From NCBI GenBank assembly GCA_963666485.2, contig CAXXUO010000001.1:128001-192000 (forward strand): a stretch of 64,000 nt of DNA. The letters run 5' to 3'. Position 1 is the first letter of the stretch. Each line of letters starts with the position of its first letter. Below the pieces are notes generated by a model. It searched no databases. It saw only the letters and a program-made list of their open reading frames with translations, and was not told the origin of the DNA. This document shows, piece by piece, positions 1 to 64,000 of this stretch. This stretch comes from Syntrophorhabdaceae bacterium. Lineage in GTDB: Bacteria; Desulfobacterota; Syntrophorhabdia; Syntrophorhabdales; Syntrophorhabdaceae. The position numbers were made by a program, and so were the translations under genes.

Positions 1-46
1 TCAGGACCGCAATGATGATCTCGATATGATCGCGCGATAATCCCAT
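1..46 (-). CDS. Possible 5' end of a gene running off the window (MGLSRDHIEIIIAVL...)
   Basis: ATG at 46 on the minus strand with an open frame to the window edge; too short to identify. Confidence 0.25.
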   Translation of the reverse strand, partial: MGLSRDHIEIIIAVL

Positions 47-71
47 CTCACCATTGTTGTAACATAAAAAC

Positions 72-190
72 GGGTAATGGGTAATAGGTAATGGGTTATG
101 GGGATTTTTTCCGGCACCCCGCCATGCCTATCACCTATCTTTATCTTTTCCCGTTACCTATCACCCATCGCCCATTGCCTATAACCTATC
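72..190. repeat. Degenerate heptamer repeats in inverted arrangement (GGGTAAT-type arm / CCTATC-CCCATC-type arm)
   Basis: gggtaat gggtaat aggtaat gggttat at 72-99 and complementary-type units at about 125-190. Confidence 0.7.
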
Positions 191-262
191 TTCTTGCCCA
201 TTGCCTGTCGTTTTGTTAGAATCGCGGAAGACGGAAACTTCCTGACACCAGCGGGGGTGAAA

Positions 263-2905
263 ATGACCTTCCTTCGCGCATTTCTGGCATTGCTTCTTTT
301 ATCGCTGATCTTCACGATCGTCCCGGGCGTCTCATACGGAGAGGAAACGGACGATCTCTCGAAAAAGATCGCGCAGATAAACGACCTGAGAAGACAGGGC
401 AAGCCCCGTGAGGCCGCTGAACTGGCAACGCAGCTCGTAGAAAATACCAAAAAGACATTCGGACCGGACGACCCGAATACGGCACGGGCGGTCTTTACAC
501 TCGGCAACCTTTACCGCCTCTCCGGCAACTATGCCGAGGCCGAGCCACTTCTCAGGCAGGCACTGTCATCTGCCCAAAAAGCCCGCGGTCCGTATCGCGG
601 CTTGATATCAAATATTCTCATCGTGACAGCGATGCTTTATAACAGCACCGGCCGCTATGCCGAAGCAGAACCGCTGCTGAAACAATCACTGGACATCCTG
701 GAACGAATGAAGATCAGGAGCCAGGAGGCCATTGCCTTCGCTACGACCCTGCTCGCCGAGGTGTACCACTTTACCGGGCGTCAGGCCGAAGCGGAACCGC
801 TCATGGTAAAGGCGCTGGGTATCTATGAGAAAGCTGACGATTTTATGCCGGAAAGGACGGCCCATGCTCTCACTGTACTTGGCCGGATCTACCGTAATAC
901 AGGCCGTTTTGCTCAGGCCGAGCCGCTTATACGGCGCTCTCTCGCCATAAGTGAAAAAAACCTCGGGCCCGAGCACGGGACCGTTGCGTTCGCGCTCAAC
1001 AACCTGGCCCTGATATACAGGAACACGGGGCGCTCCGCCGAGGTTGAGCCGCTGTATGTGAGGTCTCTCGCAATTACGGAAAAGAACCTCAGCCCCAATC
1101 ACCCGCTTCTTTCCGCGACCCTGAACAATCTCGCGTATCATTACGGCAACGCGGGGAAACATGTGAAAGCTGACAGCACGTTCAGAAGGGCTGCCCGGGT
1201 CCAGGAATCGATGCGTGCATCGATCTTTACCCTTCTGACAGAAAAGCAGAAGTTATCGTACATGAAAACCCAGGAGAACGGTATTTACGGATACGTCAGC
1301 CACACCCTGGGATTCCCCCGGGTCTCCGCGACCGCTGTTGCGGAAACCTTCGATACGTGGCTGAGATGGAAGGGTTCGGTCATCGAGGCGCAGGGGCGTT
1401 TCCTCGATGCGGTCTACACATCTGACGACCCGGGAACCCAGGCTAAGCTCAAAGAGCTCATAACGATAAGAAAGGAACTCTCCCGCCTCGAAATTTCGGG
1501 CCCGGAAAAGACAGGGGCGGAAGAATACGGGCGAAGAACGGGCGAACTCAGAAAAAAACAGGCATCGCTCGAAATTGAGCTTATGTCGGGAAACAGGGAT
1601 TTTATGCTTCAGAAAAAATCCCAGGATGCCGGCACAGAAACATTGGCCGCCTATATGCCGGGGAACGCCGTCTACCTCGACTATGCAAAAATACGTCTGT
1701 TTGATTTTCGTAAGAAGAAATGGCTGGGCCCTCACTATCTTGTCTTTCTCTTTGCGCCGGGCAGTGCAAAATCGACACAACTACTCAGCATGGGCCCCGC
1801 CGAACCGGTCGACCGGCACATCAATGAATATCTCAGGGAAATGGCGCGGGCGGGAAGCGAAGGAAAACTGCCCGACGAGAAAAAGCTGAGAGAGGAGGCC
1901 ACGGCCCTTTACAACATCCTTGTGCGGCCTTTAGAAAGCTTCTTCCCGGGAAAGGAGCACATCCTCATAAGCCCCGACGGGAACCTGAACCTGATACCGT
2001 TCGAGGCCCTTGTCGATCCCGCCGGAAAATATCTCATTGAAAAAGCGGTTATAAGCTATGTCGGGGCGGGCCGGGACATCGTCAAGTTCTCGCGTATCTC
2101 CCTCAAAGGAGGGACCTCGCTTATCATAGCGGACCCGGACTATGACCTCGGGCAGAACGAGATCGAGAGGTCAAAGAAAAACGGCGGTCTTGCCGTGTCC
2201 CAGACAAGGTCCTTCACTCTCAGAGACCTCGAAGGAATGCACTTTGACCCGCTGCCCGATACGAAAATAGAGGCCGATGCCGTCGAGAAGATCCTGCATG
2301 ACACTTTTTCCCAGACCGTGTTGAACCGCCAGGGCAAGAAAGCGCTCGAATACACGCTCTTCGAAAATTTTTCACCGAAAGTGCTTCACCTCGCAACGCA
2401 CGGATATTTCCTGACAAAACAGGAACCGAAACAGACCGATGCTGTCGCCGACATGGCCGCAGAGGATGACCTGATGGACAACCCGGCGTTCGTTATCCAA
2501 AACCCGATGCTCCGCTCCGGTATAGTCCTTGCCGGGGTCAATACATCCCTCAAGGCCGGGCAGGACGAGGGCATGGTAACGGCCGAGAAGGTCCTGGGGT
2601 TGCGGCTCAAGGGCACGGACCTTGTTGTGCTGTCAGCGTGCAGGACCGGCGTCGGCGACATAGAGAGCGGTGAAGGTGTGTTTGGCCTGAAAAGGGCTTT
2701 CATCCTTTCCGGGGCCAAGTCGATCATCATGAGCCTGTGGAGCGTGCCGTCCCGGGAAACGGTGGACCTGATGCGCTCATTCTACACACAGATAGCCGAA
2801 GGAAAGACCGCATCCGTAGCCTTGAGGCAGGCGAAGCTTTCGATAATGCAAAAACAGCCGCATCCGTTCTTCTGGGCTGCGTTCATTCTGACGGGAGCAC
2901 CGTAA
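263..2905 (+). CDS. Secreted TPR-repeat / CHAT-domain (caspase-like) protein
   Basis: ATG 263 after GGGGGTGA; hydrophobic signal peptide; kinesin-light-chain-like TPRs (YAEAEPLL..ALS); CHAT motifs SPDGNLNLIPFEAL, LHLATHG, LSACRTG, HPFFWAAF. Confidence 0.92.
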   Translation: MTFLRAFLALLLLSLIFTIVPGVSYGEETDDLSKKIAQINDLRRQGKPREAAELATQLVENTKKTFGPDDPNTARAVFTLGNLYRLSGNYAEAEPLLRQALSSAQKARGPYRGLISNILIVTAMLYNSTGRYAEAEPLLKQSLDILERMKIRSQEAIAFATTLLAEVYHFTGRQAEAEPLMVKALGIYEKADDFMPERTAHALTVLGRIYRNTGRFAQAEPLIRRSLAISEKNLGPEHGTVAFALNNLALIYRNTGRSAEVEPLYVRSLAITEKNLSPNHPLLSATLNNLAYHYGNAGKHVKADSTFRRAARVQESMRASIFTLLTEKQKLSYMKTQENGIYGYVSHTLGFPRVSATAVAETFDTWLRWKGSVIEAQGRFLDAVYTSDDPGTQAKLKELITIRKELSRLEISGPEKTGAEEYGRRTGELRKKQASLEIELMSGNRDFMLQKKSQDAGTETLAAYMPGNAVYLDYAKIRLFDFRKKKWLGPHYLVFLFAPGSAKSTQLLSMGPAEPVDRHINEYLREMARAGSEGKLPDEKKLREEATALYNILVRPLESFFPGKEHILISPDGNLNLIPFEALVDPAGKYLIEKAVISYVGAGRDIVKFSRISLKGGTSLIIADPDYDLGQNEIERSKKNGGLAVSQTRSFTLRDLEGMHFDPLPDTKIEADAVEKILHDTFSQTVLNRQGKKALEYTLFENFSPKVLHLATHGYFLTKQEPKQTDAVADMAAEDDLMDNPAFVIQNPMLRSGIVLAGVNTSLKAGQDEGMVTAEKVLGLRLKGTDLVVLSACRTGVGDIESGEGVFGLKRAFILSGAKSIIMSLWSVPSRETVDLMRSFYTQIAEGKTASVALRQAKLSIMQKQPHPFFWAAFILTGAP

Positions 2906-2910
2906 AAAAA

Positions 2911-2941
2911 GTTCCAGGTTCCAGGTTCCAGGTTCCACGTT
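2911..2941. repeat. Heptamer tandem repeat (GTTCCAG)x3 + GTTCCAC
   Basis: Read directly; lies between convergent genes. Confidence 0.85.
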
Positions 2942-2976
2942 AAAAGAAAAAAACAGGAAACAGGTTTGGGCCGGCA

Positions 2977-3507
2977 TCATCGCGACGAGTGGTCCACGAT
3001 GATCAATTTGTCTGTATCGAATCCCATGTCCTTCGCCTTTCCCATGAGCGCAGTCATGACCGGCTGTTCCAGTTTCGGGGTACGGGCGAGGATCCAGAGA
3101 TAGTTCCGGGTGTTACCGCACACAATGGCCCAGGCATAATCAGCGTCAAGCGCGATGACGTTATATCCGCCATAAAAGGGTCCAAAAAATGATACCTTCA
3201 ACTGCCCGATATCGGGGCTTCCGACAAAATATCCTTTGCCCTTTGCCTTTTTCCACACCTTTTTCCCGGGATCGAACCCGGAATTTATCACATCGATCCC
3301 ACCGTCCTTTCGCAGGGTGTACTCGGCCCGGACGTTCGTAAGGCCCCTCTCGAAGGAGTGATCGAGACGGGCTATTTCGTACCAGGTGCCCATATAACGG
3401 TCCACTGTGAACCCTTTCACGGGTTCGATCCCGTTCGGGAGCGTCGCGCATGCGCCGAAAAGGAGAAGGCATGTAAATATCATAAATATCGCTATATTAC
3501 CTGACAT
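2977..3507 (-). CDS. blc: Outer-membrane lipoprotein lipocalin
   Basis: Lipobox LFGAC; GTWYEIARLDHSFERG, LKVSFFGPFYGGY and YLWILARTP motifs; start may be 3507 or 3540. Confidence 0.92.
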   Translation of the reverse strand: MSGNIAIFMIFTCLLLFGACATLPNGIEPVKGFTVDRYMGTWYEIARLDHSFERGLTNVRAEYTLRKDGGIDVINSGFDPGKKVWKKAKGKGYFVGSPDIGQLKVSFFGPFYGGYNVIALDADYAWAIVCGNTRNYLWILARTPKLEQPVMTALMGKAKDMGFDTDKLIIVDHSSR

Positions 3508-3727
3508 TTTTTTCACACGTCCACTTCGTATATCTCGCATATATCAAATTTAATTCGGAAAACAATGGAATGCAAACGAAAAACAGGCTTGCCTTCTTGA
3601 AATACTAAAAGGTATACTCACAAAAAGTGTGTGGCAGGCTTTATCGGCTCTCCCGGCCGAGAAGAGAAGGTATGTCGAAAAGGTCCGTGACCGGACTTTA
3701 AGTTATTTCCGAACGTGGGGTTCACAT

Positions 3728-5083
3728 ATGATCCGTGACACATATTGTTTCCCGTTGAAGAAACAAAACGGAGTATCGCTGGCGATCATTATTTTACTCA
3801 TGATCGCTCTCGTTCTCGGCGGTTGTTCGAAAAAACCGAAACAGCAGCCGCATCAGGCCGAAGTTACCGTCATGGCGATAAAACAGGCGGACACTCCTGT
3901 GGCGTTCGAATTCGTAGCCCAGACACAGAGTTCCCATGAAGTGCAGATACGGGCGCGTGTCAGCGGATTCCTGGAAAAACGGGTCTACACCGAAGGCACG
4001 GTCGTAAAAAAGGGCAGCACCCTTTTCCTAATGGACAAGAAACCGTTCCTGGCCCAGGTGGCTGCGGCTGCTGCTGCGCTGGCCCGGCAGAAATCGAACC
4101 ACGAAACGGCGCGCAGGAACCTGGAGCGTGTAAAGCCCCTTGCCGAACAGAACGCACTTTCCCAGAAAGACCTCGACGATGCCAACCGTAATTTCGAAAC
4201 GACGGCGGCGGAGGTCGAGCAGGCCAAGGCCCAGCTCCTGACACAGCAGCTCGACCTGTCCTACTGCACGATCACATCGCCCATCACCGGGATAACGGCG
4301 GCGGCTATGGTCCAGGACGGCGCTTACGTGAACATGCAGAACAACCAGCTGACCACCGTCTCGGTCCTGTCCCCCATGTGGGTCAATTTCAGCATCTCCG
4401 AGAACGACGTGAAGAGGTATGCGGACAGGATCGCCTCGGGTTCGATCATTCCCCCGAAGAATGACAATTACGAGGTTGAAATAATCCTGGTCGACGGGTC
4501 CATATTCTCCGAAAAAGGCGCAATAACCTTCGCTTCCCCGTCGTACGACGCGAAAACCGGTACATTCATGCTCAGGTCGAGCTTCCCCAATGCAAAAGGA
4601 TATCTCCGGCCAAATCAGTATGTCCGCGCCCGATTGAAAGGGGCCGTCCGGCGGAACGCTATATTAATACCCCAGCGGGCCGTTCAGCAGGGTGCCAAGG
4701 GACATTTTGTATGGGTGGTGAACAAGGAGGGGAAGGCCGAGTTCAGGCCGGTAACGGTCGGCGATTGGTACGGTGACGGTCTTTTTATCGATACGGGGTT
4801 GCGCACCGGTGATCAGGTCGTCGTCGACGGTATGCTTGGCGTGCGCACGGGCGAAGCGGTAAAGATCAAGCAGGCGGCCGCGGAACAGCCGACCGGCAGG
4901 CGGCCCGGCGAGGCCCCGGCGATCAAAATGGAACAGGCACTGCCCAAACCTCCGTCAAAACCGGACGCTTCGGCGACCCCCGCCAAAAGCGCGGCACCAC
5001 CGACTGAAGCAACCGCTCCGGGAAAACCCGCCGCGAAGCCGGCGGCTGCCGGATCGAGCGGGAGCACGAAACAGGGGAGGTAG
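3728..5083 (+). CDS. RND efflux periplasmic adaptor (AcrA/MexA family) with Pro/Ala-rich C-terminal tail
   Basis: Lipobox LGGC; IRARVSGFLEKR, TITSPITG and LRPNQYVRARL motifs; start uncertain. Confidence 0.92.
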   Translation: MIRDTYCFPLKKQNGVSLAIIILLMIALVLGGCSKKPKQQPHQAEVTVMAIKQADTPVAFEFVAQTQSSHEVQIRARVSGFLEKRVYTEGTVVKKGSTLFLMDKKPFLAQVAAAAAALARQKSNHETARRNLERVKPLAEQNALSQKDLDDANRNFETTAAEVEQAKAQLLTQQLDLSYCTITSPITGITAAAMVQDGAYVNMQNNQLTTVSVLSPMWVNFSISENDVKRYADRIASGSIIPPKNDNYEVEIILVDGSIFSEKGAITFASPSYDAKTGTFMLRSSFPNAKGYLRPNQYVRARLKGAVRRNAILIPQRAVQQGAKGHFVWVVNKEGKAEFRPVTVGDWYGDGLFIDTGLRTGDQVVVDGMLGVRTGEAVKIKQAAAEQPTGRRPGEAPAIKMEQALPKPPSKPDASATPAKSAAPPTEATAPGKPAAKPAAAGSSGSTKQGR

Positions 5084-5086
5084 GGC

Positions 5087-8000
5087 ATGTTCTCCCGGTT
5101 CTTCATAGAACGACCCATCTTTGCGACCGTCGTCGCCCTCATCATAGTCATCGCGGGGCTTGTCGCGATGAAATCACTTCCCGTCGCCCAGTACCCGACG
5201 ATAACCCCGGTCCAGATCCAGGTCACAACAACATACCCGGGCGCCGACTCCAAAACGGTCAGCGACTCCGTGGCGGCACCCATCGAGGCACAGATCAACG
5301 GCGTCGACAACATGCTCTACATGACGTCGACGAGCTCGAACACCGGCCAGTTGACCCTGACCGTGTATTTTACGCTGAACACCGACCCCGACATAGCACA
5401 GGTCCAGGTCCAGAACAGGGTGAGCCTTGCCATGCCGCAATTGCCGGAAGCCGTGACGCAATTCGGCGTTTCTGTCGAGAAAAAATCATCCAACATCCTG
5501 ATGATCGTTTCGGTCTTCAACAAGGACGGGCGCTACTCGGCGGATTATGTCAACAACTATGCGAACGTGTACGTCCTGGACGCGGTAAAGCGGGTGGAAG
5601 GCGCGGGCCAGGCGCAGATATTCGGACTGCCCGACCAGGCAATGCGAATCTGGATGAACCCCGATCACATGGCATCACTCGGTATCACGACGACGGATAT
5701 CCAGCAGGCAATCGCGAAACAGAACGCCCTCTGGGGCGCCGGGCAGGTCGGCCAGCAGCCAAACGACCCCAAGGTCCAGTTGACCCTGCCTGTCGTTACC
5801 CAGGCGCCGTTCACGAATCCCCGGCAATACGAGAGCATTATTCTCAAGACAAGCACAGACGGCTCCGCCATAGTCACGGTCGGAGATGTTGCCCGGGCCG
5901 AGGTCGGCAAGAAACAATACATTGACGACAACAAGGTGAACGGGATCGCGGCCACCCCCGTGGCGGTATACCAGCAACCCGGGGTGAACGGGCTCGACGT
6001 GTCGAAGGCCGTCCGGAAAACCATGGAAGAATTGAAGAAGTCAATGCCGGACGGGATGGATTACAGCATCACGCTCGACACGACGGATTTTGTCCGCATC
6101 TCGATCGAGGAAGTTGTCCACACTCTTTTCGAGGCGGTCATCCTTGTCGTTTTCATCGTCTACCTCTTCCTGCAAAGCTTCCGCTCGACCATAATCTGCA
6201 CCGTGGCCATATTCGTCTCGCTCATTGGAACGTTCTGCGGAATGCTGGTGTTGGGTTTTTCGATCAATATGCTCACTCTCTTCGGGGTGGTGCTCGCCAT
6301 AGGCATGGTTGTCGACGACGCGATCGTCGTCGTCGAGAATGTCGAGCGAAACATGATGAAAAATCACCTGCCTCCAAAGGAAGCGACCATAAAGGCCATG
6401 GAGGAGATCGGCACATCGCTTATCGCCGTCGTGCTCGTTATGGCCTCGGTCTTTATCCCTGCCGCCTTTCTTCCCGGTACGACGGGCCAGCTCTACAAAC
6501 AGTTTGCGATCACGATCGTTATCTCGGTCGCCCTTTCCGGTTTTACCGCACTGACGCTGACACCCGCAATGTGCGCCATCATGCTCAAGCACGGTCAGCC
6601 GTCCGAAAAGGGCATCTTCAAATATTTCAACCGTTTTTTTGGATGGTTCAACCGCGGCTTCGATCGTTTCACGGTTTTGTTTGGCGACCTGGTCGTTATG
6701 ATGATCAAGAGGATGACGATCGCTTTCTGCGCCCTGGCACTCTTGATCGCCGGGCTCCTGTATCTTTTCCACGCGATTCCGACCAGCTTCGTACCGAATG
6801 AAGATCAGGGTTACCTCATGGGTATTCTCCTCATGCCGGATGCGGCCAGCTTAAAGCGCACGGCTGATGCGGCCGATGAGATCGATAAGATCTTCGCAAA
6901 ACAACCGGGCGTCAAGGACCGTACCATCATCAACGGCTACAGCCTCCTCGACAGCCAATTCAAATCAAATGCCACAACGTTCTTTGTCACACTCGATGAT
7001 TTCAAGGAACGATACTCGTCCATGAAGAAAGCAAAACAGCAGAACGCACGAGCTATCGTGCAGGGTGTCATGGCACAATCCGGCCACTTGCAAAAGGGTA
7101 TCTTTTTTCCTATCATCCCCCCCGCCATACCCGGTATCGGGACGACCGGCGGATTCGAGTTCTGGATCCAGGACAAAGGGACCGGGGACCCGGCGGCGCT
7201 GTACGACGTGACCCAGAAATTTCTCGAAAAGGCCCGGACACGCCCGGAACTTACGAGCCTCAATTCCACCTACAAAGCTGCATCTCAACAGATACGGGCA
7301 GATGTTGACCGCTCGAAGGCCATGCTCCTCAACGTCCCCGTCGAAGACGTCTACAGTACATTGCAGGCGCAATTCGGGTCTGTTGTGGCGAGCCAGTTTA
7401 ACCAGTACAGCAGGGTGTGGAACGTGACCCTCCAGTCGGATGCCCGCTACAGGCAGAGACCTGAAGATATTACGAGGCTTTATACGCGATCGAGGACCCA
7501 GGACATGGTCCCGCTTTCCGCTGTCGTGTCGACAAAATTCGTAACAGGCCCGGACCTCATGTCGCGGTTCAATGGTTTCCCGGCCGCCCAGATCACGGGA
7601 AGCGCTGCTGCTGACAGAAGTTCCGGCGAAGCCATCAAGGCGATGGAAGAAGTAGCAGCGGAGGTATTGCCCCAGGGGTACAGTTTTGCGTGGTCCGGTA
7701 TGGCATTTCAGGAGAAACAGTCGGGCGGCACATCGTCCTCGGCATTTGTCTTCGGCCTCATTATCGTCTTTCTCATTCTCGCCGCCCAGTTTGAGTCGTG
7801 GGTCATGCCTGGCTCTGTTATGACGGCGGTGCCATTCGGTATCCTTGGCGCCCTTTTCTTCAACTATTGCCGCGGACTTGAAAATGACGTGTACTTCCAG
7901 ATCGGCCTTCTCGTGCTCATCGGGCTCGGGGCCAAGAATGCCGTTCTCCGTGTTGCCTTTGCATCGGAGCTCAGAAAACAGGGACTGTCGATCATGGACG

Positions 8001-8311
8001 CGACGATACAGGCAGGTGAACAGCGCTTGCGGCCTATCATCATGACATCTCTTGCGTTTATCTTCGGCGTATTGCCTCTCGCCATAGCGACCGGTGCGGG
8101 GGCAAATGCGCGCCATTCTATCGGCACCGGCATCATAGGCGGCATGATCGGGGAGACCACGCTTGCCATGCTCTACGTGCCTCTCTTCTTCTATATTTTC
8201 GACGGACTGGCCGAGCGCTCTGCAGAGAAGAAAGAAAAAAAGAAAAAAACTCAGGAGGCGGTGGAAGGAAAACCGCGCGAAGACCTCCTGCCGGACAAGG
8301 AGGAGAGCTGA
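5087..8311 (+). CDS. RND efflux permease (HAE1, AcrB family)
   Basis: MFSRFFIERPIFA start; IGMVVDDAIVVVENVER, GAKNAVL and RLRPIIMTSLAF motifs; 1074 aa. Confidence 0.96.
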   Translation: MFSRFFIERPIFATVVALIIVIAGLVAMKSLPVAQYPTITPVQIQVTTTYPGADSKTVSDSVAAPIEAQINGVDNMLYMTSTSSNTGQLTLTVYFTLNTDPDIAQVQVQNRVSLAMPQLPEAVTQFGVSVEKKSSNILMIVSVFNKDGRYSADYVNNYANVYVLDAVKRVEGAGQAQIFGLPDQAMRIWMNPDHMASLGITTTDIQQAIAKQNALWGAGQVGQQPNDPKVQLTLPVVTQAPFTNPRQYESIILKTSTDGSAIVTVGDVARAEVGKKQYIDDNKVNGIAATPVAVYQQPGVNGLDVSKAVRKTMEELKKSMPDGMDYSITLDTTDFVRISIEEVVHTLFEAVILVVFIVYLFLQSFRSTIICTVAIFVSLIGTFCGMLVLGFSINMLTLFGVVLAIGMVVDDAIVVVENVERNMMKNHLPPKEATIKAMEEIGTSLIAVVLVMASVFIPAAFLPGTTGQLYKQFAITIVISVALSGFTALTLTPAMCAIMLKHGQPSEKGIFKYFNRFFGWFNRGFDRFTVLFGDLVVMMIKRMTIAFCALALLIAGLLYLFHAIPTSFVPNEDQGYLMGILLMPDAASLKRTADAADEIDKIFAKQPGVKDRTIINGYSLLDSQFKSNATTFFVTLDDFKERYSSMKKAKQQNARAIVQGVMAQSGHLQKGIFFPIIPPAIPGIGTTGGFEFWIQDKGTGDPAALYDVTQKFLEKARTRPELTSLNSTYKAASQQIRADVDRSKAMLLNVPVEDVYSTLQAQFGSVVASQFNQYSRVWNVTLQSDARYRQRPEDITRLYTRSRTQDMVPLSAVVSTKFVTGPDLMSRFNGFPAAQITGSAAADRSSGEAIKAMEEVAAEVLPQGYSFAWSGMAFQEKQSGGTSSSAFVFGLIIVFLILAAQFESWVMPGSVMTAVPFGILGALFFNYCRGLENDVYFQIGLLVLIGLGAKNAVLRVAFASELRKQGLSIMDATIQAGEQRLRPIIMTSLAFIFGVLPLAIATGAGANARHSIGTGIIGGMIGETTLAMLYVPLFFYIFDGLAERSAEKKEKKKKTQEAVEGKPREDLLPDKEES

Positions 8312-8312
8312 T

Positions 8313-9830
8313 ATGCGTAGACGCGTCTTGCTCATTCTCTGCGCATTATTTGTCCTCCTGGCAACCGGCTGCGCGATAGGCCCGGATTATAAACGGCCTG
8401 ATATGGATGTCCCCCAGGCCTTCCGGTTCGACGGGGAAGGTTCGCGCGAGGTTGCCGACAGCGAATGGTGGAAGCAATTCAATGACCCCGTCCTTGAAAA
8501 ACTTATCGTCGAGGCGCTCGCGAACAATAAGACCGTCAAGATAGCCGCGGCCAACGTCGATCGGGCGTCCGGCATCCTCATGTCGACCCGCTCGCTGTTC
8601 TTCCCGCAAATATATTATAGCGGGATCGGGCAGCGCGCCCTGCAATCCAAGAACACCGTCCAGATCGTTCCGGAAGATCCGTATAACACCTTTCAGGCAG
8701 CCGGCCAGGCAAGCTGGGAGATTGACCTCTGGGGGCGCATCCGCCGCCTGTCGGAATCGGCGAAGGCCAACCTGTACGCAACGATGGAGGCACGCCGCGG
8801 TATCGTCATGTCCCTGATAACAGAGGTCGCATCGTCATACATACAACTGAGGGCCCTTGACGAACAGCTCTACATTGCCAACGAGACATTGAAATCCTAC
8901 GGGGAGTCGGTCAGAATATTCGAATTGCAGAACAAGTACGGCCAGGTATCGGGCATGACCGTACAACAGGCCCGGTCGCAATATGAGACCGCCGCGGCCC
9001 AGATCCCGCAGATCGAGGTCCAGATCGCCAAGACCGAGAATGCCCTCTCCATCCTCCTCGGCCGGAACCCCGGACCGGTCGAACGGGGGTTGAAACTCTC
9101 CGAGCTCAAGATGCCCCCTATTCCCGCAGGATTGCCTTCAGACCTTCTCTCGAGGCGCCCTGATGTTCTCCAGGCGGAACAAAGCCTCATCGCGGCAAAT
9201 GCCCAGATGGGTGCGGCAAAGGCGCTGTTTTTCCCGACAATATCTTTAACGGGGGCCGCGGGATTTGCGAGCGAGGAACTATCCACACTCTGGCTTGGTC
9301 CCAGTAAGTTATGGAACTATGCAGGAAACGTCACCGGGCCCATCTTCACCGGGGGCAACATACTGGGCCAGTTCAGGCAGTCCCAGGCGAGCCGGGAGGC
9401 GGCGCTCTACTCGTATCAGCTGGCCGTGCAGTCCGCGTTCGCCGATACCGAGAACGCGCTTATATCGAGAAAAAAGATACTCGAACAGCTCGCAGCCGAA
9501 CAGCGCAAGGTCATAGCGTTCCGGGAATACGAAAGGATGGCTGAACTCCAGTATAATGCCGGCTATACAACGTATCTGACCGTCCTCAACGCACAGCAGG
9601 AGCTCTTCCCCGCCGAACTGCAGGCAGTGCAGACAAATGCGTCCTGTTACATAGCGGTCATAAACCTGTATAAGGCGCTCGGCGGTGGGTGGATCGCGAA
9701 AGGGGAAGCACTCACTGTCCCGAAGGATATGGCCAGCGCCGTTCAGACTGACGGCACGGGGGCAACGCCTGCGAATGAATCGAAAAAAGAGGCCGCACCG
9801 AAACCGGGTTCAGAAGCGGAAAAAAAGTAG
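8313..9830 (+). CDS. Efflux outer-membrane factor lipoprotein (OprM/NodT family)
   Basis: ATG 8313 after GGAGGAG; lipobox LATGC; SWEIDLWGRIRR, LPSDLLSRRPDV and LYKALGGGW motifs. Confidence 0.94.
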   Translation: MRRRVLLILCALFVLLATGCAIGPDYKRPDMDVPQAFRFDGEGSREVADSEWWKQFNDPVLEKLIVEALANNKTVKIAAANVDRASGILMSTRSLFFPQIYYSGIGQRALQSKNTVQIVPEDPYNTFQAAGQASWEIDLWGRIRRLSESAKANLYATMEARRGIVMSLITEVASSYIQLRALDEQLYIANETLKSYGESVRIFELQNKYGQVSGMTVQQARSQYETAAAQIPQIEVQIAKTENALSILLGRNPGPVERGLKLSELKMPPIPAGLPSDLLSRRPDVLQAEQSLIAANAQMGAAKALFFPTISLTGAAGFASEELSTLWLGPSKLWNYAGNVTGPIFTGGNILGQFRQSQASREAALYSYQLAVQSAFADTENALISRKKILEQLAAEQRKVIAFREYERMAELQYNAGYTTYLTVLNAQQELFPAELQAVQTNASCYIAVINLYKALGGGWIAKGEALTVPKDMASAVQTDGTGATPANESKKEAAPKPGSEAEKK

Positions 9831-9848
9831 AGAAGAAAACGAGACGGT

Positions 9849-10529
9849 CTACCTTACAACGACCTGAAGGCCCCTGATATTCCCCCCGCCAAACTTGGCC
9901 ATGGTTTCCGCCGCAACGTTTAATCCATCTTCGAGACACGCCGGGTCTATGCCGGGCACGGCGAATGAATAGAAGAGAACGTTGCGGGTATCGTCCCTGA
10001 CCTTTGTCTTTTCGTCGGCCCCCTGGCACAGCACGCAGACGATATCTCTTTCATCGCGCAGGACGATCTCTCCTTCTTTCAATACAAAAAGGCGGCCTCC
10101 CATTCCGGCACATTCCTCGCCATGCCGTGCAACATCCAGTATAAGAGCGCCTTCGATCCGGTCAAAATCGGTGACCGCAACGAGGATGCCGGCGCACATC
10201 TCAGCCATGAAATGAGCATCGACCATGAGGTTGTACCGCGGGAAACCGCTGTTGACCGTTCGCTTGAGATGAGCGGGAAGGGGGCAATCAAAGTCAAAGC
10301 TGTGAAAGAATTTTTCGTAGATATCGATCCGACGAGAGATGCCGGCAAGCGTTTCGCGCTTTCTCATCTTTCGCAGGAGATTGCGCCTGTATTGATCAAA
10401 TTCTGCGTTATCGCTCAGCGGGCGGCAGTCTGAAATAAGCGTCAGTCCAAATGCCACGCCCGGGTACATGGCCCCGTATGCGGATGAGATAGAGAAATTT
10501 ACCCATGCGGCCGATTGATTTTCTTGCAT
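9849..10529 (-). CDS. Stand-alone B3/4 (PheT editing-like) domain protein
   Basis: PRYNLMVDAHF, DFDRIEG, GEIVLRDERDIVC and TKVRDDTRNVLF resemble the B3/4 domain; GGAGG RBS spacing favours the 10529 start. Confidence 0.7.
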   Translation of the reverse strand: MQENQSAAWVNFSISSAYGAMYPGVAFGLTLISDCRPLSDNAEFDQYRRNLLRKMRKRETLAGISRRIDIYEKFFHSFDFDCPLPAHLKRTVNSGFPRYNLMVDAHFMAEMCAGILVAVTDFDRIEGALILDVARHGEECAGMGGRLFVLKEGEIVLRDERDIVCVLCQGADEKTKVRDDTRNVLFYSFAVPGIDPACLEDGLNVAAETMAKFGGGNIRGLQVVVR

Positions 10530-10586
10530 AAGAATCATCCTCCTGGTGTCGCTGTAGTCTTAAGAAATCATTCTTCTAAAGACACT

Positions 10587-10611
10587 GGATTCCCGCTTTC
10601 GCGGGAATGAC
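10587..10611. repeat. REP/dRS3-like palindrome GGATTCCCGCTTTCGCGGGAATGAC
   Basis: Intergenic ATTCCC-N8-GGGAAT hairpin. Confidence 0.75.
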
Positions 10612-10627
10612 GGGCAGGGGGAAGAGG

Positions 10628-10647
10628 CCTTACGCCTTACGCCCTTA
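10628..10647. repeat. Short heptamer repeat (CCTTACG)x2+
   Basis: Read directly at the 3' end of the CDF gene. Confidence 0.5.
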
Positions 10648-11445
10648 TCTCGACAGCCGCAGGATCCGCAGCGCTCCCCTGCTCAGCAATATGAAAACGA
10701 TCGTCCCAACCGCCAGGTCCGGTATCTTGGATCGGGTCAGATATACCAGGACACCCGCAATGATAACCCCGACATTGACAATGACATCCATGGATGTGAA
10801 CATCATGCTGGCCTGCATATGCGCCTCCTTGCTCTTCGAACGCTGGAGCAGGTACAGGCACAATACGTTGCCGGCGAGGGCAAAGATCGATACCCAGATC
10901 ATCGTCAGAAAATTGGGCGCCGGTTCGTGCCCGAGAAATCGCCGGATGACCTCGAGAAAACCGAGGACCGCGAGCACCGCCTGAAAATACCCCGCTATCC
11001 CTGCGATTCTTTTCTTGCGGGTGACCGAATCCCCGACTGCCAGGAGGGACAGGCTGTAGACGATGCTGTCGGCAAGCATGTCGAGGCCGTCTGCAACAAG
11101 CCCCATCGAACCCGCGATGAGGCCGGCGATCATCTCCGCTACGAAGAAGAACAGGTTGATGGCGAGCACCTGGCAAAGAACGCGGCGCTGCCGGGAGTGT
11201 TCATCGGCAGGCCCTATGTATTCGACAGCCTCGGATGAGATAAATGTCGTATCAAGCTTGAGGCCGTCGAGCGCATCGAGGATCCCGTTGTAATTGTCTG
11301 TATGGTATACCTGCAGCAGTCGTTCCGGTATATCAAAGACGAGATTCCTGATGCCGGGCAGTCCCTCAAGCCTTGAGCGGACCAACTGCTCCTCGGTCGG
11401 TCAATCCATCTTCGCTATTTTAAATGATGTCCTTATAATTGTCAT
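10645..11445 (-). CDS. HMA-domain + CDF-family cation transporter, probable selenoprotein (UGA at codon 15, 11401-11403)
   Basis: Frame extends from the 246-aa ORF to ATG 11445: MTIIRTSFKIAKMD-(TGA)-PTEEQLVRSRL, matching the MDCPxEE motif; CDF motifs ADGLDMLADS and DVIVNVGV; hairpin at 11361-11382. Confidence 0.8.
11361..11382 (-). promoter_or_regulatory. Putative bacterial SECIS element of the HMA-CDF gene
   Basis: mRNA GUCC-G-CUCAA-GGC-UUGAG-GGAC; G-starting loop about 28 nt after the UGA. Confidence 0.65.
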
Positions 11446-11458
11446 ATAGTCCGCTAAC

Positions 11459-12304
11459 CTATTTTTCGGCCTTGTCGAGGTCTTTACCAATGTCCCGGGT
11501 AAGGTCTGTCGTCAGGTAATCAAGCGTGACGGGAAGACCAACGTCGAGCCGCGGGATGTGCTGTATGCCTATACGGACCTTCTTTAGCGAACACTGCATC
11601 ACATGCCCCCCGCGCAGGCGGTCCTCGCTCAGGAAATGGACGTGGTATCCGGGTGCATTGAGTGATTCCATGAATGCAGGTGTGTAAAAGCCGGCAAGCG
11701 ATCCTCTGGCGTTGTGAACCTCAAAAACAGTCTGGTCCTTTGTCGCTTCTACGAGGGGCGTGTAGTTTTCCGATCTCGGGGCAGCCCTCAATTTCATATG
11801 TTCGAATTCACCATCAACCCGGATAGCGTAGAGCATATTCCTCGACGGGATCAGGTCGTCGAGGGTCTTTGCAAGGTCATGGGGGGCTGAATCCCCGATA
11901 TCATCAAAGGTGTCGGGGCTGAAAAAGGTCACGCAGGCAAACGGCGAATGCTGATCGTCAGATACCCCGTAAACGTTGCCGTCGGAGCGGACCTGGAACA
12001 CCCTGCCGTCGAGGACGACCATCTCGCCGTCGAGAAAATCGAACGTGCCGAGGCCGAAATCGCCATGCTGCCTGATCTCCCCGATCGTGGTATTTTCGAC
12101 ATAAAGGCCTTCGACAAGGGCATTGATCGGCGCGGAAAGGTAGACGGCATTGGTTCTTCCCGTGCTGACGAGAAATTGGCGCAGCGCCTGCTCCACCAGT
12201 TCCGAGGCGGATAGCCCTGTTCTCTCCATAGCCTCTGTAAGCTGCTTCAAGGTATCGTACGACAACAGGATCTCAAGTTCGGTCGCGTTTTCCTTGTCGG
12301 CCAT
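11459..12304 (-). CDS. budA: Alpha-acetolactate decarboxylase with N-terminal ribbon-helix-helix-like extension
   Basis: HGDFGLGTFDFLDGEM, PFACVTFF and GYHVHFLSEDRLRGGHV (three Zn-binding His). Confidence 0.85.
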   Translation of the reverse strand: MADKENATELEILLSYDTLKQLTEAMERTGLSASELVEQALRQFLVSTGRTNAVYLSAPINALVEGLYVENTTIGEIRQHGDFGLGTFDFLDGEMVVLDGRVFQVRSDGNVYGVSDDQHSPFACVTFFSPDTFDDIGDSAPHDLAKTLDDLIPSRNMLYAIRVDGEFEHMKLRAAPRSENYTPLVEATKDQTVFEVHNARGSLAGFYTPAFMESLNAPGYHVHFLSEDRLRGGHVMQCSLKKVRIGIQHIPRLDVGLPVTLDYLTTDLTRDIGKDLDKAEK

Positions 12305-12334
12305 GCATGGTCAGATCGCCCGGGGGTCCTGGTT

Positions 12335-13678
12335 CTACGTGTCGGCTTGACCCTCTTTTGCCCGATGCGATCTTCTGCGCCTCCTTCTGCGTTTTTTCCG
12401 CACAGGGGGGCCGGCTGGTTCCGGGGCCTCCTCCGAAGCCGGGTTTTCTATAATGAAACTTTCCCACCACTGCAGGATACCGTCATACTCCCTGTGTGAT
12501 TGTGCGGTGATGCTCAAGTAAATAAGCGCTTCCGAAAACTCGGGCCTCCCGGCGATGGTTCTTGGACGTTTTACAGGGATCCTGCAAATACCGGACTTCA
12601 GTGTAAGAATGGCTGCAAGGCGCCCAGCCACCCGCCCGGGGATGTGAGCGGTTTGCGCAATTTCGGCAAGAAAGGCCGCGCATGACGCATCGAGTGCCTG
12701 GCGCAGCGGTATACCATCCTGGTGGCGCTCGAGCGCCTCTTTTTCGATAGACTCACCAAATAAAGCGGTTATAAGCAGGGCCGGTGAAACCGGCGCCCCG
12801 TTGCTGACAAGCTCGTCGATAGCACGTAGATTCATTTCAATGGTGTGAAAGAGTCCGGGGTCTGCATGGACCCTCACGCTTAATCCCGGAAAAAGTGCGG
12901 CCAGCAGACCGCTTTTTTCAAGGAGAAAAAATGTCGGCGACGCGAAACCCAGAAGAAAGAGTTTCTGTATCTCCTCGTAAAGCCGAGACGGGGACACCCG
13001 TGCTATGACCGGGGCAAGCTTCACGATAGTGTGCCAGGATTCGTCTTCTATTTCAAAACCGTGTGATGCCGCGAAGCGGACCGCACGGAGCATACGGACA
13101 GGGTCCTCGGTGAATCGCACGAAGGGGTCCCCGATGGAGCGAATGAGGCGTTCCTTGAGGTCTGCGAGCCCTGTGCTGAAATCAATGACGGACAGATCGG
13201 CAATATTATAAACGAGCGCATTGACCGTAAAATCGCGCCGGATGGCATCTTCTTCGGGCGTTCCAAAGATATTGTCCGCAAGCACCATACCGTGCTCATC
13301 TTTCGCATGTCGCACATGCCGGCGCCTTCCCTCTTCAACCTGAGGGATCTCTTCGATATCCGAAGCCTCTGCTGCACGGCGGAAAGTTGATACCTCTATG
13401 ATCTCATCCTGAAAACGGACATGGGCGAGCCTGAACCGTCTGCCGATCAGCCTGCAATTATGAAACAGCCGCTTTATCTGGCCAGGGGTCGCATTGGTCC
13501 CGATGTCAAAATCTTTTGGGGTGCGTCCCAACATGAGGTCGCGCACACACCCGCCGACAAGGTACGCGACAAAGCCCCGCGAATGAAGACGGTACAGGAT
13601 GCGCAGGGCATTCACACTGATATGCCGGCGAGAGATGCGATGCTCTTTTTTCGGGACTATTTTAGGTTTAGATTCCAT
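12335..13678 (-). CDS. pcnB: Poly(A) polymerase I
   Basis: [18 protein letters not shown], the PAP signature [20 protein letters not shown] and EDPVRMLR; Arg-rich C-terminus. Confidence 0.92.
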
Positions 13679-13691
13679 AGTACAGGTAACG

Positions 13692-13769
13692 GTATTAGGT
13701 TATAGGTTATGGGGAAACGGCCAAAAAAGCAATATAATAGGCGATGGGCGATGGGCGATGGGCGATGGG
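13692..13769. repeat. Heptamer repeats (AGGTTAT, GGGCGAT x4); left arm complementary to the 13802-13950 array
   Basis: ataggcgat gggcgat gggcgat gggcgat ggg at 13736-13769. Confidence 0.8.
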
Positions 13770-13801
13770 AAAACACATAAAAACCGCGAAATTGTCAGCA
13801 A

Positions 13802-13950
13802 CCTATCGCCTATCGCCTATCGCCTATCGCCTATTGCCTATCGCCTATCGCCTATCGCCTATTGCCTATCGCCTATCGCCTATCGCCTATTGCCTATCGC
13901 CTATTGCCTATTGCCTATTGCCTATTGCCTATTGCCTATTGCCTATTGCC
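13802..13950. repeat. Heptamer microsatellite CCTAT(C/T)G x21
   Basis: 21 consecutive units counted (11 CCTATCG, 10 CCTATTG). Confidence 0.97.
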
Positions 13951-13952
13951 CT

Positions 13953-13992
13953 AATTAAACAGGGTATCCATCCATCGGATAGATACCCTGTT
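13953..13992 (-). terminator. Intrinsic terminator of the bam operon
   Basis: Hairpin CAGGGTATC...GATACCCTG followed by TTTAATT on the minus strand, about 25 nt after the bamF stop. Confidence 0.7.
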
Positions 13993-14014
13993 GTCATCAC
14001 GTAATTGTTTCTTT

Positions 14015-14848
14015 CTACTCTGCTGCTTCCTTCGCCTTCTTTACCACCGCCCTCTGGTCGGGGGGAGGAGGAGGCGGGACGGCGCCCTCCATCTTCGATA
14101 TCGCCCGGAACTTCGGCGGGCAGACCTCGAAGCAGGTGCCGCACCGGATGCATTTGTCCTGATCGATGATGTGGATCTGCTGCTTTGCGCTGATGACTGC
14201 ATCAACGGGGCAGCGCCGTGCGCAGGTCGTACAGGCCTGGCATTTCTCGGGGTCGATCCAGTAGGAGAAGGGCTCGGTGAACTGCTTCGTCACTTCTTCG
14301 AGCGTAAAGTAGTTCTCGTGCCCGTCATGGCCCTCCAGGCGCCCTGCGAGCTTCTCGCGGTTCGCGATCTTGAGGTACGGGAGCTTCGCCTTGACGAAAT
14401 CAAGTTTCTTCTTGAGCTCTGCCGGTTCTATGCCTTCGGCCTTGCCCAGGGGGCCTATGCCTTTGATAGTCTTCACGAAGGCATTCACCGATTCCGTGAA
14501 GACGTTCGCCTCGGCGCCCGACATAAAGTTGATGCGCAGCCTCTCGGGGTTCACGCCGATGTATTCCAAGATGCGCTTCATGAGAAGCACCATGTTCTGT
14601 GCCTGGTAGTTGCCATGGGTGATGTAGTTGCACTCGCCCAGGTGGCATGCGCCCATGAAGACGCCGTCGATGCCGTTCTCGAACGCACGAATGATAAAAC
14701 CCATATCCACGCGCCCCGAACACATGACGCGGATGATCCTCATTTCTGTTGTATATTGCAGTCTGGACACGCCAGCCAGGTCAGCGGCTCCGTACGCTCA
14801 CCAGTTGCAGGCGAAGCCGAGGACTCTCGGTTTAAATTTTGTGCTCAT
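14015..14848 (-). CDS. bamF: Benzoyl-CoA reductase subunit BamF (MvhD-like selenoprotein, UGA at codon 17, 14798-14800) with C-terminal 2x[4Fe-4S] domain
   Basis: AAGGAGG RBS and ATG 14848: MSTKFKPRVLGFACNW-(TGA)-AYGAADLAGVSRLQY, then RVMCSGRVD and GACHLGECNY; two C-terminal CxxCxxCxxxCP motifs. Confidence 0.9.
14765..14791 (-). promoter_or_regulatory. Putative SECIS element of bamF
   Basis: GGA-GCC-GCU-(GACCU)-GGC-U-GGC-GUG-UCC bulged hairpin right after the UGA. Confidence 0.55.
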
Positions 14849-14874
14849 TATGTCCGACCTCCTTTATAGACTTG

Positions 14875-17800
14875 CTACTCGGCCGCCGCGGCCGCATCTA
14901 TCAACTTCTCGATCTCGCCGTCAGGTACGACAACGTCGATCTCGCTCACCATTTCCTCATCTGTATAATGGCGCAGCTGGATGGCGCCTGTCGGGCACTT
15001 GGTGTTGCACAGGCCGTCACCTTTGCAGAGGACCGGATTGACGAACACTTTCCTGCCCGCCTTCGTATCCCTGACCTCGAGCGCCCCGTATGTGCAGATC
15101 TCGGCGCAGGCGCCGCAGCCCATACACTTCTTTTCGTCCACCGCGCAGACGGAACCCGATGCCACGACGATATCATTGGCGAGGAGGGTCAGCACCCTGC
15201 CTGCCGCGCCGTAGGACTGGTTGATCGTCTCCTGGATGAACTTCGGGTAATGTGCAAGGCCGCACAGGTACACGCCGTCGGTCGCAAACTCGACCGGGCG
15301 CAGTTTCACGTGGGCTTCCTTGAAGAAACCGTCGGGGGAGAGCGTCACCTTGAACTGGTTCGCCACTTCCTTTGTAGCCGCGGAGGGAATGACGGCGGCT
15401 GCGAGTGCTATGATGTCCGCGTCGAGTTCGAGCTTCTTGCCGAGGATATAGTCGATAACCGTCACTTTCAGGACGTCGCGCTTGTCTTCGGACTTGCCCG
15501 GTTCGATCTCGGGCGGGTTCTCGGGTTCGTAGCGGATGAACTTCACGCCCTTGTCCGCTGCCAGCCTGTAGTAGTCTTCATTGAACCCGTAGGTGCGGAC
15601 ATCCCTGAAGAGCATGTAGATGTCCATGTCGGGGTTCTTTTCCTTGAGAAGGAGCGCGTTCTTGATCGATTCGGAACAGCATATCCTCGAGCAGTAGTTG
15701 CGTTCCTCGTTCCTGCAGCCGACGCACTGGATCATGACGAGTCCTTTCGCGCCGACGACGGCCTCATCCTCTGCCACGATCTTCTCCTCGAGTTCGAGGT
15801 GCGTGAGCACCCGCGGGTCCTGCCCGTAGAGGTATTCGGTCGGGGTGTACATGTCGACGCCGATCGCAATGACCGATGCGCCGTGTTTTATAACTGTCTC
15901 CCCCCTGTCGGACTTGATAGTGGTTACGAAGTTGCCAACGTAGCCGGTCGCATCCGTGATCTGCGCATTGTGATAGACGTGAATGAGGGGGTTCTTGTAG
16001 ATCTTCGATTTAAGGTCTTTCAGGTATTCCTGGACGTCGAGGCCCTGGAGGGTCGTGTGGATCTTGCGGGCGATGCCGCCGAGCTCTTTGTCTCTCTCGA
16101 CGAGGAAAACCTCGTGGCCCTGGTTCGCTATGGACATCGCTGCGTTCATACCGGCGATGCCGCCGCCGACAACGAGGGCACGCTTGTCGACGGGGAGGTC
16201 GAATTCCTGGAGGGGCTCGAGCTTGCAGGCCCGTGCAACGGACATCCTGATGATGTCATGGGCCTTCTCCGTCGCCTCTTCCTTTTCCTTCTGGTGGACC
16301 CAGGAGTTGTGCTCCCGTATGTTCGCCATTTCGTAATAGTACTGGTTGATGCCTGCCTCGCGCAGGGTGTCGCGGAAGAGGGGCTCCAGGGTTCTCGGGG
16401 AGCATGCCGCAACGACAACGCGGTTCAAGCCTTCTTCTTTAATCTTGTCCGTTATCTCACGGGCGGAGTTCGTCGCGCAGGAGAAGAGCTGTTCCTGGGA
16501 ATAGACGACGTTGGGGAGTGTCTTGCAATATTCCACCGTGCCCGGGACGTTGACGATACGGCCGATGTTCGCGCCGCAGTGGCAGACGAAGACGCCGACC
16601 CGCGGTTCTTCCTGGGAGACGTCCTTCTCTTCAGGATATATTCTCTCCTTCGAGAGGTTGCCGCGACGGTACTGCAGCATCTCGCCGATCTGGCTTCCCG
16701 CGCCGGAGGCACTGAAGACCGATTCCGGGATGTCGATGGGGCCCTGCAGGGCGCCTGAGACGAAGATGCCCTTGCGGTTCGTCAGCATGGGGTTTCTCGG
16801 GTCGATGTTGCAGAAGTTGTGCGACTCGAGTTCGATACCGAACTTCTTCGCGATGTCTTCCACTTCCTTCGGGGGATTCATGCCGATCGAGAGGACGACC
16901 ATGTCGAACTCTTCCTCGATGACCCCTTCCTCGGGCGTTGAGTATCTGATTGTCACGTTGTGCGTGACCGGGTCTTCTTTCACTATGGAGGGATAGCTCC
17001 TGAAGAAGCGTATGCCGGGCAGTGCCTCGGTCCTCTCGTAGTAGCGCTCGAAGTCCTTGCCGTACGCGCGCACGTCGTTGTGGAAGATCGTGCATTTCGC
17101 GTCCGCGTCGTGGTCCTTCGTCAGGATGACCTGCTTCTGGGTGTACGTACAGCACACCGCCGAGCAGTAAGAGTTGCCGCCCTCAATCACCTGGCGGGAG
17201 CCGATGCACTGGATCCACGCGACATTGTGCGGGTGCTTGAGGTCCGACTTCCGGAGTATCTCGCCACCGTAGGGGCCGGTGGAGCACAGGAGCCTTTCGT
17301 AGTCCATGCTGGTGACGACGTTCTGGAAGTCACCGTAGTGGTACTCCTCACGGACCTTCGGGTCAAAGGGCTCAAAGCCGGGGGCGAGGATGATCGCGCC
17401 GACGTTGATCTCTTTCTTCTCGGGCTTCTGGTTGAGATCGATCGCGTTCTGCTTGCAGACCGCTTCGCATATCTTGCATTTCTTCTCTTTGAGGTAGAGG
17501 CAGCTCTCGTCTATGTAGGTGATGAGCGGGATGGCCTGTGCAAAGTAGACGTGGACCGCCTTGTTGAGCGATATGTCCTGGTTGTACTGGTCCGGGTACT
17601 TCACCGGGCAGTACTCCACGCATACCGTGCAGCCCGTACACAGGTCTTCCTTGATGTAGCGGGGCTTCCTCAGTAATGTTACGTTAAAATCTCCTGCATC
17701 TCCCTCTACGTGATCAACTTCCGTATAGGTGAGAACTTCGATGTTGGGGTGCCGGCCGACCTCGACCAGCTTCGGTGCGAGAATTCACATCGAGCAGTCG

Positions 17801-18015
17801 TTCGTCGGGAAGGTCTTGTCGAGCTGGGCCATGTGCCCGCCGATCGAAGGCGCCTTCTCGACGAGGTAGACCTTGAACCCCGCGGTCGCCAGGTCAAGGG
17901 AGGCCTGGATACCGCTTATGCCGCCGCCGACGACCAGGACATCGCCAAAGTCGCCGGTGGGACCTGTCTTGCACAGGTTCTTAATATTCTCGTTGAGCGA
18001 TATTACGTTTTCCAC
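14875..18015 (-). CDS. bamE: Benzoyl-CoA reductase subunit BamE (HdrA-like bifurcating flavoprotein), selenoprotein (UGA at codon 77, 17785-17787), about 1046 aa
   Basis: The 76-aa ORF ([18 protein letters not shown]) and the 914-aa ORF are in one frame joined by a single [23 protein letters not shown]; second FAD motif VVGGGIAG; many Fe-S motifs. Confidence 0.92.
17751..17770 (-). promoter_or_regulatory. Putative SECIS element of bamE
   Basis: GCUGGUCG-(AGGU)-CGGCCGGC 8-bp stem starting 14 nt after the UGA. Confidence 0.7.
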
Positions 18016-18051
18016 TGTGTATCACCTCATCGTGGTTTGTCTTATATATCG

Positions 18052-19218
18052 TTACTCCATCACCTCGGCGATGACCTCGGTGATGTCCTTTATCGTTATG
18101 TCGTCCTCGTGGCCCGTGACAAGGCGCGAGTCCTCGAGTGCCGTGATGCAGTAAGGGCACGCCGTGACGAGCTCTGTCGTCCCTTCGGCGAGCGCCTGGT
18201 CGACGCGGATGTTCGAGAAGCGCTCGTGCTTCTCCGTCTCCGCCCACACCCTGCCGCCGCCCATGCCGCAGCACGTGGAATCCATGCGGGCCTCGGGAAG
18301 TTCCGCAAGCTCGACGCCCGGGACAGCCTTCAATACCTCGCGCGGGTCGTCGAAGATGCCGTTGTGACGTCCCAGGTAGCACGGGTCGTGGTAGGAGACC
18401 TTCTTCTGGTACTCCTTCTTGATCGTGAGCTTGCCCTCTTTTATGAGCTTAGGCAGGAGCTCAGAGATATGGACGACCTCGAAGTCAACCTTGAACTCGG
18501 GGTACTCGTTCTTGAATGTGTGATAGCAATGGGGCGAGGAAACCAGTATCTTTTTCACGCCGGCATCGATGAAGGCCTTGATGTTCTCCCTCGCGAGCTT
18601 CTTGAAGAGGTCCTCGTTGCCCGTCCTGCGGATGGACTCCCCGCAGCAAACCTCTTTCTCGCCCAGAATGCCGAACGTCACGCCGGCTTTCTTCAGGACC
18701 TTTGCGGTCGCCTGAGCCACCTTTTTGAGGCGCGGGTCGTAACTGCAGTAGCAGCACGGGAAGTACAAATACTCCATATCTTCCTTGTAGGGCTTGACGC
18801 CTAAGCCCGCGGCCCACTCGGCGCGGGTCTTCCTGTCTTCGTTAAAGGGGTTGCCCTGGCCGTTCAAGCCCGACGCGATGGTCTTGTATGATTTGACGGG
18901 GCCCGCGAAGACGCCGTATCCCGTTGCCATCCTGCGGATAGCGATCATGTCATCGATCTGCTTGACATCGCGGGGGCATCTCTGGGGGCATTTGCCGCAG
19001 GTCGTGCAGCGCCAGATCTCTTCCTTCTCGATCTCGGACAAGCCGAAGACGGCTTCCCTGATGAGCTTGCGCATCGAGAACTTACGGACCTTGTTCCAGG
19101 GACAGACTGTGTCGCATTTGCCGCACTGGTAACAATATTTTACAGCCTCGCCGCCCTTCTCCCTGATCTCGTCTATTACTTCCTGGAAAGGGGCTACGAT
19201 CTCCATTTTCTTTGCCAT
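18052..19218 (-). CDS. bamD: Benzoyl-CoA reductase subunit BamD (HdrC/D-like Fe-S protein with CCG domains)
   Basis: CYQCGKCDTVCP, CTTCGKCPQRCP, EVCCG, YHDPCYLGRHN, CCGMGGG and TACPYC motifs; operon position. Confidence 0.9.
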   Translation of the reverse strand: MAKKMEIVAPFQEVIDEIREKGGEAVKYCYQCGKCDTVCPWNKVRKFSMRKLIREAVFGLSEIEKEEIWRCTTCGKCPQRCPRDVKQIDDMIAIRRMATGYGVFAGPVKSYKTIASGLNGQGNPFNEDRKTRAEWAAGLGVKPYKEDMEYLYFPCCYCSYDPRLKKVAQATAKVLKKAGVTFGILGEKEVCCGESIRRTGNEDLFKKLARENIKAFIDAGVKKILVSSPHCYHTFKNEYPEFKVDFEVVHISELLPKLIKEGKLTIKKEYQKKVSYHDPCYLGRHNGIFDDPREVLKAVPGVELAELPEARMDSTCCGMGGGRVWAETEKHERFSNIRVDQALAEGTTELVTACPYCITALEDSRLVTGHEDDITIKDITEVIAEVME

Positions 19219-19242
19219 GGTAAGATCCTCGTTAATGGTCTT

Positions 19243-19788
19243 TTACTGCTGGTCCTTCTGGGACATCCGGGTCAGAGTGTCGGCCAGTTTGTCCATACCG
19301 TATTTATCGATCATGGACTTAAGGCTGTTCTCCACCTCTTCCGCCTCGAGACTTTCCTCGACCTCTTCTTCCCTTTCTTCATAGATAAGGGCGTCGTTCA
19401 AGCACCACTTAACGCACAAAGGTTTTTCAAGAGGCGGGTCGTCTTCGCACATATCGCACTTGAGCGGGAGGCCGGAATCCGGTTCTTTGAATGCGTCCCG
19501 GGAGGGGCACGATGCCCTGCAGAACCCGCACTCGTCGTACTCTTTGCCGTCGATGATGTACTGGTCGCGGCCCATGCACTCGGCTGCAGTATACTCACCG
19601 GCATACACCGGAACGTAGACGTCACGGATTGGATCGCGGATCATGCGGATGCGGGACCGTGCCGGGTTATTGCTTGAATACTTCGGATTAGCATGGAAGG
19701 CGGAGCAGATCACTTCGCATGCCCGGCAGCCATTGCACTTATCAAGATCGATCTTGATTTTCTTAACTATCTTCTTAGTCTTGGCCAT
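19243..19788 (-). CDS. bamC: Benzoyl-CoA reductase subunit BamC (3x[4Fe-4S] protein)
   Basis: KCNGCRACEVICSAFH, ECGFCRASCPSR and KEPDSGLPLKCDMC motifs; overlaps the bamB stop. Confidence 0.92.
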   Translation of the reverse strand: MAKTKKIVKKIKIDLDKCNGCRACEVICSAFHANPKYSSNNPARSRIRMIRDPIRDVYVPVYAGEYTAAECMGRDQYIIDGKEYDECGFCRASCPSRDAFKEPDSGLPLKCDMCEDDPPLEKPLCVKWCLNDALIYEEREEEVEESLEAEEVENSLKSMIDKYGMDKLADTLTRMSQKDQQ

Positions 19789-21745
19789 CTTTGTATATCC
19801 CTCTCTGTTCAAAGTCTTCGGCAACATAGCCCAGATCCAAATTCTTCAAAGTTTCCTTTTTAGGAATACCATCCATGTTCCAACCTTTGAAATTGTAGTA
19901 TGCGTCGAGAAGTTTCTCTTCCAGTTCCGGGAACCTCTTCTTCCAGTGGTCTTCGGGCGGCTTCTCGTCTGCCCTGCGGAGCCCTCGCCTTACGTTGATG
20001 GAACGGACGAGGGTGCGGTTCCGTGCGTAGACCTTCTTTATATCGTCTTCGCTCATATCGATGCCCGTCGATGCAGAGACCATCTTCGGGTAATTATGCA
20101 CATGGTACGGCGGCTTCAGCGGGAAGGAGGACAGGCCGGCACAGACTCCGAGGGAGTCGTCGAGATAGTGCATCATCTCCTGCCAATCCACGATATCTAC
20201 CGACATGTCGACGGTCGGGAAGTACGGGTTCGATTTCTCGCCGCGCATTTCCCATTCCATGACGATCTGTTTGAATTTGTCGTCGGGGCACTGCGGCCAA
20301 TCCCGGATGAAATTCTCTTTCTCTTCCTGCGTCGCAAACGGCGCCTGCGGGAACTGCCCTTCGATCTGGGTAATGTTTATCTTCTCGCCGGTCGCATACA
20401 TCAGGAAGTAGACCGGGTTGAGCATGCCAAGTTTCAAGGGAAGCTGCTCGTGTTTCTTGATATTGTTGTGGGCATATATGTCCGCGCCGTTTCCGATCTT
20501 CTGCGCGGCCCAGTATGTTCCGTCGGCCAGGATATCGCCGATGCCTTCGCGGCGGACGAGCCTGTCGAGGAGCCAGTAGAATTTGCCTTCGTTGTCTGTC
20601 GGGCAGCCTTCGAAATCCTTGTCTGAGAGGATGCCGGCTTCCCTGAGCTCGTAAGCGAATGCCAGCGTCTGCGGTACGGAGAACCCGTCGACCCCGTATT
20701 CCGTTGCCTTCTGTGCGATCCTGAAACCGAAGTCGAGGTCTTCGACAAACGCGGCCATTGAATACGTGAGTTTGGAGAAGCATTTCATCATGTACGTCGA
20801 GATGCCCGGGACGGATATGATGGCGCCGCATTTCATCGGGCAGTTGTAGCAGCTGATGAGGCGCTTGCGCACGCTCAGCTGGGTTTCTTTCCATTTCTTT
20901 TCGATCTCGGCGTTCCAGAAATCTTTCCGCCGTGCCCGGGAGTTCCCCCACATGAAGTTTTCCGTATGCCATTTCTCGTCGACATGGAGCATTTCCTGCG
21001 GTGAGCCAAGGCCCTGGAGGATTGTCATGACGTTCGGGACCGGGTTTTCGTTCCTGTATTTTATGTACTCGAGGACCTCGTTGCACAGGTCGATAAATTC
21101 CGCAGGCCGTGCCAGGTTAATGTCTTTCGTTCCCCTGACAGCGATGGCCTTCACGCCTTTATCGCCCATAACGGCACCAAGCCCGAGGCGGCTTGCGCTT
21201 GAACGGCCCTGCTCGATCGAGGCCATGAAGACCCTGTTCTCGCCGGCAAGACCGATAGCTGCCACCTGGCAGTTCGGCTCGTTGAGTTCCTTCTTGATGA
21301 GCTCCTGCGTCTCGACGGCGCCCTTCCCTTTCAAGTGGGAAGCGTCGCGGATCTCCACCTTGTCGTTGTTTATCCAGATGTAGACAAGGCTCGGTGATTT
21401 CCCGCGAAGGACGATCTTATCATAGCCTGCATATTTCAATTCCGGCGCGAAGAAGCCGCCCATCATCGAATACCCCATCAACAAAGTCTGGGGTGAGTAC
21501 GCGGTTATGATGGTCCTGTTTGCGCCAGGGGCAGGTGTACCGCCAAAGAGGCCGGCACTGAACGTAAGAGGGATATCGGCGTCGAAAGGATCTATCTCGG
21601 GGGGAACCCTATCCCATAAAAGCTTGGAACTGGTCCCCAAACCGCCAAGATAAAGTTCCGTATCCTTGGGATCGGTCTCGACACGCTCGACATTGCCTGT
21701 GCTTAAATCGATTTCCAGGTTAAATCCGTTTTCTCCATACCTCAT
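19775..21745 (-). CDS. bamB: Class II benzoyl-CoA reductase catalytic tungsten subunit BamB (AOR family)
   Basis: Closely resembles Geobacter BamB as recalled: TELYLGGLGT, GSPQEMLHVDEKWHTENF, ISCYNCPMKC, MMKCFSKLTY, HNNIKKHEQLPLKL, NITQIEGQFPQ. Confidence 0.95.
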   Translation of the reverse strand: MRYGENGFNLEIDLSTGNVERVETDPKDTELYLGGLGTSSKLLWDRVPPEIDPFDADIPLTFSAGLFGGTPAPGANRTIITAYSPQTLLMGYSMMGGFFAPELKYAGYDKIVLRGKSPSLVYIWINNDKVEIRDASHLKGKGAVETQELIKKELNEPNCQVAAIGLAGENRVFMASIEQGRSSASRLGLGAVMGDKGVKAIAVRGTKDINLARPAEFIDLCNEVLEYIKYRNENPVPNVMTILQGLGSPQEMLHVDEKWHTENFMWGNSRARRKDFWNAEIEKKWKETQLSVRKRLISCYNCPMKCGAIISVPGISTYMMKCFSKLTYSMAAFVEDLDFGFRIAQKATEYGVDGFSVPQTLAFAYELREAGILSDKDFEGCPTDNEGKFYWLLDRLVRREGIGDILADGTYWAAQKIGNGADIYAHNNIKKHEQLPLKLGMLNPVYFLMYATGEKINITQIEGQFPQAPFATQEEKENFIRDWPQCPDDKFKQIVMEWEMRGEKSNPYFPTVDMSVDIVDWQEMMHYLDDSLGVCAGLSSFPLKPPYHVHNYPKMVSASTGIDMSEDDIKKVYARNRTLVRSINVRRGLRRADEKPPEDHWKKRFPELEEKLLDAYYNFKGWNMDGIPKKETLKNLDLGYVAEDFEQRGIYKDGQD

Positions 21746-21802
21746 TTTTACTCCTCCAAGAGTATCTTCGCGACCTGAGCCCGAAGTTAGGTTTAGGTAA
21801 TT

Positions 21803-21857
21803 AAGTTAACAAATTCACAAAACCCTTGTCAAGGTCAAATAATGAAAGAATTCACAA
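21803..21857 (-). promoter_or_regulatory. Sigma70 promoter of bamB with two Rex-like operator boxes
   Basis: Minus strand TTGACA (21832-21827), 17-18 nt spacer, TTAACT/TAACTT; boxes aagttaa-caaa-TTCACAA (21803-21820) and taatgaa-agaa-TTCACAA (21840-21857). Confidence 0.6.
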
Positions 21858-22069
21858 GGTTAGGTGCTCTCTACGGTAACTTTAAAGTCATCACCTTGGA
21901 ACATTTCGGTATTTTGGGTATTTTTATTCTGTACATAGTAATTATATAATATATAATATTGAAATTTAAATAACAATTTAAAATTGAGCAAGCTTCGGAG
22001 CGATCATATCGGGCACCCGTCGTTGGAAGCAGGCATACCACACTATAATTTTCGGATTTTATTGACGAA

Positions 22070-23377
22070 TTATTTATTGCGTACCCTCTTGCCAAGGACG
22101 CAGGAGGTCTCGATCTGACGTTCCGGAATATTCCAATATTTTCTTAACAGATCATCCTTGTTTTCCATCAATTGAAAGCCGAATTTCTGGTAAAAACGCA
22201 CCGCCCAATCGGCGGCCTTCCATGTCCCCACCAGGAGCCACTCGGTGTCGGCCTGCCTCTCGATCAGATCATAAAGTTTCGACCCGATACCCCTGCCCTG
22301 CTCGGAGGGCAGAACATAGGCATGCCGGACAAGGGTCACATCGCCCACCCTCTCCCGTGCCATGACACCGAGCAATGCGAGGTCCCTCCGATATCCGTAA
22401 AAGGACATCCTTTTCATCTCATCTTCAAGCTCACTCATGGGCATGTACGGCTCGTGATAGCAATCACCGGGTATAACATCCCGGTACCGTTTCGATGCAT
22501 CATCAATGACCGGGAATATCTCATCTGTGTCCTCAACCCCGAAAAGGCCCTCCTTCCAGAACCCGTAAAGGTCGTACGCATTCCGGAACGCGATCCTGTC
22601 GAGCACCTCACCGTCATCGACAAGACGGGAAAGGACGTCGTAATTTTTCCGGATGCCGGGAACACCGGGGAAATCCGTCCCGAAAAGATATTTGTGCGCG
22701 AACTTCTTCATCGAGGGCCAGTAATTCAAGAGATTTCCGGGCGGAAGGCCCGATATATCGATGTACACATTGTCAAAATTCTTGACGAGGAATTCGGCGA
22801 TATTGTACCAGAAACCGCGGCCTCCGTGGCACAGGACGATCTTCAGGCGGGGGAAATCATTGACCACATCGTCGAATGTGTACGGGTCGGAATACCGCAT
22901 CTTCGAGCCCTCAAAAAGACTGGTGCCCGCATGGAACAGAACGGGCAGGTCCTGATCCTGGCATGCATCGTATATCGGGTAGAGCCTCTTATCATTCGCA
23001 TAGAAGAATCCGTGGATGGGATGCAGCTTGAGCGCCCGGCCACCGAGGCCCAACTGCCGGGTAAACTCGGACATCAGGTCATCGTGAAAGTTCAGGTTCA
23101 AATTCGCTATCGGGACAAGTTCGGGATGGAACGTATGTATCTCGAGCGCGCGCTCGATGGGCATCACGCCGGCGGTAAGGGGTGAGTATTCGGGGATCAG
23201 TACGCCTCCGAACACCCCCTCGCGCTTGATGACGGCCCCGTATTCTTCGGCCATCTGCCTTTGTTCCCCGTCATACAGCAAGGGAATGTAGGGTCCGGTC
23301 TGCATCCAGACCTTCTGGGCCCGCTCGGTCCACTCAAACCTGTGGCCGACATGGATATGCGTATCTATTATCCGCAT
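22070..23377 (-). CDS. Amidohydrolase_2 family protein fused to a C-terminal GNAT acetyltransferase
   Basis: IDTHIH, LKLHP, VLFHAG, IVLCHGG and LFGTDFP motifs, then RHAYVLPSEQGRGIGSKL and AVRFYQKFGF. Confidence 0.85.
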   Translation of the reverse strand: MRIIDTHIHVGHRFEWTERAQKVWMQTGPYIPLLYDGEQRQMAEEYGAVIKREGVFGGVLIPEYSPLTAGVMPIERALEIHTFHPELVPIANLNLNFHDDLMSEFTRQLGLGGRALKLHPIHGFFYANDKRLYPIYDACQDQDLPVLFHAGTSLFEGSKMRYSDPYTFDDVVNDFPRLKIVLCHGGRGFWYNIAEFLVKNFDNVYIDISGLPPGNLLNYWPSMKKFAHKYLFGTDFPGVPGIRKNYDVLSRLVDDGEVLDRIAFRNAYDLYGFWKEGLFGVEDTDEIFPVIDDASKRYRDVIPGDCYHEPYMPMSELEDEMKRMSFYGYRRDLALLGVMARERVGDVTLVRHAYVLPSEQGRGIGSKLYDLIERQADTEWLLVGTWKAADWAVRFYQKFGFQLMENKDDLLRKYWNIPERQIETSCVLGKRVRNK

Positions 23378-23474
23378 AGTTCATTGTATAAAAAGAAAGG
23401 CTGTTGTTCAAGCTAAGGATGCGGCGGAAATTGTACACATTTTGTTAAATTCTCTGATCTTTGGCACGGGAGGA

Positions 23475-24491
23475 TCAGAAACGGTATTCCAGGGTAAAAG
23501 ACAGGCTGGCCTGCTTTGACCAGACCGTGGCGAGATTCGACCAGCTGAAATCCATATCGAGGGGGCGGTTAAGCATGCGATGGTTGCCCGTCGTGGTCAA
23601 CGCGAGGTAGTCCAGTTCAAGGCCGACACCGAAATTGTCCCCGATATACTTCTTGAGCCCGATCGAGGCGTGCCAGGCGTAACCGTACGTGTTCTCAAGG
23701 GTAAAACGCTGGCCCGGCCTCAACAGGTGATTGTCCTCATTTTCACCTTCAACGTATGCCCAATCGCCCTGCATCAGGAGCATGAGGGCCTTTATCCCTG
23801 TCAGAGAAGATAGGTCTACGTGGGTACGCAGGCCGATAAAATACTGCCAGTACTGCTGTTTGAAGCGTATCCCCTCCCCGGGCAGGGCAACTGCCGGCGT
23901 ACTGCCCGTCAGGTCCCATTGCACGCCATCATGAGAGACGAGATTGAATTTCTGCCAGCGTATACCGCCAACCGGCTTTATGCTCAGCCATTTCGGAAGG
24001 CGCAGCCAGTCTGAGACGTCCATATCCGCATCGAACCTGACCATGTAGCTCGGTGCGACCCGCATATCGGATTTACTGTAAATGGTCTTCTCTTCGGGCC
24101 TTGCACCATCGTCCCAATCTGAATCCTTGAATTGACCGTGCGCGTTCTGCGTGAGGTTCGTCAGGCCTTCCAGTCCGAAGGAGAAGCGGGAAAAGTTGAA
24201 TTTCACCTCCAGTCCGCCCCACCAGGTGTCGAGGGGAAATTCAAGCCGGCTCAACGGGTCCTGGTAAGGAGAAAACGGGTTGGCAAATTCATATGATGTG
24301 TAGCTGCGGAAAAGATATTTCAGTTTCCCGCCGATCGAGAACGACTTCGTGACCGGTACCGATCCACTTTTTTCCAGGGGTGCGGCGGCTGAATGAGAGA
24401 AAGTGAGGAGGGTAAGGGAGATAACAAAGCCAACCACGTGAAAAAATCGGCGGGTCGGTAGTCTCTTCAGCATGGTTTCCCATCTTAACAC
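23475..24491 (-). CDS. Omptin-family outer-membrane protease
   Basis: Signal peptide; LSRLEFPLD, KDSDW (Asp-Asp) and EDNHLLR (Asp-His) motifs; terminal EYRF beta-signal; start uncertain. Confidence 0.75.
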   Translation of the reverse strand: MLRWETMLKRLPTRRFFHVVGFVISLTLLTFSHSAAAPLEKSGSVPVTKSFSIGGKLKYLFRSYTSYEFANPFSPYQDPLSRLEFPLDTWWGGLEVKFNFSRFSFGLEGLTNLTQNAHGQFKDSDWDDGARPEEKTIYSKSDMRVAPSYMVRFDADMDVSDWLRLPKWLSIKPVGGIRWQKFNLVSHDGVQWDLTGSTPAVALPGEGIRFKQQYWQYFIGLRTHVDLSSLTGIKALMLLMQGDWAYVEGENEDNHLLRPGQRFTLENTYGYAWHASIGLKKYIGDNFGVGLELDYLALTTTGNHRMLNRPLDMDFSWSNLATVWSKQASLSFTLEYRF

Positions 24492-24558
24492 AGCGGTTGG
24501 AAATGTAAAACATCCCCGGAAACCTCACGTGCTGAGAAACGAAAAAAGCAAGATGTTG

Positions 24559-25728
24559 TCAGATTGTCAAAAAACCATCGGGGGCGAGGCTGGTTGCCAG
24601 CATCACCGTGTTGATATCCCGGTGTTCTTTCCAGGCATCCGTTTTTCGGTTTGCCTCGTCGAGCCAGTATTCCTCGATCCTGTCCTTAAGCGACATATAT
24701 TTCCAGAACGTCTTGAGCATGACCGGGATGTCCCGGTCGTCCTTGAAAACAGCCATATTGTCGCGCAGGAAAGAATCGAGAGATTCCAACGCGTGAAGCC
24801 CGATCGCCAGCCCGAGTTCCCGGAAGGCAAGGCGGAATTCTGCCGGCGTGTAGAGGAAATTCTCCCGGCCGGGATATTTGAGCCCCGGCATGGCTGCCTC
24901 GAGAACGATCCTCAGCATGTCGGAACCTTCGAGGGTCCCCTGCGCAAAAAGCTGCGCAACCCTGAACGCATCGCATAAAAGACCGCCAAGCCCGAGAAGG
25001 TCGTCCGTTTGCCAGTCCCTGTCCGCGCATATGCCGATGAGGTCGTCGATCTCGGTCTGCAGGCTCAATGAAGCCGGCGCCCCGGGGTCGCGTGCAAGTG
25101 CCCCCTGGAGCTCAATGTACGTGATCAGCCCGTCGAGCGGGTCGTGGTGCCCCATCGATTCGACCAGCGGGTAGGACAGGTTGATGCTCATCTTCCAGTA
25201 CATTCGTTTCGAATGCGCACTGTTCCCGTACACGAAGCCGCGGTGAGCGGTCTTTGCGAGTTCGACCGCCCACCTGTTGAATATATGGTTCCCGGTAACC
25301 GTGCTTACCCGGTTCAGGGCATGCATCCATTTCGTCAGGTAATGATAGTACTGCCCGTCCCTTTCCCATTCCTTGTATTCATCGATCGGGTCGCCGGGCC
25401 CGCGTTCATCCATCGCTTTACCGATCCGCAGCCCCCCGGCCGTGGGATGTGCCGCGCCCTCCTTTTCGGTGAGGCCGCTCAACCATCCCTGGTGCTGTGA
25501 ACCTGTGCGATGCTTGCCGAGGACCTGGTGCACTTCATCGACGAGAAGAAGTGCAAGCTCCTTCCATTTACCATCGCCCGTCGCCTGGTAAAGCCCGAGA
25601 AAATTGCAGACGGCGTAAGCGTCTGTCCAGAGGTAGCGCTTGGAGAATTGACCCGCGGGCGAAAGCCCGGTGCGTTCCGCGAAGTCTTCCATGAATTCCG
25701 CCGCGCTTTGCATCCTTTCCTGGTCCAT
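24559..25728 (-). CDS. Conserved hypothetical protein (RYLWTDA / DGQYYHYLTKW family)
   Basis: Long ORF with conserved-looking motifs RYLWTDAYAV, GGLRIGK, RMYWKMSINL, SMGHHDPLDG and RLAFRELG. Confidence 0.75.
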   Translation of the reverse strand: MDQERMQSAAEFMEDFAERTGLSPAGQFSKRYLWTDAYAVCNFLGLYQATGDGKWKELALLLVDEVHQVLGKHRTGSQHQGWLSGLTEKEGAAHPTAGGLRIGKAMDERGPGDPIDEYKEWERDGQYYHYLTKWMHALNRVSTVTGNHIFNRWAVELAKTAHRGFVYGNSAHSKRMYWKMSINLSYPLVESMGHHDPLDGLITYIELQGALARDPGAPASLSLQTEIDDLIGICADRDWQTDDLLGLGGLLCDAFRVAQLFAQGTLEGSDMLRIVLEAAMPGLKYPGRENFLYTPAEFRLAFRELGLAIGLHALESLDSFLRDNMAVFKDDRDIPVMLKTFWKYMSLKDRIEEYWLDEANRKTDAWKEHRDINTVMLATSLAPDGFLTI

Positions 25729-25992
25729 GCACCCTCTTGTCACTTGCTTCTGCATTCCGGCATGCAGCGCCGCCGGGGGGGGGCAGGCAGGCAATGCCGT
25801 GATTTATAGTAATGAATATATATTGCGGGGTTGGTATATGCAAGACAGTTTATGCCGGTGTTTTACCGTGATGCCGGCCTGAATTGCAGGGTGAGCCCTC
25901 TATTTTCCTCTTATTAAACATATATGGTCAACCGGCCGGCTGTTTGCTAGCATAACCCTGAAAAATAAACGCAGCACATGGGGGGATCTCGC

Positions 25993-26907
25993 ATGGAAGA
26001 CAAAGCAAACCTGCACGGAATGGGCTGGCTGCCCGACTACCCGGACATCAGGGACTTCACACCCGACCACGACAGGGTCCCGAGGAAGCTCGCGGCAATG
26101 GGCGAGACAAGGTCTGTTCGCGACATGCTCCTAAAGGCCGGTATATCGGGAGGGGCGCAGCCGGACCTGCCGGCCCTCGTTGACCTCAGGCAATGGTGCC
26201 CGCCGATAGAGGACCAGGGCAAGATCGGCTCCTGCACCGCCCATGCGGGAGTGTCCATCGTAGAGTATTTCGAGAGAAGGGCCTTTGGGAATCATCTCGA
26301 TGCCTCACGGCTGTTTCTCTACAAGGCCACGCGCAACCTGCTGCACCACGCCGGGGATACCGGGGCATTCATACGCTCGGCCATGGCCGCCCTGGCACTT
26401 TTCGGCGTGCCGCCCGAAGAACACTGGCCTTACAACCCTGCAGACTTTGACAAAGAGCCTCCGGCTTTTTGTTATGCGCTTGCGAGAAATTACCAGGCGA
26501 TCAGTTATTACCGGCTCGACAGCCCCGGCATAACGAAAGATGCGCTGCTTACGGCCATCAAGAAAGACCTTGCAGCGGGAATTCCTGCCATGTTCGGCTT
26601 CACTGTTTATAATTCCTATATGCAATCCGTGAAAACCGGAAAGATACCTTTTCCGGCCGGAAACGAGAAAATAGTGGGCGGGCATGCCGTCGCAGCCATG
26701 GGATATGACGACTCGATCACCATCAGGAACGCAGGCGCTGCGGAAGAAACGCAAGGCGCCCTGCTCATCAGGAATTCCTGGGGCGCCGGGTGGGGCATGG
26801 ACGGCTATGGGTGGCTCCCGTATGAATATGTCCTGAAAGGACTTGCCATTGACTGGTGGTCAGTCATTAAATGCCAGTGGATAGACACCGGGCTTTTCAA
26901 GCTCTAG
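25993..26907 (+). CDS. Papain-like (C1) cysteine peptidase
   Basis: DLRQWCPPIEDQGKIGSCTA (Gln/Cys), GGHAV (His), IRNSWG (Asn). Confidence 0.92.
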   Translation: MEDKANLHGMGWLPDYPDIRDFTPDHDRVPRKLAAMGETRSVRDMLLKAGISGGAQPDLPALVDLRQWCPPIEDQGKIGSCTAHAGVSIVEYFERRAFGNHLDASRLFLYKATRNLLHHAGDTGAFIRSAMAALALFGVPPEEHWPYNPADFDKEPPAFCYALARNYQAISYYRLDSPGITKDALLTAIKKDLAAGIPAMFGFTVYNSYMQSVKTGKIPFPAGNEKIVGGHAVAAMGYDDSITIRNAGAAEETQGALLIRNSWGAGWGMDGYGWLPYEYVLKGLAIDWWSVIKCQWIDTGLFKL

Positions 26908-26926
26908 CTTCCAGGGTAGAGACCGG

Positions 26927-28633
26927 TCATTCTCTCGCACTGACTTTCTGTTTTTCTATCCATGTCCCGATCTCTTCTTCGAGGACGGGCAGGAGAAGTG
27001 CGCCGTTGTCAAGGACCGCATTGTGGAATGTCCTGATATCGAATGCAGGCCCAAGCTCCCGCTCGGCCCGCTCGCGCAATTGCCGGATCCGTAATTCACC
27101 GATCTTGTATGACAGCGCCTGGCCGGGCATGACGATGTACCGGTCTACCTCTACCGCGATATCCTGCTCTGTTTTTGCGGTCTCATTCCTCATGAAATCG
27201 ATGGCCTGCTGCCGACTCCAGCCGAAATGATGGATCCCTGTATCCACAACCAGGCGGCACGCGCGCCACATCTCGTACATGAGCTGGCCGAACCGGGAAT
27301 ACGGGTCCGTATAAAAACCCATTTCTTTTCCCAAACTCTCTGCATACAATGCCCAGCCCTCAATATAGGCCGTGTACGAGGCGTTCCGCCGGAAACGGGA
27401 CAAATGGCGAAGCTCCTGGGCCCGCGAGATCTGCAGGTGATGGCCCGGCACGGCCTCGTGGAGCACCAGGGCTTCCATCTCGAACTTCGGGCGCATGTCG
27501 AGCCGGTAGGTGTTTACCATGAAGTACCCGGCCCGCGACCCGTCGGACGCCCCGGGGTAATACATGGCCGTCGTCTGGCTCGGGGCCTCGTAATCGGGGA
27601 ATGCACGCACCCCGTAAGGGTTGCGGGGAAGCTCCGCGAAAAGACCGGGTAATTCAGCATCCACACGCTTTGCGATGTCCCGGTAGGCCACGACGAGGTC
27701 ATTCTCATCTGTGAAATAAAACCGCGAATCGCTGCGAAGAAATGACGAAAAATCATCGAGCGACCCGTCAAACCCCGTTCTTGTCATGACAGACAGCATA
27801 TCCTGCCTGATGCGGCCGACCTCGCTCAAGCCGATCTCGTGGATCTCTTCGGCAGTCATTTCTGTCGTCGTGTGTTCGAATATGCAATGGGCGTAATAGG
27901 CCGTGCCGTCCGGAAGCTCGCTTGCAGCGATAGGCCGCGCCCCGGCGGGCAGGTATGTGTTCACGACAAAATCATGGAACATTGACAGTGAAGGAAAAAT
28001 GGCATCCGTGATAAGCCGGCTGATATCCGACCGCAAGGACTCCCTCTCTGACCCGGTGATGTTCTCCGGTATGCGCTCGAGAGGTTTGTAAAATGCACTT
28101 TGTTCAACATCGTCCGTCACCTGCCCTTTTATCTGATCGGGCACTCCCTGAAGCGGTACAGAAGGCAACACCCACCCGGTCTCGATGCCACGCCGCAAAA
28201 GATCGGTCACCTGGCCGAGATAAGCCGGATAGGCCCTCATTCGCTTTTCATAATTGCGGTAATCGGCCGCCGTCCTGAACGGCGTTATCGAGACCAGCTG
28301 GGCGAGATCGAGATGGGGACCATATATCTGCGTGAGCATGAGGACCGGAGGAAACCTGTGTGCCCTGACGGCAAGATCGAGGCTCCACGCGAGAAGTTTG
28401 AAGGACAGGGCATCCTGTTGCGAAAAACCGGACCGATCGATCTTGCGGACCCGCTCGAGCCATTGCCGCTCGTCACCGCGCCTCTTTTCAATAGCGGCCG
28501 GGGACAGGTCGGTAAGCCGGTCATTGTACCTGTTATCACCGGTCCACGTCGAGAGTTCCGGGTACTCGTTGAGGCACCATTCCCAGTATTCTTCCTGAAG
28601 CCTTTCAAAAACACTCTGACCTTTTTCATTCAT
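26927..28633 (-). CDS. DUF885 family protein (probable metallopeptidase)
   Basis: LHEAVPGHHLQ, YIEGWALYAE, RACRLVVDTGIH and PGQALSYKIG motifs. Confidence 0.9.
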   Translation of the reverse strand: MNEKGQSVFERLQEEYWEWCLNEYPELSTWTGDNRYNDRLTDLSPAAIEKRRGDERQWLERVRKIDRSGFSQQDALSFKLLAWSLDLAVRAHRFPPVLMLTQIYGPHLDLAQLVSITPFRTAADYRNYEKRMRAYPAYLGQVTDLLRRGIETGWVLPSVPLQGVPDQIKGQVTDDVEQSAFYKPLERIPENITGSERESLRSDISRLITDAIFPSLSMFHDFVVNTYLPAGARPIAASELPDGTAYYAHCIFEHTTTEMTAEEIHEIGLSEVGRIRQDMLSVMTRTGFDGSLDDFSSFLRSDSRFYFTDENDLVVAYRDIAKRVDAELPGLFAELPRNPYGVRAFPDYEAPSQTTAMYYPGASDGSRAGYFMVNTYRLDMRPKFEMEALVLHEAVPGHHLQISRAQELRHLSRFRRNASYTAYIEGWALYAESLGKEMGFYTDPYSRFGQLMYEMWRACRLVVDTGIHHFGWSRQQAIDFMRNETAKTEQDIAVEVDRYIVMPGQALSYKIGELRIRQLRERAERELGPAFDIRTFHNAVLDNGALLLPVLEEEIGTWIEKQKVSARE

Positions 28634-28818
28634 CTGAGATCACCCGATATAATGTATTCCGGCACGCCCGGGGGGCCGCAAGACCCGACCGCTTCTTTGG
28701 GCAGAGACCGTTCCTTATTATACAACGTGGATCGCATTATGCATCGGCCGCATTTTCTATTATACTGTAGAGGGAACGAAAGCTCCGGACTCATCGAATT
28801 GGAGGACGGTCGGGAATA

Positions 28819-29526
28819 ATGGCGGGGAAGACGGGTATAGTCCTCATGCCGGGTATCGATGGTACCGGGATATTTTTCGATCCGCTTGTTAAAGCCCTGC
28901 CGACTGATATCCCCGTATCGGTGATAACATATCCCCCCGGGAAGATCATGTCTCTCGACGAGCACGCCGAATTCGTCACCCGGCATTTCCCGGCGGACAA
29001 TGTCGTGATCGTGGCCGAATCCTTTTCGGGCCTTGTCGGCCTGGCTCTTCTCCATCAAAAGCCAAAAAGCGTCAAAGGCGCTATATTCAGCGCCGCCTTT
29101 GCCGGTCCGCTTCATCGGCATGTGATCTGCGGCCTCTCCCGGATACCCGGCATGGAATCCCTCATCAGGAAACTTCCCGTATCCCTCCTCGAGTATTTCC
29201 TTTTCGGTCCCTTTGCCAACAGCGAGCTCAGGGCACTTTTGGTCTGCGGGCTCCCCGGGATCGACGGGAAGTCCCTCAAGCAGCGGGCCCGCCTTACCGC
29301 TTCCGGCTATCCCCGCCCCGACGAGAGCTTCACCACAGCGTGCCTGTACCTCGAAGCCGCCCGGGACCGTGTCGTCCCCCCACAGGCCGCCTCGTGGTTC
29401 GCGGACCATTTTTATACATTCGAACGCGCCCGGTTTGACGCCCCTCATTGTCTTCTCCAGACAAAACCTGTGGAGTGCGCCGCAAAGATCGTGGAATTCA
29501 TAGCAACCGTGAGCCGGCAGCAGTGA
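28819..29526 (+). CDS. Alpha/beta hydrolase
   Basis: LMPGIDGTG, AESFSG nucleophile elbow, DRVV, APHCLL. Confidence 0.8.
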   Translation: MAGKTGIVLMPGIDGTGIFFDPLVKALPTDIPVSVITYPPGKIMSLDEHAEFVTRHFPADNVVIVAESFSGLVGLALLHQKPKSVKGAIFSAAFAGPLHRHVICGLSRIPGMESLIRKLPVSLLEYFLFGPFANSELRALLVCGLPGIDGKSLKQRARLTASGYPRPDESFTTACLYLEAARDRVVPPQAASWFADHFYTFERARFDAPHCLLQTKPVECAAKIVEFIATVSRQQ

Positions 29527-29537
29527 GTCTTTTTTCA

Positions 29538-29558
29538 CCTCACGCCTCACGCCTCACG
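29538..29558. repeat. Heptamer tandem repeat (CCTCACG)x3
   Basis: Read directly, just after the hydrolase stop. Confidence 0.75.
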
Positions 29559-29718
29559 TTTCCTATTAAGCCCGGCCCGATTTCAGCGACAAACAGAGTA
29601 TGGCATGATCACGTGCCCTCAAGACAATGATCTGCATCAGGGCCTTCTTCGCAACTAAAATACCTTTACCCCGGCGATGAAGGCCCTTTCTTCCAAAATC
29701 TAACAAGACAATTTGCCA

Positions 29719-29776
29719 TTGACACCCACGAAATCCATAGTGTACAAAGTACAGGTAACCTGAATCATACGTTACC
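29719..29776 (+). promoter_or_regulatory. Putative promoter (-35 TTGACA) and operator GGTAAC-N11-GTTACC
   Basis: TTGACA at 29719-29724; inverted repeat at 29754-29776 upstream of the operon. Confidence 0.4.
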
Positions 29777-29826
29777 AGTTTATTAAACATCCGGACCATT
29801 CCTTAAAAATAAACGGGGCGCGCTGC

Positions 29827-31014
29827 GTGGCTCTTAAGAAGGTCGACATTCCCCTCGAAGTTGTGATCCTCCTTACCGGCGGTATTGCACTTTTGATAAC
29901 CGGGTCTGTCTTCTTTGCCGTCAGCCGGGGTGGACTGCCATATTATGAGAACGGTTTCTACGGCCTGTTCCTCGTCATCGTGGCGATGCAGACAATAATG
30001 CTGGGGAAAACCCCTTTTGGCGATATGCGCAAGTCACCGGGTCTGCTGATCGCCGGTGCAGCCGTTGCCGCCGTCGGTATACTCAGTTGTTTCATCCCCG
30101 TATTCAACCGGTTTCCCCGTCTGCTCCTCATCGTGTTGCTCGGCCCGGGGAGTCTCATACTTCTCGGGCGGATGTGCTTCTCCCCCGACAAATTCCGCGC
30201 CTGGATAAAATACGGGGGGACCTTCCGGCATCTTATCGTTTCATGCACCGCGGTTTATTGCCTTTCGATGCTGATCGCCCTCATCCTCGCCACGGGGAGC
30301 GCACCCGCGGCGCCTGCCGCAGCCACTGTCGTGATCATTGTCTATGGCATCGCGGGTTTGTATCTCGCCGGCGTACTTCGGACCATCTACCGGACGTTTC
30401 CGGATGCAGCCCGTGAACACGAGGAGAACGGGCTTTCCGCCGATCAGTCGATGATATTCCTCACGGGAATCTTCATGATCATCCTCGGGACAATGCTCAT
30501 CCCGGTCAACCTGGGACTTCTTCCTTTTTCCGGCAGCGCTCAGGTGGGCCTGCTCATGGTGATCTTCGCGGTCCAGATGCTTGCCACCGGCAGCACGCCC
30601 ATCGGCCCCTTTCCCCGCTCATGGCCCGTGATCGCGGCGGGGATGGTATTTGCGGCGCTGGGGGTTGTGTCCTGCATCGTTCCGGACATACTGCTCAAAC
30701 CTTTGACGCTCCTCGTGGGCGTGCTCAATATGCTGGGAGGGGCGATCTCGCTCATAAAGATGCTGAGCGAACGGTTGCGGCCGGCCGAAGGAATACAGGG
30801 CCCTCTCGCCCGGCTTCTGACAAAGCTTTTTGCAGTTCGGCTTGCATTGAACATACTGGGGATGATGTTCGGTGCATCAGTGCTTGTCCCGAATCTCATC
30901 CACGGCCTGATAATGGGCGTTATCCTTGCGGCAAACGGGGCTGTTCTCCTGTATTTGCTGCGGATACTTGTTCTTCTCGATAGAATGCAGGCCGTCCCGG
31001 AAGGAAATATATGA
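29827..31014 (+). CDS. Polytopic membrane protein with two-fold internal repeat
   Basis: About 12 hydrophobic segments; repeated Q..xG.TP.G....S..xIA.G motif; stop overlaps the next ATG. Confidence 0.75.
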   Translation: MALKKVDIPLEVVILLTGGIALLITGSVFFAVSRGGLPYYENGFYGLFLVIVAMQTIMLGKTPFGDMRKSPGLLIAGAAVAAVGILSCFIPVFNRFPRLLLIVLLGPGSLILLGRMCFSPDKFRAWIKYGGTFRHLIVSCTAVYCLSMLIALILATGSAPAAPAAATVVIIVYGIAGLYLAGVLRTIYRTFPDAAREHEENGLSADQSMIFLTGIFMIILGTMLIPVNLGLLPFSGSAQVGLLMVIFAVQMLATGSTPIGPFPRSWPVIAAGMVFAALGVVSCIVPDILLKPLTLLVGVLNMLGGAISLIKMLSERLRPAEGIQGPLARLLTKLFAVRLALNILGMMFGASVLVPNLIHGLIMGVILAANGAVLLYLLRILVLLDRMQAVPEGNI

Positions 31015-32972
31015 CGGAGGTAGCGAAAATGTTCCAGAAGCTCTTCAGCCCGGTGCGAATCGCAGGATTGGAGATCAAGAACCGCGTGGCTATGACGGCC
31101 ATGGGCGTGGGGCTCTCCGCGCCGGGCGGCGGGGTCAGTGACGATATCATAGCTTTCTACGAGGCACGGGCCCGGGGCGGGGTCGGGCTCATCATCAGCG
31201 AGATATGCCGGGTCCTGGACGGCGCGGGTGCAGGGGAACCCTGCCAGCTGGCCGCGAGAAATATCGGGGATATACAGGGGCTGGGAAGGCTCATGGACAC
31301 CGTGCACAAGTACGGTACCAAAATGTTCGTCCAGCTGCAGCACCCCGGCCGCCAGGGAAGCCCCATGGTCGGTGGGGAAGAACCCGTCTCCGCCTCGGCG
31401 GTGGTAAACCCCATCACGGGGGAGACGCCGCGGGCGCTCACGGTGCAGGAGATCGGGACGGTCCGGGATGCTTTCATAAGGGGGGCGCGCTTTGCGCAAA
31501 TGGCAGGCGCGGACGGCATCGAACTGCACGGGGCGCACGGCTACCTGATCAACAGCTTCCTCTCCCCCTATCTCAACAGGCGCGACGACCTTTACGGCGG
31601 CAGTCTCGAGAACCGTATGCGTTTTCTGCTCGAGATCCTCGCGGGCATCCGCGGGGCATGCGGCAGAGGCTTCCCGCTGGGCGTGCGGCTCTCAGCCGAG
31701 GAGTTCTTAGGTGACAGGGGGAACGACCTCGCCGCCACGTGCAGGATCGCGGAAGAGTTGGAGAAGGCCGGCGTCGACTTCCTCGACATCAGCTGCATGA
31801 TCCCCGACAGTCCCCGGTTCACCGCCTGCATAGAGCCGGGCACGATAGAACAGGGATGGAAGAAATACATGGCGGCAGAGATCAGGAAACACGTGAAGGT
31901 GCCCGTCATCGCTGTGGCGAACATCAAGGAGCCCGACGTCGCCGAGGCGATCCTCGAGGAAGGCTGCTGCGACCTCGCCGGTGTGGCGCGCGGGCATCTC
32001 GCCGATCCTGAATGGTGCAACAAGGCGAAAGCCGGCAAGACGGAGACCATCCGCAAGTGCATCGGCTGCCTCGTGTGCTTCGACGAGATCGAACACGTCC
32101 GGCACGTCAAGTGCTCCGTCAACCCGCTCTGCGGCCGCGAACGCGAGTTTGCCCACCCTGCCCGAAACGGGGCCGGACGCACGGTGGCCGTGGTAGGCGG
32201 CGGCCCCGCGGGAATCACGGCCGCCCTGGTCCTCAAGGAGCGCGGCTTTGAGCCCGTGATCTTCGACCCCTCGCCCCGGCTCGGCGGCACGCTGAATGTG
32301 GCCGACAAGGGCATCGACAAGATGAAGATCACGCGGTTTGTCGATTCCATGATAGCTGATGTTGAGGAAAGCGGCGTTGCTCTGCGCCTCGGCGAAGAGG
32401 CGACGGTGGAAAAGGTTGAAGCCTTGTCCCCGTGCGGGGTCTTCATAGCCTGCGGCGCTGAGCCGTTCATACCACCGGTCCCCGGCGTTGACGGGAAGAA
32501 TGTCGTTATCGCGGAGGATGTACTGCTTGGAAGGGCCGGGGTCACGGGCGACTGCGTGATCATCGGTTCGGGCATGACCGGCCTCGAAACGGCCGAGGTG
32601 GTGATGCAGGCCGGGCACAAGACGGCAGTCGTCGACATGCTGCCGGTTATCGGCGCGGGCGCGAACATTGTCGTCATCCTCGACGTGAAGGAGCGCATGG
32701 CGCCCTGCGACCCGGCCTACCTGCCGGGGCATAAACTGCTCAAGGTTACCTCGGAAGGTGTGGAACTCGAATGCGTGGATACCTGCCAACCTGTGTTCGT
32801 CGCGGCGGAAACGGTCATACTCGCTATGGGCATCAGGCCCCGAAAGCATGTCGTCGACCGCTTCAAGGCCGCCTTCCCTGATGTGCGTGTCATAGGCGAC
32901 GCGTCCCGCGGCGGGAGGATCCTCGACGCGACCCAGGATGCCTACGGGCAGGCGTCTGTATTCGAACCCTGA
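31011..32972 (+). CDS. NADH:flavin oxidoreductase (OYE domain + FAD/NAD domain; FadH/BaiH-like ene-reductase)
   Basis: ARARGGVGLII, QLQHPGR, ELHGAHGYLI, NRRDDLYGGSLENR, CIGCLVC..C, VVGGGPAG and IIGSGMTGLE motifs. Confidence 0.92.
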   Translation: MTEVAKMFQKLFSPVRIAGLEIKNRVAMTAMGVGLSAPGGGVSDDIIAFYEARARGGVGLIISEICRVLDGAGAGEPCQLAARNIGDIQGLGRLMDTVHKYGTKMFVQLQHPGRQGSPMVGGEEPVSASAVVNPITGETPRALTVQEIGTVRDAFIRGARFAQMAGADGIELHGAHGYLINSFLSPYLNRRDDLYGGSLENRMRFLLEILAGIRGACGRGFPLGVRLSAEEFLGDRGNDLAATCRIAEELEKAGVDFLDISCMIPDSPRFTACIEPGTIEQGWKKYMAAEIRKHVKVPVIAVANIKEPDVAEAILEEGCCDLAGVARGHLADPEWCNKAKAGKTETIRKCIGCLVCFDEIEHVRHVKCSVNPLCGREREFAHPARNGAGRTVAVVGGGPAGITAALVLKERGFEPVIFDPSPRLGGTLNVADKGIDKMKITRFVDSMIADVEESGVALRLGEEATVEKVEALSPCGVFIACGAEPFIPPVPGVDGKNVVIAEDVLLGRAGVTGDCVIIGSGMTGLETAEVVMQAGHKTAVVDMLPVIGAGANIVVILDVKERMAPCDPAYLPGHKLLKVTSEGVELECVDTCQPVFVAAETVILAMGIRPRKHVVDRFKAAFPDVRVIGDASRGGRILDATQDAYGQASVFEP

Positions 32973-33028
32973 CAGGGATAAACACAAGAACAGACGGTGC
33001 GGCACAAAAAAGAGGAGGATACCAACCC

Positions 33029-33898
33029 ATGAAGAACGGCAGTTATTTTATCCCGCGTGAGCAGATCAAGGCGTTCATGAACCCCGGTGCGATGAATAAC
33101 GAGGAGGGCCTCTATATTCTGTGGGAAACCGATCCCGAGGCTGCGCGGCGCGTATTGCCGCCCATGCTCGATCTCATCGATCCCGACCATGCCATCGCCA
33201 TGGTGTACGTTGTCAACATCCGCGAACCCACCTTCGCGCCGTGGTATATGGAGGGGGGCATCTGCCTGTTATGCCGGTATGGCGAGAAGGGGGGCGCCTA
33301 TTTCCTGAACCTTCAGCTCTCCGGCCCGGGTGCGCCGTCGGGCCTCACCAGCGGGCGGGAATTATCCGGCCTTCCCAAGAAGCTATGCGAGCGCATCGTC
33401 GTCGAGCGCAATGATAAGTGGGCCCACGCACTCATCGAGAGCAAGGGCCGGCGGATCTTCTCCGTCGAGGTTGAGATCGGGGCATATAACGACCCGGTCA
33501 TGGAATACATGTACCAGAACGCGGGGCCGGGCCGGCAGGACAGGGGCACGTGCATGCTGTTCCAGTATGACTCCGCGCAAGCTCCCGACGGCCAGATCGC
33601 CTTCCCCCGGGTCCGGCTCGTCAATTATGACAGCGTCACCGACTATCAATCGTGGGAGCCGGCTACCATTACATCCCTCGAGATGGAACCGTCCCTCGAC
33701 AACCCCTGGGCGGAGATGGCGGTGGTAAAGCCCCTGGGTGCGGCATACAGCGTCAATTCCAACTGGGTGGCAGGGGTCACGCCCCTGGCCGAATTCGAGG
33801 GCGATGAGGCAGACAACTTGATCTCATACCTCTTCTCGGGCCGGTGGGACCGTTCCACCCTCACCACGAGCCACACCCAGCGGTATGGACAATTTTAA
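33029..33898 (+). CDS. Acetoacetate decarboxylase family protein
   Basis: WETDPEAARRVLPP, YMEGG and GRELSGLPKKL (Schiff-base Lys region). Confidence 0.8.
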   Translation: MKNGSYFIPREQIKAFMNPGAMNNEEGLYILWETDPEAARRVLPPMLDLIDPDHAIAMVYVVNIREPTFAPWYMEGGICLLCRYGEKGGAYFLNLQLSGPGAPSGLTSGRELSGLPKKLCERIVVERNDKWAHALIESKGRRIFSVEVEIGAYNDPVMEYMYQNAGPGRQDRGTCMLFQYDSAQAPDGQIAFPRVRLVNYDSVTDYQSWEPATITSLEMEPSLDNPWAEMAVVKPLGAAYSVNSNWVAGVTPLAEFEGDEADNLISYLFSGRWDRSTLTTSHTQRYGQF

Positions 33899-33917
33899 CG
33901 TTCAAGGAGGATGAACA

Positions 33918-34829
33918 ATGAAAGTTGACGAAATACGCAAGGTCCTCGTCGTGGGCACCGGCACCATGGGGCAGAAGATCGCCCTGCAGTGCGCCCGCTT
34001 CGGCTACCAGGTGGTCGCTTACGACCCCGTCGCGGCATCACTTGAAAACGCAAAGGTAAAGATCCCCGCATTTGCCGCGGACCTTGTTGCCCGGCAAAAG
34101 ATGACGCCTGAGGCGTCCGAGGCCGCCCTGGCCCGGATCCGGTACACCGCCAGCCCCTTCGACGGCGCGGATGCGGACCTCGTGAGCGAGTCCGTCTTCG
34201 AGGATCCCGACGTCAAGGCGAAGGTCTTCTCCCAACTCAATGAGATCTGTGATCCCAGAACGGTCTTTACCACCAACACGTCCACGCTGCTGCCGTCCAT
34301 GTACGCCGAGGCCACGGGCCGGCCGGACCGGTTCGCCGCATTCCATTTTTACGGGGTGTTTGACCATCAACTGGTCGACGTCATGCCCCACCCCGGCACT
34401 TCCCCGGAAACAGTGGAACTCCTTACCGCCTTCGCAAAACGGATCAGGCAGGTGCCGCTCGTTTTCAAGAGAGAATTCCCGGGCTACGTGGCCAACGCCA
34501 TTTTCGGCGCGATGAACGACATGGCATTCAAGTTAGCTCTCAGGGAAAAAGTCGCGTCCATCGAGGATGTGGACCGGGCGGTCATGCTTCACCTCGGCAT
34601 GCCCGTCGGGCCGTTCGGGATCGATGACTATGTGGGGCTTGACACCATCTGGCACATAATGGAGAGCCAGGCCAAAATAACGGGTGACCCCGGCATCCGG
34701 CAATTCGCCGATGAATTCAAACGGGACTATATAGACAAGGGGTGGCTCGGTGTCAAATCGGGCCGCGGCTTTTACACATACCCCGACCCGGCATACAGCC
34801 GTCCGGACTTCCTGGGCGATCCCGATTGA
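33918..34829 (+). CDS. 3-hydroxyacyl-CoA dehydrogenase family protein
   Basis: VVGTGTMG, ESVFED, TTNTSTL, FHF, GPFGIDD and LGVKSGRGFY motifs. Confidence 0.9.
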   Translation: MKVDEIRKVLVVGTGTMGQKIALQCARFGYQVVAYDPVAASLENAKVKIPAFAADLVARQKMTPEASEAALARIRYTASPFDGADADLVSESVFEDPDVKAKVFSQLNEICDPRTVFTTNTSTLLPSMYAEATGRPDRFAAFHFYGVFDHQLVDVMPHPGTSPETVELLTAFAKRIRQVPLVFKREFPGYVANAIFGAMNDMAFKLALREKVASIEDVDRAVMLHLGMPVGPFGIDDYVGLDTIWHIMESQAKITGDPGIRQFADEFKRDYIDKGWLGVKSGRGFYTYPDPAYSRPDFLGDPD

Positions 34830-34897
34830 CGAAACTCACAAAGCTGCCCACGGGGGGTCGTGAAGTGTATAATACCTGGCCGTAAAAGGGGGTCTCC

Positions 34898-35701
34898 ATG
34901 AAAGAATACTATGAGAACAGGGTTGCCGCTGTCACCGGCGGGGCGTCGGGGATCGGCCTGGCGTTATGTGAGATGCTGCTGGCACTCGGTGCGAAGGCCG
35001 TCATCATGGCCGACCTGAACGCCGAAAAACTAAAGGTCGAAAGCGCGCGGCTCGATACGGCCTATCCCGGGAAAGTGCTGGGGATAGAAACGGATGTAGC
35101 GAACGAGGAGAGCGTTTCGGCGATGGTACGGAAAGCGGCCGATTTCGGGGACGGGCGTATGGACTTCCTCTTTAACAATGCAGGCTTGGCCTTGAACAAG
35201 GCCTTTGACGAAGCTACCAATGCCGATTGGAAATTTGCGCTCGATGTGAACTTCTTCGGGGCAGTGTACGGCATCCGGGCAGCGCTGCCGATCATGCGGG
35301 CCCAGGGGGGCGGGCACATAGCGAACACGGCATCCGGTATTGCCTACGCGCCCATGGCTTACCAGAGCATGTACAGCGCAACCAAGGCTGCATTGACAGC
35401 GCTGACCGGGTCCCTGCGCTACGAGTTCTGGGATGAGAATATACGCTTTTCAACCGTGATCCCCGGCACCGTGGCTACCCCCATATGGGGAAAAAGTGCC
35501 CCCGCCTCAGCGATCTCGCCCGAAGAATCCGCCCGCCTCATTCTCGAGGGGATCGCCAAGAACGAAAGGATCGTGATAACAACAGACGACGACCGCAAGG
35601 GGGCCATCTATGCGTTTCATCCCGAAGCGGCCGAAAGTATGGATAAATATCTTCTGGATGTTGCGCGAAGGAGACGAAAAGGAGAGGAGCACGCGATTTG
35701 A
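34898..35701 (+). CDS. Short-chain dehydrogenase/reductase
   Basis: TGGASGIG, NNAG and YSATK motifs. Confidence 0.92.
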   Translation: MKEYYENRVAAVTGGASGIGLALCEMLLALGAKAVIMADLNAEKLKVESARLDTAYPGKVLGIETDVANEESVSAMVRKAADFGDGRMDFLFNNAGLALNKAFDEATNADWKFALDVNFFGAVYGIRAALPIMRAQGGGHIANTASGIAYAPMAYQSMYSATKAALTALTGSLRYEFWDENIRFSTVIPGTVATPIWGKSAPASAISPEESARLILEGIAKNERIVITTDDDRKGAIYAFHPEAAESMDKYLLDVARRRRKGEEHAI

Positions 35702-36660
35702 AGCAGAAAACGTACAGGCACACTCTCCTGATCTTAACGTTCGTCTTGGCCGCTATGGCTTTCTGCTTCCTTTTTCCCGTCGTTCCTCCCGCCATTGCCC
35801 TCGAAGGGGGGAGCAGCCATTATTTCGGGAATGCCGAGGATTTCAGTGCCGGGAGCTGGCCGCCGCACGGCCTGTCCGTCAACTTCTCCGTTCTCAATTT
35901 CAATTACGACCGCCTCAAAGATTCGGACGGCAAGACAATGTCGATCCCAGGCGGGTTCCAGGTTGACGGCATCTCAACCTCAGTACGTGTCATGTACACA
36001 ACAAACATCAAGGTTTTTGGCACTACCCTGGGATGGTTCGTTACGCCGGCCCTCGTGTATCAGCATGTCCTGTCGGGCGGCAGGACACAGTCGAAAACGG
36101 AGATGGGCGATTTGAACTTTGGCGTGGTCCTCAAGCAGGACTTCACAAACTTTTCCCATGTTTTCGGGTCGGACATCTTCGCTCCGACAGGTTCCTACAG
36201 CAAGGATGACGTGAACAACATCGGGCTCAATTACTGGACGCTGGGCCCCACGTACGCCTTCACATACGTGGGGGGCAAGGATTCGCCCCTTCCCGGCCTC
36301 GAGATATCTGCGCGCCTGGCCTATTATTTTCACACGGAGAACCACGCGACCAACTACACGTCCGGGCAGGAGTTCTGGACCGATTACCTCGTGGGGATGC
36401 GCTTCGGGGAGAGGCAGCAGTACAGGGTGGGGGTCACCGGCACTTTTCTGTGGCAGACCACCGACGATTCGGTGCGGAACCCGGACCCGGGGTTTGACGG
36501 CCACAGGAGCCGACAGCTCACGGTCGGCCCCGCTCTCCAGTACTGCTTTTCCAATTGGGCCCAGATAACACTGAAGGCGACATGGGGCGTCTATGCCGTG
36601 AACCATGGTGAAGGGAACAACATACATATCAAATTCTGGTACCCGCTCATGCTGTTCTGA
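35698..36660 (+). CDS. SphA/COG4313 (Phenol_MetA_deg) family outer-membrane channel
   Basis: Signal peptide then EGGSSHY, MGDL, FAPTGSY..NIGLNYW and TNYTSGQEF motifs. Confidence 0.8.
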   Translation: MKQKTYRHTLLILTFVLAAMAFCFLFPVVPPAIALEGGSSHYFGNAEDFSAGSWPPHGLSVNFSVLNFNYDRLKDSDGKTMSIPGGFQVDGISTSVRVMYTTNIKVFGTTLGWFVTPALVYQHVLSGGRTQSKTEMGDLNFGVVLKQDFTNFSHVFGSDIFAPTGSYSKDDVNNIGLNYWTLGPTYAFTYVGGKDSPLPGLEISARLAYYFHTENHATNYTSGQEFWTDYLVGMRFGERQQYRVGVTGTFLWQTTDDSVRNPDPGFDGHRSRQLTVGPALQYCFSNWAQITLKATWGVYAVNHGEGNNIHIKFWYPLMLF

Positions 36661-36666
36661 GCGGTC

Positions 36667-37830
36667 TTATTTTATTTCCCGGAAACGGAACACCAGTGAA
36701 CTTGCCGCCATGGTCAGCGCACCGAGGATGACTATACCCAGCCTGAAGCTGTAAAGGTCACCCGATATGCCAAGGAGCCAGGGCACGACTCCTCCCCCCG
36801 TGAAAAAGCTCGCCGCCAGGATCATCCCCGTGGCAAGGCCCCTCATTTCCCTGGAGAACGTCCGCGCTATCCCCACGAGGCCCATCGGGAAGAAACCCGT
36901 TACGAAGAAGGCCTGGAAGAAAAGCAGGGCGCCCGTGTACCTGACCGGTGAAAGCCCCATCAGCACGGTAAAGATCCCCGTCACGAACAGCATAAAGAAC
37001 ATCATGCGTTTCAGGCTGAACCTGTCGACGAGGAAACCGCAGGCCACCGCCACGCCGATCGACACCAGTCTCGATATGCTCAGGATGGTGTTCGCATAAT
37101 CGATGCTCAGGCCCAGTTCTTTTGTCAGGTACAGCGGGGTGATCGCGTAAATGCCGAGGTTTGCGCCGGCGCCGAATATCCAGACAACGATCATGAACCA
37201 GAGGGACCGCATCCGGACAATGTCCCTGAAGGCGACCCGTGCCGGGTGAACGATCCTGACCTCCGTCGCCGTAAGAATGAAAACCACGAGGCATACGGCG
37301 AACAGCGACCCGTACACGACGAATATCCCCCGCCAGGGAAAGAATTGAAGGAGCCCCAACGCAACGAGCGGCGTGGCAAATATCGCCGTCGAGGCGCCTG
37401 TGTCGTGGATGGCAATGGCCTTGCCCCAGTTCTTTTCCGCGTAATATTCGGTTATCAGCGGCATAACGGATGGCACATACAGTCCGTGAGAAAAACCAAG
37501 TACCAGCGCAAAAACGTAGAGCAGGGAAAAGTTCCGGATGAAGGGCATAAGAAAATTCAAGACGCACAACGAGCCGAGGCCGATGACGATCGCCTTCTTA
37601 TATCCGATCCTTCCTGAAAAAAGCCCCGCGAGCAGAACGGACGCCCCGTACCCGGCAGACATAAAAGTAAATATCCCGCTCGCCCGGGCATGGTTCACCA
37701 TAAATTCGTCTTCCACGAGCGGGAGAATGGGCGAAAAAAGCACGCGTACCGAAAAATTGATAAACCAGATAAAAAGGAGGAAGAAGAGGAACAACAGTGC
37801 CCTCCCCTTAAATTCCTCAAATCGCGCCAT
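36667..37830 (-). CDS. MFS transporter
   Basis: About 12 TM segments; GLFSGRIGYK and GFLVDRFSLK motif-A copies. Confidence 0.9.
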   Translation of the reverse strand: MARFEEFKGRALLFLFFLLFIWFINFSVRVLFSPILPLVEDEFMVNHARASGIFTFMSAGYGASVLLAGLFSGRIGYKKAIVIGLGSLCVLNFLMPFIRNFSLLYVFALVLGFSHGLYVPSVMPLITEYYAEKNWGKAIAIHDTGASTAIFATPLVALGLLQFFPWRGIFVVYGSLFAVCLVVFILTATEVRIVHPARVAFRDIVRMRSLWFMIVVWIFGAGANLGIYAITPLYLTKELGLSIDYANTILSISRLVSIGVAVACGFLVDRFSLKRMMFFMLFVTGIFTVLMGLSPVRYTGALLFFQAFFVTGFFPMGLVGIARTFSREMRGLATGMILAASFFTGGGVVPWLLGISGDLYSFRLGIVILGALTMAASSLVFRFREIK

Positions 37831-37892
37831 GTCTTACTCTAACTTAAAGCCCCGGTATTCACCAGATTTTTCCACGATTAACTTTTCCCTTC

Positions 37893-37920
37893 GTGGAACA
37901 TGGAACGTGGAACGTGGAAC
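37893..37920. repeat. Heptamer tandem repeat (G/A)TGGAAC x4
   Basis: Reverse complement of the 2911 repeat type. Confidence 0.8.
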
Positions 37921-37927
37921 CGTTTTT

Positions 37928-38551
37928 TTACGAGATCCACCACCGGATCGTCAGGAAAGGAGACCCTTTTTCAGCGAACGAAAACAGTATATCCCCTTTG
38001 CCGGCAAGGGGGCCGGCTACGAATGCCTTGTAGCGCACGTAAACAAACTCGACAGGCCTGTTGGTCCCGTTATCGATGACCACAGCCTGTCCGGACTTCA
38101 AAAGTTCACCAACGAGATACAGTGCATCATCATCGAAGGGCATCTCGACGAGCGAGCAGTTGTGATCGTCCTTTATATTCATCAGGTTGTTGAGAAGTAT
38201 TTCCGCGCGGCGGGCATGAAGCATCGCCATATGTTCTTCGTCTGTCTTTGCTATCGCGGGCTTTGATATCTTCAAATATTCGAGTATATCCCGATGGATG
38301 AGGACCGTCGCCTGCTCCTGCATGACAGATACGCATTGAGCGCCTTCAGGAATGGCCTCGGTGGCGACCTTGAAAGATACATCGAGCGTCCTGCCGGGTT
38401 TGGGCTGTTCGAATGCGGGGGAGCGGAGCAAGGATCTTTCCCGTTGTTTTTCCTCCTGCTTTACCTCCGGTATGAGCTCCTGGCCTGAAGCGAATCCGGC
38501 CAACCCCCATACGGCCGCAGCGAGAACTATACCTGTAATAGCAATCTTCAT
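37928..38551 (-). CDS. Hypothetical exported protein
   Basis: Signal peptide MKIAITGIVLAAAVWGLAGFASG; 207-aa ORF filling the gap. Confidence 0.65.
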   Translation of the reverse strand: MKIAITGIVLAAAVWGLAGFASGQELIPEVKQEEKQRERSLLRSPAFEQPKPGRTLDVSFKVATEAIPEGAQCVSVMQEQATVLIHRDILEYLKISKPAIAKTDEEHMAMLHARRAEILLNNLMNIKDDHNCSLVEMPFDDDALYLVGELLKSGQAVVIDNGTNRPVEFVYVRYKAFVAGPLAGKGDILFSFAEKGSPFLTIRWWIS

Positions 38552-38673
38552 GACCGGTACCGTTCCTTTATATTTTCTTTATTACCTGACTATTGTCTTT
38601 TACTGCGGCGATATTTTCAACCCAAATTTCGGGACTATCCACGCAAACTACGTTCGAACAAACCAGTCCGTTG

Positions 38674-40029
38674 TTACACCTTGTCCAGCGCTTCCGTTAC
38701 CAGGTCGCAGAGCGACGGGAAGATATGCATGGGATCCAGGATCGATTGGTAGCTTTCCCTGCGGCTGAACACGTTCACAACCTCCTGTATGAGGATGGCT
38801 GCGTCCGGCCCGATTATATGGAAACCGAGTACACGGCCCGTATTTTTTTCGATCACCGCTTTCGCAAATCCCTCGGCCTTCCTTATATCCCCCTGGACCG
38901 TGTCAGTATACGACGCCTTGCCGACAACGATATCGCGGTCCTTCGCCGCCTGCGACTCGATAAGCCCGACCGATGCGATCTGGGGTTCCGTGAACACGGC
39001 GTGCGGTACGGCCCCGAAATCCATCGCGATCTTTTCGGTGTTGAATGCGTTGTGCCAGGCGACGTCGACCTCTTTGTCTGCGGCGTGCGTGAACATCCCT
39101 TTTCCCGTCGCATCTCCCAGGGCAAATATGCCTGCCTTGCCGGTCTGAAGGTAATCGTCGATCTCGATGAAGCCTTTCGAAGTCAGCTTCACACCCGTAC
39201 GCTCGGGTTTCAGCCGGTCGGCATTCGATATTCTGCCCGTCGCGATGAGGACCTTTTCCCCGCGAAGCGGCCTTTCCTCCCCCGACGCACGGTCCCTGGC
39301 AGTAAGGATAATATCATCGCCGTTTCTCTTTATCGAGGTCGCCTCGTGGCCCGTGTATATTGCCATTCTTTTTGCGAGGGACGCCCTGAGCAGCTCTGAA
39401 ATCTCCGGCTCCTCGAAGGAAACGAGGCTGTCGTTGAATTCGACCACGGTAACCCTGGTGCCCATAGCTGCAAAAAAATGGGCGTATTCAACCCCGATAT
39501 AACTTCCCCCGATGATAAGGAGGCTTTTCGGCAGCTGCGTGAGGTTGAGCACCGACTCATTAGTCAGGTAATCGATGTCGCTCAAGCCCCGGATAGGAGG
39601 GATCGCGGGCCGCGCCCCTGTTGCGATGAAGATCTTCCCGGCCCGGATCGTTTCGCTGCCGGCCATTATCGTGTGATCGTCCGTGAATTGGCCTTCTTCT
39701 TCATAATAATCCAGGCCCTCAGTCCCCTTGAGATCGTTCCGGATAGAATCCGCAGCGGCTCGTACCGCGTTCCGTGTATTTTCCATTATCCCGGGAAAAT
39801 CTATCGATTCGATCTTTGCACGTATGCCAAAGTTCTCCGCCTGTTCGATGGTCCTTACGACATCCGCGGCCCAGATCATGGTCTTCGAGGGAACGCAGCC
39901 AACGTTGATGCATGTCCCGCCGGGATAGTCTTTTGCAACCAGGGCGACCTTTACATTACCGGAAAGTGCGCGGTATGTGAGACTCAAGCCCGAACCGGAA
40001 CCAATGACGATGACATCATATTCTTTCAT
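38674..40029 (-). CDS. Pyridine nucleotide-disulfide oxidoreductase (dihydrolipoamide dehydrogenase / mycothione reductase-like)
   Basis: VIGSGSG, GGTCINVGCVPSK, IIGGSYIGVE and FALGD motifs; C-terminal HIFPSL. Confidence 0.9.
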   Translation of the reverse strand: MKEYDVIVIGSGSGLSLTYRALSGNVKVALVAKDYPGGTCINVGCVPSKTMIWAADVVRTIEQAENFGIRAKIESIDFPGIMENTRNAVRAAADSIRNDLKGTEGLDYYEEEGQFTDDHTIMAGSETIRAGKIFIATGARPAIPPIRGLSDIDYLTNESVLNLTQLPKSLLIIGGSYIGVEYAHFFAAMGTRVTVVEFNDSLVSFEEPEISELLRASLAKRMAIYTGHEATSIKRNGDDIILTARDRASGEERPLRGEKVLIATGRISNADRLKPERTGVKLTSKGFIEIDDYLQTGKAGIFALGDATGKGMFTHAADKEVDVAWHNAFNTEKIAMDFGAVPHAVFTEPQIASVGLIESQAAKDRDIVVGKASYTDTVQGDIRKAEGFAKAVIEKNTGRVLGFHIIGPDAAILIQEVVNVFSRRESYQSILDPMHIFPSLCDLVTEALDKV

Positions 40030-40230
40030 GGCGAAAAACCTCCCTGTTTTTTTGCGAGGCCCAAGCGAAGCCTTTATTCCATCCTAAGCATCGGATGTCA
40101 AGTTTCAAGGATTGCCGCGCAAGACAGCCCGCCCGAAGGCAGGTGATCACATTTCGCGTATTGTCTTTCACGGGCCTGCTGGCATACAATGATGGTGATC
40201 CAACATTATGCTTGAGAAACGGAGGGTCCC

Positions 40231-41163
40231 ATGAAACGAATTGCCTCATTCCGGGAAGTCATGCTCATTTCGGCACTGTTAATAATTTTTTTGTGTACGC
40301 ATGCGGCAGCCGCAGAAAAATTAACGAAGATCGCGGATAATGTATATTCGTACGTCGACGTCAAGAACGGCTCGAAAGAGAATAGTTTCGGCGCAAACGC
40401 CGGGATAATTATCGGCGGTGACGGGGTCATCGTTGTCGACACGCTCATGTCCGCCAAAGAAGCGAAGCGGTTCATCAAGGATATTCGGGCCGTTACGGAC
40501 AAGCCGGTCCGGTACGTGGTGAACACGCATTACCACCTGGACCATGTCTTCGGCAACAGCGAGTTCGTCAAACTTGGCGCTGTCGTCATTGCGCAGGAGA
40601 ACGATAAAAAAATGATGGAAAAGGCGGCGGCCGTGGTCCTGAAAAATATCGCGCAGTACGGTCTCACTGCCGAGGATATGGCGGGGACCGTCCCGTCTTA
40701 CCCGACGATCTCGTACGGTGACCGCATGACGATCGACATTGGCGGACAGCAGGTTGAGCTCATCCATGCCCGCTATTCCCACACGTCCGGCGACACCCTC
40801 GTCTATCTCAGGGACAAGAAGGTCATCTTCGCCGGGGATATCCTTTTCACGAACTACCATCCTTTCCTCGGCGAAGGCGATATTGATCAATGGGCAAAGG
40901 AGCTCGATGACATGCGGGCAATGGACGCCGATAAGATAATCCCCGGGCACGGCCCGCTTTCCGGCAAGAAAGACCTGGAAGATATGAAGGCATACATCCT
41001 TCTCTTTGATCGCAAGGCCCGGGAACTGGCATCGAGATCAAGCGATGTTCAGGCCATTTCCGCCGAGTTGAAAAAGGTCCTTCCCCCTCGCCCTGAAGGG
41101 TCATTTCTTATTCCCAAGAATGTTGAGATGAAGTATATGAAAAAGACAGGCGATGGGCGATAG
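40231..41163 (+). CDS. Exported MBL-fold metallo-hydrolase
   Basis: Signal peptide; NTHYHLDHVFGN, SHTSGD, FAGD and IPGHG motifs. Confidence 0.9.
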   Translation: MKRIASFREVMLISALLIIFLCTHAAAAEKLTKIADNVYSYVDVKNGSKENSFGANAGIIIGGDGVIVVDTLMSAKEAKRFIKDIRAVTDKPVRYVVNTHYHLDHVFGNSEFVKLGAVVIAQENDKKMMEKAAAVVLKNIAQYGLTAEDMAGTVPSYPTISYGDRMTIDIGGQQVELIHARYSHTSGDTLVYLRDKKVIFAGDILFTNYHPFLGEGDIDQWAKELDDMRAMDADKIIPGHGPLSGKKDLEDMKAYILLFDRKARELASRSSDVQAISAELKKVLPPRPEGSFLIPKNVEMKYMKKTGDGR

Positions 41164-41179
41164 GGGGATAGGCGACGGG
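41148..41179. repeat. Degenerate (A/G)GGCGAT heptamer repeat overlapping the MBL stop
   Basis: aggcgat gggcgat agggggat aggcgac. Confidence 0.55.
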
Positions 41180-41190
41180 AGAGCTGCAGG

Positions 41191-44100
41191 CTATCTGTCC
41201 AGCAGCTCGCGGACGGTACGGGATATGAGGGGTATGTCGAAAGGCTTCTGAATGAACCCGTCGCATCCCTTGTTCATGATCTGCTGGGCCTGCCCGTCAA
41301 GACTATAGCCGCTGCTCAAAATGATCTTTGCCCGGGGATCGATCTCTTTGATCCGGTCGAAGGTTTCATTTCCCGAAAATCCCGGCATGATCATGTCGAC
41401 GATCACGAGCGATATCGAGCCTTTCATCTCCCGGTAGAGGGCGACCGCTTCGGCCCCGCCTTTTGCACCGTGCACGGTGTAGCCAAGTGCCTCGAGGACC
41501 TCCCTGCTTACCCTGAGGACGTCCGGCTCGTCATCGACAACGAGGATGGTCTCCTTTCCTCTCATGATGCCTCCGATCTCCGGGGCCTCTTCTGCGGGGT
41601 CCTTCGTTGATGCAGGGAAATAAAGGACGAATGTCGTGCCCCTTTCCGGCTCGCTGGCGACGTCGATATAGCCGTTATGGTTCTTCACGATGCCGTACAC
41701 CATTGCCAGGCCAAGGCCCGTACCCCGGCGGAGCTCCTTCGTAGTAAAAAAGGGCTCGAATATCCTCGCGCGGACCTTTTCGTCCATACCGACCCCGGTA
41801 TCACTGACGGACACCCGTACATACCGGCCGGGCACCATCGGATAGGCGGCTGCATTAGGTTCGCTGACGGTGATATTTCGTGTCTCGAGAGACAGGTCGC
41901 CGCCTTCAGGCATGGCCTGCCAGGCGTTGAGGTAAAGATTGAGAAGGACCTGTTCTATCTGTCCCCGGTCGGCCTCGACAGTCCAGACGTCCTTCTCATA
42001 TTTGCACTGGATCGCGACCTCTTTCTTCGTTCGACCGAACATTGCCGCGGTCTTTTCTATAAGCTCGTTGAGATTGACCGGTCTGGTCACATATTTCCCT
42101 CCCCGGGCAAAACCCAGCAACTGCCCGGTCAGTTCTGCGGCACTTTTTACCTGTTCCTCTATCCTTTTGAGTCGTTCTCGCTGCGGATCATCGGGGTCCA
42201 TGTCAAGCATTACAAGCGAGGCGTATCCCTGGATACCCATGAGAATGTTATTGAAATCGTGGGCTATGCCGCCCGACAGGGTGCCGATCGCCTCCATCTT
42301 CTGCGCGTTGACAAGCTGGGTTTCCAGTCTTTTCCGCTCGGTGATATCCTCGCACACCATGATCTTGTCCGCACCTTTGAGGAACACGGTAGTGAAACTG
42401 ATCGTCTTTACCGAACCATCCTTGCATGCAACATTAAAGATCCTGTGCGTCTGCTCCCCGTGAGACTTATCAGCAGTATCGGTCTTCCACGTCCTGACGA
42501 CCTCGCGCCTCGCTGCGTCGTCAGGATATGCCTTCCTGAACCATGTTCTCCCGTCGGGAACATCATCAAGGCCGTAGCCAAAGATCTCCTTGAACTTGGG
42601 GTTGATATAGAGGAACTGTCCGACCGGGTCTATAAGCGCCATCGCGAACGGGGCGTTCTCGGAAAGGAACCGCAGCTTTTCCTTCTCGTTGAAAAGTGCA
42701 TCCTCGACACGTTTGCGCTCACTTATATCACGGGCCTCCGGAATGAGCATTGTTACCCTGCCGTCGGAGCCAAAGACCGGTTTCAGCGAAAAGTCGAACA
42801 TGACCAAAGCGTTTCCCGCTCCCTGTAATTCGACCTCGTAACGTACGAACTCCCCTCCTGCTGCACGGGCGATAGCCTCCTTCAGACGCTGCACCCGGGC
42901 CTCGTTTCCCCGCCACCACCGGGTTTCCCAGAAGGGTTTGCCGATCATCTCCTCTTTTGCGGCACCAATAAAATCGAGGGCTGTCTGGTTCGCCTCCATC
43001 AACACACCGTCCGGGGTCATCATTCCGGTGAACTGGAAAGATGAATTGAAGATGGCCCGAAAACGATTTTCGCTTTCCCGGAGGGCCTCTTCCGCCCGCC
43101 GGCGGTCCGTCATGTCACGGATAGATTCAATTGCCCCGACGATATTTCCCTGGGCATCGTACAGCGGGGATGCCTTGCCCGCGAGTACTCTGTTCTGCCC
43201 CCGGACATAAGGGACCGCCGTTTCCGTGAACAGCGTATCGCCTTCTTTGTTAATGAAGGAATATTGCTTTTCGATATCTTCATTCCATGCCGTGACGAAG
43301 TCAACCAATATGGGCCGCCGCGTTCCGTAAAAGGGGATCGCGTATTCATAATTGCCTTTACCGATCATTTTTTCAGCGGGACAGTCCGTCATTTCCTCGA
43401 TAGCCTTGTTCCACGCTATTACTTTTCCCTCGCGATCAACGGCCAGAATGGGGTCGGGAAGGAAATTGATGATATCCGAGAACCGCTGCTGCGATTCAAG
43501 CAGGACCTCCTCCTCCGCTTTGCGCTTCGTTTCTTCCTGAACGATCTTCCAGGCCTTCATTCCATAATACACTACGATTGTACCGCTCAGGCAAAGCACC
43601 GCGATAAGGACAAGGAGCCTGTTCCTGAAGTCCCTTAAGGATGCAAGGATCTCATCTTCCGAAGACGCGACAACTATAGACCAGAAGGTATTGCCTATTT
43701 TAATGGGCATATACACGGCGTGTTTTTGTACTTTTTTCACCGACTGGCCCATGATCATGTCAAAGTAGTATGTGGCGATCCCTTGCCTGCCCTTGACCAT
43801 CTCCTTCGCCATTTCGATTATGGTGGGGAAATCCTTGCAGTTCTCAAAGACAGATTTCCCGACATGCCCCGGAACGGGGCAGTAGAGTTCGATTCCCGCC
43901 TGGCTTGTTATCCAGGCATAACCGGTCTGTCCGATCCTGATATGCTCGAGGTATTTTTTCGACAAAGCCTTGAAATCGACAAGGATCCCCAGAGAACCAT
44001 CATATGCGTCCCCGCGAAAAACCGGTACATGCAGAGCTATGGCTTCGAAACCCTGGATGGTTAAAAAAACATCGCTGATAACGGGTTTATGGGTGCTCAT

Positions 44101-44490
44101 GACCTCCCTGACATGTCCCTGGCGGGAGATATCGGAACCGATAGATCCTTTCGCGTAAGGGAATGTATGCATAATCCTTCCCCGTGCATCGACGCGTGTG
44201 ATCGCCCTGACATCGTCTTTATGGGTAGCCAGCAAAAGTTCCATGTGCCTCTTGCCCTCGTCGCTGAGGGTTATGATCTCTCTATCTTTGGCGAAGTATG
44301 CCAGCCTGGATGTCCATTGATCGAAAAAAACCTCGATCTCCTTGGCTGCGTACCGGGCGTGAAGTCTCTGGCGCGCATTGAGATCTTCGATGGCGGAATT
44401 CTTCGCACCCTCGTAAAAGGCGACAAAAAGATACCCGCAGAAACATAGGAGTATAAAGAGGAGAAGCAGAAGGTACTTATAACGCATCAT
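41191..44490 (-). CDS. Hybrid sensor histidine kinase (TM-Cache-TM, 3 PAS, HisKA, HATPase, REC)
   Basis: GGIAHDFNN, EQVLLNLYLNA, DTGVGM, FFTTK..GTGLGL, ILVVDDE, DMIMP and FIQKP motifs. Confidence 0.95.
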   Translation of the reverse strand: MMRYKYLLLLLFILLCFCGYLFVAFYEGAKNSAIEDLNARQRLHARYAAKEIEVFFDQWTSRLAYFAKDREIITLSDEGKRHMELLLATHKDDVRAITRVDARGRIMHTFPYAKGSIGSDISRQGHVREVMSTHKPVISDVFLTIQGFEAIALHVPVFRGDAYDGSLGILVDFKALSKKYLEHIRIGQTGYAWITSQAGIELYCPVPGHVGKSVFENCKDFPTIIEMAKEMVKGRQGIATYYFDMIMGQSVKKVQKHAVYMPIKIGNTFWSIVVASSEDEILASLRDFRNRLLVLIAVLCLSGTIVVYYGMKAWKIVQEETKRKAEEEVLLESQQRFSDIINFLPDPILAVDREGKVIAWNKAIEEMTDCPAEKMIGKGNYEYAIPFYGTRRPILVDFVTAWNEDIEKQYSFINKEGDTLFTETAVPYVRGQNRVLAGKASPLYDAQGNIVGAIESIRDMTDRRRAEEALRESENRFRAIFNSSFQFTGMMTPDGVLMEANQTALDFIGAAKEEMIGKPFWETRWWRGNEARVQRLKEAIARAAGGEFVRYEVELQGAGNALVMFDFSLKPVFGSDGRVTMLIPEARDISERKRVEDALFNEKEKLRFLSENAPFAMALIDPVGQFLYINPKFKEIFGYGLDDVPDGRTWFRKAYPDDAARREVVRTWKTDTADKSHGEQTHRIFNVACKDGSVKTISFTTVFLKGADKIMVCEDITERKRLETQLVNAQKMEAIGTLSGGIAHDFNNILMGIQGYASLVMLDMDPDDPQRERLKRIEEQVKSAAELTGQLLGFARGGKYVTRPVNLNELIEKTAAMFGRTKKEVAIQCKYEKDVWTVEADRGQIEQVLLNLYLNAWQAMPEGGDLSLETRNITVSEPNAAAYPMVPGRYVRVSVSDTGVGMDEKVRARIFEPFFTTKELRRGTGLGLAMVYGIVKNHNGYIDVASEPERGTTFVLYFPASTKDPAEEAPEIGGIMRGKETILVVDDEPDVLRVSREVLEALGYTVHGAKGGAEAVALYREMKGSISLVIVDMIMPGFSGNETFDRIKEIDPRAKIILSSGYSLDGQAQQIMNKGCDGFIQKPFDIPLISRTVRELLDR

Positions 44491-44764
44491 TGTTCCCGTG
44501 TTGCGGCATGCCTGACGAAAAAACCTATGAAATCCGTCAGGATAACAATCCTATCGTAGAGGCACGGGTTATGTCAAACGACAAATGTACCCCGGCCGGA
44601 CCGGACCATCTTGTTCCCTGATCGTTTATCGGCATTTATTGCCCGACCTGAAGTCTTGCTCATGGTGAGGCATCAATGTTCCCGAATCCGCACTTCGAGG
44701 GAAGCAGCGGTACGGACCGGAAATATCGTGCTGTCTTTTGCTCTCTCCCGCTGTATAATAAGCC

Positions 44765-45592
44765 ATGCATACCCGGTCAGTCATGTCCGTTTACTTTTCG
44801 CCGACCGGAACAACGCGGAGGATCGTGGAGGGGATAATAGCGGGGATGCAAAGCGAAAATTCGGTCATGATCGACGCGATAAGAAAACCCCGCCGTCTCG
44901 ACCGTACACAATTTCCAAAAGAGGAGCCGGTAATAATTGCCGCGCCCGTCTATTACGGCAGGATACCGGTGGCTGCCGCAGAATATTTCAACGCACTGAC
45001 GGGTCACGGGACACCGGCCGTTATCGTTGTCGTTTACGGCAACCGGGCGTACGACGACGCCCTCATCGAACTATACGACATTGCAGCCGGGCGCGGTTTT
45101 ATACCCGTTGCGGCCGGGGCCTTTATCGGGGAACATTCTTATTCAACGGAGATCCTGCCCGCCGCTGCCGGCCGCCCCGATGCGCAAGATATTGACGCGG
45201 CCCGGGCCTTCGGAGCCAGGATACGAGAGAAGCTGGTCCGTTGCGATTCACCCGGTGAGGCTCTCCTGGCCGGGGTCCCGGGTAAAAGGCCCTATATCGA
45301 ACCGGAAGGATTGTATCGCCTCAGGGAGCTGCGGAAGACCATTCAATTCACACCGGAGACCGACGAGTCGCTCTGCACCCGGTGCAACCGCTGTGTAGAA
45401 GCCTGTCCGCAGGATGCCATCGATCCCGTCAATGCCCTGAAGACCGACAAGCAGGAATGCATCATGTGTTTCGCCTGCGTCAAGATCTGCCCGGTCAGCG
45501 CGCGCAGGATGGCTGAACCCGCCTTTTTCCTGCGTGTGAAAGAAATTTTTGAAAAATGCCGGGAAAGAAAAGAACCGGAGTGGTACCTTTAG
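44765..45592 (+). CDS. EFR1-type flavodoxin-ferredoxin fusion protein
   Basis: YFSPTGTT, VYGNRAYDDAL, AFIGEHS and two CxxCxxCxxxCP motifs. Confidence 0.88.
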   Translation: MHTRSVMSVYFSPTGTTRRIVEGIIAGMQSENSVMIDAIRKPRRLDRTQFPKEEPVIIAAPVYYGRIPVAAAEYFNALTGHGTPAVIVVVYGNRAYDDALIELYDIAAGRGFIPVAAGAFIGEHSYSTEILPAAAGRPDAQDIDAARAFGARIREKLVRCDSPGEALLAGVPGKRPYIEPEGLYRLRELRKTIQFTPETDESLCTRCNRCVEACPQDAIDPVNALKTDKQECIMCFACVKICPVSARRMAEPAFFLRVKEIFEKCRERKEPEWYL

Positions 45593-45596
45593 GGCC

Positions 45597-45941
45597 TTAT
45601 CGGGTTCTCCGGTGAAATTGCGGGCACAGTGCCGATGACCCGGGAACGTACCTGCGGCATACCCTCGTGCGTGTTTCGTATATCTCGCAGAAACTCGATG
45701 CGCCGTTCCATTTCAGATAGATACAGCTCATCCTGCAGGTCCTGACATCTGACCCGAACCTGTTGACGACCCTGTCACCCAGCCGCGTCACGCCAAGGCT
45801 GCATACGTGCTCGATAATGTCCCGGCGTCCTTCCTTTTCCCACCGCTCGACATCTTCAAACCGGACATACGCCGCCACGTCGACATGGCAGCAATTACCG
45901 CACTGGCGACACGCAATGTCGTTGTTAAGTTCACTATTCAT
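45597..45941 (-). CDS. YkgJ family cysteine-cluster protein
   Basis: CRQCGNCC, CIYL and CEIYETRTRVCRRY motifs. Confidence 0.82.
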   Translation of the reverse strand: MNSELNNDIACRQCGNCCHVDVAAYVRFEDVERWEKEGRRDIIEHVCSLGVTRLGDRVVNRFGSDVRTCRMSCIYLKWNGASSFCEIYETRTRVCRRYVPGSSALCPQFHRRTR

Positions 45942-46767
45942 CGGTCGGGCTGCGCGTCAGGCGCTTCAATTCGTGGTCCAATCCCAATAATTGGGCGGCG
46001 TTGGAGAAACAGATCTTTTCTTTGTCACTTTCCGTAAGAAACGGTAACTGCAAAAGGAAGTGAAGTTCCTCCCGCTGGTCCGTCCACGGACTGTCCGATG
46101 CGAAAAGCAGGCGTTCGGGCGGATGCCCCTTGAGGAAGCGTTCCCGGTATATCCCGGGCATTGCACGCAGAACAAATGACGTATCCAGGTACATGTCCTG
46201 TCCCAGCAGGTGGGCCGCGCTTTCCTCGTAGGCGTCTTCCCCGCCCAGGTGGGCAGCGATCATGCAGAGTTCCGGAACAGCTTTATGGGCCGCGGCGAGG
46301 CGCTTCGGCGTTGCATGGATCGGGTGAGGCAGCCCCCGGTCAACCCCTGCATGAAAAAGGATGAACATACCGGCTTCCGCGATCCTTTCATACAAAGGAT
46401 ACATAACGGGATCGTCGACAAAAAAATCCTGGTAATCAGGGTGGAACTTAAAGCCGCAAAAACCGTCCCGCCTGAGCGCTTTCATCTCATCAACGCTTAA
46501 TTGACCGGCAGGATGCATGGCCGCCAGCGTTTCGATGCCGGGTTGCCTGATCCCGGTCAGCCACCGCTGGATCGATGCGACCTGCTCGGGTTTTGTCGCC
46601 ACGGCCGCCACGACGGAAAGATCGATACCCGCCGACGCCATGGACCTTTTCAGCCCCTGCAAAGTACCGTCGGTGTAGGCTTCGATCCCGGCCCGTTCTC
46701 GAACCGCGGAAACCGTACCGGGGGCCACGCGGTCAGGATAAATATGGGTATGAAAATCGATCTTCAT
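45934..46767 (-). CDS. Amidohydrolase_2 family protein
   Basis: IDFHTH, FKFHPDYQ, LFHAG, AAHLGG and FASDSPW motifs. Confidence 0.9.
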   Translation of the reverse strand: MKIDFHTHIYPDRVAPGTVSAVRERAGIEAYTDGTLQGLKRSMASAGIDLSVVAAVATKPEQVASIQRWLTGIRQPGIETLAAMHPAGQLSVDEMKALRRDGFCGFKFHPDYQDFFVDDPVMYPLYERIAEAGMFILFHAGVDRGLPHPIHATPKRLAAAHKAVPELCMIAAHLGGEDAYEESAAHLLGQDMYLDTSFVLRAMPGIYRERFLKGHPPERLLFASDSPWTDQREELHFLLQLPFLTESDKEKICFSNAAQLLGLDHELKRLTRSPTDE

Positions 46768-47050
46768 AGTCTGATTGCTATACGCTATTTCATCATTCTT
46801 TTCAAGATGTCGAAGACTCCCCCAGACTCCGGGTCCTGCCGCGCGGCACAGGCGGCATCGAGGTCCCGGTCTTCGTATTTCATCAGGCGAATCTCATTAT
46901 ATGTCAGCCGGGGAGACATCTACAAGGTACAAAAGGGACCTGGTTTCCGTGGCCGGTATTATCCTGAGGCCCGGTTGACTTGTCAACCCCCTGAACGATG
47001 CATAGAATTGTATCCAGGTACTACAGAACAAGGTATAAGGAATTCACATC

Positions 47051-47377
47051 ATGGCCGAATTTTTTAGCGCAATAATGATGGAATCGGACCAGGTTGCCTG
47101 GCGGCTGAAAGGGAACGCACCCCTTTCGGATGCCGGCCCGGAAGACGGCAGGCTGAACATTGAGTTTGAGGGTGACCTCGACAGGATGCCCTGGCTCGTC
47201 AAATGTTCCGATGAGGGAAAAATTGTGATCGATGTCGATACACTTATCGCATCGCAGCCCCGGTTATTCAACAGGGGGTGGCTGCGCGGCCGGGGGAAGC
47301 AGAACGCTGACCTTGCGGTCATGGGCAACCATTACATCATCGACCTCAGGCTGCCCGCGAGCGGGGCACGTACGTAA
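47051..47377 (+). CDS. Hypothetical protein
   Basis: 108-aa ATG-started ORF with upstream AAGGA, filling the gap. Confidence 0.45.
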   Translation: MAEFFSAIMMESDQVAWRLKGNAPLSDAGPEDGRLNIEFEGDLDRMPWLVKCSDEGKIVIDVDTLIASQPRLFNRGWLRGRGKQNADLAVMGNHYIIDLRLPASGART

Positions 47378-47416
47378 GATCGATCTGCCTTCTCTCTTTA
47401 AGGCGGGATATGTGCG

Positions 47417-48245
47417 TCATACGCCCGGTTTGTCCCGGTACCTGTGGATCACCGTGCCGCCCATTATGGTCATGCCGACCTGAAAGAAATAACCTTTCAC
47501 TGGCTTAATAGCGCCCAGGTCCGTCAATTCTTCAAAGTCTGAAGGAAAGAAACGGATATCCGCATCGCCCTCCCAGGCGTCACCGATCTTTGCATTCGTA
47601 ACATTGCTGATGAGAAGGTCGTGCACAAGGGGCTTTTCCTGGTCTTCATAATCCGGGAAATGGCGCATGAGGTAGAACTTGAACGGGGGGACTTTGTTCG
47701 GGGGAACCTGTTTTTTCAAGGTCAGGGAACCCTCGACGATCCTCTCTTCGTGGGACACGCATATGCCCTTTATTTTTGCACCGGTCTTTTTGCCGCCCGT
47801 GACGGGCATCAATTCATGGAGCTTTGTGATATGGGACCCTGCCGAGTTTTTTGGGAAACCCCTGGATAAAGCCCCTTAAGAGAGTGAAATCATTATCCAC
47901 CCAGATGTACGGCACATAGTAGCCGGGAACGCCTTTGAACTGGCAGCCGACCATGATAATGCATTCATGATACAACGACCTCTCGGGATTGACAGAGGCA
48001 AGATCGGGATTCGCATCGCTCGCGGAGACCCATTCAACGAACCAGACCACCCCTTCGCCGGGGTTGGGGCCCGGTTCAAGGGGAGGTGGCAATAACGCCC
48101 TCAATTTTTTCTCGTTTGCCTTGAAGACGAGGTGCATGACATCCCCGCCGTAGTGCCACGGGGGCGCGTCAATGACAGGCGCTTTTCCTTTGGGGGACAG
48201 GGGCAGAATATAGCCTTTGAGCGGAAAAGATCTTTTCGTTGCCAT
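47417..48245 (-). pseudogene. Acetoacetate decarboxylase family gene split by a +1 frameshift near 47833-47835
   Basis: Removing one base of GGG joins ...QGFPKKLGRV to HITKLHELMPVTGG... giving one protein of about 275 aa. Confidence 0.8.
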
Positions 48246-48496
48246 AGCTTTCCTCCTGGAGATCCAGCTTAAAATGATTGTCCCACTGATCATCCGCATT
48301 GTCAATGAGCCGGGACTCGAAACCGATTCCCGGGAAAACGGGCATCATGCCGGAATAAGGATGTGGTAACGGTCGCGATGAAGATATGAGAGATCAGCCT
48401 TTCAGGAACTTTGTTTTTCCCTAAGTGACCGATCGTTGTAACGTTGAAAACAGCCTGATATACTTGCTGTATACATTAAAAGCGGAGGCGGTGCCT

Positions 48497-49018
48497 ATGA
48501 AAACATTCAATCCTTATGTTGAAGCCGCATTGAAAAAGAACATAAGCCATGCCGTTGTCATAGAGACCTCGAAGGTCTTCACGGCACCGTGGGTGAGACT
48601 GAAATGCCAGTTTGGCTGCTCCGGATATGGTGGGACCCTCTGCTGCCCTCCCCACACCCCGACGCCCGAGGAGATGCGGAAGGTCCTTGATTCTTATCGA
48701 TACGGCATCCTTCTTCACCTTCATTGGAAAAAAAACTTCAAGACCATCAATCAATTCAACGAAACGCTCGTCGATCTCGAACGTCGTATCTTCCTCGATG
48801 GTTATTATAAGGCCTGGTCCCTCGGGTGCGGCCCCTGTGATCGCTGCGCCGAGTGCAACATCGGCGGGACATGTCTTCATTCAGACAGGGCAAGGCCCTC
48901 CATGGAAAGCTGCGGGATCGATGTTTTCGCAACGGCGAGGGGACAGGGTCTTCCCATCAACGTGCTCAAGGACCACCGGGAAGAAAGAGATTCTTACGGG
49001 CTTATACTGATCGAATAA
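48497..49018 (+). CDS. DUF2284 metal-binding protein
   Basis: GGAGG RBS; WVRLKCQFGC, CCPP, GPCDRCAEC and ARPSMESCGIDV motifs. Confidence 0.88.
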   Translation: MKTFNPYVEAALKKNISHAVVIETSKVFTAPWVRLKCQFGCSGYGGTLCCPPHTPTPEEMRKVLDSYRYGILLHLHWKKNFKTINQFNETLVDLERRIFLDGYYKAWSLGCGPCDRCAECNIGGTCLHSDRARPSMESCGIDVFATARGQGLPINVLKDHREERDSYGLILIE

Positions 49019-49053
49019 AGCGGGGTATCTCGGAGAATGGTCACGCCATTCTT

Positions 49054-49236
49054 TCAGGCTTTCTGACCTCAGCCGGGCTTCGTGTTGTTTTTGTCTATTA
49101 TCCACTGCGGAAGGGTCTTTTTCGGTTTCTGGACAATATTCTCCCCGTCACAGCTCGGGCAGATGAGCAGATTTCTTTCCTCATATACCAGGAAAGCGCG
49201 GCCGCAGTCCTTGCATTCATATTCAGTTCCGGGCAT
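49054..49236 (-). CDS. Small FmdB-like zinc-ribbon protein (55 aa to the first TGA; 60 aa if TGA 49069-49071 is Sec)
   Basis: Not in the ORF track; GGAGGT RBS and ATG 49236; MPGTEYECKDCG...ICPSCDG...KPG-(TGA)-GQKA-stop. Confidence 0.7.
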
Positions 49237-49336
49237 TTTTACCTCCGAAGACGTAATTCCACATAAGTTATATCACAAAAGACCTGCGTCCCGCACCTAT
49301 ATCGCCGGAGGTATCGTCCCGGCCTAAACCACATGT

Positions 49337-49696
49337 TTATTCAGTCACTATAATTGTGCCCGTCATTCCAGTATGACCCAAACCGCAGAAAACATCACAG
49401 TGAAAGGGATACTTACCCGCCTGCTCAGGCACAAATCGCACTGTGCTCACTTTGTCCGGATATATATCCGTTCGAATTTTCAGCCCCGGGCAACTGAATC
49501 CATGCATTCTGTCCAGCGAAGTAAACTCGAGTACCACCGGCACACCCTTCTTGACGGTGATCATGTTAGGCGAGTATTCAAACTTCTTTGCCGTGACCTT
49601 AATGACCTGCTCGTTTTCGGCTGCGGCTAGGGAACCGCTGATAAGAAACAGGATGAAGGCGGCAAGCATCATGGACCGTAGTAATTTACTCTTCAT
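49337..49696 (-). CDS. Exported cupredoxin (COX II-like CuA domain)
   Basis: Signal peptide; MHGF and FHCDVFCGLGHTGM motifs. Confidence 0.88.
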   Translation of the reverse strand: MKSKLLRSMMLAAFILFLISGSLAAAENEQVIKVTAKKFEYSPNMITVKKGVPVVLEFTSLDRMHGFSCPGLKIRTDIYPDKVSTVRFVPEQAGKYPFHCDVFCGLGHTGMTGTIIVTE

Positions 49697-50598
49697 AACC
49701 TTTCTCCTTTCACATCGAATTCAGAGATCACATACTGTGCCTTGTCGGTCCTGTCTATACTGCGGAAACCCAGACCCTTGTATGGCTGGCTGCTATCCCA
49801 TGGAATCGGGTTCTTCACGGGTACGGACCCCGGGGCCGGTAATGCATACATCAACCCTTTCGCTGAATGATGGGCGATGTGCCCCGTCATGTGATCGTTT
49901 ACCTGATGAATGTGCCCGTAAAAGACAATGACGTTTCTGTACGGCATGAGCAATTCTACTGCTTTTGATCCGTCCCGCGTATGCCAGTCCCAATCAGGGT
50001 ATAGATCGAAGAGCGGCCGGTGCGCAAAAACGACAATAGGTGAATTCTTGTCGCGCAGTTTCAGATCGGCGCTTAACCACGCGAGCTGGGACTCTCCAAG
50101 CATGGACCTCGGGTCCGAAACATTGTCCAGAACTATGAAATGAATGCCTTTGTGATCGAAGACATAGTGGGTTTCTCCGAAAAACTCCTTAAAGGCCTTC
50201 CCCTCATCGAGTCCGGCATCATGTTCTCCCGGCATAAACCTGACATTTTTCACCTTCAGGCCTGCGGCGATATCGCGAAACTCCGCCATGCGTTTTCTCC
50301 GTTCTTTATCATCATCCGTGGTATGGGTCAGGTCGCCCGTAAAGATAATGAAGTCCGGCTGTTTTTTAAGACTGTTGGCAGCGGCGATCGCTTTCTTGAG
50401 GGTTCCTGTAGAATCCGGATTGACCTTCGGGCCGCTGAATCCCCAATGGGTGTCAGATAGTTGCAAGAAGAGAAAACTCTTTTCCCCGGACCCTGCCGCA
50501 CGTGCCAAACTGCCCGGATCGCCAAGACCTGAAACCAGGACTACACTACCAACACCCGCAAGTTTCAGAAAATCCCTTCTATCGATCTTCATGAGCAT
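49693..50598 (-). CDS. Tat-exported metallophosphoesterase (CpdA/Icc-like)
   Basis: DRRDFLK Tat motif; SDTH, TGDLTH, PGEHD, AHRP and GHIH motifs. Confidence 0.9.
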   Translation of the reverse strand: MLMKIDRRDFLKLAGVGSVVLVSGLGDPGSLARAAGSGEKSFLFLQLSDTHWGFSGPKVNPDSTGTLKKAIAAANSLKKQPDFIIFTGDLTHTTDDDKERRKRMAEFRDIAAGLKVKNVRFMPGEHDAGLDEGKAFKEFFGETHYVFDHKGIHFIVLDNVSDPRSMLGESQLAWLSADLKLRDKNSPIVVFAHRPLFDLYPDWDWHTRDGSKAVELLMPYRNVIVFYGHIHQVNDHMTGHIAHHSAKGLMYALPAPGSVPVKNPIPWDSSQPYKGLGFRSIDRTDKAQYVISEFDVKGERL

Positions 50599-50908
50599 TC
50601 ACCTCTCATTCAATAATTAACATCGTAAGTCTGCTCACTCTAGTATGCAACCTCGCGTACAGCCGCTTCGCTGCGGAAGCCCGCGGTGCCGATTCCATTA
50701 TGGGTCATAAGGGTATCGATTTAATTAAATTATTGATAGCGAGTCATGGATGGCCCGGGGCCCTGCTTCGGGTACGTGGTCAAGAGACCCGGCGGACAGG
50801 TCGACCGGCAGGGACGTGGCGCCCATGTCTTTTCTTGGTATTACCGTCACGAGAACACAGTTAATCTCGTGGGTCTGAAGACAAGCCCGGTGAAGGCAGA
50901 TCAACCTT

Positions 50909-51358
50909 TCATTTTGTCAGGAGCACCGGACATTTGGAGCCCTTAAGGACATTTCTGGCCACGCTGCCCATAAAATATTTCGCAATACCCGATGCCCCGA
51001 GCGATGCGATCACGATCAGGTCGATCTTTTGTTCAACTCCCTCTTTCAATATTTCATCGTAGGGTATCCCCCATCGGACACGCGTAACCACCTCAACTTC
51101 TGTGGACTGAGAAAATTTGCCAAGCTGTTCTTTTAAGCTTTGCTCGGCCCAATCGGTAGCACGGTCCCTGATCTCGTGCCGTGCCGCCTCTTCGAGAAAG
51201 GCAAATTCCAGGCCGGCACGATAAATATCCTCGTGGATAACGTGAAGGAGAAAAAGCTTCGCCTTGTACTGTGCCGCTATATCCAAAGCCTGCGCCAATG
51301 CCCTGTCCGAATCCTCTGAAAAATCAGTGGGCACCAGGACCTTCGTTGGTTTCAGCAT
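50909..51358 (-). CDS. Universal stress protein
   Basis: VLVPTDFS, DLIVIASLG and GSVARNVL..CPVL motifs. Confidence 0.92.
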   Translation of the reverse strand: MLKPTKVLVPTDFSEDSDRALAQALDIAAQYKAKLFLLHVIHEDIYRAGLEFAFLEEAARHEIRDRATDWAEQSLKEQLGKFSQSTEVEVVTRVRWGIPYDEILKEGVEQKIDLIVIASLGASGIAKYFMGSVARNVLKGSKCPVLLTK

Positions 51359-51494
51359 GCCCCGCCTCCTTGCATATATTCCGTTCTATTACAATTATAG
51401 CAGCGCCCGGTCCATCCGGGTGAAAAGATGAGTGCGTCCGGATGAATGCATTATATGAGGTTTATACCTATAGTTTAACCGTATCTTCCCTGTA

Positions 51495-51523
51495 TTGTCA
51501 CAACTCGTATGAGATGCTACAAC
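51495..51523 (+). promoter_or_regulatory. Putative sigma70 promoter of the acp operon
   Basis: TTGTCA, 17-nt spacer, TACAAC with TG extension. Confidence 0.45.
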
Positions 51524-51585
51524 GATGTGTAACATGTCATTACCCACGTAAAGATTTCAGTAATTTCAAAAGGAGGTTCAGTACA

Positions 51586-51858
51586 ATGCCAACGGTATCA
51601 CTGCTAGAAGAAATAACACAGATAATCGTCAACCAGTTAGGTGTCGACAAAACCGCGATAGTGCCCGAGGCAAAATTCATCGACGACCTCGGGGCAGACT
51701 CCCTCGATATCGTCGAGCTTTTGATGGCGCTCGAAGACGAGTACGGAATTGAGGTCCCGGATGAAGATGCAGAGGGTATGCAGACAGTCGGGGACATTGT
51801 CCGCTATATCGAAGAGCGCGTGAACGGATACCGTCAACAAGGAGAAGCGGGATGCTGA
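51586..51858 (+). CDS. acpP: Acyl carrier protein
   Basis: [33 protein letters not shown] (phosphopantetheine Ser). Confidence 0.93.
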
Positions 51859-52661
51859 ACAACGTCAACGCTTATTTAATGGAGAACCCGGACGAGGAAG
51901 TGCGCCTCGAATGGAAAACAGACCCGGAGACCATGCAAAGGCAGGCAACCTGGTGCGGAATAAAACCCGGCATGAGGGTCCTCGATGCTGGCTGCGGGAC
52001 CGGCAAGACCTCGAAGCTCCTTTATGATATGGTCCAGCCCGGCGGGGAGGTCGTAGGAATAGACCTCTCGGAAAAGAGAATTGCCTGCGCCAGGGAAAAT
52101 TACCAGGGAGAACGGCTCTCATTTCAGGTGTGCGACCTCACAAAACCCCTGGCCCGCATAGGTAAATTCGACGCGATCTGGGTCCGCTTTGTCCTCGAAT
52201 ATTTCCTTAAAGAAAGCCGCTTGATCGTGCAAAACCTCAGTGAGTGCCTGTCTGCGGGCGGGTACCTCTGTCTTCTCGATCTCGATCATAACTGCCTGAG
52301 TCATTACGGTCTTTCGACTGAGATGGAAGCAACCCTTGCAAAGCTCATGAGGGCCACGGAAAAATTGAATTTTGACCCCTATTGCGGCCGCAAGCTTTAC
52401 TCGTACCTTTACGATATCGGCCTTCATGACATAACCTCGGACCTCATGGCGCACCATCTCATTTACGGAAAATTAAGGGATGTGGATGCCTTCAACTGGG
52501 CGATAAAACTGTACGTCACCGGCAAAAAAACGGAGAAGGTTTTTGAAGGATACCCGGGCGGCTTCACATCTTTTTTCTCGGATTTTCAGACCTTCTTTGC
52601 CGATCCCCGGCGGTTCACGTATACACCGCTCATCATGTGCAAGGGCAGGGCTGCAGCGTAA
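51852..52661 (+). CDS. Class I SAM-dependent methyltransferase
   Basis: [20 protein letters not shown] and LSAGG motifs; overlaps the ACP stop. Confidence 0.9.
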
Positions 52662-52687
52662 GGAACTACGAACAGGGAGGAAAGATA

Positions 52688-54784
52688 ATGGTTAGGGACA
52701 GCAGTGCGAATGTACGGCTTATAGAACCCGGGGAGGCCTTTGAAAAGGACCATTTTCCGCCCCCGCGTTTCATACAGGGCATTACCCCGGATCTTTTCGA
52801 AACCGCACAAAAAGTTGAGATCGAAAAGATCATCAATGACCTGAACTACATTCATTTCCGCGGCGGCAACATAGCGATAAGCCTCACACACCCCGGGCAC
52901 AGGGGCAGCATTCTTTTGAGCGCACGGCCACAGCCCTCCCTGGACGCCAATCTCGTCTGTCTGTGGCAGACCGATGTCCGAAATATGAAACTTGGATCGT
53001 ACACATTCGAATGGCTCTTCGTGAATGACGGCGATTCTTTCATGCTCGTTCCCTGCGAAATGACCGCGATGAACGAGAAATTCATATCAATGCGTATCAC
53101 CGGTAAAGGTTTGCTGCTGGAACGCAGAAAGACGAGACGCTGCCCCGGAAACCGGGTAGACGTGGAATTGGCTCAGAATGGTTTCGTGGCACGGGGTGTT
53201 CTCCTGGATTTCAGTACGAAAGGTTTCCGGATACGCGTTGAACTTGATCGCTCTTATCCGTTCAACTGGCTTAACCCTGACGACTACTGCCGGGTAAACC
53301 TGATGAACGGCACGGGGATGATACTCACGTGCACCTGCACGGTCATACGACAGAGCGAAGCTGTTAGGTCGAGGGAAATTGTGGTCTGGCCTGACATGCG
53401 GTCCATCAACAGATTCCCCAAAAAAGAGGTCAGGCCTGAGCGGCACCATTTAAACCCTTCACCGAAAATAAGCTTTGAGCATCCGCTGTCAGGAACGACG
53501 GTCCAGAGAGCGGTCGCCGATATTTCCTATTCCGGATTGGCAGTTCATGAGCCTTCGGAAAATGCCGTCCTTCTTCCGGGCATGATGATTCCCGCGCTTA
53601 TGATCAATTTCCCCGGCGGGCTTAAACTAAAATGCGTGGCGCAGGTCGTCTCCTGCCGGGACATAGATGGGAATATCGTCAGGTGCGGGCTTGCCTTCCT
53701 CGATATGGACGTATCGGCGTACGGCCGCCTCACACAATTGATAAGCAGCATTGAAGACCCCTGCAATAATATTTCAGGTGACCTGGACCTCGACGCACTC
53801 TGGGAATTCTTCTTTCACACGAACTTCATGTATCCGAAAAAATATAAACTGGTGAAATCCTACATCGATACATTTAAAACGATCTATACGAAGCTTTACC
53901 GGGACACCCCGGAGATCGCGGTCCATTACGCGTACGAAAAAGACGGAAGGGTCCTGGCGCATTTATCTATGTTAAGGAGCTATGACAGTGCGTGGATGCT
54001 GCACCATCATGCGGCCAGGGTAACGAGCCGCAGGACGGGCATCGGCATTCTCAAACTCATGGTCAATTACGTAAATGGCTTATACAGGCTGCCGACACCC
54101 CGCATGCGCTATGTTATGTGCTACTTCCGCCCGGACAATCACTTCCCCGACATGGTCTACGGAAAGTTCGCACGGGAACATAACGATCCCCGCGGATGTT
54201 CGCTCGACCTGTTCGCTTACGCAACGTTCAAGATCGCGGCACCCCAAGGCCTTCCCGGCGGGTGGGACGTCAGAAGGTCGACCCCTGAGGATATCCGGGA
54301 CCTCGAAACGTTCTACCGGGCGGCTTCAGGATTCTCTTCCCCGGAAGGAGGCGGCCTGTTGGTAGACGCTCTTGGCCTGCGTGAACCCGGCGCCAACGAT
54401 GCCGTGATGGCGTTGTACCACTCATTGGGGTTCGAACGGAACATTTGCCTTTATTCACTCTATCGTGAAGACGAGCTGAAAGCGGTGTTCATCGTCAACC
54501 AGGCGGACCTTGGAATGAACCTTTCAGAACTGCTCAATTCGGTCAAGGTGGTGGTTTTAGATCGGGAGGGCGTCTCCTGGGAGACGATCTCGGCGGCCAT
54601 AAACCGGTTCGCCGGCTCTTATCACCTGGACACCATACCCGTGATGGTATACCCGTTCGAATACGCTGAAAAGAACGGGGTCCCGTATGAAAAGCAGTAC
54701 TATCTCTGGATACTTGACCTGTACAGGAGTGCAGACCCCTATCTCCATTACCTGGAAAACAGGTTGAAGGTAAAGTTCGGATAA
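52688..54784 (+). CDS. PilZ-domain protein (two PilZ) with C-terminal tandem GNAT-like region
   Basis: GGAGG RBS; ERRKTRR...DFSTKG and RPERH...DISYSG PilZ motifs; RRTGIG and VRRSTPEDIRDL GNAT-like motifs. Confidence 0.75.
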   Translation: MVRDSSANVRLIEPGEAFEKDHFPPPRFIQGITPDLFETAQKVEIEKIINDLNYIHFRGGNIAISLTHPGHRGSILLSARPQPSLDANLVCLWQTDVRNMKLGSYTFEWLFVNDGDSFMLVPCEMTAMNEKFISMRITGKGLLLERRKTRRCPGNRVDVELAQNGFVARGVLLDFSTKGFRIRVELDRSYPFNWLNPDDYCRVNLMNGTGMILTCTCTVIRQSEAVRSREIVVWPDMRSINRFPKKEVRPERHHLNPSPKISFEHPLSGTTVQRAVADISYSGLAVHEPSENAVLLPGMMIPALMINFPGGLKLKCVAQVVSCRDIDGNIVRCGLAFLDMDVSAYGRLTQLISSIEDPCNNISGDLDLDALWEFFFHTNFMYPKKYKLVKSYIDTFKTIYTKLYRDTPEIAVHYAYEKDGRVLAHLSMLRSYDSAWMLHHHAARVTSRRTGIGILKLMVNYVNGLYRLPTPRMRYVMCYFRPDNHFPDMVYGKFAREHNDPRGCSLDLFAYATFKIAAPQGLPGGWDVRRSTPEDIRDLETFYRAASGFSSPEGGGLLVDALGLREPGANDAVMALYHSLGFERNICLYSLYREDELKAVFIVNQADLGMNLSELLNSVKVVVLDREGVSWETISAAINRFAGSYHLDTIPVMVYPFEYAEKNGVPYEKQYYLWILDLYRSADPYLHYLENRLKVKFG

Positions 54785-54803
54785 AAGGAAAAGGTGGAGC
54801 GTC

Positions 54804-55748
54804 ATGTATATCAACCTGGCTTCACACTATGTGCCCGCGACAACCATTCGCAACGACCGCTACGAATGCCTGTCGGGGCTCACGGACGACTGGATCCGCA
54901 AAAGATCGGGAATACGGTCACGCGCGAGGGCCTGCTGTCACGAAAATACAAATACTATGGGGGTGGAAGCGTGCAGGCGCGCCTATGAGCACATCCCCTA
55001 CCCGATCGTGGATGTCGATCTCATCGTCGGAGCCACATATACCCCGTACGATACCATTGCCACTCTTGCCCACGCTGTCCAGCATTTCCTTGAAGTGCCG
55101 AAAGCCCGGGTGATCTCGATCTCGTCGGCATGTTCCTCCTTCATAAATGCCCTCGAGGTCGTTGAGGGATATTTCGCGTCAGGCAAGGCACATAAAGCCC
55201 TTGTCGTCGCCTCGGAACACAACAGTGCCTACAGCGAGGACACCGATACACAGTGCGGCCATCTGTGGGGAGACGGGGCGGGAGCTGCCTTTATCTCGAA
55301 GGAAAGAGTTTCCGATGAAGACATACAAATACTGGATATAAACACAACGGGACTTGGCCACCTCGGCAAGGCTATGGACGCCATTCACCTCAGGCCGGGC
55401 AACGGCGGCCTCACGATGCCGGCCGGCAGGGACATATTTGTGAACGCGGTCAGATACATGGTTGCAGAAGTTAAGGAAATTTTGGAGAAAAACCAGTATA
55501 ATACACAAGACATAGCACACCTCATCCCCCACCAGGCGAATCTCAGGATCATTGCCCAGGTCGGTGAAATGCTGGGAATGCACAACGGCAGGGTGATCAC
55601 GAATGTGGAGGACACGGGGAATACAGGCTGTGCGAGCACGATAATCGCGCTGTCGCAAAATTGGGAACGCTTCGCGAAAGACGAGCTTATAGCGGTAACC
55701 GTTTTTGGCGGCGGATATTCAAGCGGTGCAATGCTTTTAAAGAAATAA
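54804..55748 (+). CDS. fabH: Beta-ketoacyl-ACP synthase III family protein
   Basis: SACSSF (Cys), LWGDGAGA, PHQAN (His), GNTGCAS (Asn), FGGG. Confidence 0.9.
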   Translation: MYINLASHYVPATTIRNDRYECLSGLTDDWIRKRSGIRSRARACCHENTNTMGVEACRRAYEHIPYPIVDVDLIVGATYTPYDTIATLAHAVQHFLEVPKARVISISSACSSFINALEVVEGYFASGKAHKALVVASEHNSAYSEDTDTQCGHLWGDGAGAAFISKERVSDEDIQILDINTTGLGHLGKAMDAIHLRPGNGGLTMPAGRDIFVNAVRYMVAEVKEILEKNQYNTQDIAHLIPHQANLRIIAQVGEMLGMHNGRVITNVEDTGNTGCASTIIALSQNWERFAKDELIAVTVFGGGYSSGAMLLKK

Positions 55749-55760
55749 TGAGGATACCTA

Positions 55761-56888
55761 ATGAACAGTACATTACATGAGGCAGGTACCCGGACAGAGT
55801 TGCCGCCCTTGATCATCAAGGGAAAAAAGATACCTGTACCTATCATCCAGGGCGGTATGGGGGTTGGCGTGTCCCTCTCGCCCCTTGCCGGCGCCGTAGC
55901 GCAGGAAGGGGCCGTGGGCATTGTATCGAGCGCCGCCCTTGATCGCGTCATATCAAAAAGAAATGGAAAAAAATGCTCGGCGTACGAAGCAGCATACGAA
56001 GAAATTTCGCTGTCTAAGGAAAAAGGCGGGTTTGCGGGGATCAATATCATGGTCGCCCTGCTGCAGACCTACGATGCAACGGTGGAGGGCGCGATAGATG
56101 CCGGGGCGGATTTTATTATATCAGGCGCCGGCCTTCCTATGAAGCTGCCGCTCATTAAAAAACCGGGAGAAACCGCGCTCATCCCCATAGTATCTTCAGC
56201 ACGGGCGCTCGAGCTGATATGCAAGAAATGGGAGCGTGCAGGGTACAGGCCGGACGCGGTCGTTCTTGAAGGACCGCTGGCGGGAGGGCATCTAGGGTTT
56301 AAATTCGAGGAACTGTACCTCGAATCGAACAGACTTGAAAATCTTTTCCCGCCGGTCAAGGACATGGCCGAAAAATACGGAGGATTCCCCGTCATAGTCG
56401 CCGGCGGCATCTACGATCATTCCGATATCGTGAAGTTTCTCAAAATGGGCGCCGACGGGGTACAGATGGGAACACGTTTCCTGGTCGCCCGGGAATCGAG
56501 TGCCACCGACGCATATAAACAGGCGGTGATCGATGCAGGCAAGGAAGATATCGTTGTCGCACATAATCCCGGCTCTCCCAGTGGTTTGCCTTTCATGGTG
56601 ATCAAAGAATCGGGCATGTACCAGGATGCCCTCGCCAGAAAAAGAAAGCCCCTGTGCAACAAGGGGTACATGCTGCGGCCGGACCGTGACGGTGTTTTCA
56701 ATCAGTGCGACAGCCGGTTGGAGACCGGCAACAGTTTTTGCATCTGCAACGGCCTTCTCAGTTCGGCAGGTTACAATCCTGACCGGGAGAAACCGCTTTA
56801 TACGGTCGGCGCGAACGGCTACCGGATCGACAGGCTCACATCGGTAAAAGAACTCATGGCGGAACTGACAGGGAACAAAGTAGGATAA
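55761..56888 (+). CDS. Nitronate-monooxygenase-family flavoprotein (FabX/FabK-like)
   Basis: IIQGGMGVG, SGAGLP, EGPLAGGH, AGGI and VQMGTRF motifs; four C-terminal Cys; GANGYRID. Confidence 0.85.
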   Translation: MNSTLHEAGTRTELPPLIIKGKKIPVPIIQGGMGVGVSLSPLAGAVAQEGAVGIVSSAALDRVISKRNGKKCSAYEAAYEEISLSKEKGGFAGINIMVALLQTYDATVEGAIDAGADFIISGAGLPMKLPLIKKPGETALIPIVSSARALELICKKWERAGYRPDAVVLEGPLAGGHLGFKFEELYLESNRLENLFPPVKDMAEKYGGFPVIVAGGIYDHSDIVKFLKMGADGVQMGTRFLVARESSATDAYKQAVIDAGKEDIVVAHNPGSPSGLPFMVIKESGMYQDALARKRKPLCNKGYMLRPDRDGVFNQCDSRLETGNSFCICNGLLSSAGYNPDREKPLYTVGANGYRIDRLTSVKELMAELTGNKVG

Positions 56889-56921
56889 TGAGCCGATAGA
56901 AGCCGATACGTGACGGGAATT

Positions 56922-57353
56922 TTATATTTCTTTGTATTTCCCGTCGATGATCTCCGTCAACACCCCATGGCATTGCCTCGGATGCAGAAAGGCAAAGTAC
57001 CTGTTCAATTCCTTCGCAAACCGTGGTTGCCGGTCGACCAGGTCGGCGCCATTTCTCATGAGGAGTTCCAGCGATCCCGCGGCATCATCCACCTTCAGGG
57101 AAAAGACCATGATACCCTCGCCGTGCCCTTCTATAAATCTCGCGACCTCTCCCGTCCCATCCATGTCCTCCATAATTTCCAGGGCAGTTTCGCCGATCAT
57201 AAAATAGGCCACATTGATCTTCTCGTCATGGTCCGAGTAACGCCCGTCAATTTCCCAGCCAAAAGCCCGCTTGAAATCCTCCTCAGCCTTTTTCAGGTCT
57301 TTGACCGCGATGCTGATATGATCGATGCAGTTTACCTTCAGCTTCTCTGTCAT
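56922..57353 (-). CDS. VOC family protein (methylmalonyl-CoA epimerase-like)
   Basis: IDHISIAVKDL, LEIME, HGEG and FLHPRQCHGVLTE motifs. Confidence 0.82.
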   Translation of the reverse strand: MTEKLKVNCIDHISIAVKDLKKAEEDFKRAFGWEIDGRYSDHDEKINVAYFMIGETALEIMEDMDGTGEVARFIEGHGEGIMVFSLKVDDAAGSLELLMRNGADLVDRQPRFAKELNRYFAFLHPRQCHGVLTEIIDGKYKEI

Positions 57354-57490
57354 ACCTGCCTCCATTCCGCAAAGTCCAAAGCACTCTCTATACGGGTATA
57401 GTGCCGAGTATAGCATCAGGCACAATGTGAAGCGACAGAAAATCACGCTTTCAGGAACGGAGGATCTAAAGTTCCCCGGTAAAGATTAAG

Positions 57491-57765
57491 GGTTGATGGC
57501 ACAACGAATGACTACCCCTCCCCGTCATCCCGGTGCTTGACACCGGGATCCAGTGTCTTTGCCTTTGTTTCTTCGTTTCGGGTTTACGTAGCCCAGGGGC
57601 TCAACAACAATGAAAGACAGGCGGTACGAAAAAGAGGGAAAACCTTGGATCCCGGTGTCAAGCACCGGGATGACGATATCTGGTTGGGGATGACGATATC
57701 TGGTTGGGGATGACGATATCTGGTTGGGGTCCACGATATGATAGCTGTTTAATATGCCATCAACC
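57491..57765. mobile_element. MITE/REP-like non-autonomous element with nested inverted repeats
   Basis: 11-bp terminal IR GGTTGATGGCA/TGCCATCAACC; internal perfect 30-bp IR at 57523-57552 and 57646-57675. Confidence 0.6.
57667..57726. repeat. 20-bp tandem repeat GGGATGACGATATCTGGTTG x3 plus a degenerate fourth copy
   Basis: Read directly. Confidence 0.92.
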
Positions 57766-57812
57766 ATTGAAAACTAAAAATAAATCCCGGGAAACGGTTA
57801 ATGGACGCCGGG

Positions 57813-58601
57813 TTATCGCGCCGGCAGGCGAAGGATCATTCCTTTATCAAGGATCATGTCATCAATATGGCCCGTGGCTTTTGTAGTCCGTGATACAAGA
57901 TGCATATGAACCGCATTCTTTTCGCCGGAGCCGGGTTTTATCGCGGGTGAATATTGACTGATAAATATCCCGTTATGCTTTTCCGAATAGAACCCGATCA
58001 CATCTATGGGTTCATCCTTCATGGTAAATAATTCCTTGGACCTGGCAAAAAGCTCGCGGGTGATCGGTTTTTTATCGGTTCTATCGCAGTTGATGTGCCA
58101 GATTATTTCTACGGGTTTTCCGTAAAATTGGAAAGGGATCGGCTTCGAAACATCGAGCCCGGACGCAAGAGCCTGCTCTTTCAAGAATTTCTGGAACTGG
58201 ACGTATGTCTTGACCGTTTCCGGGATCGGTATGTCTGTCCAACGAGGAACCTCGGCCCAAATCAGGAAAAGGGCGCTGTGGTCCAGCGTATTATCCACCT
58301 CGAAACTTTTGCCGCGTAATTTTGCAACGTAAGGGCGGGAGTTCATTATCGTGATCTCCCCGTCCAGCAATGCGGCAGGTCCAACCGCATAAATATCTTT
58401 CTTATCCTGGAAAAAACGAAGCGCCAGCGTCCCTTCTGCCTTACCTGTCTCGAACAATCTCTTCTGGGCGCCAATGTACGATACCATCCCGTCTACTGTC
58501 GGAGCCTCCGCTGCCGCATTGGCAGCAAGACATATAATGACGAATAAACAGCTGAGGATGCCTGCGACTGTTTTTCCTGCCCTGAAATATCTCCGGCCCA
58601 T
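57813..58601 (-). CDS. Exported acetolactate-decarboxylase-fold protein
   Basis: Signal peptide; YAVGPAALLDGEITI, IGFYS..H.GIF and HMHLV...GHID motifs. Confidence 0.65.
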   Translation of the reverse strand: MGRRYFRAGKTVAGILSCLFVIICLAANAAAEAPTVDGMVSYIGAQKRLFETGKAEGTLALRFFQDKKDIYAVGPAALLDGEITIMNSRPYVAKLRGKSFEVDNTLDHSALFLIWAEVPRWTDIPIPETVKTYVQFQKFLKEQALASGLDVSKPIPFQFYGKPVEIIWHINCDRTDKKPITRELFARSKELFTMKDEPIDVIGFYSEKHNGIFISQYSPAIKPGSGEKNAVHMHLVSRTTKATGHIDDMILDKGMILRLPAR

Positions 58602-58892
58602 ATATTGGTCCCCTAAAATGCCAGTTATGTCAATTGTGAATTTTTTGTGAGTTACGGTGTTAATTGGTTATTTATTGTTTATCATAGTGACAATATTTCT
58701 GTCAAATAATCGGGCGCAACGGCAGCAAGGTTTCTAAGACCTCCACCTGTCGTCTGGATAGAATCTACATGATCTCATTCTTATAGTATTGTATGGGCAT
58801 ATGTTTGGGCCTGATAAAAATGGGAAGAGGTACGAATGCCGGGGTAGGAAAGGAGGGACTGAAAGGTTGTGCAAACTTTCAGGCAACAGGAC

Positions 58893-59570
58893 ATGACAAA
58901 ACTGAATGAAAAAGCGTGGCTCAGCCTGGCGGCACTCGCAGTGTTCATGGGTCTGCTGCTCTTTATTCCCGCATGGAGCATCCGCTACTGGCATGCATGG
59001 ATCTATATAGTCGTGTTCATGGGAACATCAAGCGTGATCACGGTGTACCTGATGCGGCACGAACCGGAGCTTCTCGAACGACGCATGAAGGGCGGACCGA
59101 CCGCAGAACAAAGGCCGGTTCAAAAGTTTATCATGCTCTGGACATCGATCGGGTTCATTTCTCTGCTCGTAGTACCCGCGCTCGATCATCGCTTCAAGTG
59201 GTCTTCCGTGCCGGTTATGTTCGTAGTGCCGGGCGATCTCCTGGTGGTAATCGGATTCTATTTCATTTTTCGCGTCTACAGAGAGAATCCGTATTCATCC
59301 GCAACGATAGAGATAGTCGAAGGGCAAAAGCTCGTTTCGACAGGGCCGTATGCTGTCGTTCGCCATCCCATGTATGCAAGTGCTCTATTGTACCTCATTG
59401 GCACACCGCTTGCCCTTGGTTCGTACTGGGGATTCATCGGGCTTGTATTCATGCTGCCGTTCCTGCTCTGGCGTCTTCTTGACGAAGAACGTTTTCTTTC
59501 GCTAAACCTGCCAGGATATGAGGAATACCGGAAGCGGGTGCGGTATCGTCTCGTACCTTTTCTATGGTAG
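58893..59570 (+). CDS. Isoprenylcysteine carboxylmethyltransferase (ICMT/PEMT) family membrane protein
   Basis: QKLVSTGPYAVVRHPMY, DEERFL and YRLVPFLW motifs. Confidence 0.9.
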   Translation: MTKLNEKAWLSLAALAVFMGLLLFIPAWSIRYWHAWIYIVVFMGTSSVITVYLMRHEPELLERRMKGGPTAEQRPVQKFIMLWTSIGFISLLVVPALDHRFKWSSVPVMFVVPGDLLVVIGFYFIFRVYRENPYSSATIEIVEGQKLVSTGPYAVVRHPMYASALLYLIGTPLALGSYWGFIGLVFMLPFLLWRLLDEERFLSLNLPGYEEYRKRVRYRLVPFLW

Positions 59571-59619
59571 GTTGCGGAGCATCCATTTTTTTGCCTCAGA
59601 TTAAAAGCGATGGAGAATC

Positions 59620-60135
59620 TTACTTGTTTTTGCCCCCCTTCATGGTGAAGCGCCATTTACAAAAGAGATTCTCGGGGTGCGGGTCGGGAGGGGCGAACAC
59701 GCATTCAACCTTTATGTCCCTGTCGATCTCCTCGATCATATTCGCAAATTCCCCGAGATGCATCTCCTTGCAGCTGTATTCTCCCACTCCTTTCTTCAGC
59801 CGGGCCTCCTGGGATGCGCAATGGGAGATCGAGACTATGACCTCCTCGTCTTTCTCCTCGATGTCGAACTCCGATATCATTGTCCACGGGGAATAGCGCA
59901 GGACCCTGGCAAGGCCTTTCAGGCCTTTTTCCTCGATGGAGAACTTCTTTATGATCTCGCGGGTCATGATCTTGCCCATCCTGTGCCACACCTGTTCATT
60001 GATCTTGATAGCGGCATCGTAGCCGTAGGTATGTTCGACCCCGAGAAACCAGAACCCGTCGGTCTTTCTGAACAGGTCCACCATGAACTCAATATAAGGC
60101 CGAAGCTCTTCGCTATCGAACTCGCGTATCTTCAT
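59620..60135 (-). CDS. DUF6125-like protein
   Basis: DGFWFLGVE, C..Q.AR, CKEMH and ECVFAPPDPHP..FCKW motifs. Confidence 0.7.
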   Translation of the reverse strand: MKIREFDSEELRPYIEFMVDLFRKTDGFWFLGVEHTYGYDAAIKINEQVWHRMGKIMTREIIKKFSIEEKGLKGLARVLRYSPWTMISEFDIEEKDEEVIVSISHCASQEARLKKGVGEYSCKEMHLGEFANMIEEIDRDIKVECVFAPPDPHPENLFCKWRFTMKGGKNK

Positions 60136-60293
60136 AAAAGGCCCTCCTCCATCGCCTTATAAGGCTACCATAGTTCCCCGAATGCCGGTCAAGATTCTTC
60201 CTCTTTTCTCTCGCGAAATCCTGATTTTCGATATAATAACTATATTGGTAATACGAGCATACGAAGGATCAGTGAAAAATAAAGGGAGGTATC

Positions 60294-60488
60294 ATGAAGA
60301 AACTCGAAGTGACATTACCGGAACTGGCGCTTATCGCCGGCACCAGGGCGATACTCGGGGCAGGGATCGGCCTGCTTATAGCGGATAAGATACCGGAGGA
60401 CCAACGTAAGGCCGTCGGCTGGACCCTCACGATCATAGGGGCTGCAACGACGATCCCGCTCGCTGTAAATGCCCTGGCAAAAAAGTAG
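60294..60488 (+). CDS. Small membrane protein
   Basis: GGGAGG RBS; PELALIAGTRAILGAGIGLL and a second TM segment. Confidence 0.75.
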   Translation: MKKLEVTLPELALIAGTRAILGAGIGLLIADKIPEDQRKAVGWTLTIIGAATTIPLAVNALAKK

Positions 60489-60494
60489 CGGCGT

Positions 60495-61061
60495 CTATCT
60501 CGATCTCTTTTTTCTGGCTGCGTCGTCGAGTGCCTTCCGGGGATCACAGCGGTTGTCACGGAGACACGATAGGAAAAAATAGGGCTCGATCTCCCCGCGG
60601 CGTACCAGGTATGTATAGGGACGGGACGCCAGCGATATCCCGAAATGGAGATGGCTCGGGGTACGCGCCGCATTGCCGGATGACCCGATATACCCCAGGA
60701 CCTCGCCGGTCTTGACCTTCTTGCCTAAGGTCATGCCGGCGGCGATCCCTTCCAGGTGGCTTCCGTAATAACGGTATCCGTCATCCCCGGCAATACTTAT
60801 CCATATTCCGCCCTTCAGGGCGGGGTCCCGGGTCTTTTCCCAGAGGTCCGTCGACTGGATATCTTCGATAGTACCAGAGACAGGCGAGACAAAGGCGGTG
60901 CCTTTTCCGGCGAATATATCTATACCCGGATAACCATGCCCACCCTTTTTGAATGAAGCGCTTTTTACCGGTTGAACAGGAAAAACATAGGACACCTCGG
61001 CGGCCCCGGCGATGAAGCTCAGAACGATGACAAGGAGTACGGCCGCACACGATATTCTCAT
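60495..61061 (-). CDS. M23 family peptidase
   Basis: H..GIDIFA, YGSHL and GNA..TPSHLHF motifs; signal peptide. Confidence 0.88.
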   Translation of the reverse strand: MRISCAAVLLVIVLSFIAGAAEVSYVFPVQPVKSASFKKGGHGYPGIDIFAGKGTAFVSPVSGTIEDIQSTDLWEKTRDPALKGGIWISIAGDDGYRYYGSHLEGIAAGMTLGKKVKTGEVLGYIGSSGNAARTPSHLHFGISLASRPYTYLVRRGEIEPYFFLSCLRDNRCDPRKALDDAARKKRSR

Positions 61062-61727
61062 TTACCTTATCCTGTAATGTCCCGTTATGGGAAACTCAAA
61101 AAGCCTGTCTTCCTCTTTTGTCCCTGCCCCGATATTATGAATGATAAGTGGCTGGCCCGATCCGTTTTTCCTGTCACTGACGATCATGATGTGGGGAAGG
61201 CCGGGAGGCACTGTACAGGAAACGAGATCGCCCGCCCTGTAGTCGGCGCCTTTTTTTGAGATCGGCACGGAATACCCACGGCGGTCGAAGTACGTCGTGA
61301 GGTTGGCGACACGTCGATGATCTATGTTTGTATCGGGTCCCTTGAGGCCCCACTTGACCGGATACTTTTTGAAATTCCCCCGCATGTCCTCGTGGACCAA
61401 TTCCTGGAGGTCCATGCCGGGCCCCGACCTGAAAGCCCGGATGAGAACGTCCGTGCAAACGCCCCTGTCCAGGGGAACATCTCCGTTCGGATACGGGATG
61501 GATCTATATGCCGGATCGTAGACAATCGTGACGCCGATCTGCTCGCGGGCGGCACGCACTATAGAGATTCCCGGATCGTTTCCGGACTCTGCTGCTGACG
61601 CTCCGAAACCCATCAGGAGGAACGCCGACAGCAGCAGGATCGAAAAGATGGATCGGGAGAACCCTGAGACTATTGCAGGGCAAAGGGCAGGAATGGAACT
61701 AACCCCGGTCAATGAAAAAGAAAGCAA
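61062..61727 (-). CDS. DUF1287 (YijF-like) protein
   Basis: YDPAY..YPNGDVP..GVCTDV, DTNIDHRRV and IIHNIGAG motifs; true start probably downstream. Confidence 0.85.
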   Translation of the reverse strand: MLSFSLTGVSSIPALCPAIVSGFSRSIFSILLLSAFLLMGFGASAAESGNDPGISIVRAAREQIGVTIVYDPAYRSIPYPNGDVPLDRGVCTDVLIRAFRSGPGMDLQELVHEDMRGNFKKYPVKWGLKGPDTNIDHRRVANLTTYFDRRGYSVPISKKGADYRAGDLVSCTVPPGLPHIMIVSDRKNGSGQPLIIHNIGAGTKEEDRLFEFPITGHYRIR

Positions 61728-61742
61728 ATTCCCCGCCCCGTC

Positions 61743-62384
61743 TCAGGGCTGGATAGTTGCCCGCCACGGGAAAGGTCCCGCCGACCAGGAACATCCGTAC
61801 GAACCGTTGACTGTCCTCATGTCGGATGCGAGGATACCCCGATAGGTACACGTCCCGTTCCTTTGCTGCCTGGAGACGCTTACTTCAGCACCCCTGATAT
61901 TGATGGTAAGTGCCGCCCTCTCCTGCGGTTGGCCCGGCCTCGTCCAGACGGCATCGAAGGCGTTGGTCCTACCCCTTCTCGTCCATACTCCATTCCAGCC
62001 CGACTCCTCTTCATTCCAGACCCGCCCCAAAGCGTTGGTCTCATAGGTCCTCAAAAAATTCTGAAATGCGGCGCACGTACTGTTCGGTGATGGCGCGATA
62101 TTGCAGCCGCAGCCGAATCCGCCCCAGTCCCGCTCCATACACGTCTGGCCGTTAATGGTCATCCGGACCCCCTGGGTCTGACAGGTCCTCTGCGCTTCCT
62201 GGGGACTCGATATGGGTATAAATGTGCTCCCGGTAAAATAGAATATGGTAGGTGACACAGAATTGTGACGGACAAATGTCGGCTGCCAGTTGTTGCTCCT
62301 GCATTCGTCTGCGAAAAGCGCGGAAGAGTTGGCGCACAGCAGAAAGGCACAGATGCAAACTGTCAGAATGATACAACGTTTCAT
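61743..62384 (-). CDS. Cys-rich exported hypothetical protein
   Basis: AAGGAG RBS; signal peptide MKRCIIL...; Cys-rich N-domain and Trp-rich C-domain. Confidence 0.65.
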   Translation of the reverse strand: MKRCIILTVCICAFLLCANSSALFADECRSNNWQPTFVRHNSVSPTIFYFTGSTFIPISSPQEAQRTCQTQGVRMTINGQTCMERDWGGFGCGCNIAPSPNSTCAAFQNFLRTYETNALGRVWNEEESGWNGVWTRRGRTNAFDAVWTRPGQPQERAALTINIRGAEVSVSRQQRNGTCTYRGILASDMRTVNGSYGCSWSAGPFPWRATIQP

Positions 62385-62579
62385 GGTGTCCTCCTTGAAT
62401 CTCGGAATAAAAACATTATTCGAGTGCGGCCTGCAGGTTCCCTGGCGACCATATGCTGGGATATTATCAAACAGTAGTTTTTCCGTCAATCAAGAAACTT
62501 TGCCGAGGGACGTCCATGTAACCCCCCCATCCCTTTTTACATTGCAACACCTGACCCCATGCCCTCTTCCGTTCGCATC

Positions 62580-63146
62580 TCACTTTTCCACTTCTTTTCG
62601 TATCCTGTCAACGTCTACCCGGTTCACGTAGCTGATAATGTTGGCCCATGCGCGGTTGTACCTGTATCCTCCTTCGACCATTTCGCGAATGGCTTCCTCT
62701 TTCGTCCACCCCTGGTCTACGATCCTGAACATTGCAACCATAACGCCAACTCGATCCGAACCTTTCCAGCAGTGGATCAAAAATGGACCATTCTCTCTTT
62801 TCCTGATTATCCGCAAAACCCTTACTACATCTTCATCCTCAATATGCCACGGTTTCACGTTCAGTTTTTCGACGTGTAATCCCGTCCCCTCGATCGCGTC
62901 CGCATCAGGATCAAACACATTCAACTCTATCACGGTCTTTATTCCTATTCTCTCAAGGTTCTTCATCCCTTCCGCAGTCGGCTCCTCGCTTCTATAAAGA
63001 TAGTCAGTGATCTTGTAAATATTGGTGAAACCTTCTACCTGTACCGGTGTCGCCCAGGATGCCGGCCGACCTGGCCCTACTGTGCTTTGAACGCAGCCCG
63101 GAAGAGGGGACGCCAACAAGACCAATAGCCAGAGAACAATCCGCAT
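62580..63146 (-). CDS. Dual-specificity/tyrosine protein phosphatase, probable lipoprotein
   Basis: LYRSEEP, IKTVIEL and HCWKGSDR (CX5R) motifs; lipobox-like LPGC. Confidence 0.88.
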   Translation of the reverse strand: MRIVLWLLVLLASPLPGCVQSTVGPGRPASWATPVQVEGFTNIYKITDYLYRSEEPTAEGMKNLERIGIKTVIELNVFDPDADAIEGTGLHVEKLNVKPWHIEDEDVVRVLRIIRKRENGPFLIHCWKGSDRVGVMVAMFRIVDQGWTKEEAIREMVEGGYRYNRAWANIISYVNRVDVDRIRKEVEK

Positions 63147-63370
63147 TACAAGTACCTCCTCTTCGCGCAATCCCTGCCTGTTCACATTATAAGCAGTGCT
63201 TACGGTAAAGAAACCGTTGAGGTCATGCTTGGATGCATAACCGGGGGACGTTCGTTAAAAACTAAAAAACTCCAATTTATTGTCACTGACACGTTATTGC
63301 AGAGCATTGAGAATTATTGGACACGAGGACTAGGGGTGTCCTCCTGTCCAATACCGTGATATACTATCGG

Positions 63371-64000
63371 ATGAAATTTTCTATCAGTAAAAGCCTGCAT
63401 TTCGATGATCTCTCACAATGGCTCTCGGGCCTTGAAAAGATCCCCCTGGAACTCGCGCTACCTTACGATATGCAGGAATTTTTGTCTATCGTCGGGCGCC
63501 TTGACGAACTGAAAGAGTATGTGCGGGATAAAAACATAGTCGTCAATTCAGTCCATGCACCCCATGCGCGCCTTTCCGCCAACGCGTTCCCGTCATGGGC
63601 ACTGCCGGTTATGAGGTTTTCGTTCAGGGTCAGCGCCCGCTTTTGTGTCTTTCATCCTGAGAATCATGTAGCAAAGGCAAGAAAACCTGACTTTCAAGCA
63701 ATTGCCCTCTCGTACATAAAGTCTGTACAGACGAAAATCTCTGTCCCGATGGCGATCGAGACCTTAAGAAGCAACAGCAGGTTGTTCACACCCGCGGAAA
63801 TAGTGCAGCATGATCTGCCCATGGCCCTGAACACGTCACACATAACAGAACAGCTGGCAATCAAGCTGATAGAACAATACTCAGGTAATATTGTGGATGT
63901 CCGTCTGTCGGAAAATGGGACCTCATCGGAAGGATTCGGTATTTCCATACTTGAAGCATTAAAAGTCAGGAAATGGGATGGGTCCGTGACCCTGGAATAC
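63371..64000 (+). CDS. Xylose-isomerase-like TIM-barrel protein (partial, runs off the window)
   Basis: Not in the ORF track; open from ATG 63371 to the edge; SVHAP, VFHP, MAIET, LNTSH and WDGSVTLEY motifs. Confidence 0.75.
   Translation, partial: MKFSISKSLHFDDLSQWLSGLEKIPLELALPYDMQEFLSIVGRLDELKEYVRDKNIVVNSVHAPHARLSANAFPSWALPVMRFSFRVSARFCVFHPENHVAKARKPDFQAIALSYIKSVQTKISVPMAIETLRSNSRLFTPAEIVQHDLPMALNTSHITEQLAIKLIEQYSGNIVDVRLSENGTSSEGFGISILEALKVRKWDGSVTLEY

Follow-up and report, generated by a model that had tools for sequence, protein, structure and literature searches.

The window analysed here is a 64-kb stretch of DNA from a Syntrophorhabdaceae bacterium. Its minus strand carries an 801-nt reading frame that runs from ATG 11445 to TAA 10645 and contains one in-frame TGA, at codon 15. 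Read with this TGA as selenocysteine (Sec, U), the frame encodes a protein that joins an HMA domain to a CDF membrane domain, and judging from its sequence we consider 11445-10645 likely to be a selenoprotein gene. The features of this gene, and of two further genes with in-frame TGA codons in the same window, are as follows.

10645..11445, minus strand: HMA(Sec)-CDF transporter gene, a predicted selenoprotein of 266 amino acids including U15 (translation with TGA read as U)
11443..11445, minus strand: start codon ATG, taken as the true start, aligning where full-length Cys homologues begin (M-x-K-T-T-F...)
11401..11403, minus strand: in-frame TGA on the invariant Cys of K-M-D-C-P-x-E-E, predicted to encode Sec (U15)
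11383..11385, minus strand: TTG chosen as start by gene callers, regarded here as a false start, codon L21, after an SD-like GAGGAG
11360..11383, minus strand: bSECIS-like hairpin of 5 bp, a bulged G and 5 bp, with loop GGC
11224..11439, minus strand: N-terminal HMA domain, residues 3-74, ferredoxin-like beta-alpha-beta-beta-alpha-beta
10651..11211, minus strand: six-helix CDF membrane domain, residues 79-265, with no C-terminal cytoplasmic domain
10645..10647, minus strand: stop codon TAA, closing the 801-nt frame from ATG 11445
14015-14848, minus strand: MvhD/FlpD gene, with TGA at 14800-14798, U22 in F-A-C-N-W-U
14875 to about 18000, minus strand: HdrA gene, with TGA at 17787-17785, U in T-N-D-C-S-M-U-I-L-A-P-K

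Gene callers open the transporter gene at TTG 11385, codon 21 of the longer frame, and predict a product of 246 amino acids; the window protein is stored in databases in that form (P0002). The initial annotation had noted that the frame extends upstream of this TTG, through a single TGA at 11401-11403, to ATG 11445, and we recovered the same coordinates. ATG 11445 lies 13 nt past the stop of the upstream acetolactate decarboxylase gene, and the 266-residue read-through product would begin MTIIRTSFKIAKMD-U-PTEEQLVRSRLEG, continuing PTEEQLVR after U. An SD-like GAGGAG is found 3 nt before the in-frame TTG, which makes a truncated protein physically possible; the same six nucleotides are the codons of the conserved E-E. 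Orthologues in two related genomes (L001 and L002) are likewise 801 nt long and colinear with the window gene, and the three genomes show no indels and no other stops in the frame. In L002 a CTG takes the place of TTG 11385, and a protein begun at the next start there would have only 221 amino acids.

We next read the codon at the position of the window TGA in the 80 related loci listed by a contig search. It was TGC or TGT in 77 loci, TAC (Tyr) in L008, and TGA in two. Of the Cys loci, 75 were found by a motif regular expression, and the other two (L063 and L076) carry Cys in slightly different motifs. The two TGA loci are L001 (82% identity) and L002 (75% identity), which have the TGA at the same codon, with in-frame MTVLKTSFKISKMD and MTIFRTSFKISKMD just upstream. 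The TGA thus falls exactly on the Cys of the MDCPxEE motif, as had been proposed, and the comparison supplies the Cys/TGA pairs in relatives that the proposal had called for.

The protein databases gave a matching picture. Among the best 120 homologues, 107 have Cys in K-M-D-C-P-x-E-E and one is the window's own 246-residue ORF, while the 12 closest others (75-89% identity, 221-246 amino acids) all start no earlier than the Cys position. In a maximum-likelihood tree built from the last 205 residues, the 13 N-truncated sequences, window included, form one clade with support of 100/100 and a stem length of 0.49. The TGA was read in DNA for the two relatives L001 and L002, and for the 12 N-truncated clusters it is deduced from the truncation. 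A TGA private to this assembly had been named as a finding that would speak against Sec; instead the same codon is present in two other genomes, and the 12 truncated clusters are monophyletic with the window.

Purifying selection acts on both sides of the TGA, over distances that range from a dS of about 0.8 to saturation (pairwise dS among window, L001 and L002 of 0.84-2.9, or not computable, -1). For codons 1-14, dN was 0.08-0.13 and 6 of the 14 codons differ only synonymously among the three sequences; dN/dS was 0.065 in the one computable pair, dS being not computable (-1) for the other two. Across the same three sequences, dN/dS was 0.04-0.25 for codons 16-78 and 0.04-0.08 for the membrane domain. 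The neighbourhood is conserved as well, with genes for a polyA polymerase, an acetolactate decarboxylase (absent from the L002 neighbourhood), the HMA-CDF protein and a B3/4-domain protein, and an opposite-strand RND efflux operon. This shared gene order indicates that a single chromosomal gene, orthologous across a Syntrophorhabdaceae-type clade, is involved.

The initial annotation had also placed a hairpin with a G-starting loop about 28 nt downstream of the TGA. We found this hairpin at 11383-11360, inside the coding sequence; it begins 17 nt past the UGA, its loop lies 28 nt past the UGA, and its A-GGC-U segment matches the N1-G-[G/U]-N-N2 pattern. The criteria for a bSECIS given in the legend of Fig. 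2 of PMC13188914 are an apical loop of 3-9 nt, an upper stem of 4-16 bp, a G in the first two loop positions, a UGA-to-loop distance of 16-37 nt and a minimum free energy of -7.5 kcal/mol or below. In all three genomes the hairpin falls within these limits, with loop GGC, a 5-bp upper stem, a spacing of 28 nt, and energies for the 36-nt segment of -11.4 (window), -9.0 (L001) and -9.5 kcal/mol (L002). RNAalifold recovered the hairpin and kept nine pairs in 3/3 sequences. In the alignment of these three sequences, which contains a single double-sided change, one lower-stem pair varies as G-C/G-U/A-U, and another goes from U-A to U-G. Among the N-truncated clusters, P0005 and P0013 differ at residues encoded within the stem (R25G and E27D, respectively). 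Conservation and bSECIS fit, both of which the initial annotation had wanted checked, therefore bear it out, with one compensatory pair. Moreover, apart from the 19-nt hairpin core, no stretch of 12 nt or more in the gene is invariant among the three genomes, and only 32% of its third positions are.

In the equivalent segment of 76 non-TGA loci, many of which are low-GC Bacteroidota, mean energy was -2.48 kcal/mol (sd 1.66), and only 1 of the 76 reached -9. The Syntrophorhabdales-type Cys forms (L003-L008) fold weakly too, at -0.7 to -5.4 kcal/mol. One Cys-form locus, L034, reaches -9.9 kcal/mol in the same segment, through a different hairpin whose loop does not start with G.

Taken by itself, the hairpin is weak evidence and not beyond chance. 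A simplified bSECIS test was passed by 210 of the 2045 TGA trinucleotides in the window (a background of 10.3%), and the MvhD site failed it in its fixed 36-nt form, at -6.8 kcal/mol; the test is therefore crude in both directions. Folding z-scores against shuffled sequences were +0.55 to +1.04, and these positive values mean that the hairpin carries no thermodynamic signal of its own. An Rfam scan of 10500-18200 at E<=10 returned no SECIS family, and since the HdrA and MvhD sites were likewise without a hit, this negative is uninformative. The combination of a TGA on an invariant Cys column, its presence in two more genomes, and a conserved hairpin specific to the TGA genes is, however, far beyond chance.

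Two other UGA-containing genes in the window had been put forward as a sign that the organism uses Sec, and both proved real. The MvhD/FlpD and HdrA genes carry TGA at what alignment identifies as classical Sec sites. U22 of MvhD aligns to a Cys of the solved homologue 5odc_D, and once the TGA is read through, the match to the FlpD profile of Pfam covers its whole length and climbs from 119.8 to 156.5 bits. The HdrA U aligns to a Cys of the solved homologue 8rvv_A, and its TGA is followed by a hairpin of -14 kcal/mol whose loop is AGGU. TGA also ends 14 of the 44 Pfam-supported genes in the window; as it is an ordinary stop elsewhere, recoding would be site-specific within a standard code. ARAGORN found no tRNA gene, hence no tRNA-Sec, in the 64-kb window, and the Pfam hits of the 56 window ORFs scanned included no Sec-machinery family. 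In the text available of the Haft 2022 preprint (10.1101/2022.07.06.499078), Syntrophorhabdus aromaticivorans is among the genomes with a SAO selenoprotein cassette.

The full-length protein combines two recognizable parts. Pfam Cation_efflux (PF01545) matched residues 94-263 (E 4.4e-17; 62.9 bits, cutoff 26.6). The HMA profile (PF00403) matched residues 8-48 of the whole protein at E 7.8e-4 and 20.2 bits, below the gathering cutoff of 24.8, and scored 23.5 bits with the N-domain alone, just under that cutoff; among the N-domains of the family, 24/24 matched it at E <= 0.01 (best 6.5e-7). From NCBIfam there were matches to generic CDF models only, TIGR01297 aligning over profile positions 2-193 of 285 with 71.2 against a cutoff of 82.35. 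Pfam gave no ZT_dimer hit in the full protein.

An AlphaFold2 model computed from 94 aligned sequences (mean pLDDT 84.5) showed an N-domain with secondary structure E3-10, H16-26, E32-38, E43-48, H53-61 and E66-74, followed by six long helices, and the chain ends right after helix 6. In Foldseek comparisons the N-domain matched domain 1 of CCS, Atx1 and a plant HIPP HMA domain (rmsd 1.3-2.9 A), and the membrane part matched ZnT1/4/7/8 and YiiP (best E 5.6e-7). The C-terminal domain of CDF proteins has a metallochaperone-like fold too, so that the N-terminal HMA domain may replace the missing C-terminal one. When aligned to ZnT8 (6xpe), TM2 has D122-x-x-x-D126, whereas TM5 has F216 where ZnT8 has His, with D220 kept. 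We take the TM2 (H/D)xxxD and TM5 HxxxD residues of ZnT8 to be its transport site. Having F216-x-x-x-D220 in place of H-x-x-x-D in TM5, the protein may be unusual in its transport selectivity.

The model places residue 15 in the loop that immediately precedes helix 1 of the HMA fold, the site that the first Cys of M-x-C-x-x-C occupies in HMA domains. M-x-C-x-x-C is the canonical HMA motif. The N-domain motif of this family, M-D-(C/U)-P-x-E, is without that canonical pair, its second Cys position being an invariant Glu. In an alignment of 24 sequences, the invariant N-domain residues were M13, D14, C/U15, E18, E19, L26, L35, F37, D38, R42, L44, H48 and L62.

The best solved-structure match to the N-domain profile was 2kkh_A, 'Putative heavy metal transporter' (E 0.0015), which we take to be the N-terminal domain of Arabidopsis HMA4, a plant P1B-ATPase with a Zn-binding CCxxE motif. 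Its C-C-x-x-E (g-i-C-C-t-s-E-v) aligned to the D-C-x-x-E of the HMA-CDF proteins (k-m-D-C-p-s-E-E), so that the Cys-Cys of the one stands against the Asp-Cys/Sec of the other.

From these observations we think it very probable that the gene encodes an HMA-CDF selenoprotein in which U15, inserted by means of SelB, Sec-tRNA and a bSECIS, takes the place of the metal-loop Cys, where it would bind a divalent thiophilic ion. UGA codon 15 would be decoded as Sec by SelB and Sec-tRNA, directed by the bSECIS hairpin that starts 17 nt downstream. The residue replaced by Sec would be the one invariant Cys in D-C-P-x-E-E, the metal-binding loop where HMA helix 1 begins. In the cytosol, a divalent thiophilic cation would be bound jointly by the selenolate and by three invariant residues, Asp14, Glu18 and Glu19; at neutral pH, selenolates are completely ionised. 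Mixed soft/hard sites suit Zn, Cd or Pb, as in the ZntA-type D-C-x-x-C and the HMA4-type C-C-x-x-E; by analogy with such DCxxC and CCxxE sites, Zn, Cd or Pb would be the most likely ion. The HMA domain could then pass its ion on to the membrane part of the protein; alternatively, it could sense the ion and thereby regulate transport. We infer Sec insertion at residue 15, the direction of transport and the metal; the role of Sec15 as a direct, soft-metal rather than redox ligand is predicted from the alignment to HMA metal-binding loops.

We weighed this reading against the view that translation genuinely ends at the TGA, the product being a 246-residue CDF protein from TTG 11385 with a decapitated HMA domain and the 14 upstream codons a remnant or leader peptide. 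Such a view gains from the GAGGAG 3 nt upstream of the TTG and from the gene callers, which picked TTG 11385 or a later start in 13/13 members of the clade. A sigma-70-like match (10/12) at 11445-11417, overlapping the start codon, could also begin a transcript just before the TGA. We judged this match to be chance, with 4 such sites against 2.6 expected in shuffles and, as we read the alignment, poorer promoter-like hexamers in L001 and L002. The GAGGAG, for its part, merely codes for the invariant E-E, and the CTG in L002 moves the next start to one that would cost 45 residues. The selection on the upstream 14 codons and on the rest of the HMA domain likewise opposes termination, as does the use of TGA, never TAA or TAG, in 3/3 genomes examined; moreover, an HMA domain deprived of strand 1 and the metal loop would be useless. 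A true stop is accordingly very unlikely in our estimate. A further reading, which we regard as improbable, gives the UGA a second function besides coding for Sec: depending on selenium, it would switch between two isoforms of the transporter. With Sec-tRNA present, the full-length HMA(Sec)-CDF protein would be made, and D-U-x-x-E-E, in which the selenolate would be the only soft ligand of the HMA domain, would gate or feed an exporter of thiophilic metals (Cd, Hg, Pb). When selenium is scarce, translation would stop at the UGA and resume at the TTG that follows GAGGAG, 18 nt further on, to give an HMA-less, unregulated exporter. If true, such a switch would couple metal efflux to the selenium supply, and the CDF superfamily would have its first selenoprotein.

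It is also conceivable, but unlikely, that Sec is inserted and is redox-active, as a selenenylsulfide switch or in metalloid reduction, rather than a static metal ligand. The window protein and P0003 have a Cys at residue 91, and as far as the accessible text of two reviews goes (PMC13188914, PMC9312934), redox proteins make up most of the bacterial selenoproteins known. Members of the Sec clade do not all share Cys91, however, and in an alignment of 28 sequences the other relatives have Trp or Arg there. A redox role is opposed further by the lack of a CxxC or UxxC partner, since an invariant Glu stands where the HMA motif has its second Cys, and by neighbouring invariant residues that are carboxylates typical of metal sites. 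The least probable account, and one to which we give hardly any weight, is that read-through of the UGA involves no Sec (Trp or Cys being inserted by a near-cognate tRNA, or some other recoding taking place) or that the TGA reflects an assembly error or recent pseudogene. The lack of a tRNA-Sec gene within the 64-kb window would fit it. Against it stand the retention of the TGA in three independent assemblies at dS of at least 0.8 with both flanks intact, the conserved hairpin with bSECIS geometry, the two classical Sec genes in the same window, and the normal use of TGA as a stop elsewhere in the window. We prefer the reading in which codon 15 would be decoded as Sec and Sec15 would act as a metal ligand.

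The Cys-form homologues share the architecture of the Sec protein. These HMA-CDF 'cation transporter' proteins (WP_015031207.1 on an Emticicia plasmid, WP_087814222.1 on a Psychrobacter plasmid, and others in Syntrophorhabdales and Bacteroidota) are 55-70% identical to it and have in common with the Sec form the invariant M-D-C-P-x-E-E and F-D-x-x-x-R motifs, H48 and the motifs of the membrane domain. Their genes have TGC or TGT, and no hairpin in the equivalent segment. Many are plasmid-borne, and 916 plasmid records matched the HMA-CDF protein, all below 60% identity; unlike these, the Sec form is chromosomal, with conserved synteny in one Syntrophorhabdaceae-type clade. The names of the plasmid homologues and two annotated neighbourhoods gave only the generic 'cation transporter' and no clue to the metal.

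Selenoproteins are already described among metal exporters. One of them, a P1B-type ATPase, is, as far as its available description extends, also a heavy-metal exporter, with Sec at the first Cys of its UxxC motif and an implied role for Sec in metal binding rather than redox catalysis, as proposed here. That UxxC motif presumably lies in an N-terminal HMA-type domain. The ATPase has a UxxC pair, whereas the HMA-CDF protein is secondary-active, is without ATPase domains, and has a single chalcogen in a U-x-x-E flanked by Asp/Glu. The ATPase family appears in a table of PMC1976440. The SO_0444 Cu/Zn efflux transporter (NF033936, U-S-C) is, in the accessible parts of 10.1101/2022.07.06.499078 and PMC13188914, likewise a membrane protein for metal efflux, with a minority Sec clade among Cys homologues; it belongs, however, to an unrelated permease family with Sec in a membrane-protein motif, and the HMA-CDF protein had no match to NF033936. 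Searched in full against Pfam and NCBIfam at E <= 0.1, the HMA-CDF protein matched neither the P1B-ATPase model TIGR01525 nor NF033936 nor MerT (PF02411), and no NCBIfam selenoprotein model matched it.

The transporter-related selenoproteins named in the available text of the 2026 review PMC13188914 include a putative mercuric transport protein, YeeE/YedE, Sao ABC components and the SO_0444 Cu/Zn efflux transporter (UxC), and the review mentions neither CDF nor PF01545, PF00403 or TIGR01297. The corresponding portion of a 2022 review (PMC9312934) draws the same picture. Judged by titles and abstract openings, full-text searches of the openly accessible literature returned no paper on a CDF, HMA-domain or CzcD selenoprotein. 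The initial annotation could recall no Sec in a CDF fusion, and the sources checked here, to the extent given, agree. This appears to be the first selenoprotein reported in the CDF transporter family and a new selenoprotein family, with Sec in place of a metal-binding Cys in an efflux protein, a kind of substitution already known from other exporters.

On this reading, the CDF superfamily would join the short list of Sec-containing transporters, while the understanding of Sec decoding would be unchanged. The close Sec and Cys relatives, with a single chalcogen among carboxylates, would offer a clean test of selenium in metal coordination versus redox catalysis. With a model specific to the family, annotation pipelines could call HMA(Sec)-CDF genes correctly; at present, all database copies in the 13-member clade are annotated without at least the first 20 residues, and the metal-binding loop is lost with them.

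Cysteine forms of the HMA-CDF architecture, which carry Cys where the transporter encoded in the window has its predicted Sec (residue 15), were found in 916 plasmid records, all with less than 60% identity to the window protein. The plasmid hosts included Acinetobacter, Ralstonia, Moraxella, Flavobacterium and others, and when genomes of Bacteroidota and Syntrophorhabdales were compared, the identity between their Cys-form proteins was also about 60%. Together, the plasmid records and this level of identity between Bacteroidota and Syntrophorhabdales suggest that the Cys form has spread widely by horizontal transfer. Among the Cys-clade relatives, the codon for the otherwise invariant Cys/Sec residue is TAC (Tyr) at one genomic locus (L008:3031), giving K-M-D-Y-P-S-E-E; this locus also has H in place of R in the conserved F-D-I-P-x-R motif. 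In the database homologue P0007 (373 aa) and at locus L007:2845-3100, a tandem pair of HMA-type M-D-C-x-S-E-E modules precedes the CDF domain.

Just downstream of the transporter gene, we observed a short intergenic hairpin with one degenerate further copy in the window, against 0.01 chance matches expected:

10589-10608, minus strand: 20-nt hairpin, a perfect palindrome with a 7-bp GC-rich stem and a GAAA loop
48326-48345, plus strand: weaker, degenerate second copy (3 mismatches)

Possible identities for this hairpin are a small extragenic repeat and a terminator.

Two further genes require read-through of a TGA at a classical Sec site; they are listed here with two genes beside them:

14015-14848, minus strand: MvhD/FlpD gene, TGA at 14800-14798
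14875 to about 18000, minus strand: long HdrA-like gene, TGA at 17787-17785
18052-19218: HdrB/C-like CCG-domain gene, adjoining these two
19775-21745: neighbouring aldehyde:ferredoxin oxidoreductase gene

Close to the probable 5' end of the HdrA-like gene there is a further in-frame TGA, corresponding to U10 in the frame from 18051.

A separate repeat structure was present upstream of the polyA-polymerase gene:

13700-13870, minus strand: about 10 tandem copies of a GATAGGC-like heptamer, then roughly four copies of its complement

The two sets of heptamers pair into a long and very stable hairpin (-72.3 kcal/mol, z -6.2). MicroRNA-like Rfam matches on both strands of this region were judged spurious.

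Sequences of the acetoacetate decarboxylase (ADC) family were located at two places:

33029-33898: intact ADC-family gene
47417-48305, minus strand: an ORF of 163 aa adjoining one of 131 aa in another frame

Since the 163-aa ORF covers the N-terminal half of the ADC Pfam profile (3-116) and the 131-aa ORF the C-terminal half (119-237), the pair looks like a single ADC gene that has been frameshifted or split.

What the first reader, a model, noticed from the sequence alone, without database searches (positions are those of the whole stretch)
51586..56888. Candidate new system: ACP - methyltransferase - PilZ2/GNAT2 - FabH - FabX-like operon (c-di-GMP-gated acyl-lipid or signal synthesis)
Seen: five tightly packed co-directional genes behind their own promoter, with ACP and the methyltransferase overlapping. 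The usual fab neighbours (plsX, fabD, fabG, fabF) are absent, so this looks like an accessory pathway. Known: FabH primes acyl chains on ACP; FabX/FabK-type flavoproteins change their saturation; GNAT-fold enzymes (LuxI, FeeM, OlsB) transfer acyl-ACP to amines; Ralstonia PhcB is a SAM methyltransferase that makes fatty acid methyl ester signals; PilZ binds c-di-GMP. Inference: the operon builds a dedicated acyl chain, transfers it and methylates it under direct c-di-GMP control. I know of no characterised pathway with this layout.
Basis: partly seen in the sequence, partly recalled or inferred. Interest (0 to 1): 0.85.

Follow-up and report, generated by a model that had tools for sequence, protein, structure and literature searches.

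The report
c-di-GMP acyltransferase operon with fatty-acid genes
Five tightly packed genes join a likely c-di-GMP-sensing double-acyltransferase and a methyltransferase to three fatty-acid-synthesis genes; this layout occurs only in one small bacterial lineage, while the central protein belongs to a large unstudied family that normally partners a sensor kinase.

Summary
Window 51586-56888 carries five co-directional genes with gaps of -7, 26, 19 and 12 nt:
- an AcpP-type ACP;
- a class I SAM methyltransferase (MT);
- a 698-aa protein with three beta-barrels (two PilZ) and a double GNAT fold seen only by structure;
- a KAS III (FabH-family) enzyme with its Cys-His-Asn triad;
- a full-length relative of H. 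pylori FabX.

Among 80 genomic loci that encode the PilZ-GNAT protein, the five-gene set recurs only in L001, the closest relative (80% identity).

Elsewhere the conserved partners are different. A PAS hybrid histidine kinase is the next gene in 35 of 48 loci with enough flank, often overlapping. The MT is nearby in 25 of 48.

The sister lineage L002 places PilZ-GNAT and MT beside a different lipid set: an acyl-CoA dehydrogenase, FabA, and a KAS-ACP-reductase operon. So within this three-genome clade the module sits next to enzymes of the cis-double-bond step of fatty-acid synthesis.

Best reading: a c-di-GMP-gated acyltransferase/methyltransferase module, recruited here to ACP-bound acyl chains. 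Precedents exist (PixB; PilZ-fused N-acyl-tyrosine synthases). No product, c-di-GMP binding or promoter is shown.

The parts
51359..51585 (.). 227-bp gap between the divergent universal-stress-protein gene (50909-51358, -) and the ACP gene. It is the presumed promoter region. The ribosome-binding site AAGGAGG lies at 51570-51576.
   Evidence: Sequence read. No + strand sigma-70 consensus hit. No Rfam match.
51586..51858 (+). Acyl carrier protein, 90 aa, AcpP type, with a 12-residue C-terminal extension.
   Evidence: PF00550 57.9 bits. NF002148 114.3 bits (cutoff 71) and TIGR00517 106.4 bits (cutoff 70.45). DSL serine at residue 39.
51852..52661 (+). Class I SAM-dependent methyltransferase, 269 aa, of the small-molecule type. 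It overlaps the ACP gene by 7 nt.
   Evidence: Methyltransf_31/11/25 Pfam hits. No NCBIfam model reaches its cutoff. 2725 unnamed homologues, the best 120 at 57% identity or more. AF2 model pLDDT 86.9. Closest folds are 3mgg (TMq 0.71), LahSB, AtmM/RebM, PMTs, JHAMT and trans-aconitate MT. Present near PilZ-GNAT homologues in 28 of 74 loci.
52688..54784 (+). 698-aa PilZ - double-GNAT protein: three beta-barrels followed by a tandem GNAT fold.
   Evidence: PF07238. 90 full-length homologues. 528 of 585 pattern matches in species-representative genomes encode a relative. Model pLDDT 84.7. Fold matches.
52805..53125 (+). N-terminal beta-barrel (residues about 40-146), in the position of the YcgR N-terminal domain.
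   Evidence: Strand pattern of the model. YcgR 5y6f, MrkH 5ejl and PlzA 7mie matches. N50, N53, F57 and P81 are each kept in 83 of 85 members.
53126..53407 (+). PilZ barrel 1 (residues 147-240), with a canonical RxxxR motif.
   Evidence: R147 and R151 are each kept in 84 of 85 family members. D174 in 74, S176 in 54 (N in 24), G179 in 53 of 85.
53432..53755 (+). PilZ barrel 2 (residues 249-356), with a variant RxxR motif and a conserved DxSxxG.
   Evidence: R249 in 83 and R252 in 84 of 85. D278 in 75 (N in 8), S280 in 82, G283 in 85 of 85. Best Pfam PilZ stretch is residues 258-352.
53771..54781 (+). Double (tandem) GNAT-fold domain, residues 362-698.
   Evidence: Foldseek matches: VipF, GlmA, MAB_4324, the clavulanic-acid tandem GNAT, MshD, NMT and Eis. 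No Pfam GNAT hit in 26 of 26 members. K/R448-x-x-G451 motif, with G451 and H440 in 85 of 85 and N611 in 85 of 85. 625 cluster representatives at E<=1e-3; 121 of the best 150 are 640-740 aa with the domain C-terminal.
54804..55748 (+). KAS III (FabH-family) ketosynthase, 314 aa. It does not reach the canonical FabH cutoffs.
   Evidence: PF08541 and PF08545. NF006829 235.8 bits (below cutoff 249) and TIGR00747 203.6 bits (below 292.1). C110, H243 and N273. Best PDB match is 2ebd, E 2.3e-41. The best 120 relatives are 62-87% identical; source names include Syntrophorhabdus, Syntrophus and Syntrophobacterales.
55761..56888 (+). FabX-family FMN protein, 375 aa, with four C-terminal cysteines.
   Evidence: PF03060 158 bits. 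FabK model 101.6 bits (below cutoff 453.1). 7e1q (H. pylori FabX) E 2.4e-65, aligned over residues 12-370; the GGH histidine is kept (His177) and R164 is kept, while T130 is replaced by Met. Cys 299, 316, 327 and 329 compared with C300/304/308/320 in FabX.
41191..44490 (-). dCache-PAS hybrid histidine kinase, 1099 aa. It belongs to the kinase family that directly follows PilZ-GNAT genes in other genomes. It lies outside the finding and is a possible partner.
   Evidence: Pfam domains. 50-52% identity over about 510 aa to cluster c1 kinases, against a c1-to-c1 median of 47%.

Best explanation
The region is a real, probably co-transcribed five-gene operon. It is a clade-specific fusion of two units.

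Unit 1 is a conserved module of Thermodesulfobacteriota. It consists of a class I SAM methyltransferase and a 698-aa protein. In that protein a YcgR-like N-terminal sensor (one beta-barrel plus two PilZ barrels) precedes a double GNAT acyltransferase.

Unit 2 is an accessory acyl-ACP set. It consists of an AcpP-type carrier, a KAS III primer enzyme, and a FabX-type FMN/Fe-S dehydrogenase-isomerase of the kind that makes the cis double bond of anaerobic unsaturated-fatty-acid synthesis.

Most likely mechanism (inferred):
1. KAS III primes chains on the carrier, and housekeeping FAS extends them.
2. The FabX-like enzyme desaturates them.
3. The double GNAT transfers an acyl group from ACP or CoA to an amine acceptor.
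4. The MT methylates the product or the acceptor.

In most other genomes the same module is wired to a PAS hybrid histidine kinase instead. The family as a whole is therefore a signalling-coupled acyltransferase, not a dedicated lipid pathway.

Shown here: gene order, folds, motif conservation and synteny statistics. Inferred: co-transcription, c-di-GMP binding, donor, acceptor and product.
For: - Gene calls and tight spacing.
- Tandem-GNAT and YcgR/MrkH-like folds in a confident model.
- RxxxR kept in 84 of 85 family members; the second-barrel motif DxSxxG kept in 75 to 85 of 85.
- The GNAT half keeps invariant residues, including a K/R-x-x-G motif at the usual CoA-pyrophosphate position.
- The FabX relationship is full length, with the catalytic His and four Cys. 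The KAS III triad is intact.
- The MT stays near PilZ-GNAT through several rearrangements: convergent, divergent or co-directional. It is present in 28 of 74 loci, and in 25 of 48 with enough flank.
- The window, L001 and L002 form one clade (SH-aLRT 100). All three place the module beside ACP-dependent lipid genes that are not orthologous between the two branches: FabX/KAS III/ACP against ACAD + FabA equivalog + KAS I/II-ACP-SDR-hot-dog.
- Contig-length coincidences suggest the FabH-type gene shares a 13,454-bp metagenome contig with a PilZ-GNAT homologue, and a 10,501-bp contig with an MT homologue. This is weak evidence.
- c-di-GMP turnover enzymes lie within 8 kb in 5 of 80 loci: REC-HD-GYP in 4 and REC-PAS-GGDEF plus REC-PAS-HD-GYP in L051.
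- Precedents: PixB (two PilZ domains plus a GNAT) binds c-di-GMP (PMC8316039, passages). Nas354/Nas343 (FeeM-type synthase plus PilZ) make N-myristoyl-tyrosine (PMC4897644, passages).
Against: - The five-gene set is seen in only 1 of 80 loci, L001. 76 of 80 loci show no ACP, KAS, FabA or FabX-type gene within the stored flanks.
- The family's dominant partner is a hybrid kinase: next gene in 37 of 74 loci, with overlapping ORFs in 14 of those 37. Some members are fused to a NERD-Ser/Thr kinase. Both points favour protein-level signalling.
- The GNAT half matches no acyl-ACP-using family (FeeM/NAS, Acetyltransf_5) by sequence. Its fold neighbours are mostly acetyl-CoA enzymes.
- KAS III relatives at 62-70% identity are widespread, yet an orthologue lies beside only 1 of the 80 PilZ-GNAT loci. 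The lipid genes may therefore be an older unit that the pair merely joined.
- PilZ barrel 2 has RxxR, not RxxxR. Barrel 1 has a weak DxSxxG.
- No promoter, terminator or riboswitch was detected.
- There is no diguanylate cyclase or phosphodiesterase among the window ORFs scanned.
- There is no product evidence of any kind.
Confidence: 0.45

Rival explanations
1. The PilZ-GNAT protein is a PixB-like regulatory acetyltransferase. c-di-GMP switches it to acetylate or acylate a protein target in a two-component pathway, and the MT is a second modifier. The ACP, KAS III and FabX genes are only co-transcribed neighbours or, at most, regulated targets. No special lipid or signal is made.
For: - A hybrid kinase is the next gene in 35 of 48 loci with enough flank, and often overlaps.
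- A kinase of the same family lies 8 kb away in the window.
- NERD-Ser/Thr-kinase fusions exist.
- REC-HD-GYP and GGDEF neighbours occur.
- The fold neighbours include the protein acetyltransferases VipF and Eis.
- PixB works through its acetyltransferase domain upstream of a chemosensory pathway.
Against: - The MT has a small-molecule or peptide type fold, not a CheR or protein-glutamate type.
- Two sister lineages independently place the pair among acyl-ACP genes.
- Spacers of 12 to 26 nt, and the ACP/MT overlap, argue for co-expression with the lipid genes.
Confidence: 0.3
2. There is no functional coupling. ACP, KAS III and FabX form an ordinary accessory or housekeeping unsaturated-fatty-acid unit of this lineage. 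A mobile or rearranged MT/PilZ-GNAT pair landed between the genes.
For: - The layout is restricted to the window and L001 among 81 loci compared.
- The KAS III is far better conserved across orders (62-70% identity) than the PilZ-GNAT protein (36-44%).
- The ACP scores as a normal AcpP equivalog.
Against: - An insertion that keeps four short spacers and a 7-nt coding overlap, and that persists at 80% protein identity in L001, is unlikely to be neutral.
- The sister lineage shows the same functional theme with different genes.
- The KAS III falls below the FabH cutoffs, so it is probably not the housekeeping primer enzyme.
Confidence: 0.15
3. The MT, GNAT, ACP and KAS III act as a free-standing version of the polyketide MT-GNAT-ACP loading module (CurA, AprA, GphF and SxtA type; recalled from memory). 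The MT would C-methylate malonyl-ACP, the GNAT would decarboxylate it, and KAS III would use the branched or odd starter.
For: The gene set ACP + MT + GNAT + ketosynthase matches the parts list of such modules. This rests on recalled knowledge, not on any tool result. Two conserved His residues in the GNAT half (H425 in 81 and H440 in 85 of 85) could serve in decarboxylation.
Against: - None of the MT's sequence matches to solved structures listed at the thresholds used, nor its best 50 fold matches, carries the name of such a loading-module methyltransferase. These modules are recalled from memory and their PDB entries were not looked up.
- The GNAT here is a double domain, whereas the loading-module GNATs are single.
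- Most family members have no ACP or ketosynthase nearby.
Confidence: 0.05

Closest known systems
PixB of Myxococcus xanthus (MXAN_2604). PMC8316039; abstract and passages read.
   Same: Both have two PilZ domains followed by a C-terminal GNAT acetyltransferase. PixB binds c-di-GMP in vitro. Its transferase domain is the output, and it acts in a signalling pathway.
   Different: PixB has a single GNAT that sequence models recognise. The window protein has a double GNAT that no Pfam model sees, plus an extra N-terminal barrel. PixB's RxxxR arginines are at 121 and 331, against 147 and 249 here. PixB works with the Frz chemosensory system, whereas this family pairs with a PAS hybrid kinase and an MT. 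Sequence homology to PixB was not tested, because no PixB sequence was available to the tools.
Nas354 and Nas343, metagenomic N-acyl-tyrosine synthases with a PilZ domain. PMC4897644; passages read.
   Same: Both fuse a GNAT-like acyltransferase fold to a PilZ domain. For Nas354/Nas343 the authors take host acyl-ACPs to be the acyl donors and propose c-di-GMP control of N-acylation.
   Different: The domain order is reversed (synthase N-terminal, PilZ C-terminal). Nas354/Nas343 have a single FeeM-type domain with a catalytic Glu, and the authors say the genes are not in a biosynthetic operon. The window protein does not match FeeM or Acetyltransf_5 models. PilZ-FeeM fusion clusters appear only as a weak Atlas lead (score 0.82).
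FabX of Helicobacter pylori. PDB 7E1Q-7E1S; PMC8626469; passages read.
   Same: The match is full length (E 2.4e-65). Both have an FMN TIM barrel, the catalytic His (H182 in FabX, His177 here), the ACP-contact Arg164, and four cysteines in the C-terminal subdomain.
   Different: Cysteine spacing is C-x16-C-x10-C-x-C here, against C-x3-C-x3-C-x11-C in FabX. T130 is replaced by Met. The enzyme's activity and substrate chain length are untested. FabX acts in bulk membrane-lipid synthesis, not in a c-di-GMP operon.
Canonical FabH (E. coli 1hn9, Aquifex 2ebd)
   Same: Same fold, same Cys-His-Asn triad, same length.
   Different: It scores below both NCBIfam FabH cutoffs. NCBI names an orthologue only '3-oxoacyl-ACP synthase III family protein'. 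A true FabH, by contrast, scores 429.9 bits in L048.
Fatty-acid-derived signal systems paired with a sensor kinase: Ralstonia PhcB/PhcS (methyl-ester signal) and Xanthomonas RpfF/RpfC/RpfG (DSF). Recalled from memory, not from a call.
   Same: The parts lists are similar across the family: a SAM methyltransferase, a hybrid kinase, REC-HD-GYP regulators, and crotonase neighbours in 11 loci.
   Different: No sequence comparison with PhcB or RpfF was possible. The crotonase neighbour scores as a generic EchA-like hydratase below its cutoff. The resemblance is one of layout only.

Membership tests
PilZ c-di-GMP receptor domain | Pfam PF07238 match above the gathering score | tested here: met
   52.8 bits against 22.5, in 2 stretches. 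25 of 26 family members match.
PilZ c-di-GMP receptor domain | RxxxR motif before the barrel | tested here: met
   Barrel 1: R147 and R151 are each kept in 84 of 85 members. Barrel 2 has RxxR instead (R249 in 83, R252 in 84 of 85).
PilZ c-di-GMP receptor domain | (D/N)xSxxG motif | tested here: met
   Barrel 2: D278 in 75 (N in 8), S280 in 82, G283 in 85 of 85. Barrel 1 is weaker: D in 74, S in 54, G in 53 of 85.
PilZ c-di-GMP receptor domain | Binds c-di-GMP | not testable with these tools
   Needs DRaCALA or ITC with purified protein.
GNAT acyltransferase superfamily (tandem type) | GNAT fold, duplicated | tested here: met
   Foldseek matches: VipF 1.4e-9, GlmA 1.5e-8, MAB_4324 2.5e-8, tandem GNAT 2wpw 6.4e-7, MshD 1.0e-5, using a model of pLDDT 84.7.
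GNAT acyltransferase superfamily (tandem type) | Sequence match to a curated GNAT family | tested here: not met
   0 of 26 members match any acetyltransferase Pfam at E<=1. The family profile finds no GNAT chain in the PDB.
GNAT acyltransferase superfamily (tandem type) | Q/R-x-x-G-x-G/A acyl-CoA pyrophosphate motif | tested here: inconclusive
   K/R448 (K in 36, R in 29), G451 in 85 of 85, but the last position is variable (M, V or G).
PixB-type c-di-GMP effector | Two PilZ domains followed by a C-terminal GNAT | tested here: met
   PixB architecture taken.
PixB-type c-di-GMP effector | Sequence homology to PixB | not tested
   No PixB sequence could be fetched.
FeeM/NAS, OlsB or LuxI-type acyl-ACP N-acyltransferases | Match to PF21926, PF13444 or a related model | tested here: not met
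   No such hit in 26 members. There is only an Atlas lead at 0.82 to PilZ-FeeM fusion clusters.
FabX (acyl-ACP dehydrogenase/isomerase) | Full-length similarity to H. pylori FabX rather than FabK | tested here: met
   7e1q E 2.4e-65 against FabK 2z6i 1.4e-16. The FabK model scores 101.6 bits, below its cutoff of 453.1.
FabX (acyl-ACP dehydrogenase/isomerase) | Catalytic His182 | tested here: met
   The GGH motif aligns, giving His177.
FabX (acyl-ACP dehydrogenase/isomerase) | Four Cys holding a [4Fe-4S] cluster (C300, C304, C308, C320) | tested here: inconclusive
   Four Cys are present (299, 316, 327, 329), but with different spacing. The L024 homologue keeps the CX3CX3C pattern.
FabH (KAS III) | Cys-His-Asn triad and both KAS III Pfam domains | tested here: met
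   C110, H243, N273. PF08545 and PF08541.
FabH (KAS III) | Score above the curated FabH cutoffs | tested here: not met
   235.8 bits (below 249) and 203.6 bits (below 292.1).
AcpP acyl carrier protein | Equivalog score and DSL serine | tested here: met
   TIGR00517 106.4 bits against a cutoff of 70.45. Ser39.
PKS MT-GNAT-ACP loading module | MT related to the loading-module C-methyltransferases | tested here: inconclusive
   No match named as a loading-module methyltransferase among the sequence matches listed or the best 50 fold matches. The family and its members are recalled from memory and their PDB entries were not looked up, so absence from these partial lists is not decisive.

The most novel reading that the evidence does not exclude
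The PilZ - double-GNAT protein and its methyltransferase are the synthase of a previously unknown fatty-acyl-derived signal or lipid. One candidate is an unsaturated N-acyl amino acid or its methyl ester. It would be made from ACP-bound chains only when c-di-GMP is bound. The PAS hybrid kinase that follows the gene in most genomes would be its cognate sensor. Together these would form a c-di-GMP-gated, quorum-sensing-like circuit widespread in syntrophic and sulfate-reducing Thermodesulfobacteriota. The window's operon would be the variant that carries its own acyl-chain supply.
Probability: 0.15. Interest if true: 0.85.

Novelty: new variant of a known kind. Interest (0 to 1): 0.6.

Why it matters
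c-di-GMP effectors with enzymatic outputs are few. Only PixB and two PilZ-fused N-acyl-tyrosine synthases turned up in the literature searches.

This double-GNAT family is large. It has 625 cluster representatives at E<=1e-3 and at least 528 loci in species-representative genomes. It is invisible to Pfam GNAT models and carries no functional name in any source seen.

If the clade-specific link to FabX, FabA and ACP genes is functional, it would connect c-di-GMP signalling to anaerobic unsaturated-fatty-acid or acyl-signal chemistry. The organisms concerned are syntrophs and sulfate reducers, where neither process is understood.

The window operon is a compact, expressible test case. The kinase-coupled majority gives a second handle on the same protein.

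Tried and rejected
- Complex prediction of the full-length PilZ-GNAT protein with the MT gave no support, so no conclusion is drawn either way.
- The Rfam scan of the whole window at gathering scores, and of 51000-52000 at E<=1, found nothing. There is no c-di-GMP riboswitch.
- The promoter/terminator consensus scan was no richer than the shuffles. It found no + strand site upstream of the ACP gene and no clean terminator after the FabX-like gene.
- A family-profile search against PDB sequences found no GNAT, and a Pfam scan of 26 members at E<=1 found none. Only the fold comparison worked.
- The Atlas search on the GNAT half found only unnamed clusters. The 'named' search gave the protein's own family plus PilZ-FeeM fusion clusters at 0.82, which is a lead only.
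- The PKS loading-module idea was considered and not supported on the MT side.
- The acyl-CoA dehydrogenase next to PilZ-GNAT in L002 was tested for orthology with the dehydrogenase seen in 15 other loci. It is only 29-32% identical, so they are treated as different genes.
- The PixB paper's main text names neither the two downstream genes nor any kinase or methyltransferase. Its supplementary Figure S2 was not seen.
- The searches 'FabX' + 'Desulfo' and 'c-di-GMP' + 'unsaturated fatty acid' + 'FabA' + 'PilZ' returned no paper.
The neighbourhoods of KAS III, FabX and ACP orthologues therefore stayed unchecked.

Full report
**What is there**

Window 51586-56888 carries five + strand genes.
- The first opens at ATG 51586, nine bases after AAGGAGG. 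It encodes a 90-aa carrier protein that scores as a normal AcpP (TIGR00517 106.4 bits, cutoff 70.45). Its phosphopantetheine serine is in DSL at residue 39.
- The second (51852-52661) overlaps it by 7 nt. It is a class I SAM methyltransferase with only generic family matches.
- The third is best started at ATG 52688, which has an AAGGAGG upstream and gives 698 aa, the length seen in homologues. It ends at 54784.
- The fourth (54804-55748) is a KAS III enzyme. The fifth (55761-56888) is an NMO/FabK-superfamily flavoprotein.
- Spacers are 26, 19 and 12 nt.
- A divergent universal-stress-protein gene and a convergent glyoxalase-family gene bound the set.
- No other fatty-acid-synthesis domain was found in the 51 other window ORFs scanned. 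There is no second copy of the ACP, KAS III or FabX-like gene in the window.
- A promoter could not be shown. The consensus scan has no + strand hit in the 227-bp upstream gap and is no richer than shuffles. Rfam finds nothing.

**The central protein**

Pfam sees only PilZ (52.8 bits, two stretches) and NCBIfam sees nothing.

An AlphaFold2 model built on 26 homologues is confident (pLDDT 84.7, pTM 0.79). Foldseek against the PDB splits it in two.
- Residues about 40-356 match YcgR, MrkH, PlzA and VCA0042. This region is a first beta-barrel followed by two PilZ barrels.
- Residues 362-698 match tandem-GNAT enzymes: VipF E 1.4e-9, glucosamine N-acetyltransferase, MAB_4324, the clavulanic-acid tandem GNAT, MshD, N-myristoyltransferases and Eis.

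None of 26 members matches a GNAT Pfam at E<=1, and the family profile matches no GNAT chain in the PDB.

Motif conservation across 85 full-length members:
- Barrel 1 has RxxxR in 84 of 85, but a weaker DxSxxG (D in 74, S in 54, G in 53).
- Barrel 2 has an RxxR variant (83 to 84 of 85) and a strong DxSxxG (D in 75, S in 82, G in 85).
- The GNAT half keeps many invariant residues. These include H440, G451 inside a K/R-x-x-G motif at the usual CoA-binding position, and N611.

c-di-GMP binding and catalysis are therefore plausible but not shown.

**The lipid genes**

The last gene aligns over residues 12-370 with PDB 7e1q (E 2.4e-65), far better than with FabK structures (1.4e-16). Passages of PMC8626469 confirm that 7E1Q-7E1S are H. 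pylori FabX. They also name H182 as the catalytic histidine and C300/C304/C308/C320 as the [4Fe-4S] ligands. The window protein keeps the GGH histidine (His177) and Arg164. It has four C-terminal cysteines, but with another spacing (299, 316, 327, 329).

The KAS III has its Cys110-His243-Asn273 triad but falls just below both curated FabH cutoffs. The best 120 relatives listed are 62-87% identical. Their source names include Syntrophorhabdus, Syntrophus and Syntrophobacterales, and NCBI names one only a 'KAS III family protein'. It is thus a conserved accessory ketosynthase rather than the canonical FabH.

**Family and synteny**

The PilZ-GNAT protein has 90 full-length homologues in the first search, none with a functional name.

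Of these, 528 encode a relative, and the best 80 loci were kept.

With the GNAT half alone, 625 cluster representatives match at E<=1e-3 and 241 at 1e-30. Of the best 150, 121 are 640-740 aa with the domain at the C-terminus. Twenty-seven of the best 150 whose lengths fall outside 640-740 aa were scanned with Pfam. Two of them are NERD - Ser/Thr kinase - double-GNAT fusions (one also scores weakly for PilZ), nine others match PilZ, and 16 match no family.

tblastn of the window's proteins against the 80 loci finds:
- the ACP only in L001;
- the KAS III in L001 (85% identity) and weakly in L048 (32%; a canonical FabH, 429.9 bits);
- the FabX-like protein in L001 (90%) and in L024 (39%, opposite strand).

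L001 repeats the whole five-gene order.

I called ORFs with a simple longest-ORF rule and clustered them. In 6 of the 80 loci the PilZ-GNAT ORF was not called into the cluster, and these were dropped from the counts.

Results for the remaining 74 loci:
- A PAS-HisKA-HATPase-REC hybrid kinase (Pfam) is the next gene on the same strand in 37. It is present somewhere in 44.
- The methyltransferase is present in 28.
- Among the 48 loci with at least 3 kb downstream, these numbers are 35, 41 and 25.
- In 14 of the 37 adjacent pairs the ORFs overlap. ORF starts are heuristic.

The MT sits convergent, divergent or co-directional in different loci. It has therefore stayed close through several rearrangements.

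c-di-GMP enzymes lie within 8 kb in 5 of 80 loci.

In the window, a 1099-aa dCache-PAS hybrid kinase at 41191-44490 (- strand) is 50-52% identical over about 510 aa to these kinases. The family's internal median is 47%.

**The sister lineage**

A maximum-likelihood tree of 73 full-length members (quick IQ-TREE search, midpoint root for drawing only) puts the window with L001 (SH-aLRT 100). It places L002 as their sister (SH-aLRT 100). Kinase-adjacent loci are found in every other major clade.

L002 reads, on the + strand: kinase, kinase, PilZ-GNAT, acyl-CoA dehydrogenase, a FabA equivalog (NF003509 201.5 bits, cutoff 124), MT.

A tightly overlapping convergent set follows: KAS I/II, nitroreductase-family protein, ACP, SDR and a hot-dog protein.

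None of these is orthologous to the window's lipid genes.

FabX and FabA are the two known enzymes that make the cis-3-decenoyl-ACP branch point of anaerobic unsaturated-fatty-acid synthesis. The FabX role comes; the FabA role comes from the NCBIfam name and established knowledge. Finding one or the other beside the same MT/PilZ-GNAT pair in sister lineages is the strongest argument that this subclade works with ACP-bound acyl chains. This is my inference.

**The methyltransferase**

Its family is large and unnamed. There are 2725 hits, and the best 120 are at least 57% identical.

The model (pLDDT 86.9) is closest to an uncharacterised Methanosarcina enzyme (3mgg, TMq 0.71). Next come small-molecule or peptide methyltransferases acting on carboxyl, hydroxyl or amine groups: LahSB, AtmM/RebM, TleD, phosphoethanolamine N-methyltransferases, juvenile-hormone-acid MT and trans-aconitate MT (sequence level).

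This fits a small-molecule substrate but does not name it.

**Comparison with the literature**

Three searches for a PilZ-acyltransferase link returned two relevant systems.
- PixB of M. xanthus has two PilZ domains and a GNAT. It binds c-di-GMP, and its transferase domain is required for function (PMC8316039; abstract and passages).
[quoted passage not shown] They make N-myristoyl-tyrosine in E. coli, and c-di-GMP control was proposed but untested (PMC4897644; passages).

The idea of a PilZ-gated acyltransferase is therefore in print. This double-GNAT family, its kinase and MT partners and the ACP/KAS III/FabX operon are not, as far as reach.

**Verdict**

- The five-gene layout is a clade-specific variant: the window, L001, and probably two metagenome contigs judged only by matching contig lengths.
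- The conserved entity is the MT plus PilZ-double-GNAT module, usually coupled to a hybrid kinase.
- I favour a c-di-GMP-gated acyl transfer that, in this clade, draws on ACP-bound (unsaturated) chains (0.45).
- The alternatives are a purely regulatory PixB-like protein acetyltransferase (0.30), chance juxtaposition (0.15) and a loading-module-like starter factory (0.05).

**Still open**
- a housekeeping acpP/fabH elsewhere in the genome;
- the neighbourhoods of KAS III and FabX orthologues;
- homology to PixB;
- all biochemistry.

Noticed in passing
window 41191-44490 (-): A 1099-aa dCache-PAS-HisKA-HATPase-REC hybrid kinase. It is as similar to the kinases that directly follow PilZ-GNAT genes elsewhere (50-52% over about 510 aa) as those kinases are to each other (median 47%). 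It may be the displaced partner.
   Followed up: partly
L002 7730-14686: The sister lineage carries an acyl-CoA dehydrogenase and a FabA equivalog between PilZ-GNAT and the MT. A convergent, overlapping set follows: KAS I/II, nitroreductase-family protein, ACP, SDR and hot-dog protein. This looks like a small type II FAS-like cluster of unknown product.
   Followed up: partly
proteins P0419 and P0439: Proteins of about 1210 aa in which a NERD domain and a Ser/Thr protein kinase precede the double GNAT domain found. PilZ scores weakly in P0439 only (21.2 bits, below the 22.5 cutoff). This is a second hint of a protein-signalling role.
   Followed up: no
L025 14472-15605 and 6 other loci (cluster c14): An enolase-superfamily enzyme of the muconate-lactonising subgroup follows the kinase in 7 loci. 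It resembles OSBS, N-acylamino-acid racemase and Ala-Glu epimerase, but is below all cutoffs. This would fit an N-acyl amino acid product. It remains unexplained.
   Followed up: partly
L054 6510-7316 (-) and 10 other loci (cluster c7); cluster c3 in 15 loci: Crotonase-family and acyl-CoA-dehydrogenase genes recur just upstream of PilZ-GNAT genes. This could be inherited gene order in genomes rich in beta-oxidation genes, rather than a functional link.
   Followed up: partly
window 47417-47812 and 47814-48305 (-): Two adjacent ORFs match the C-terminal and N-terminal halves of acetoacetate decarboxylase (profile positions 119-237 and 3-116). They are in different frames. This is a frameshifted gene or a sequencing error. 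An intact copy lies at 33029-33898.
   Followed up: partly
window 58869-59570 (+): A membrane methyltransferase of the phospholipid/isoprenylcysteine methyltransferase family (PF04191) lies 2 kb downstream of the operon, beyond two opposite-strand genes.
   Followed up: no
L051 4431-7354 (-): REC-PAS-GGDEF and REC-PAS-HD-GYP genes sit directly upstream of a PilZ-GNAT gene. REC-HD-GYP genes follow the kinase in L024, L065, L067 and L078.
   Followed up: partly
window 194-2905 (+): A 903-aa TPR-CHAT protein lies at the window's start. A CHAT protein also lies near a PilZ-GNAT gene in L055. This is probably coincidence.
   Followed up: no
Atlas clusters: Clusters of 445-536-aa proteins combine FeeM (PF21926), Acetyltransf_5 and PilZ. 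They have 212 and 82 members, commonest in Bdellovibrionota and Spirochaetota. PilZ-fused N-acyl-amino-acid synthases therefore seem widespread beyond the two published examples.
   Followed up: no
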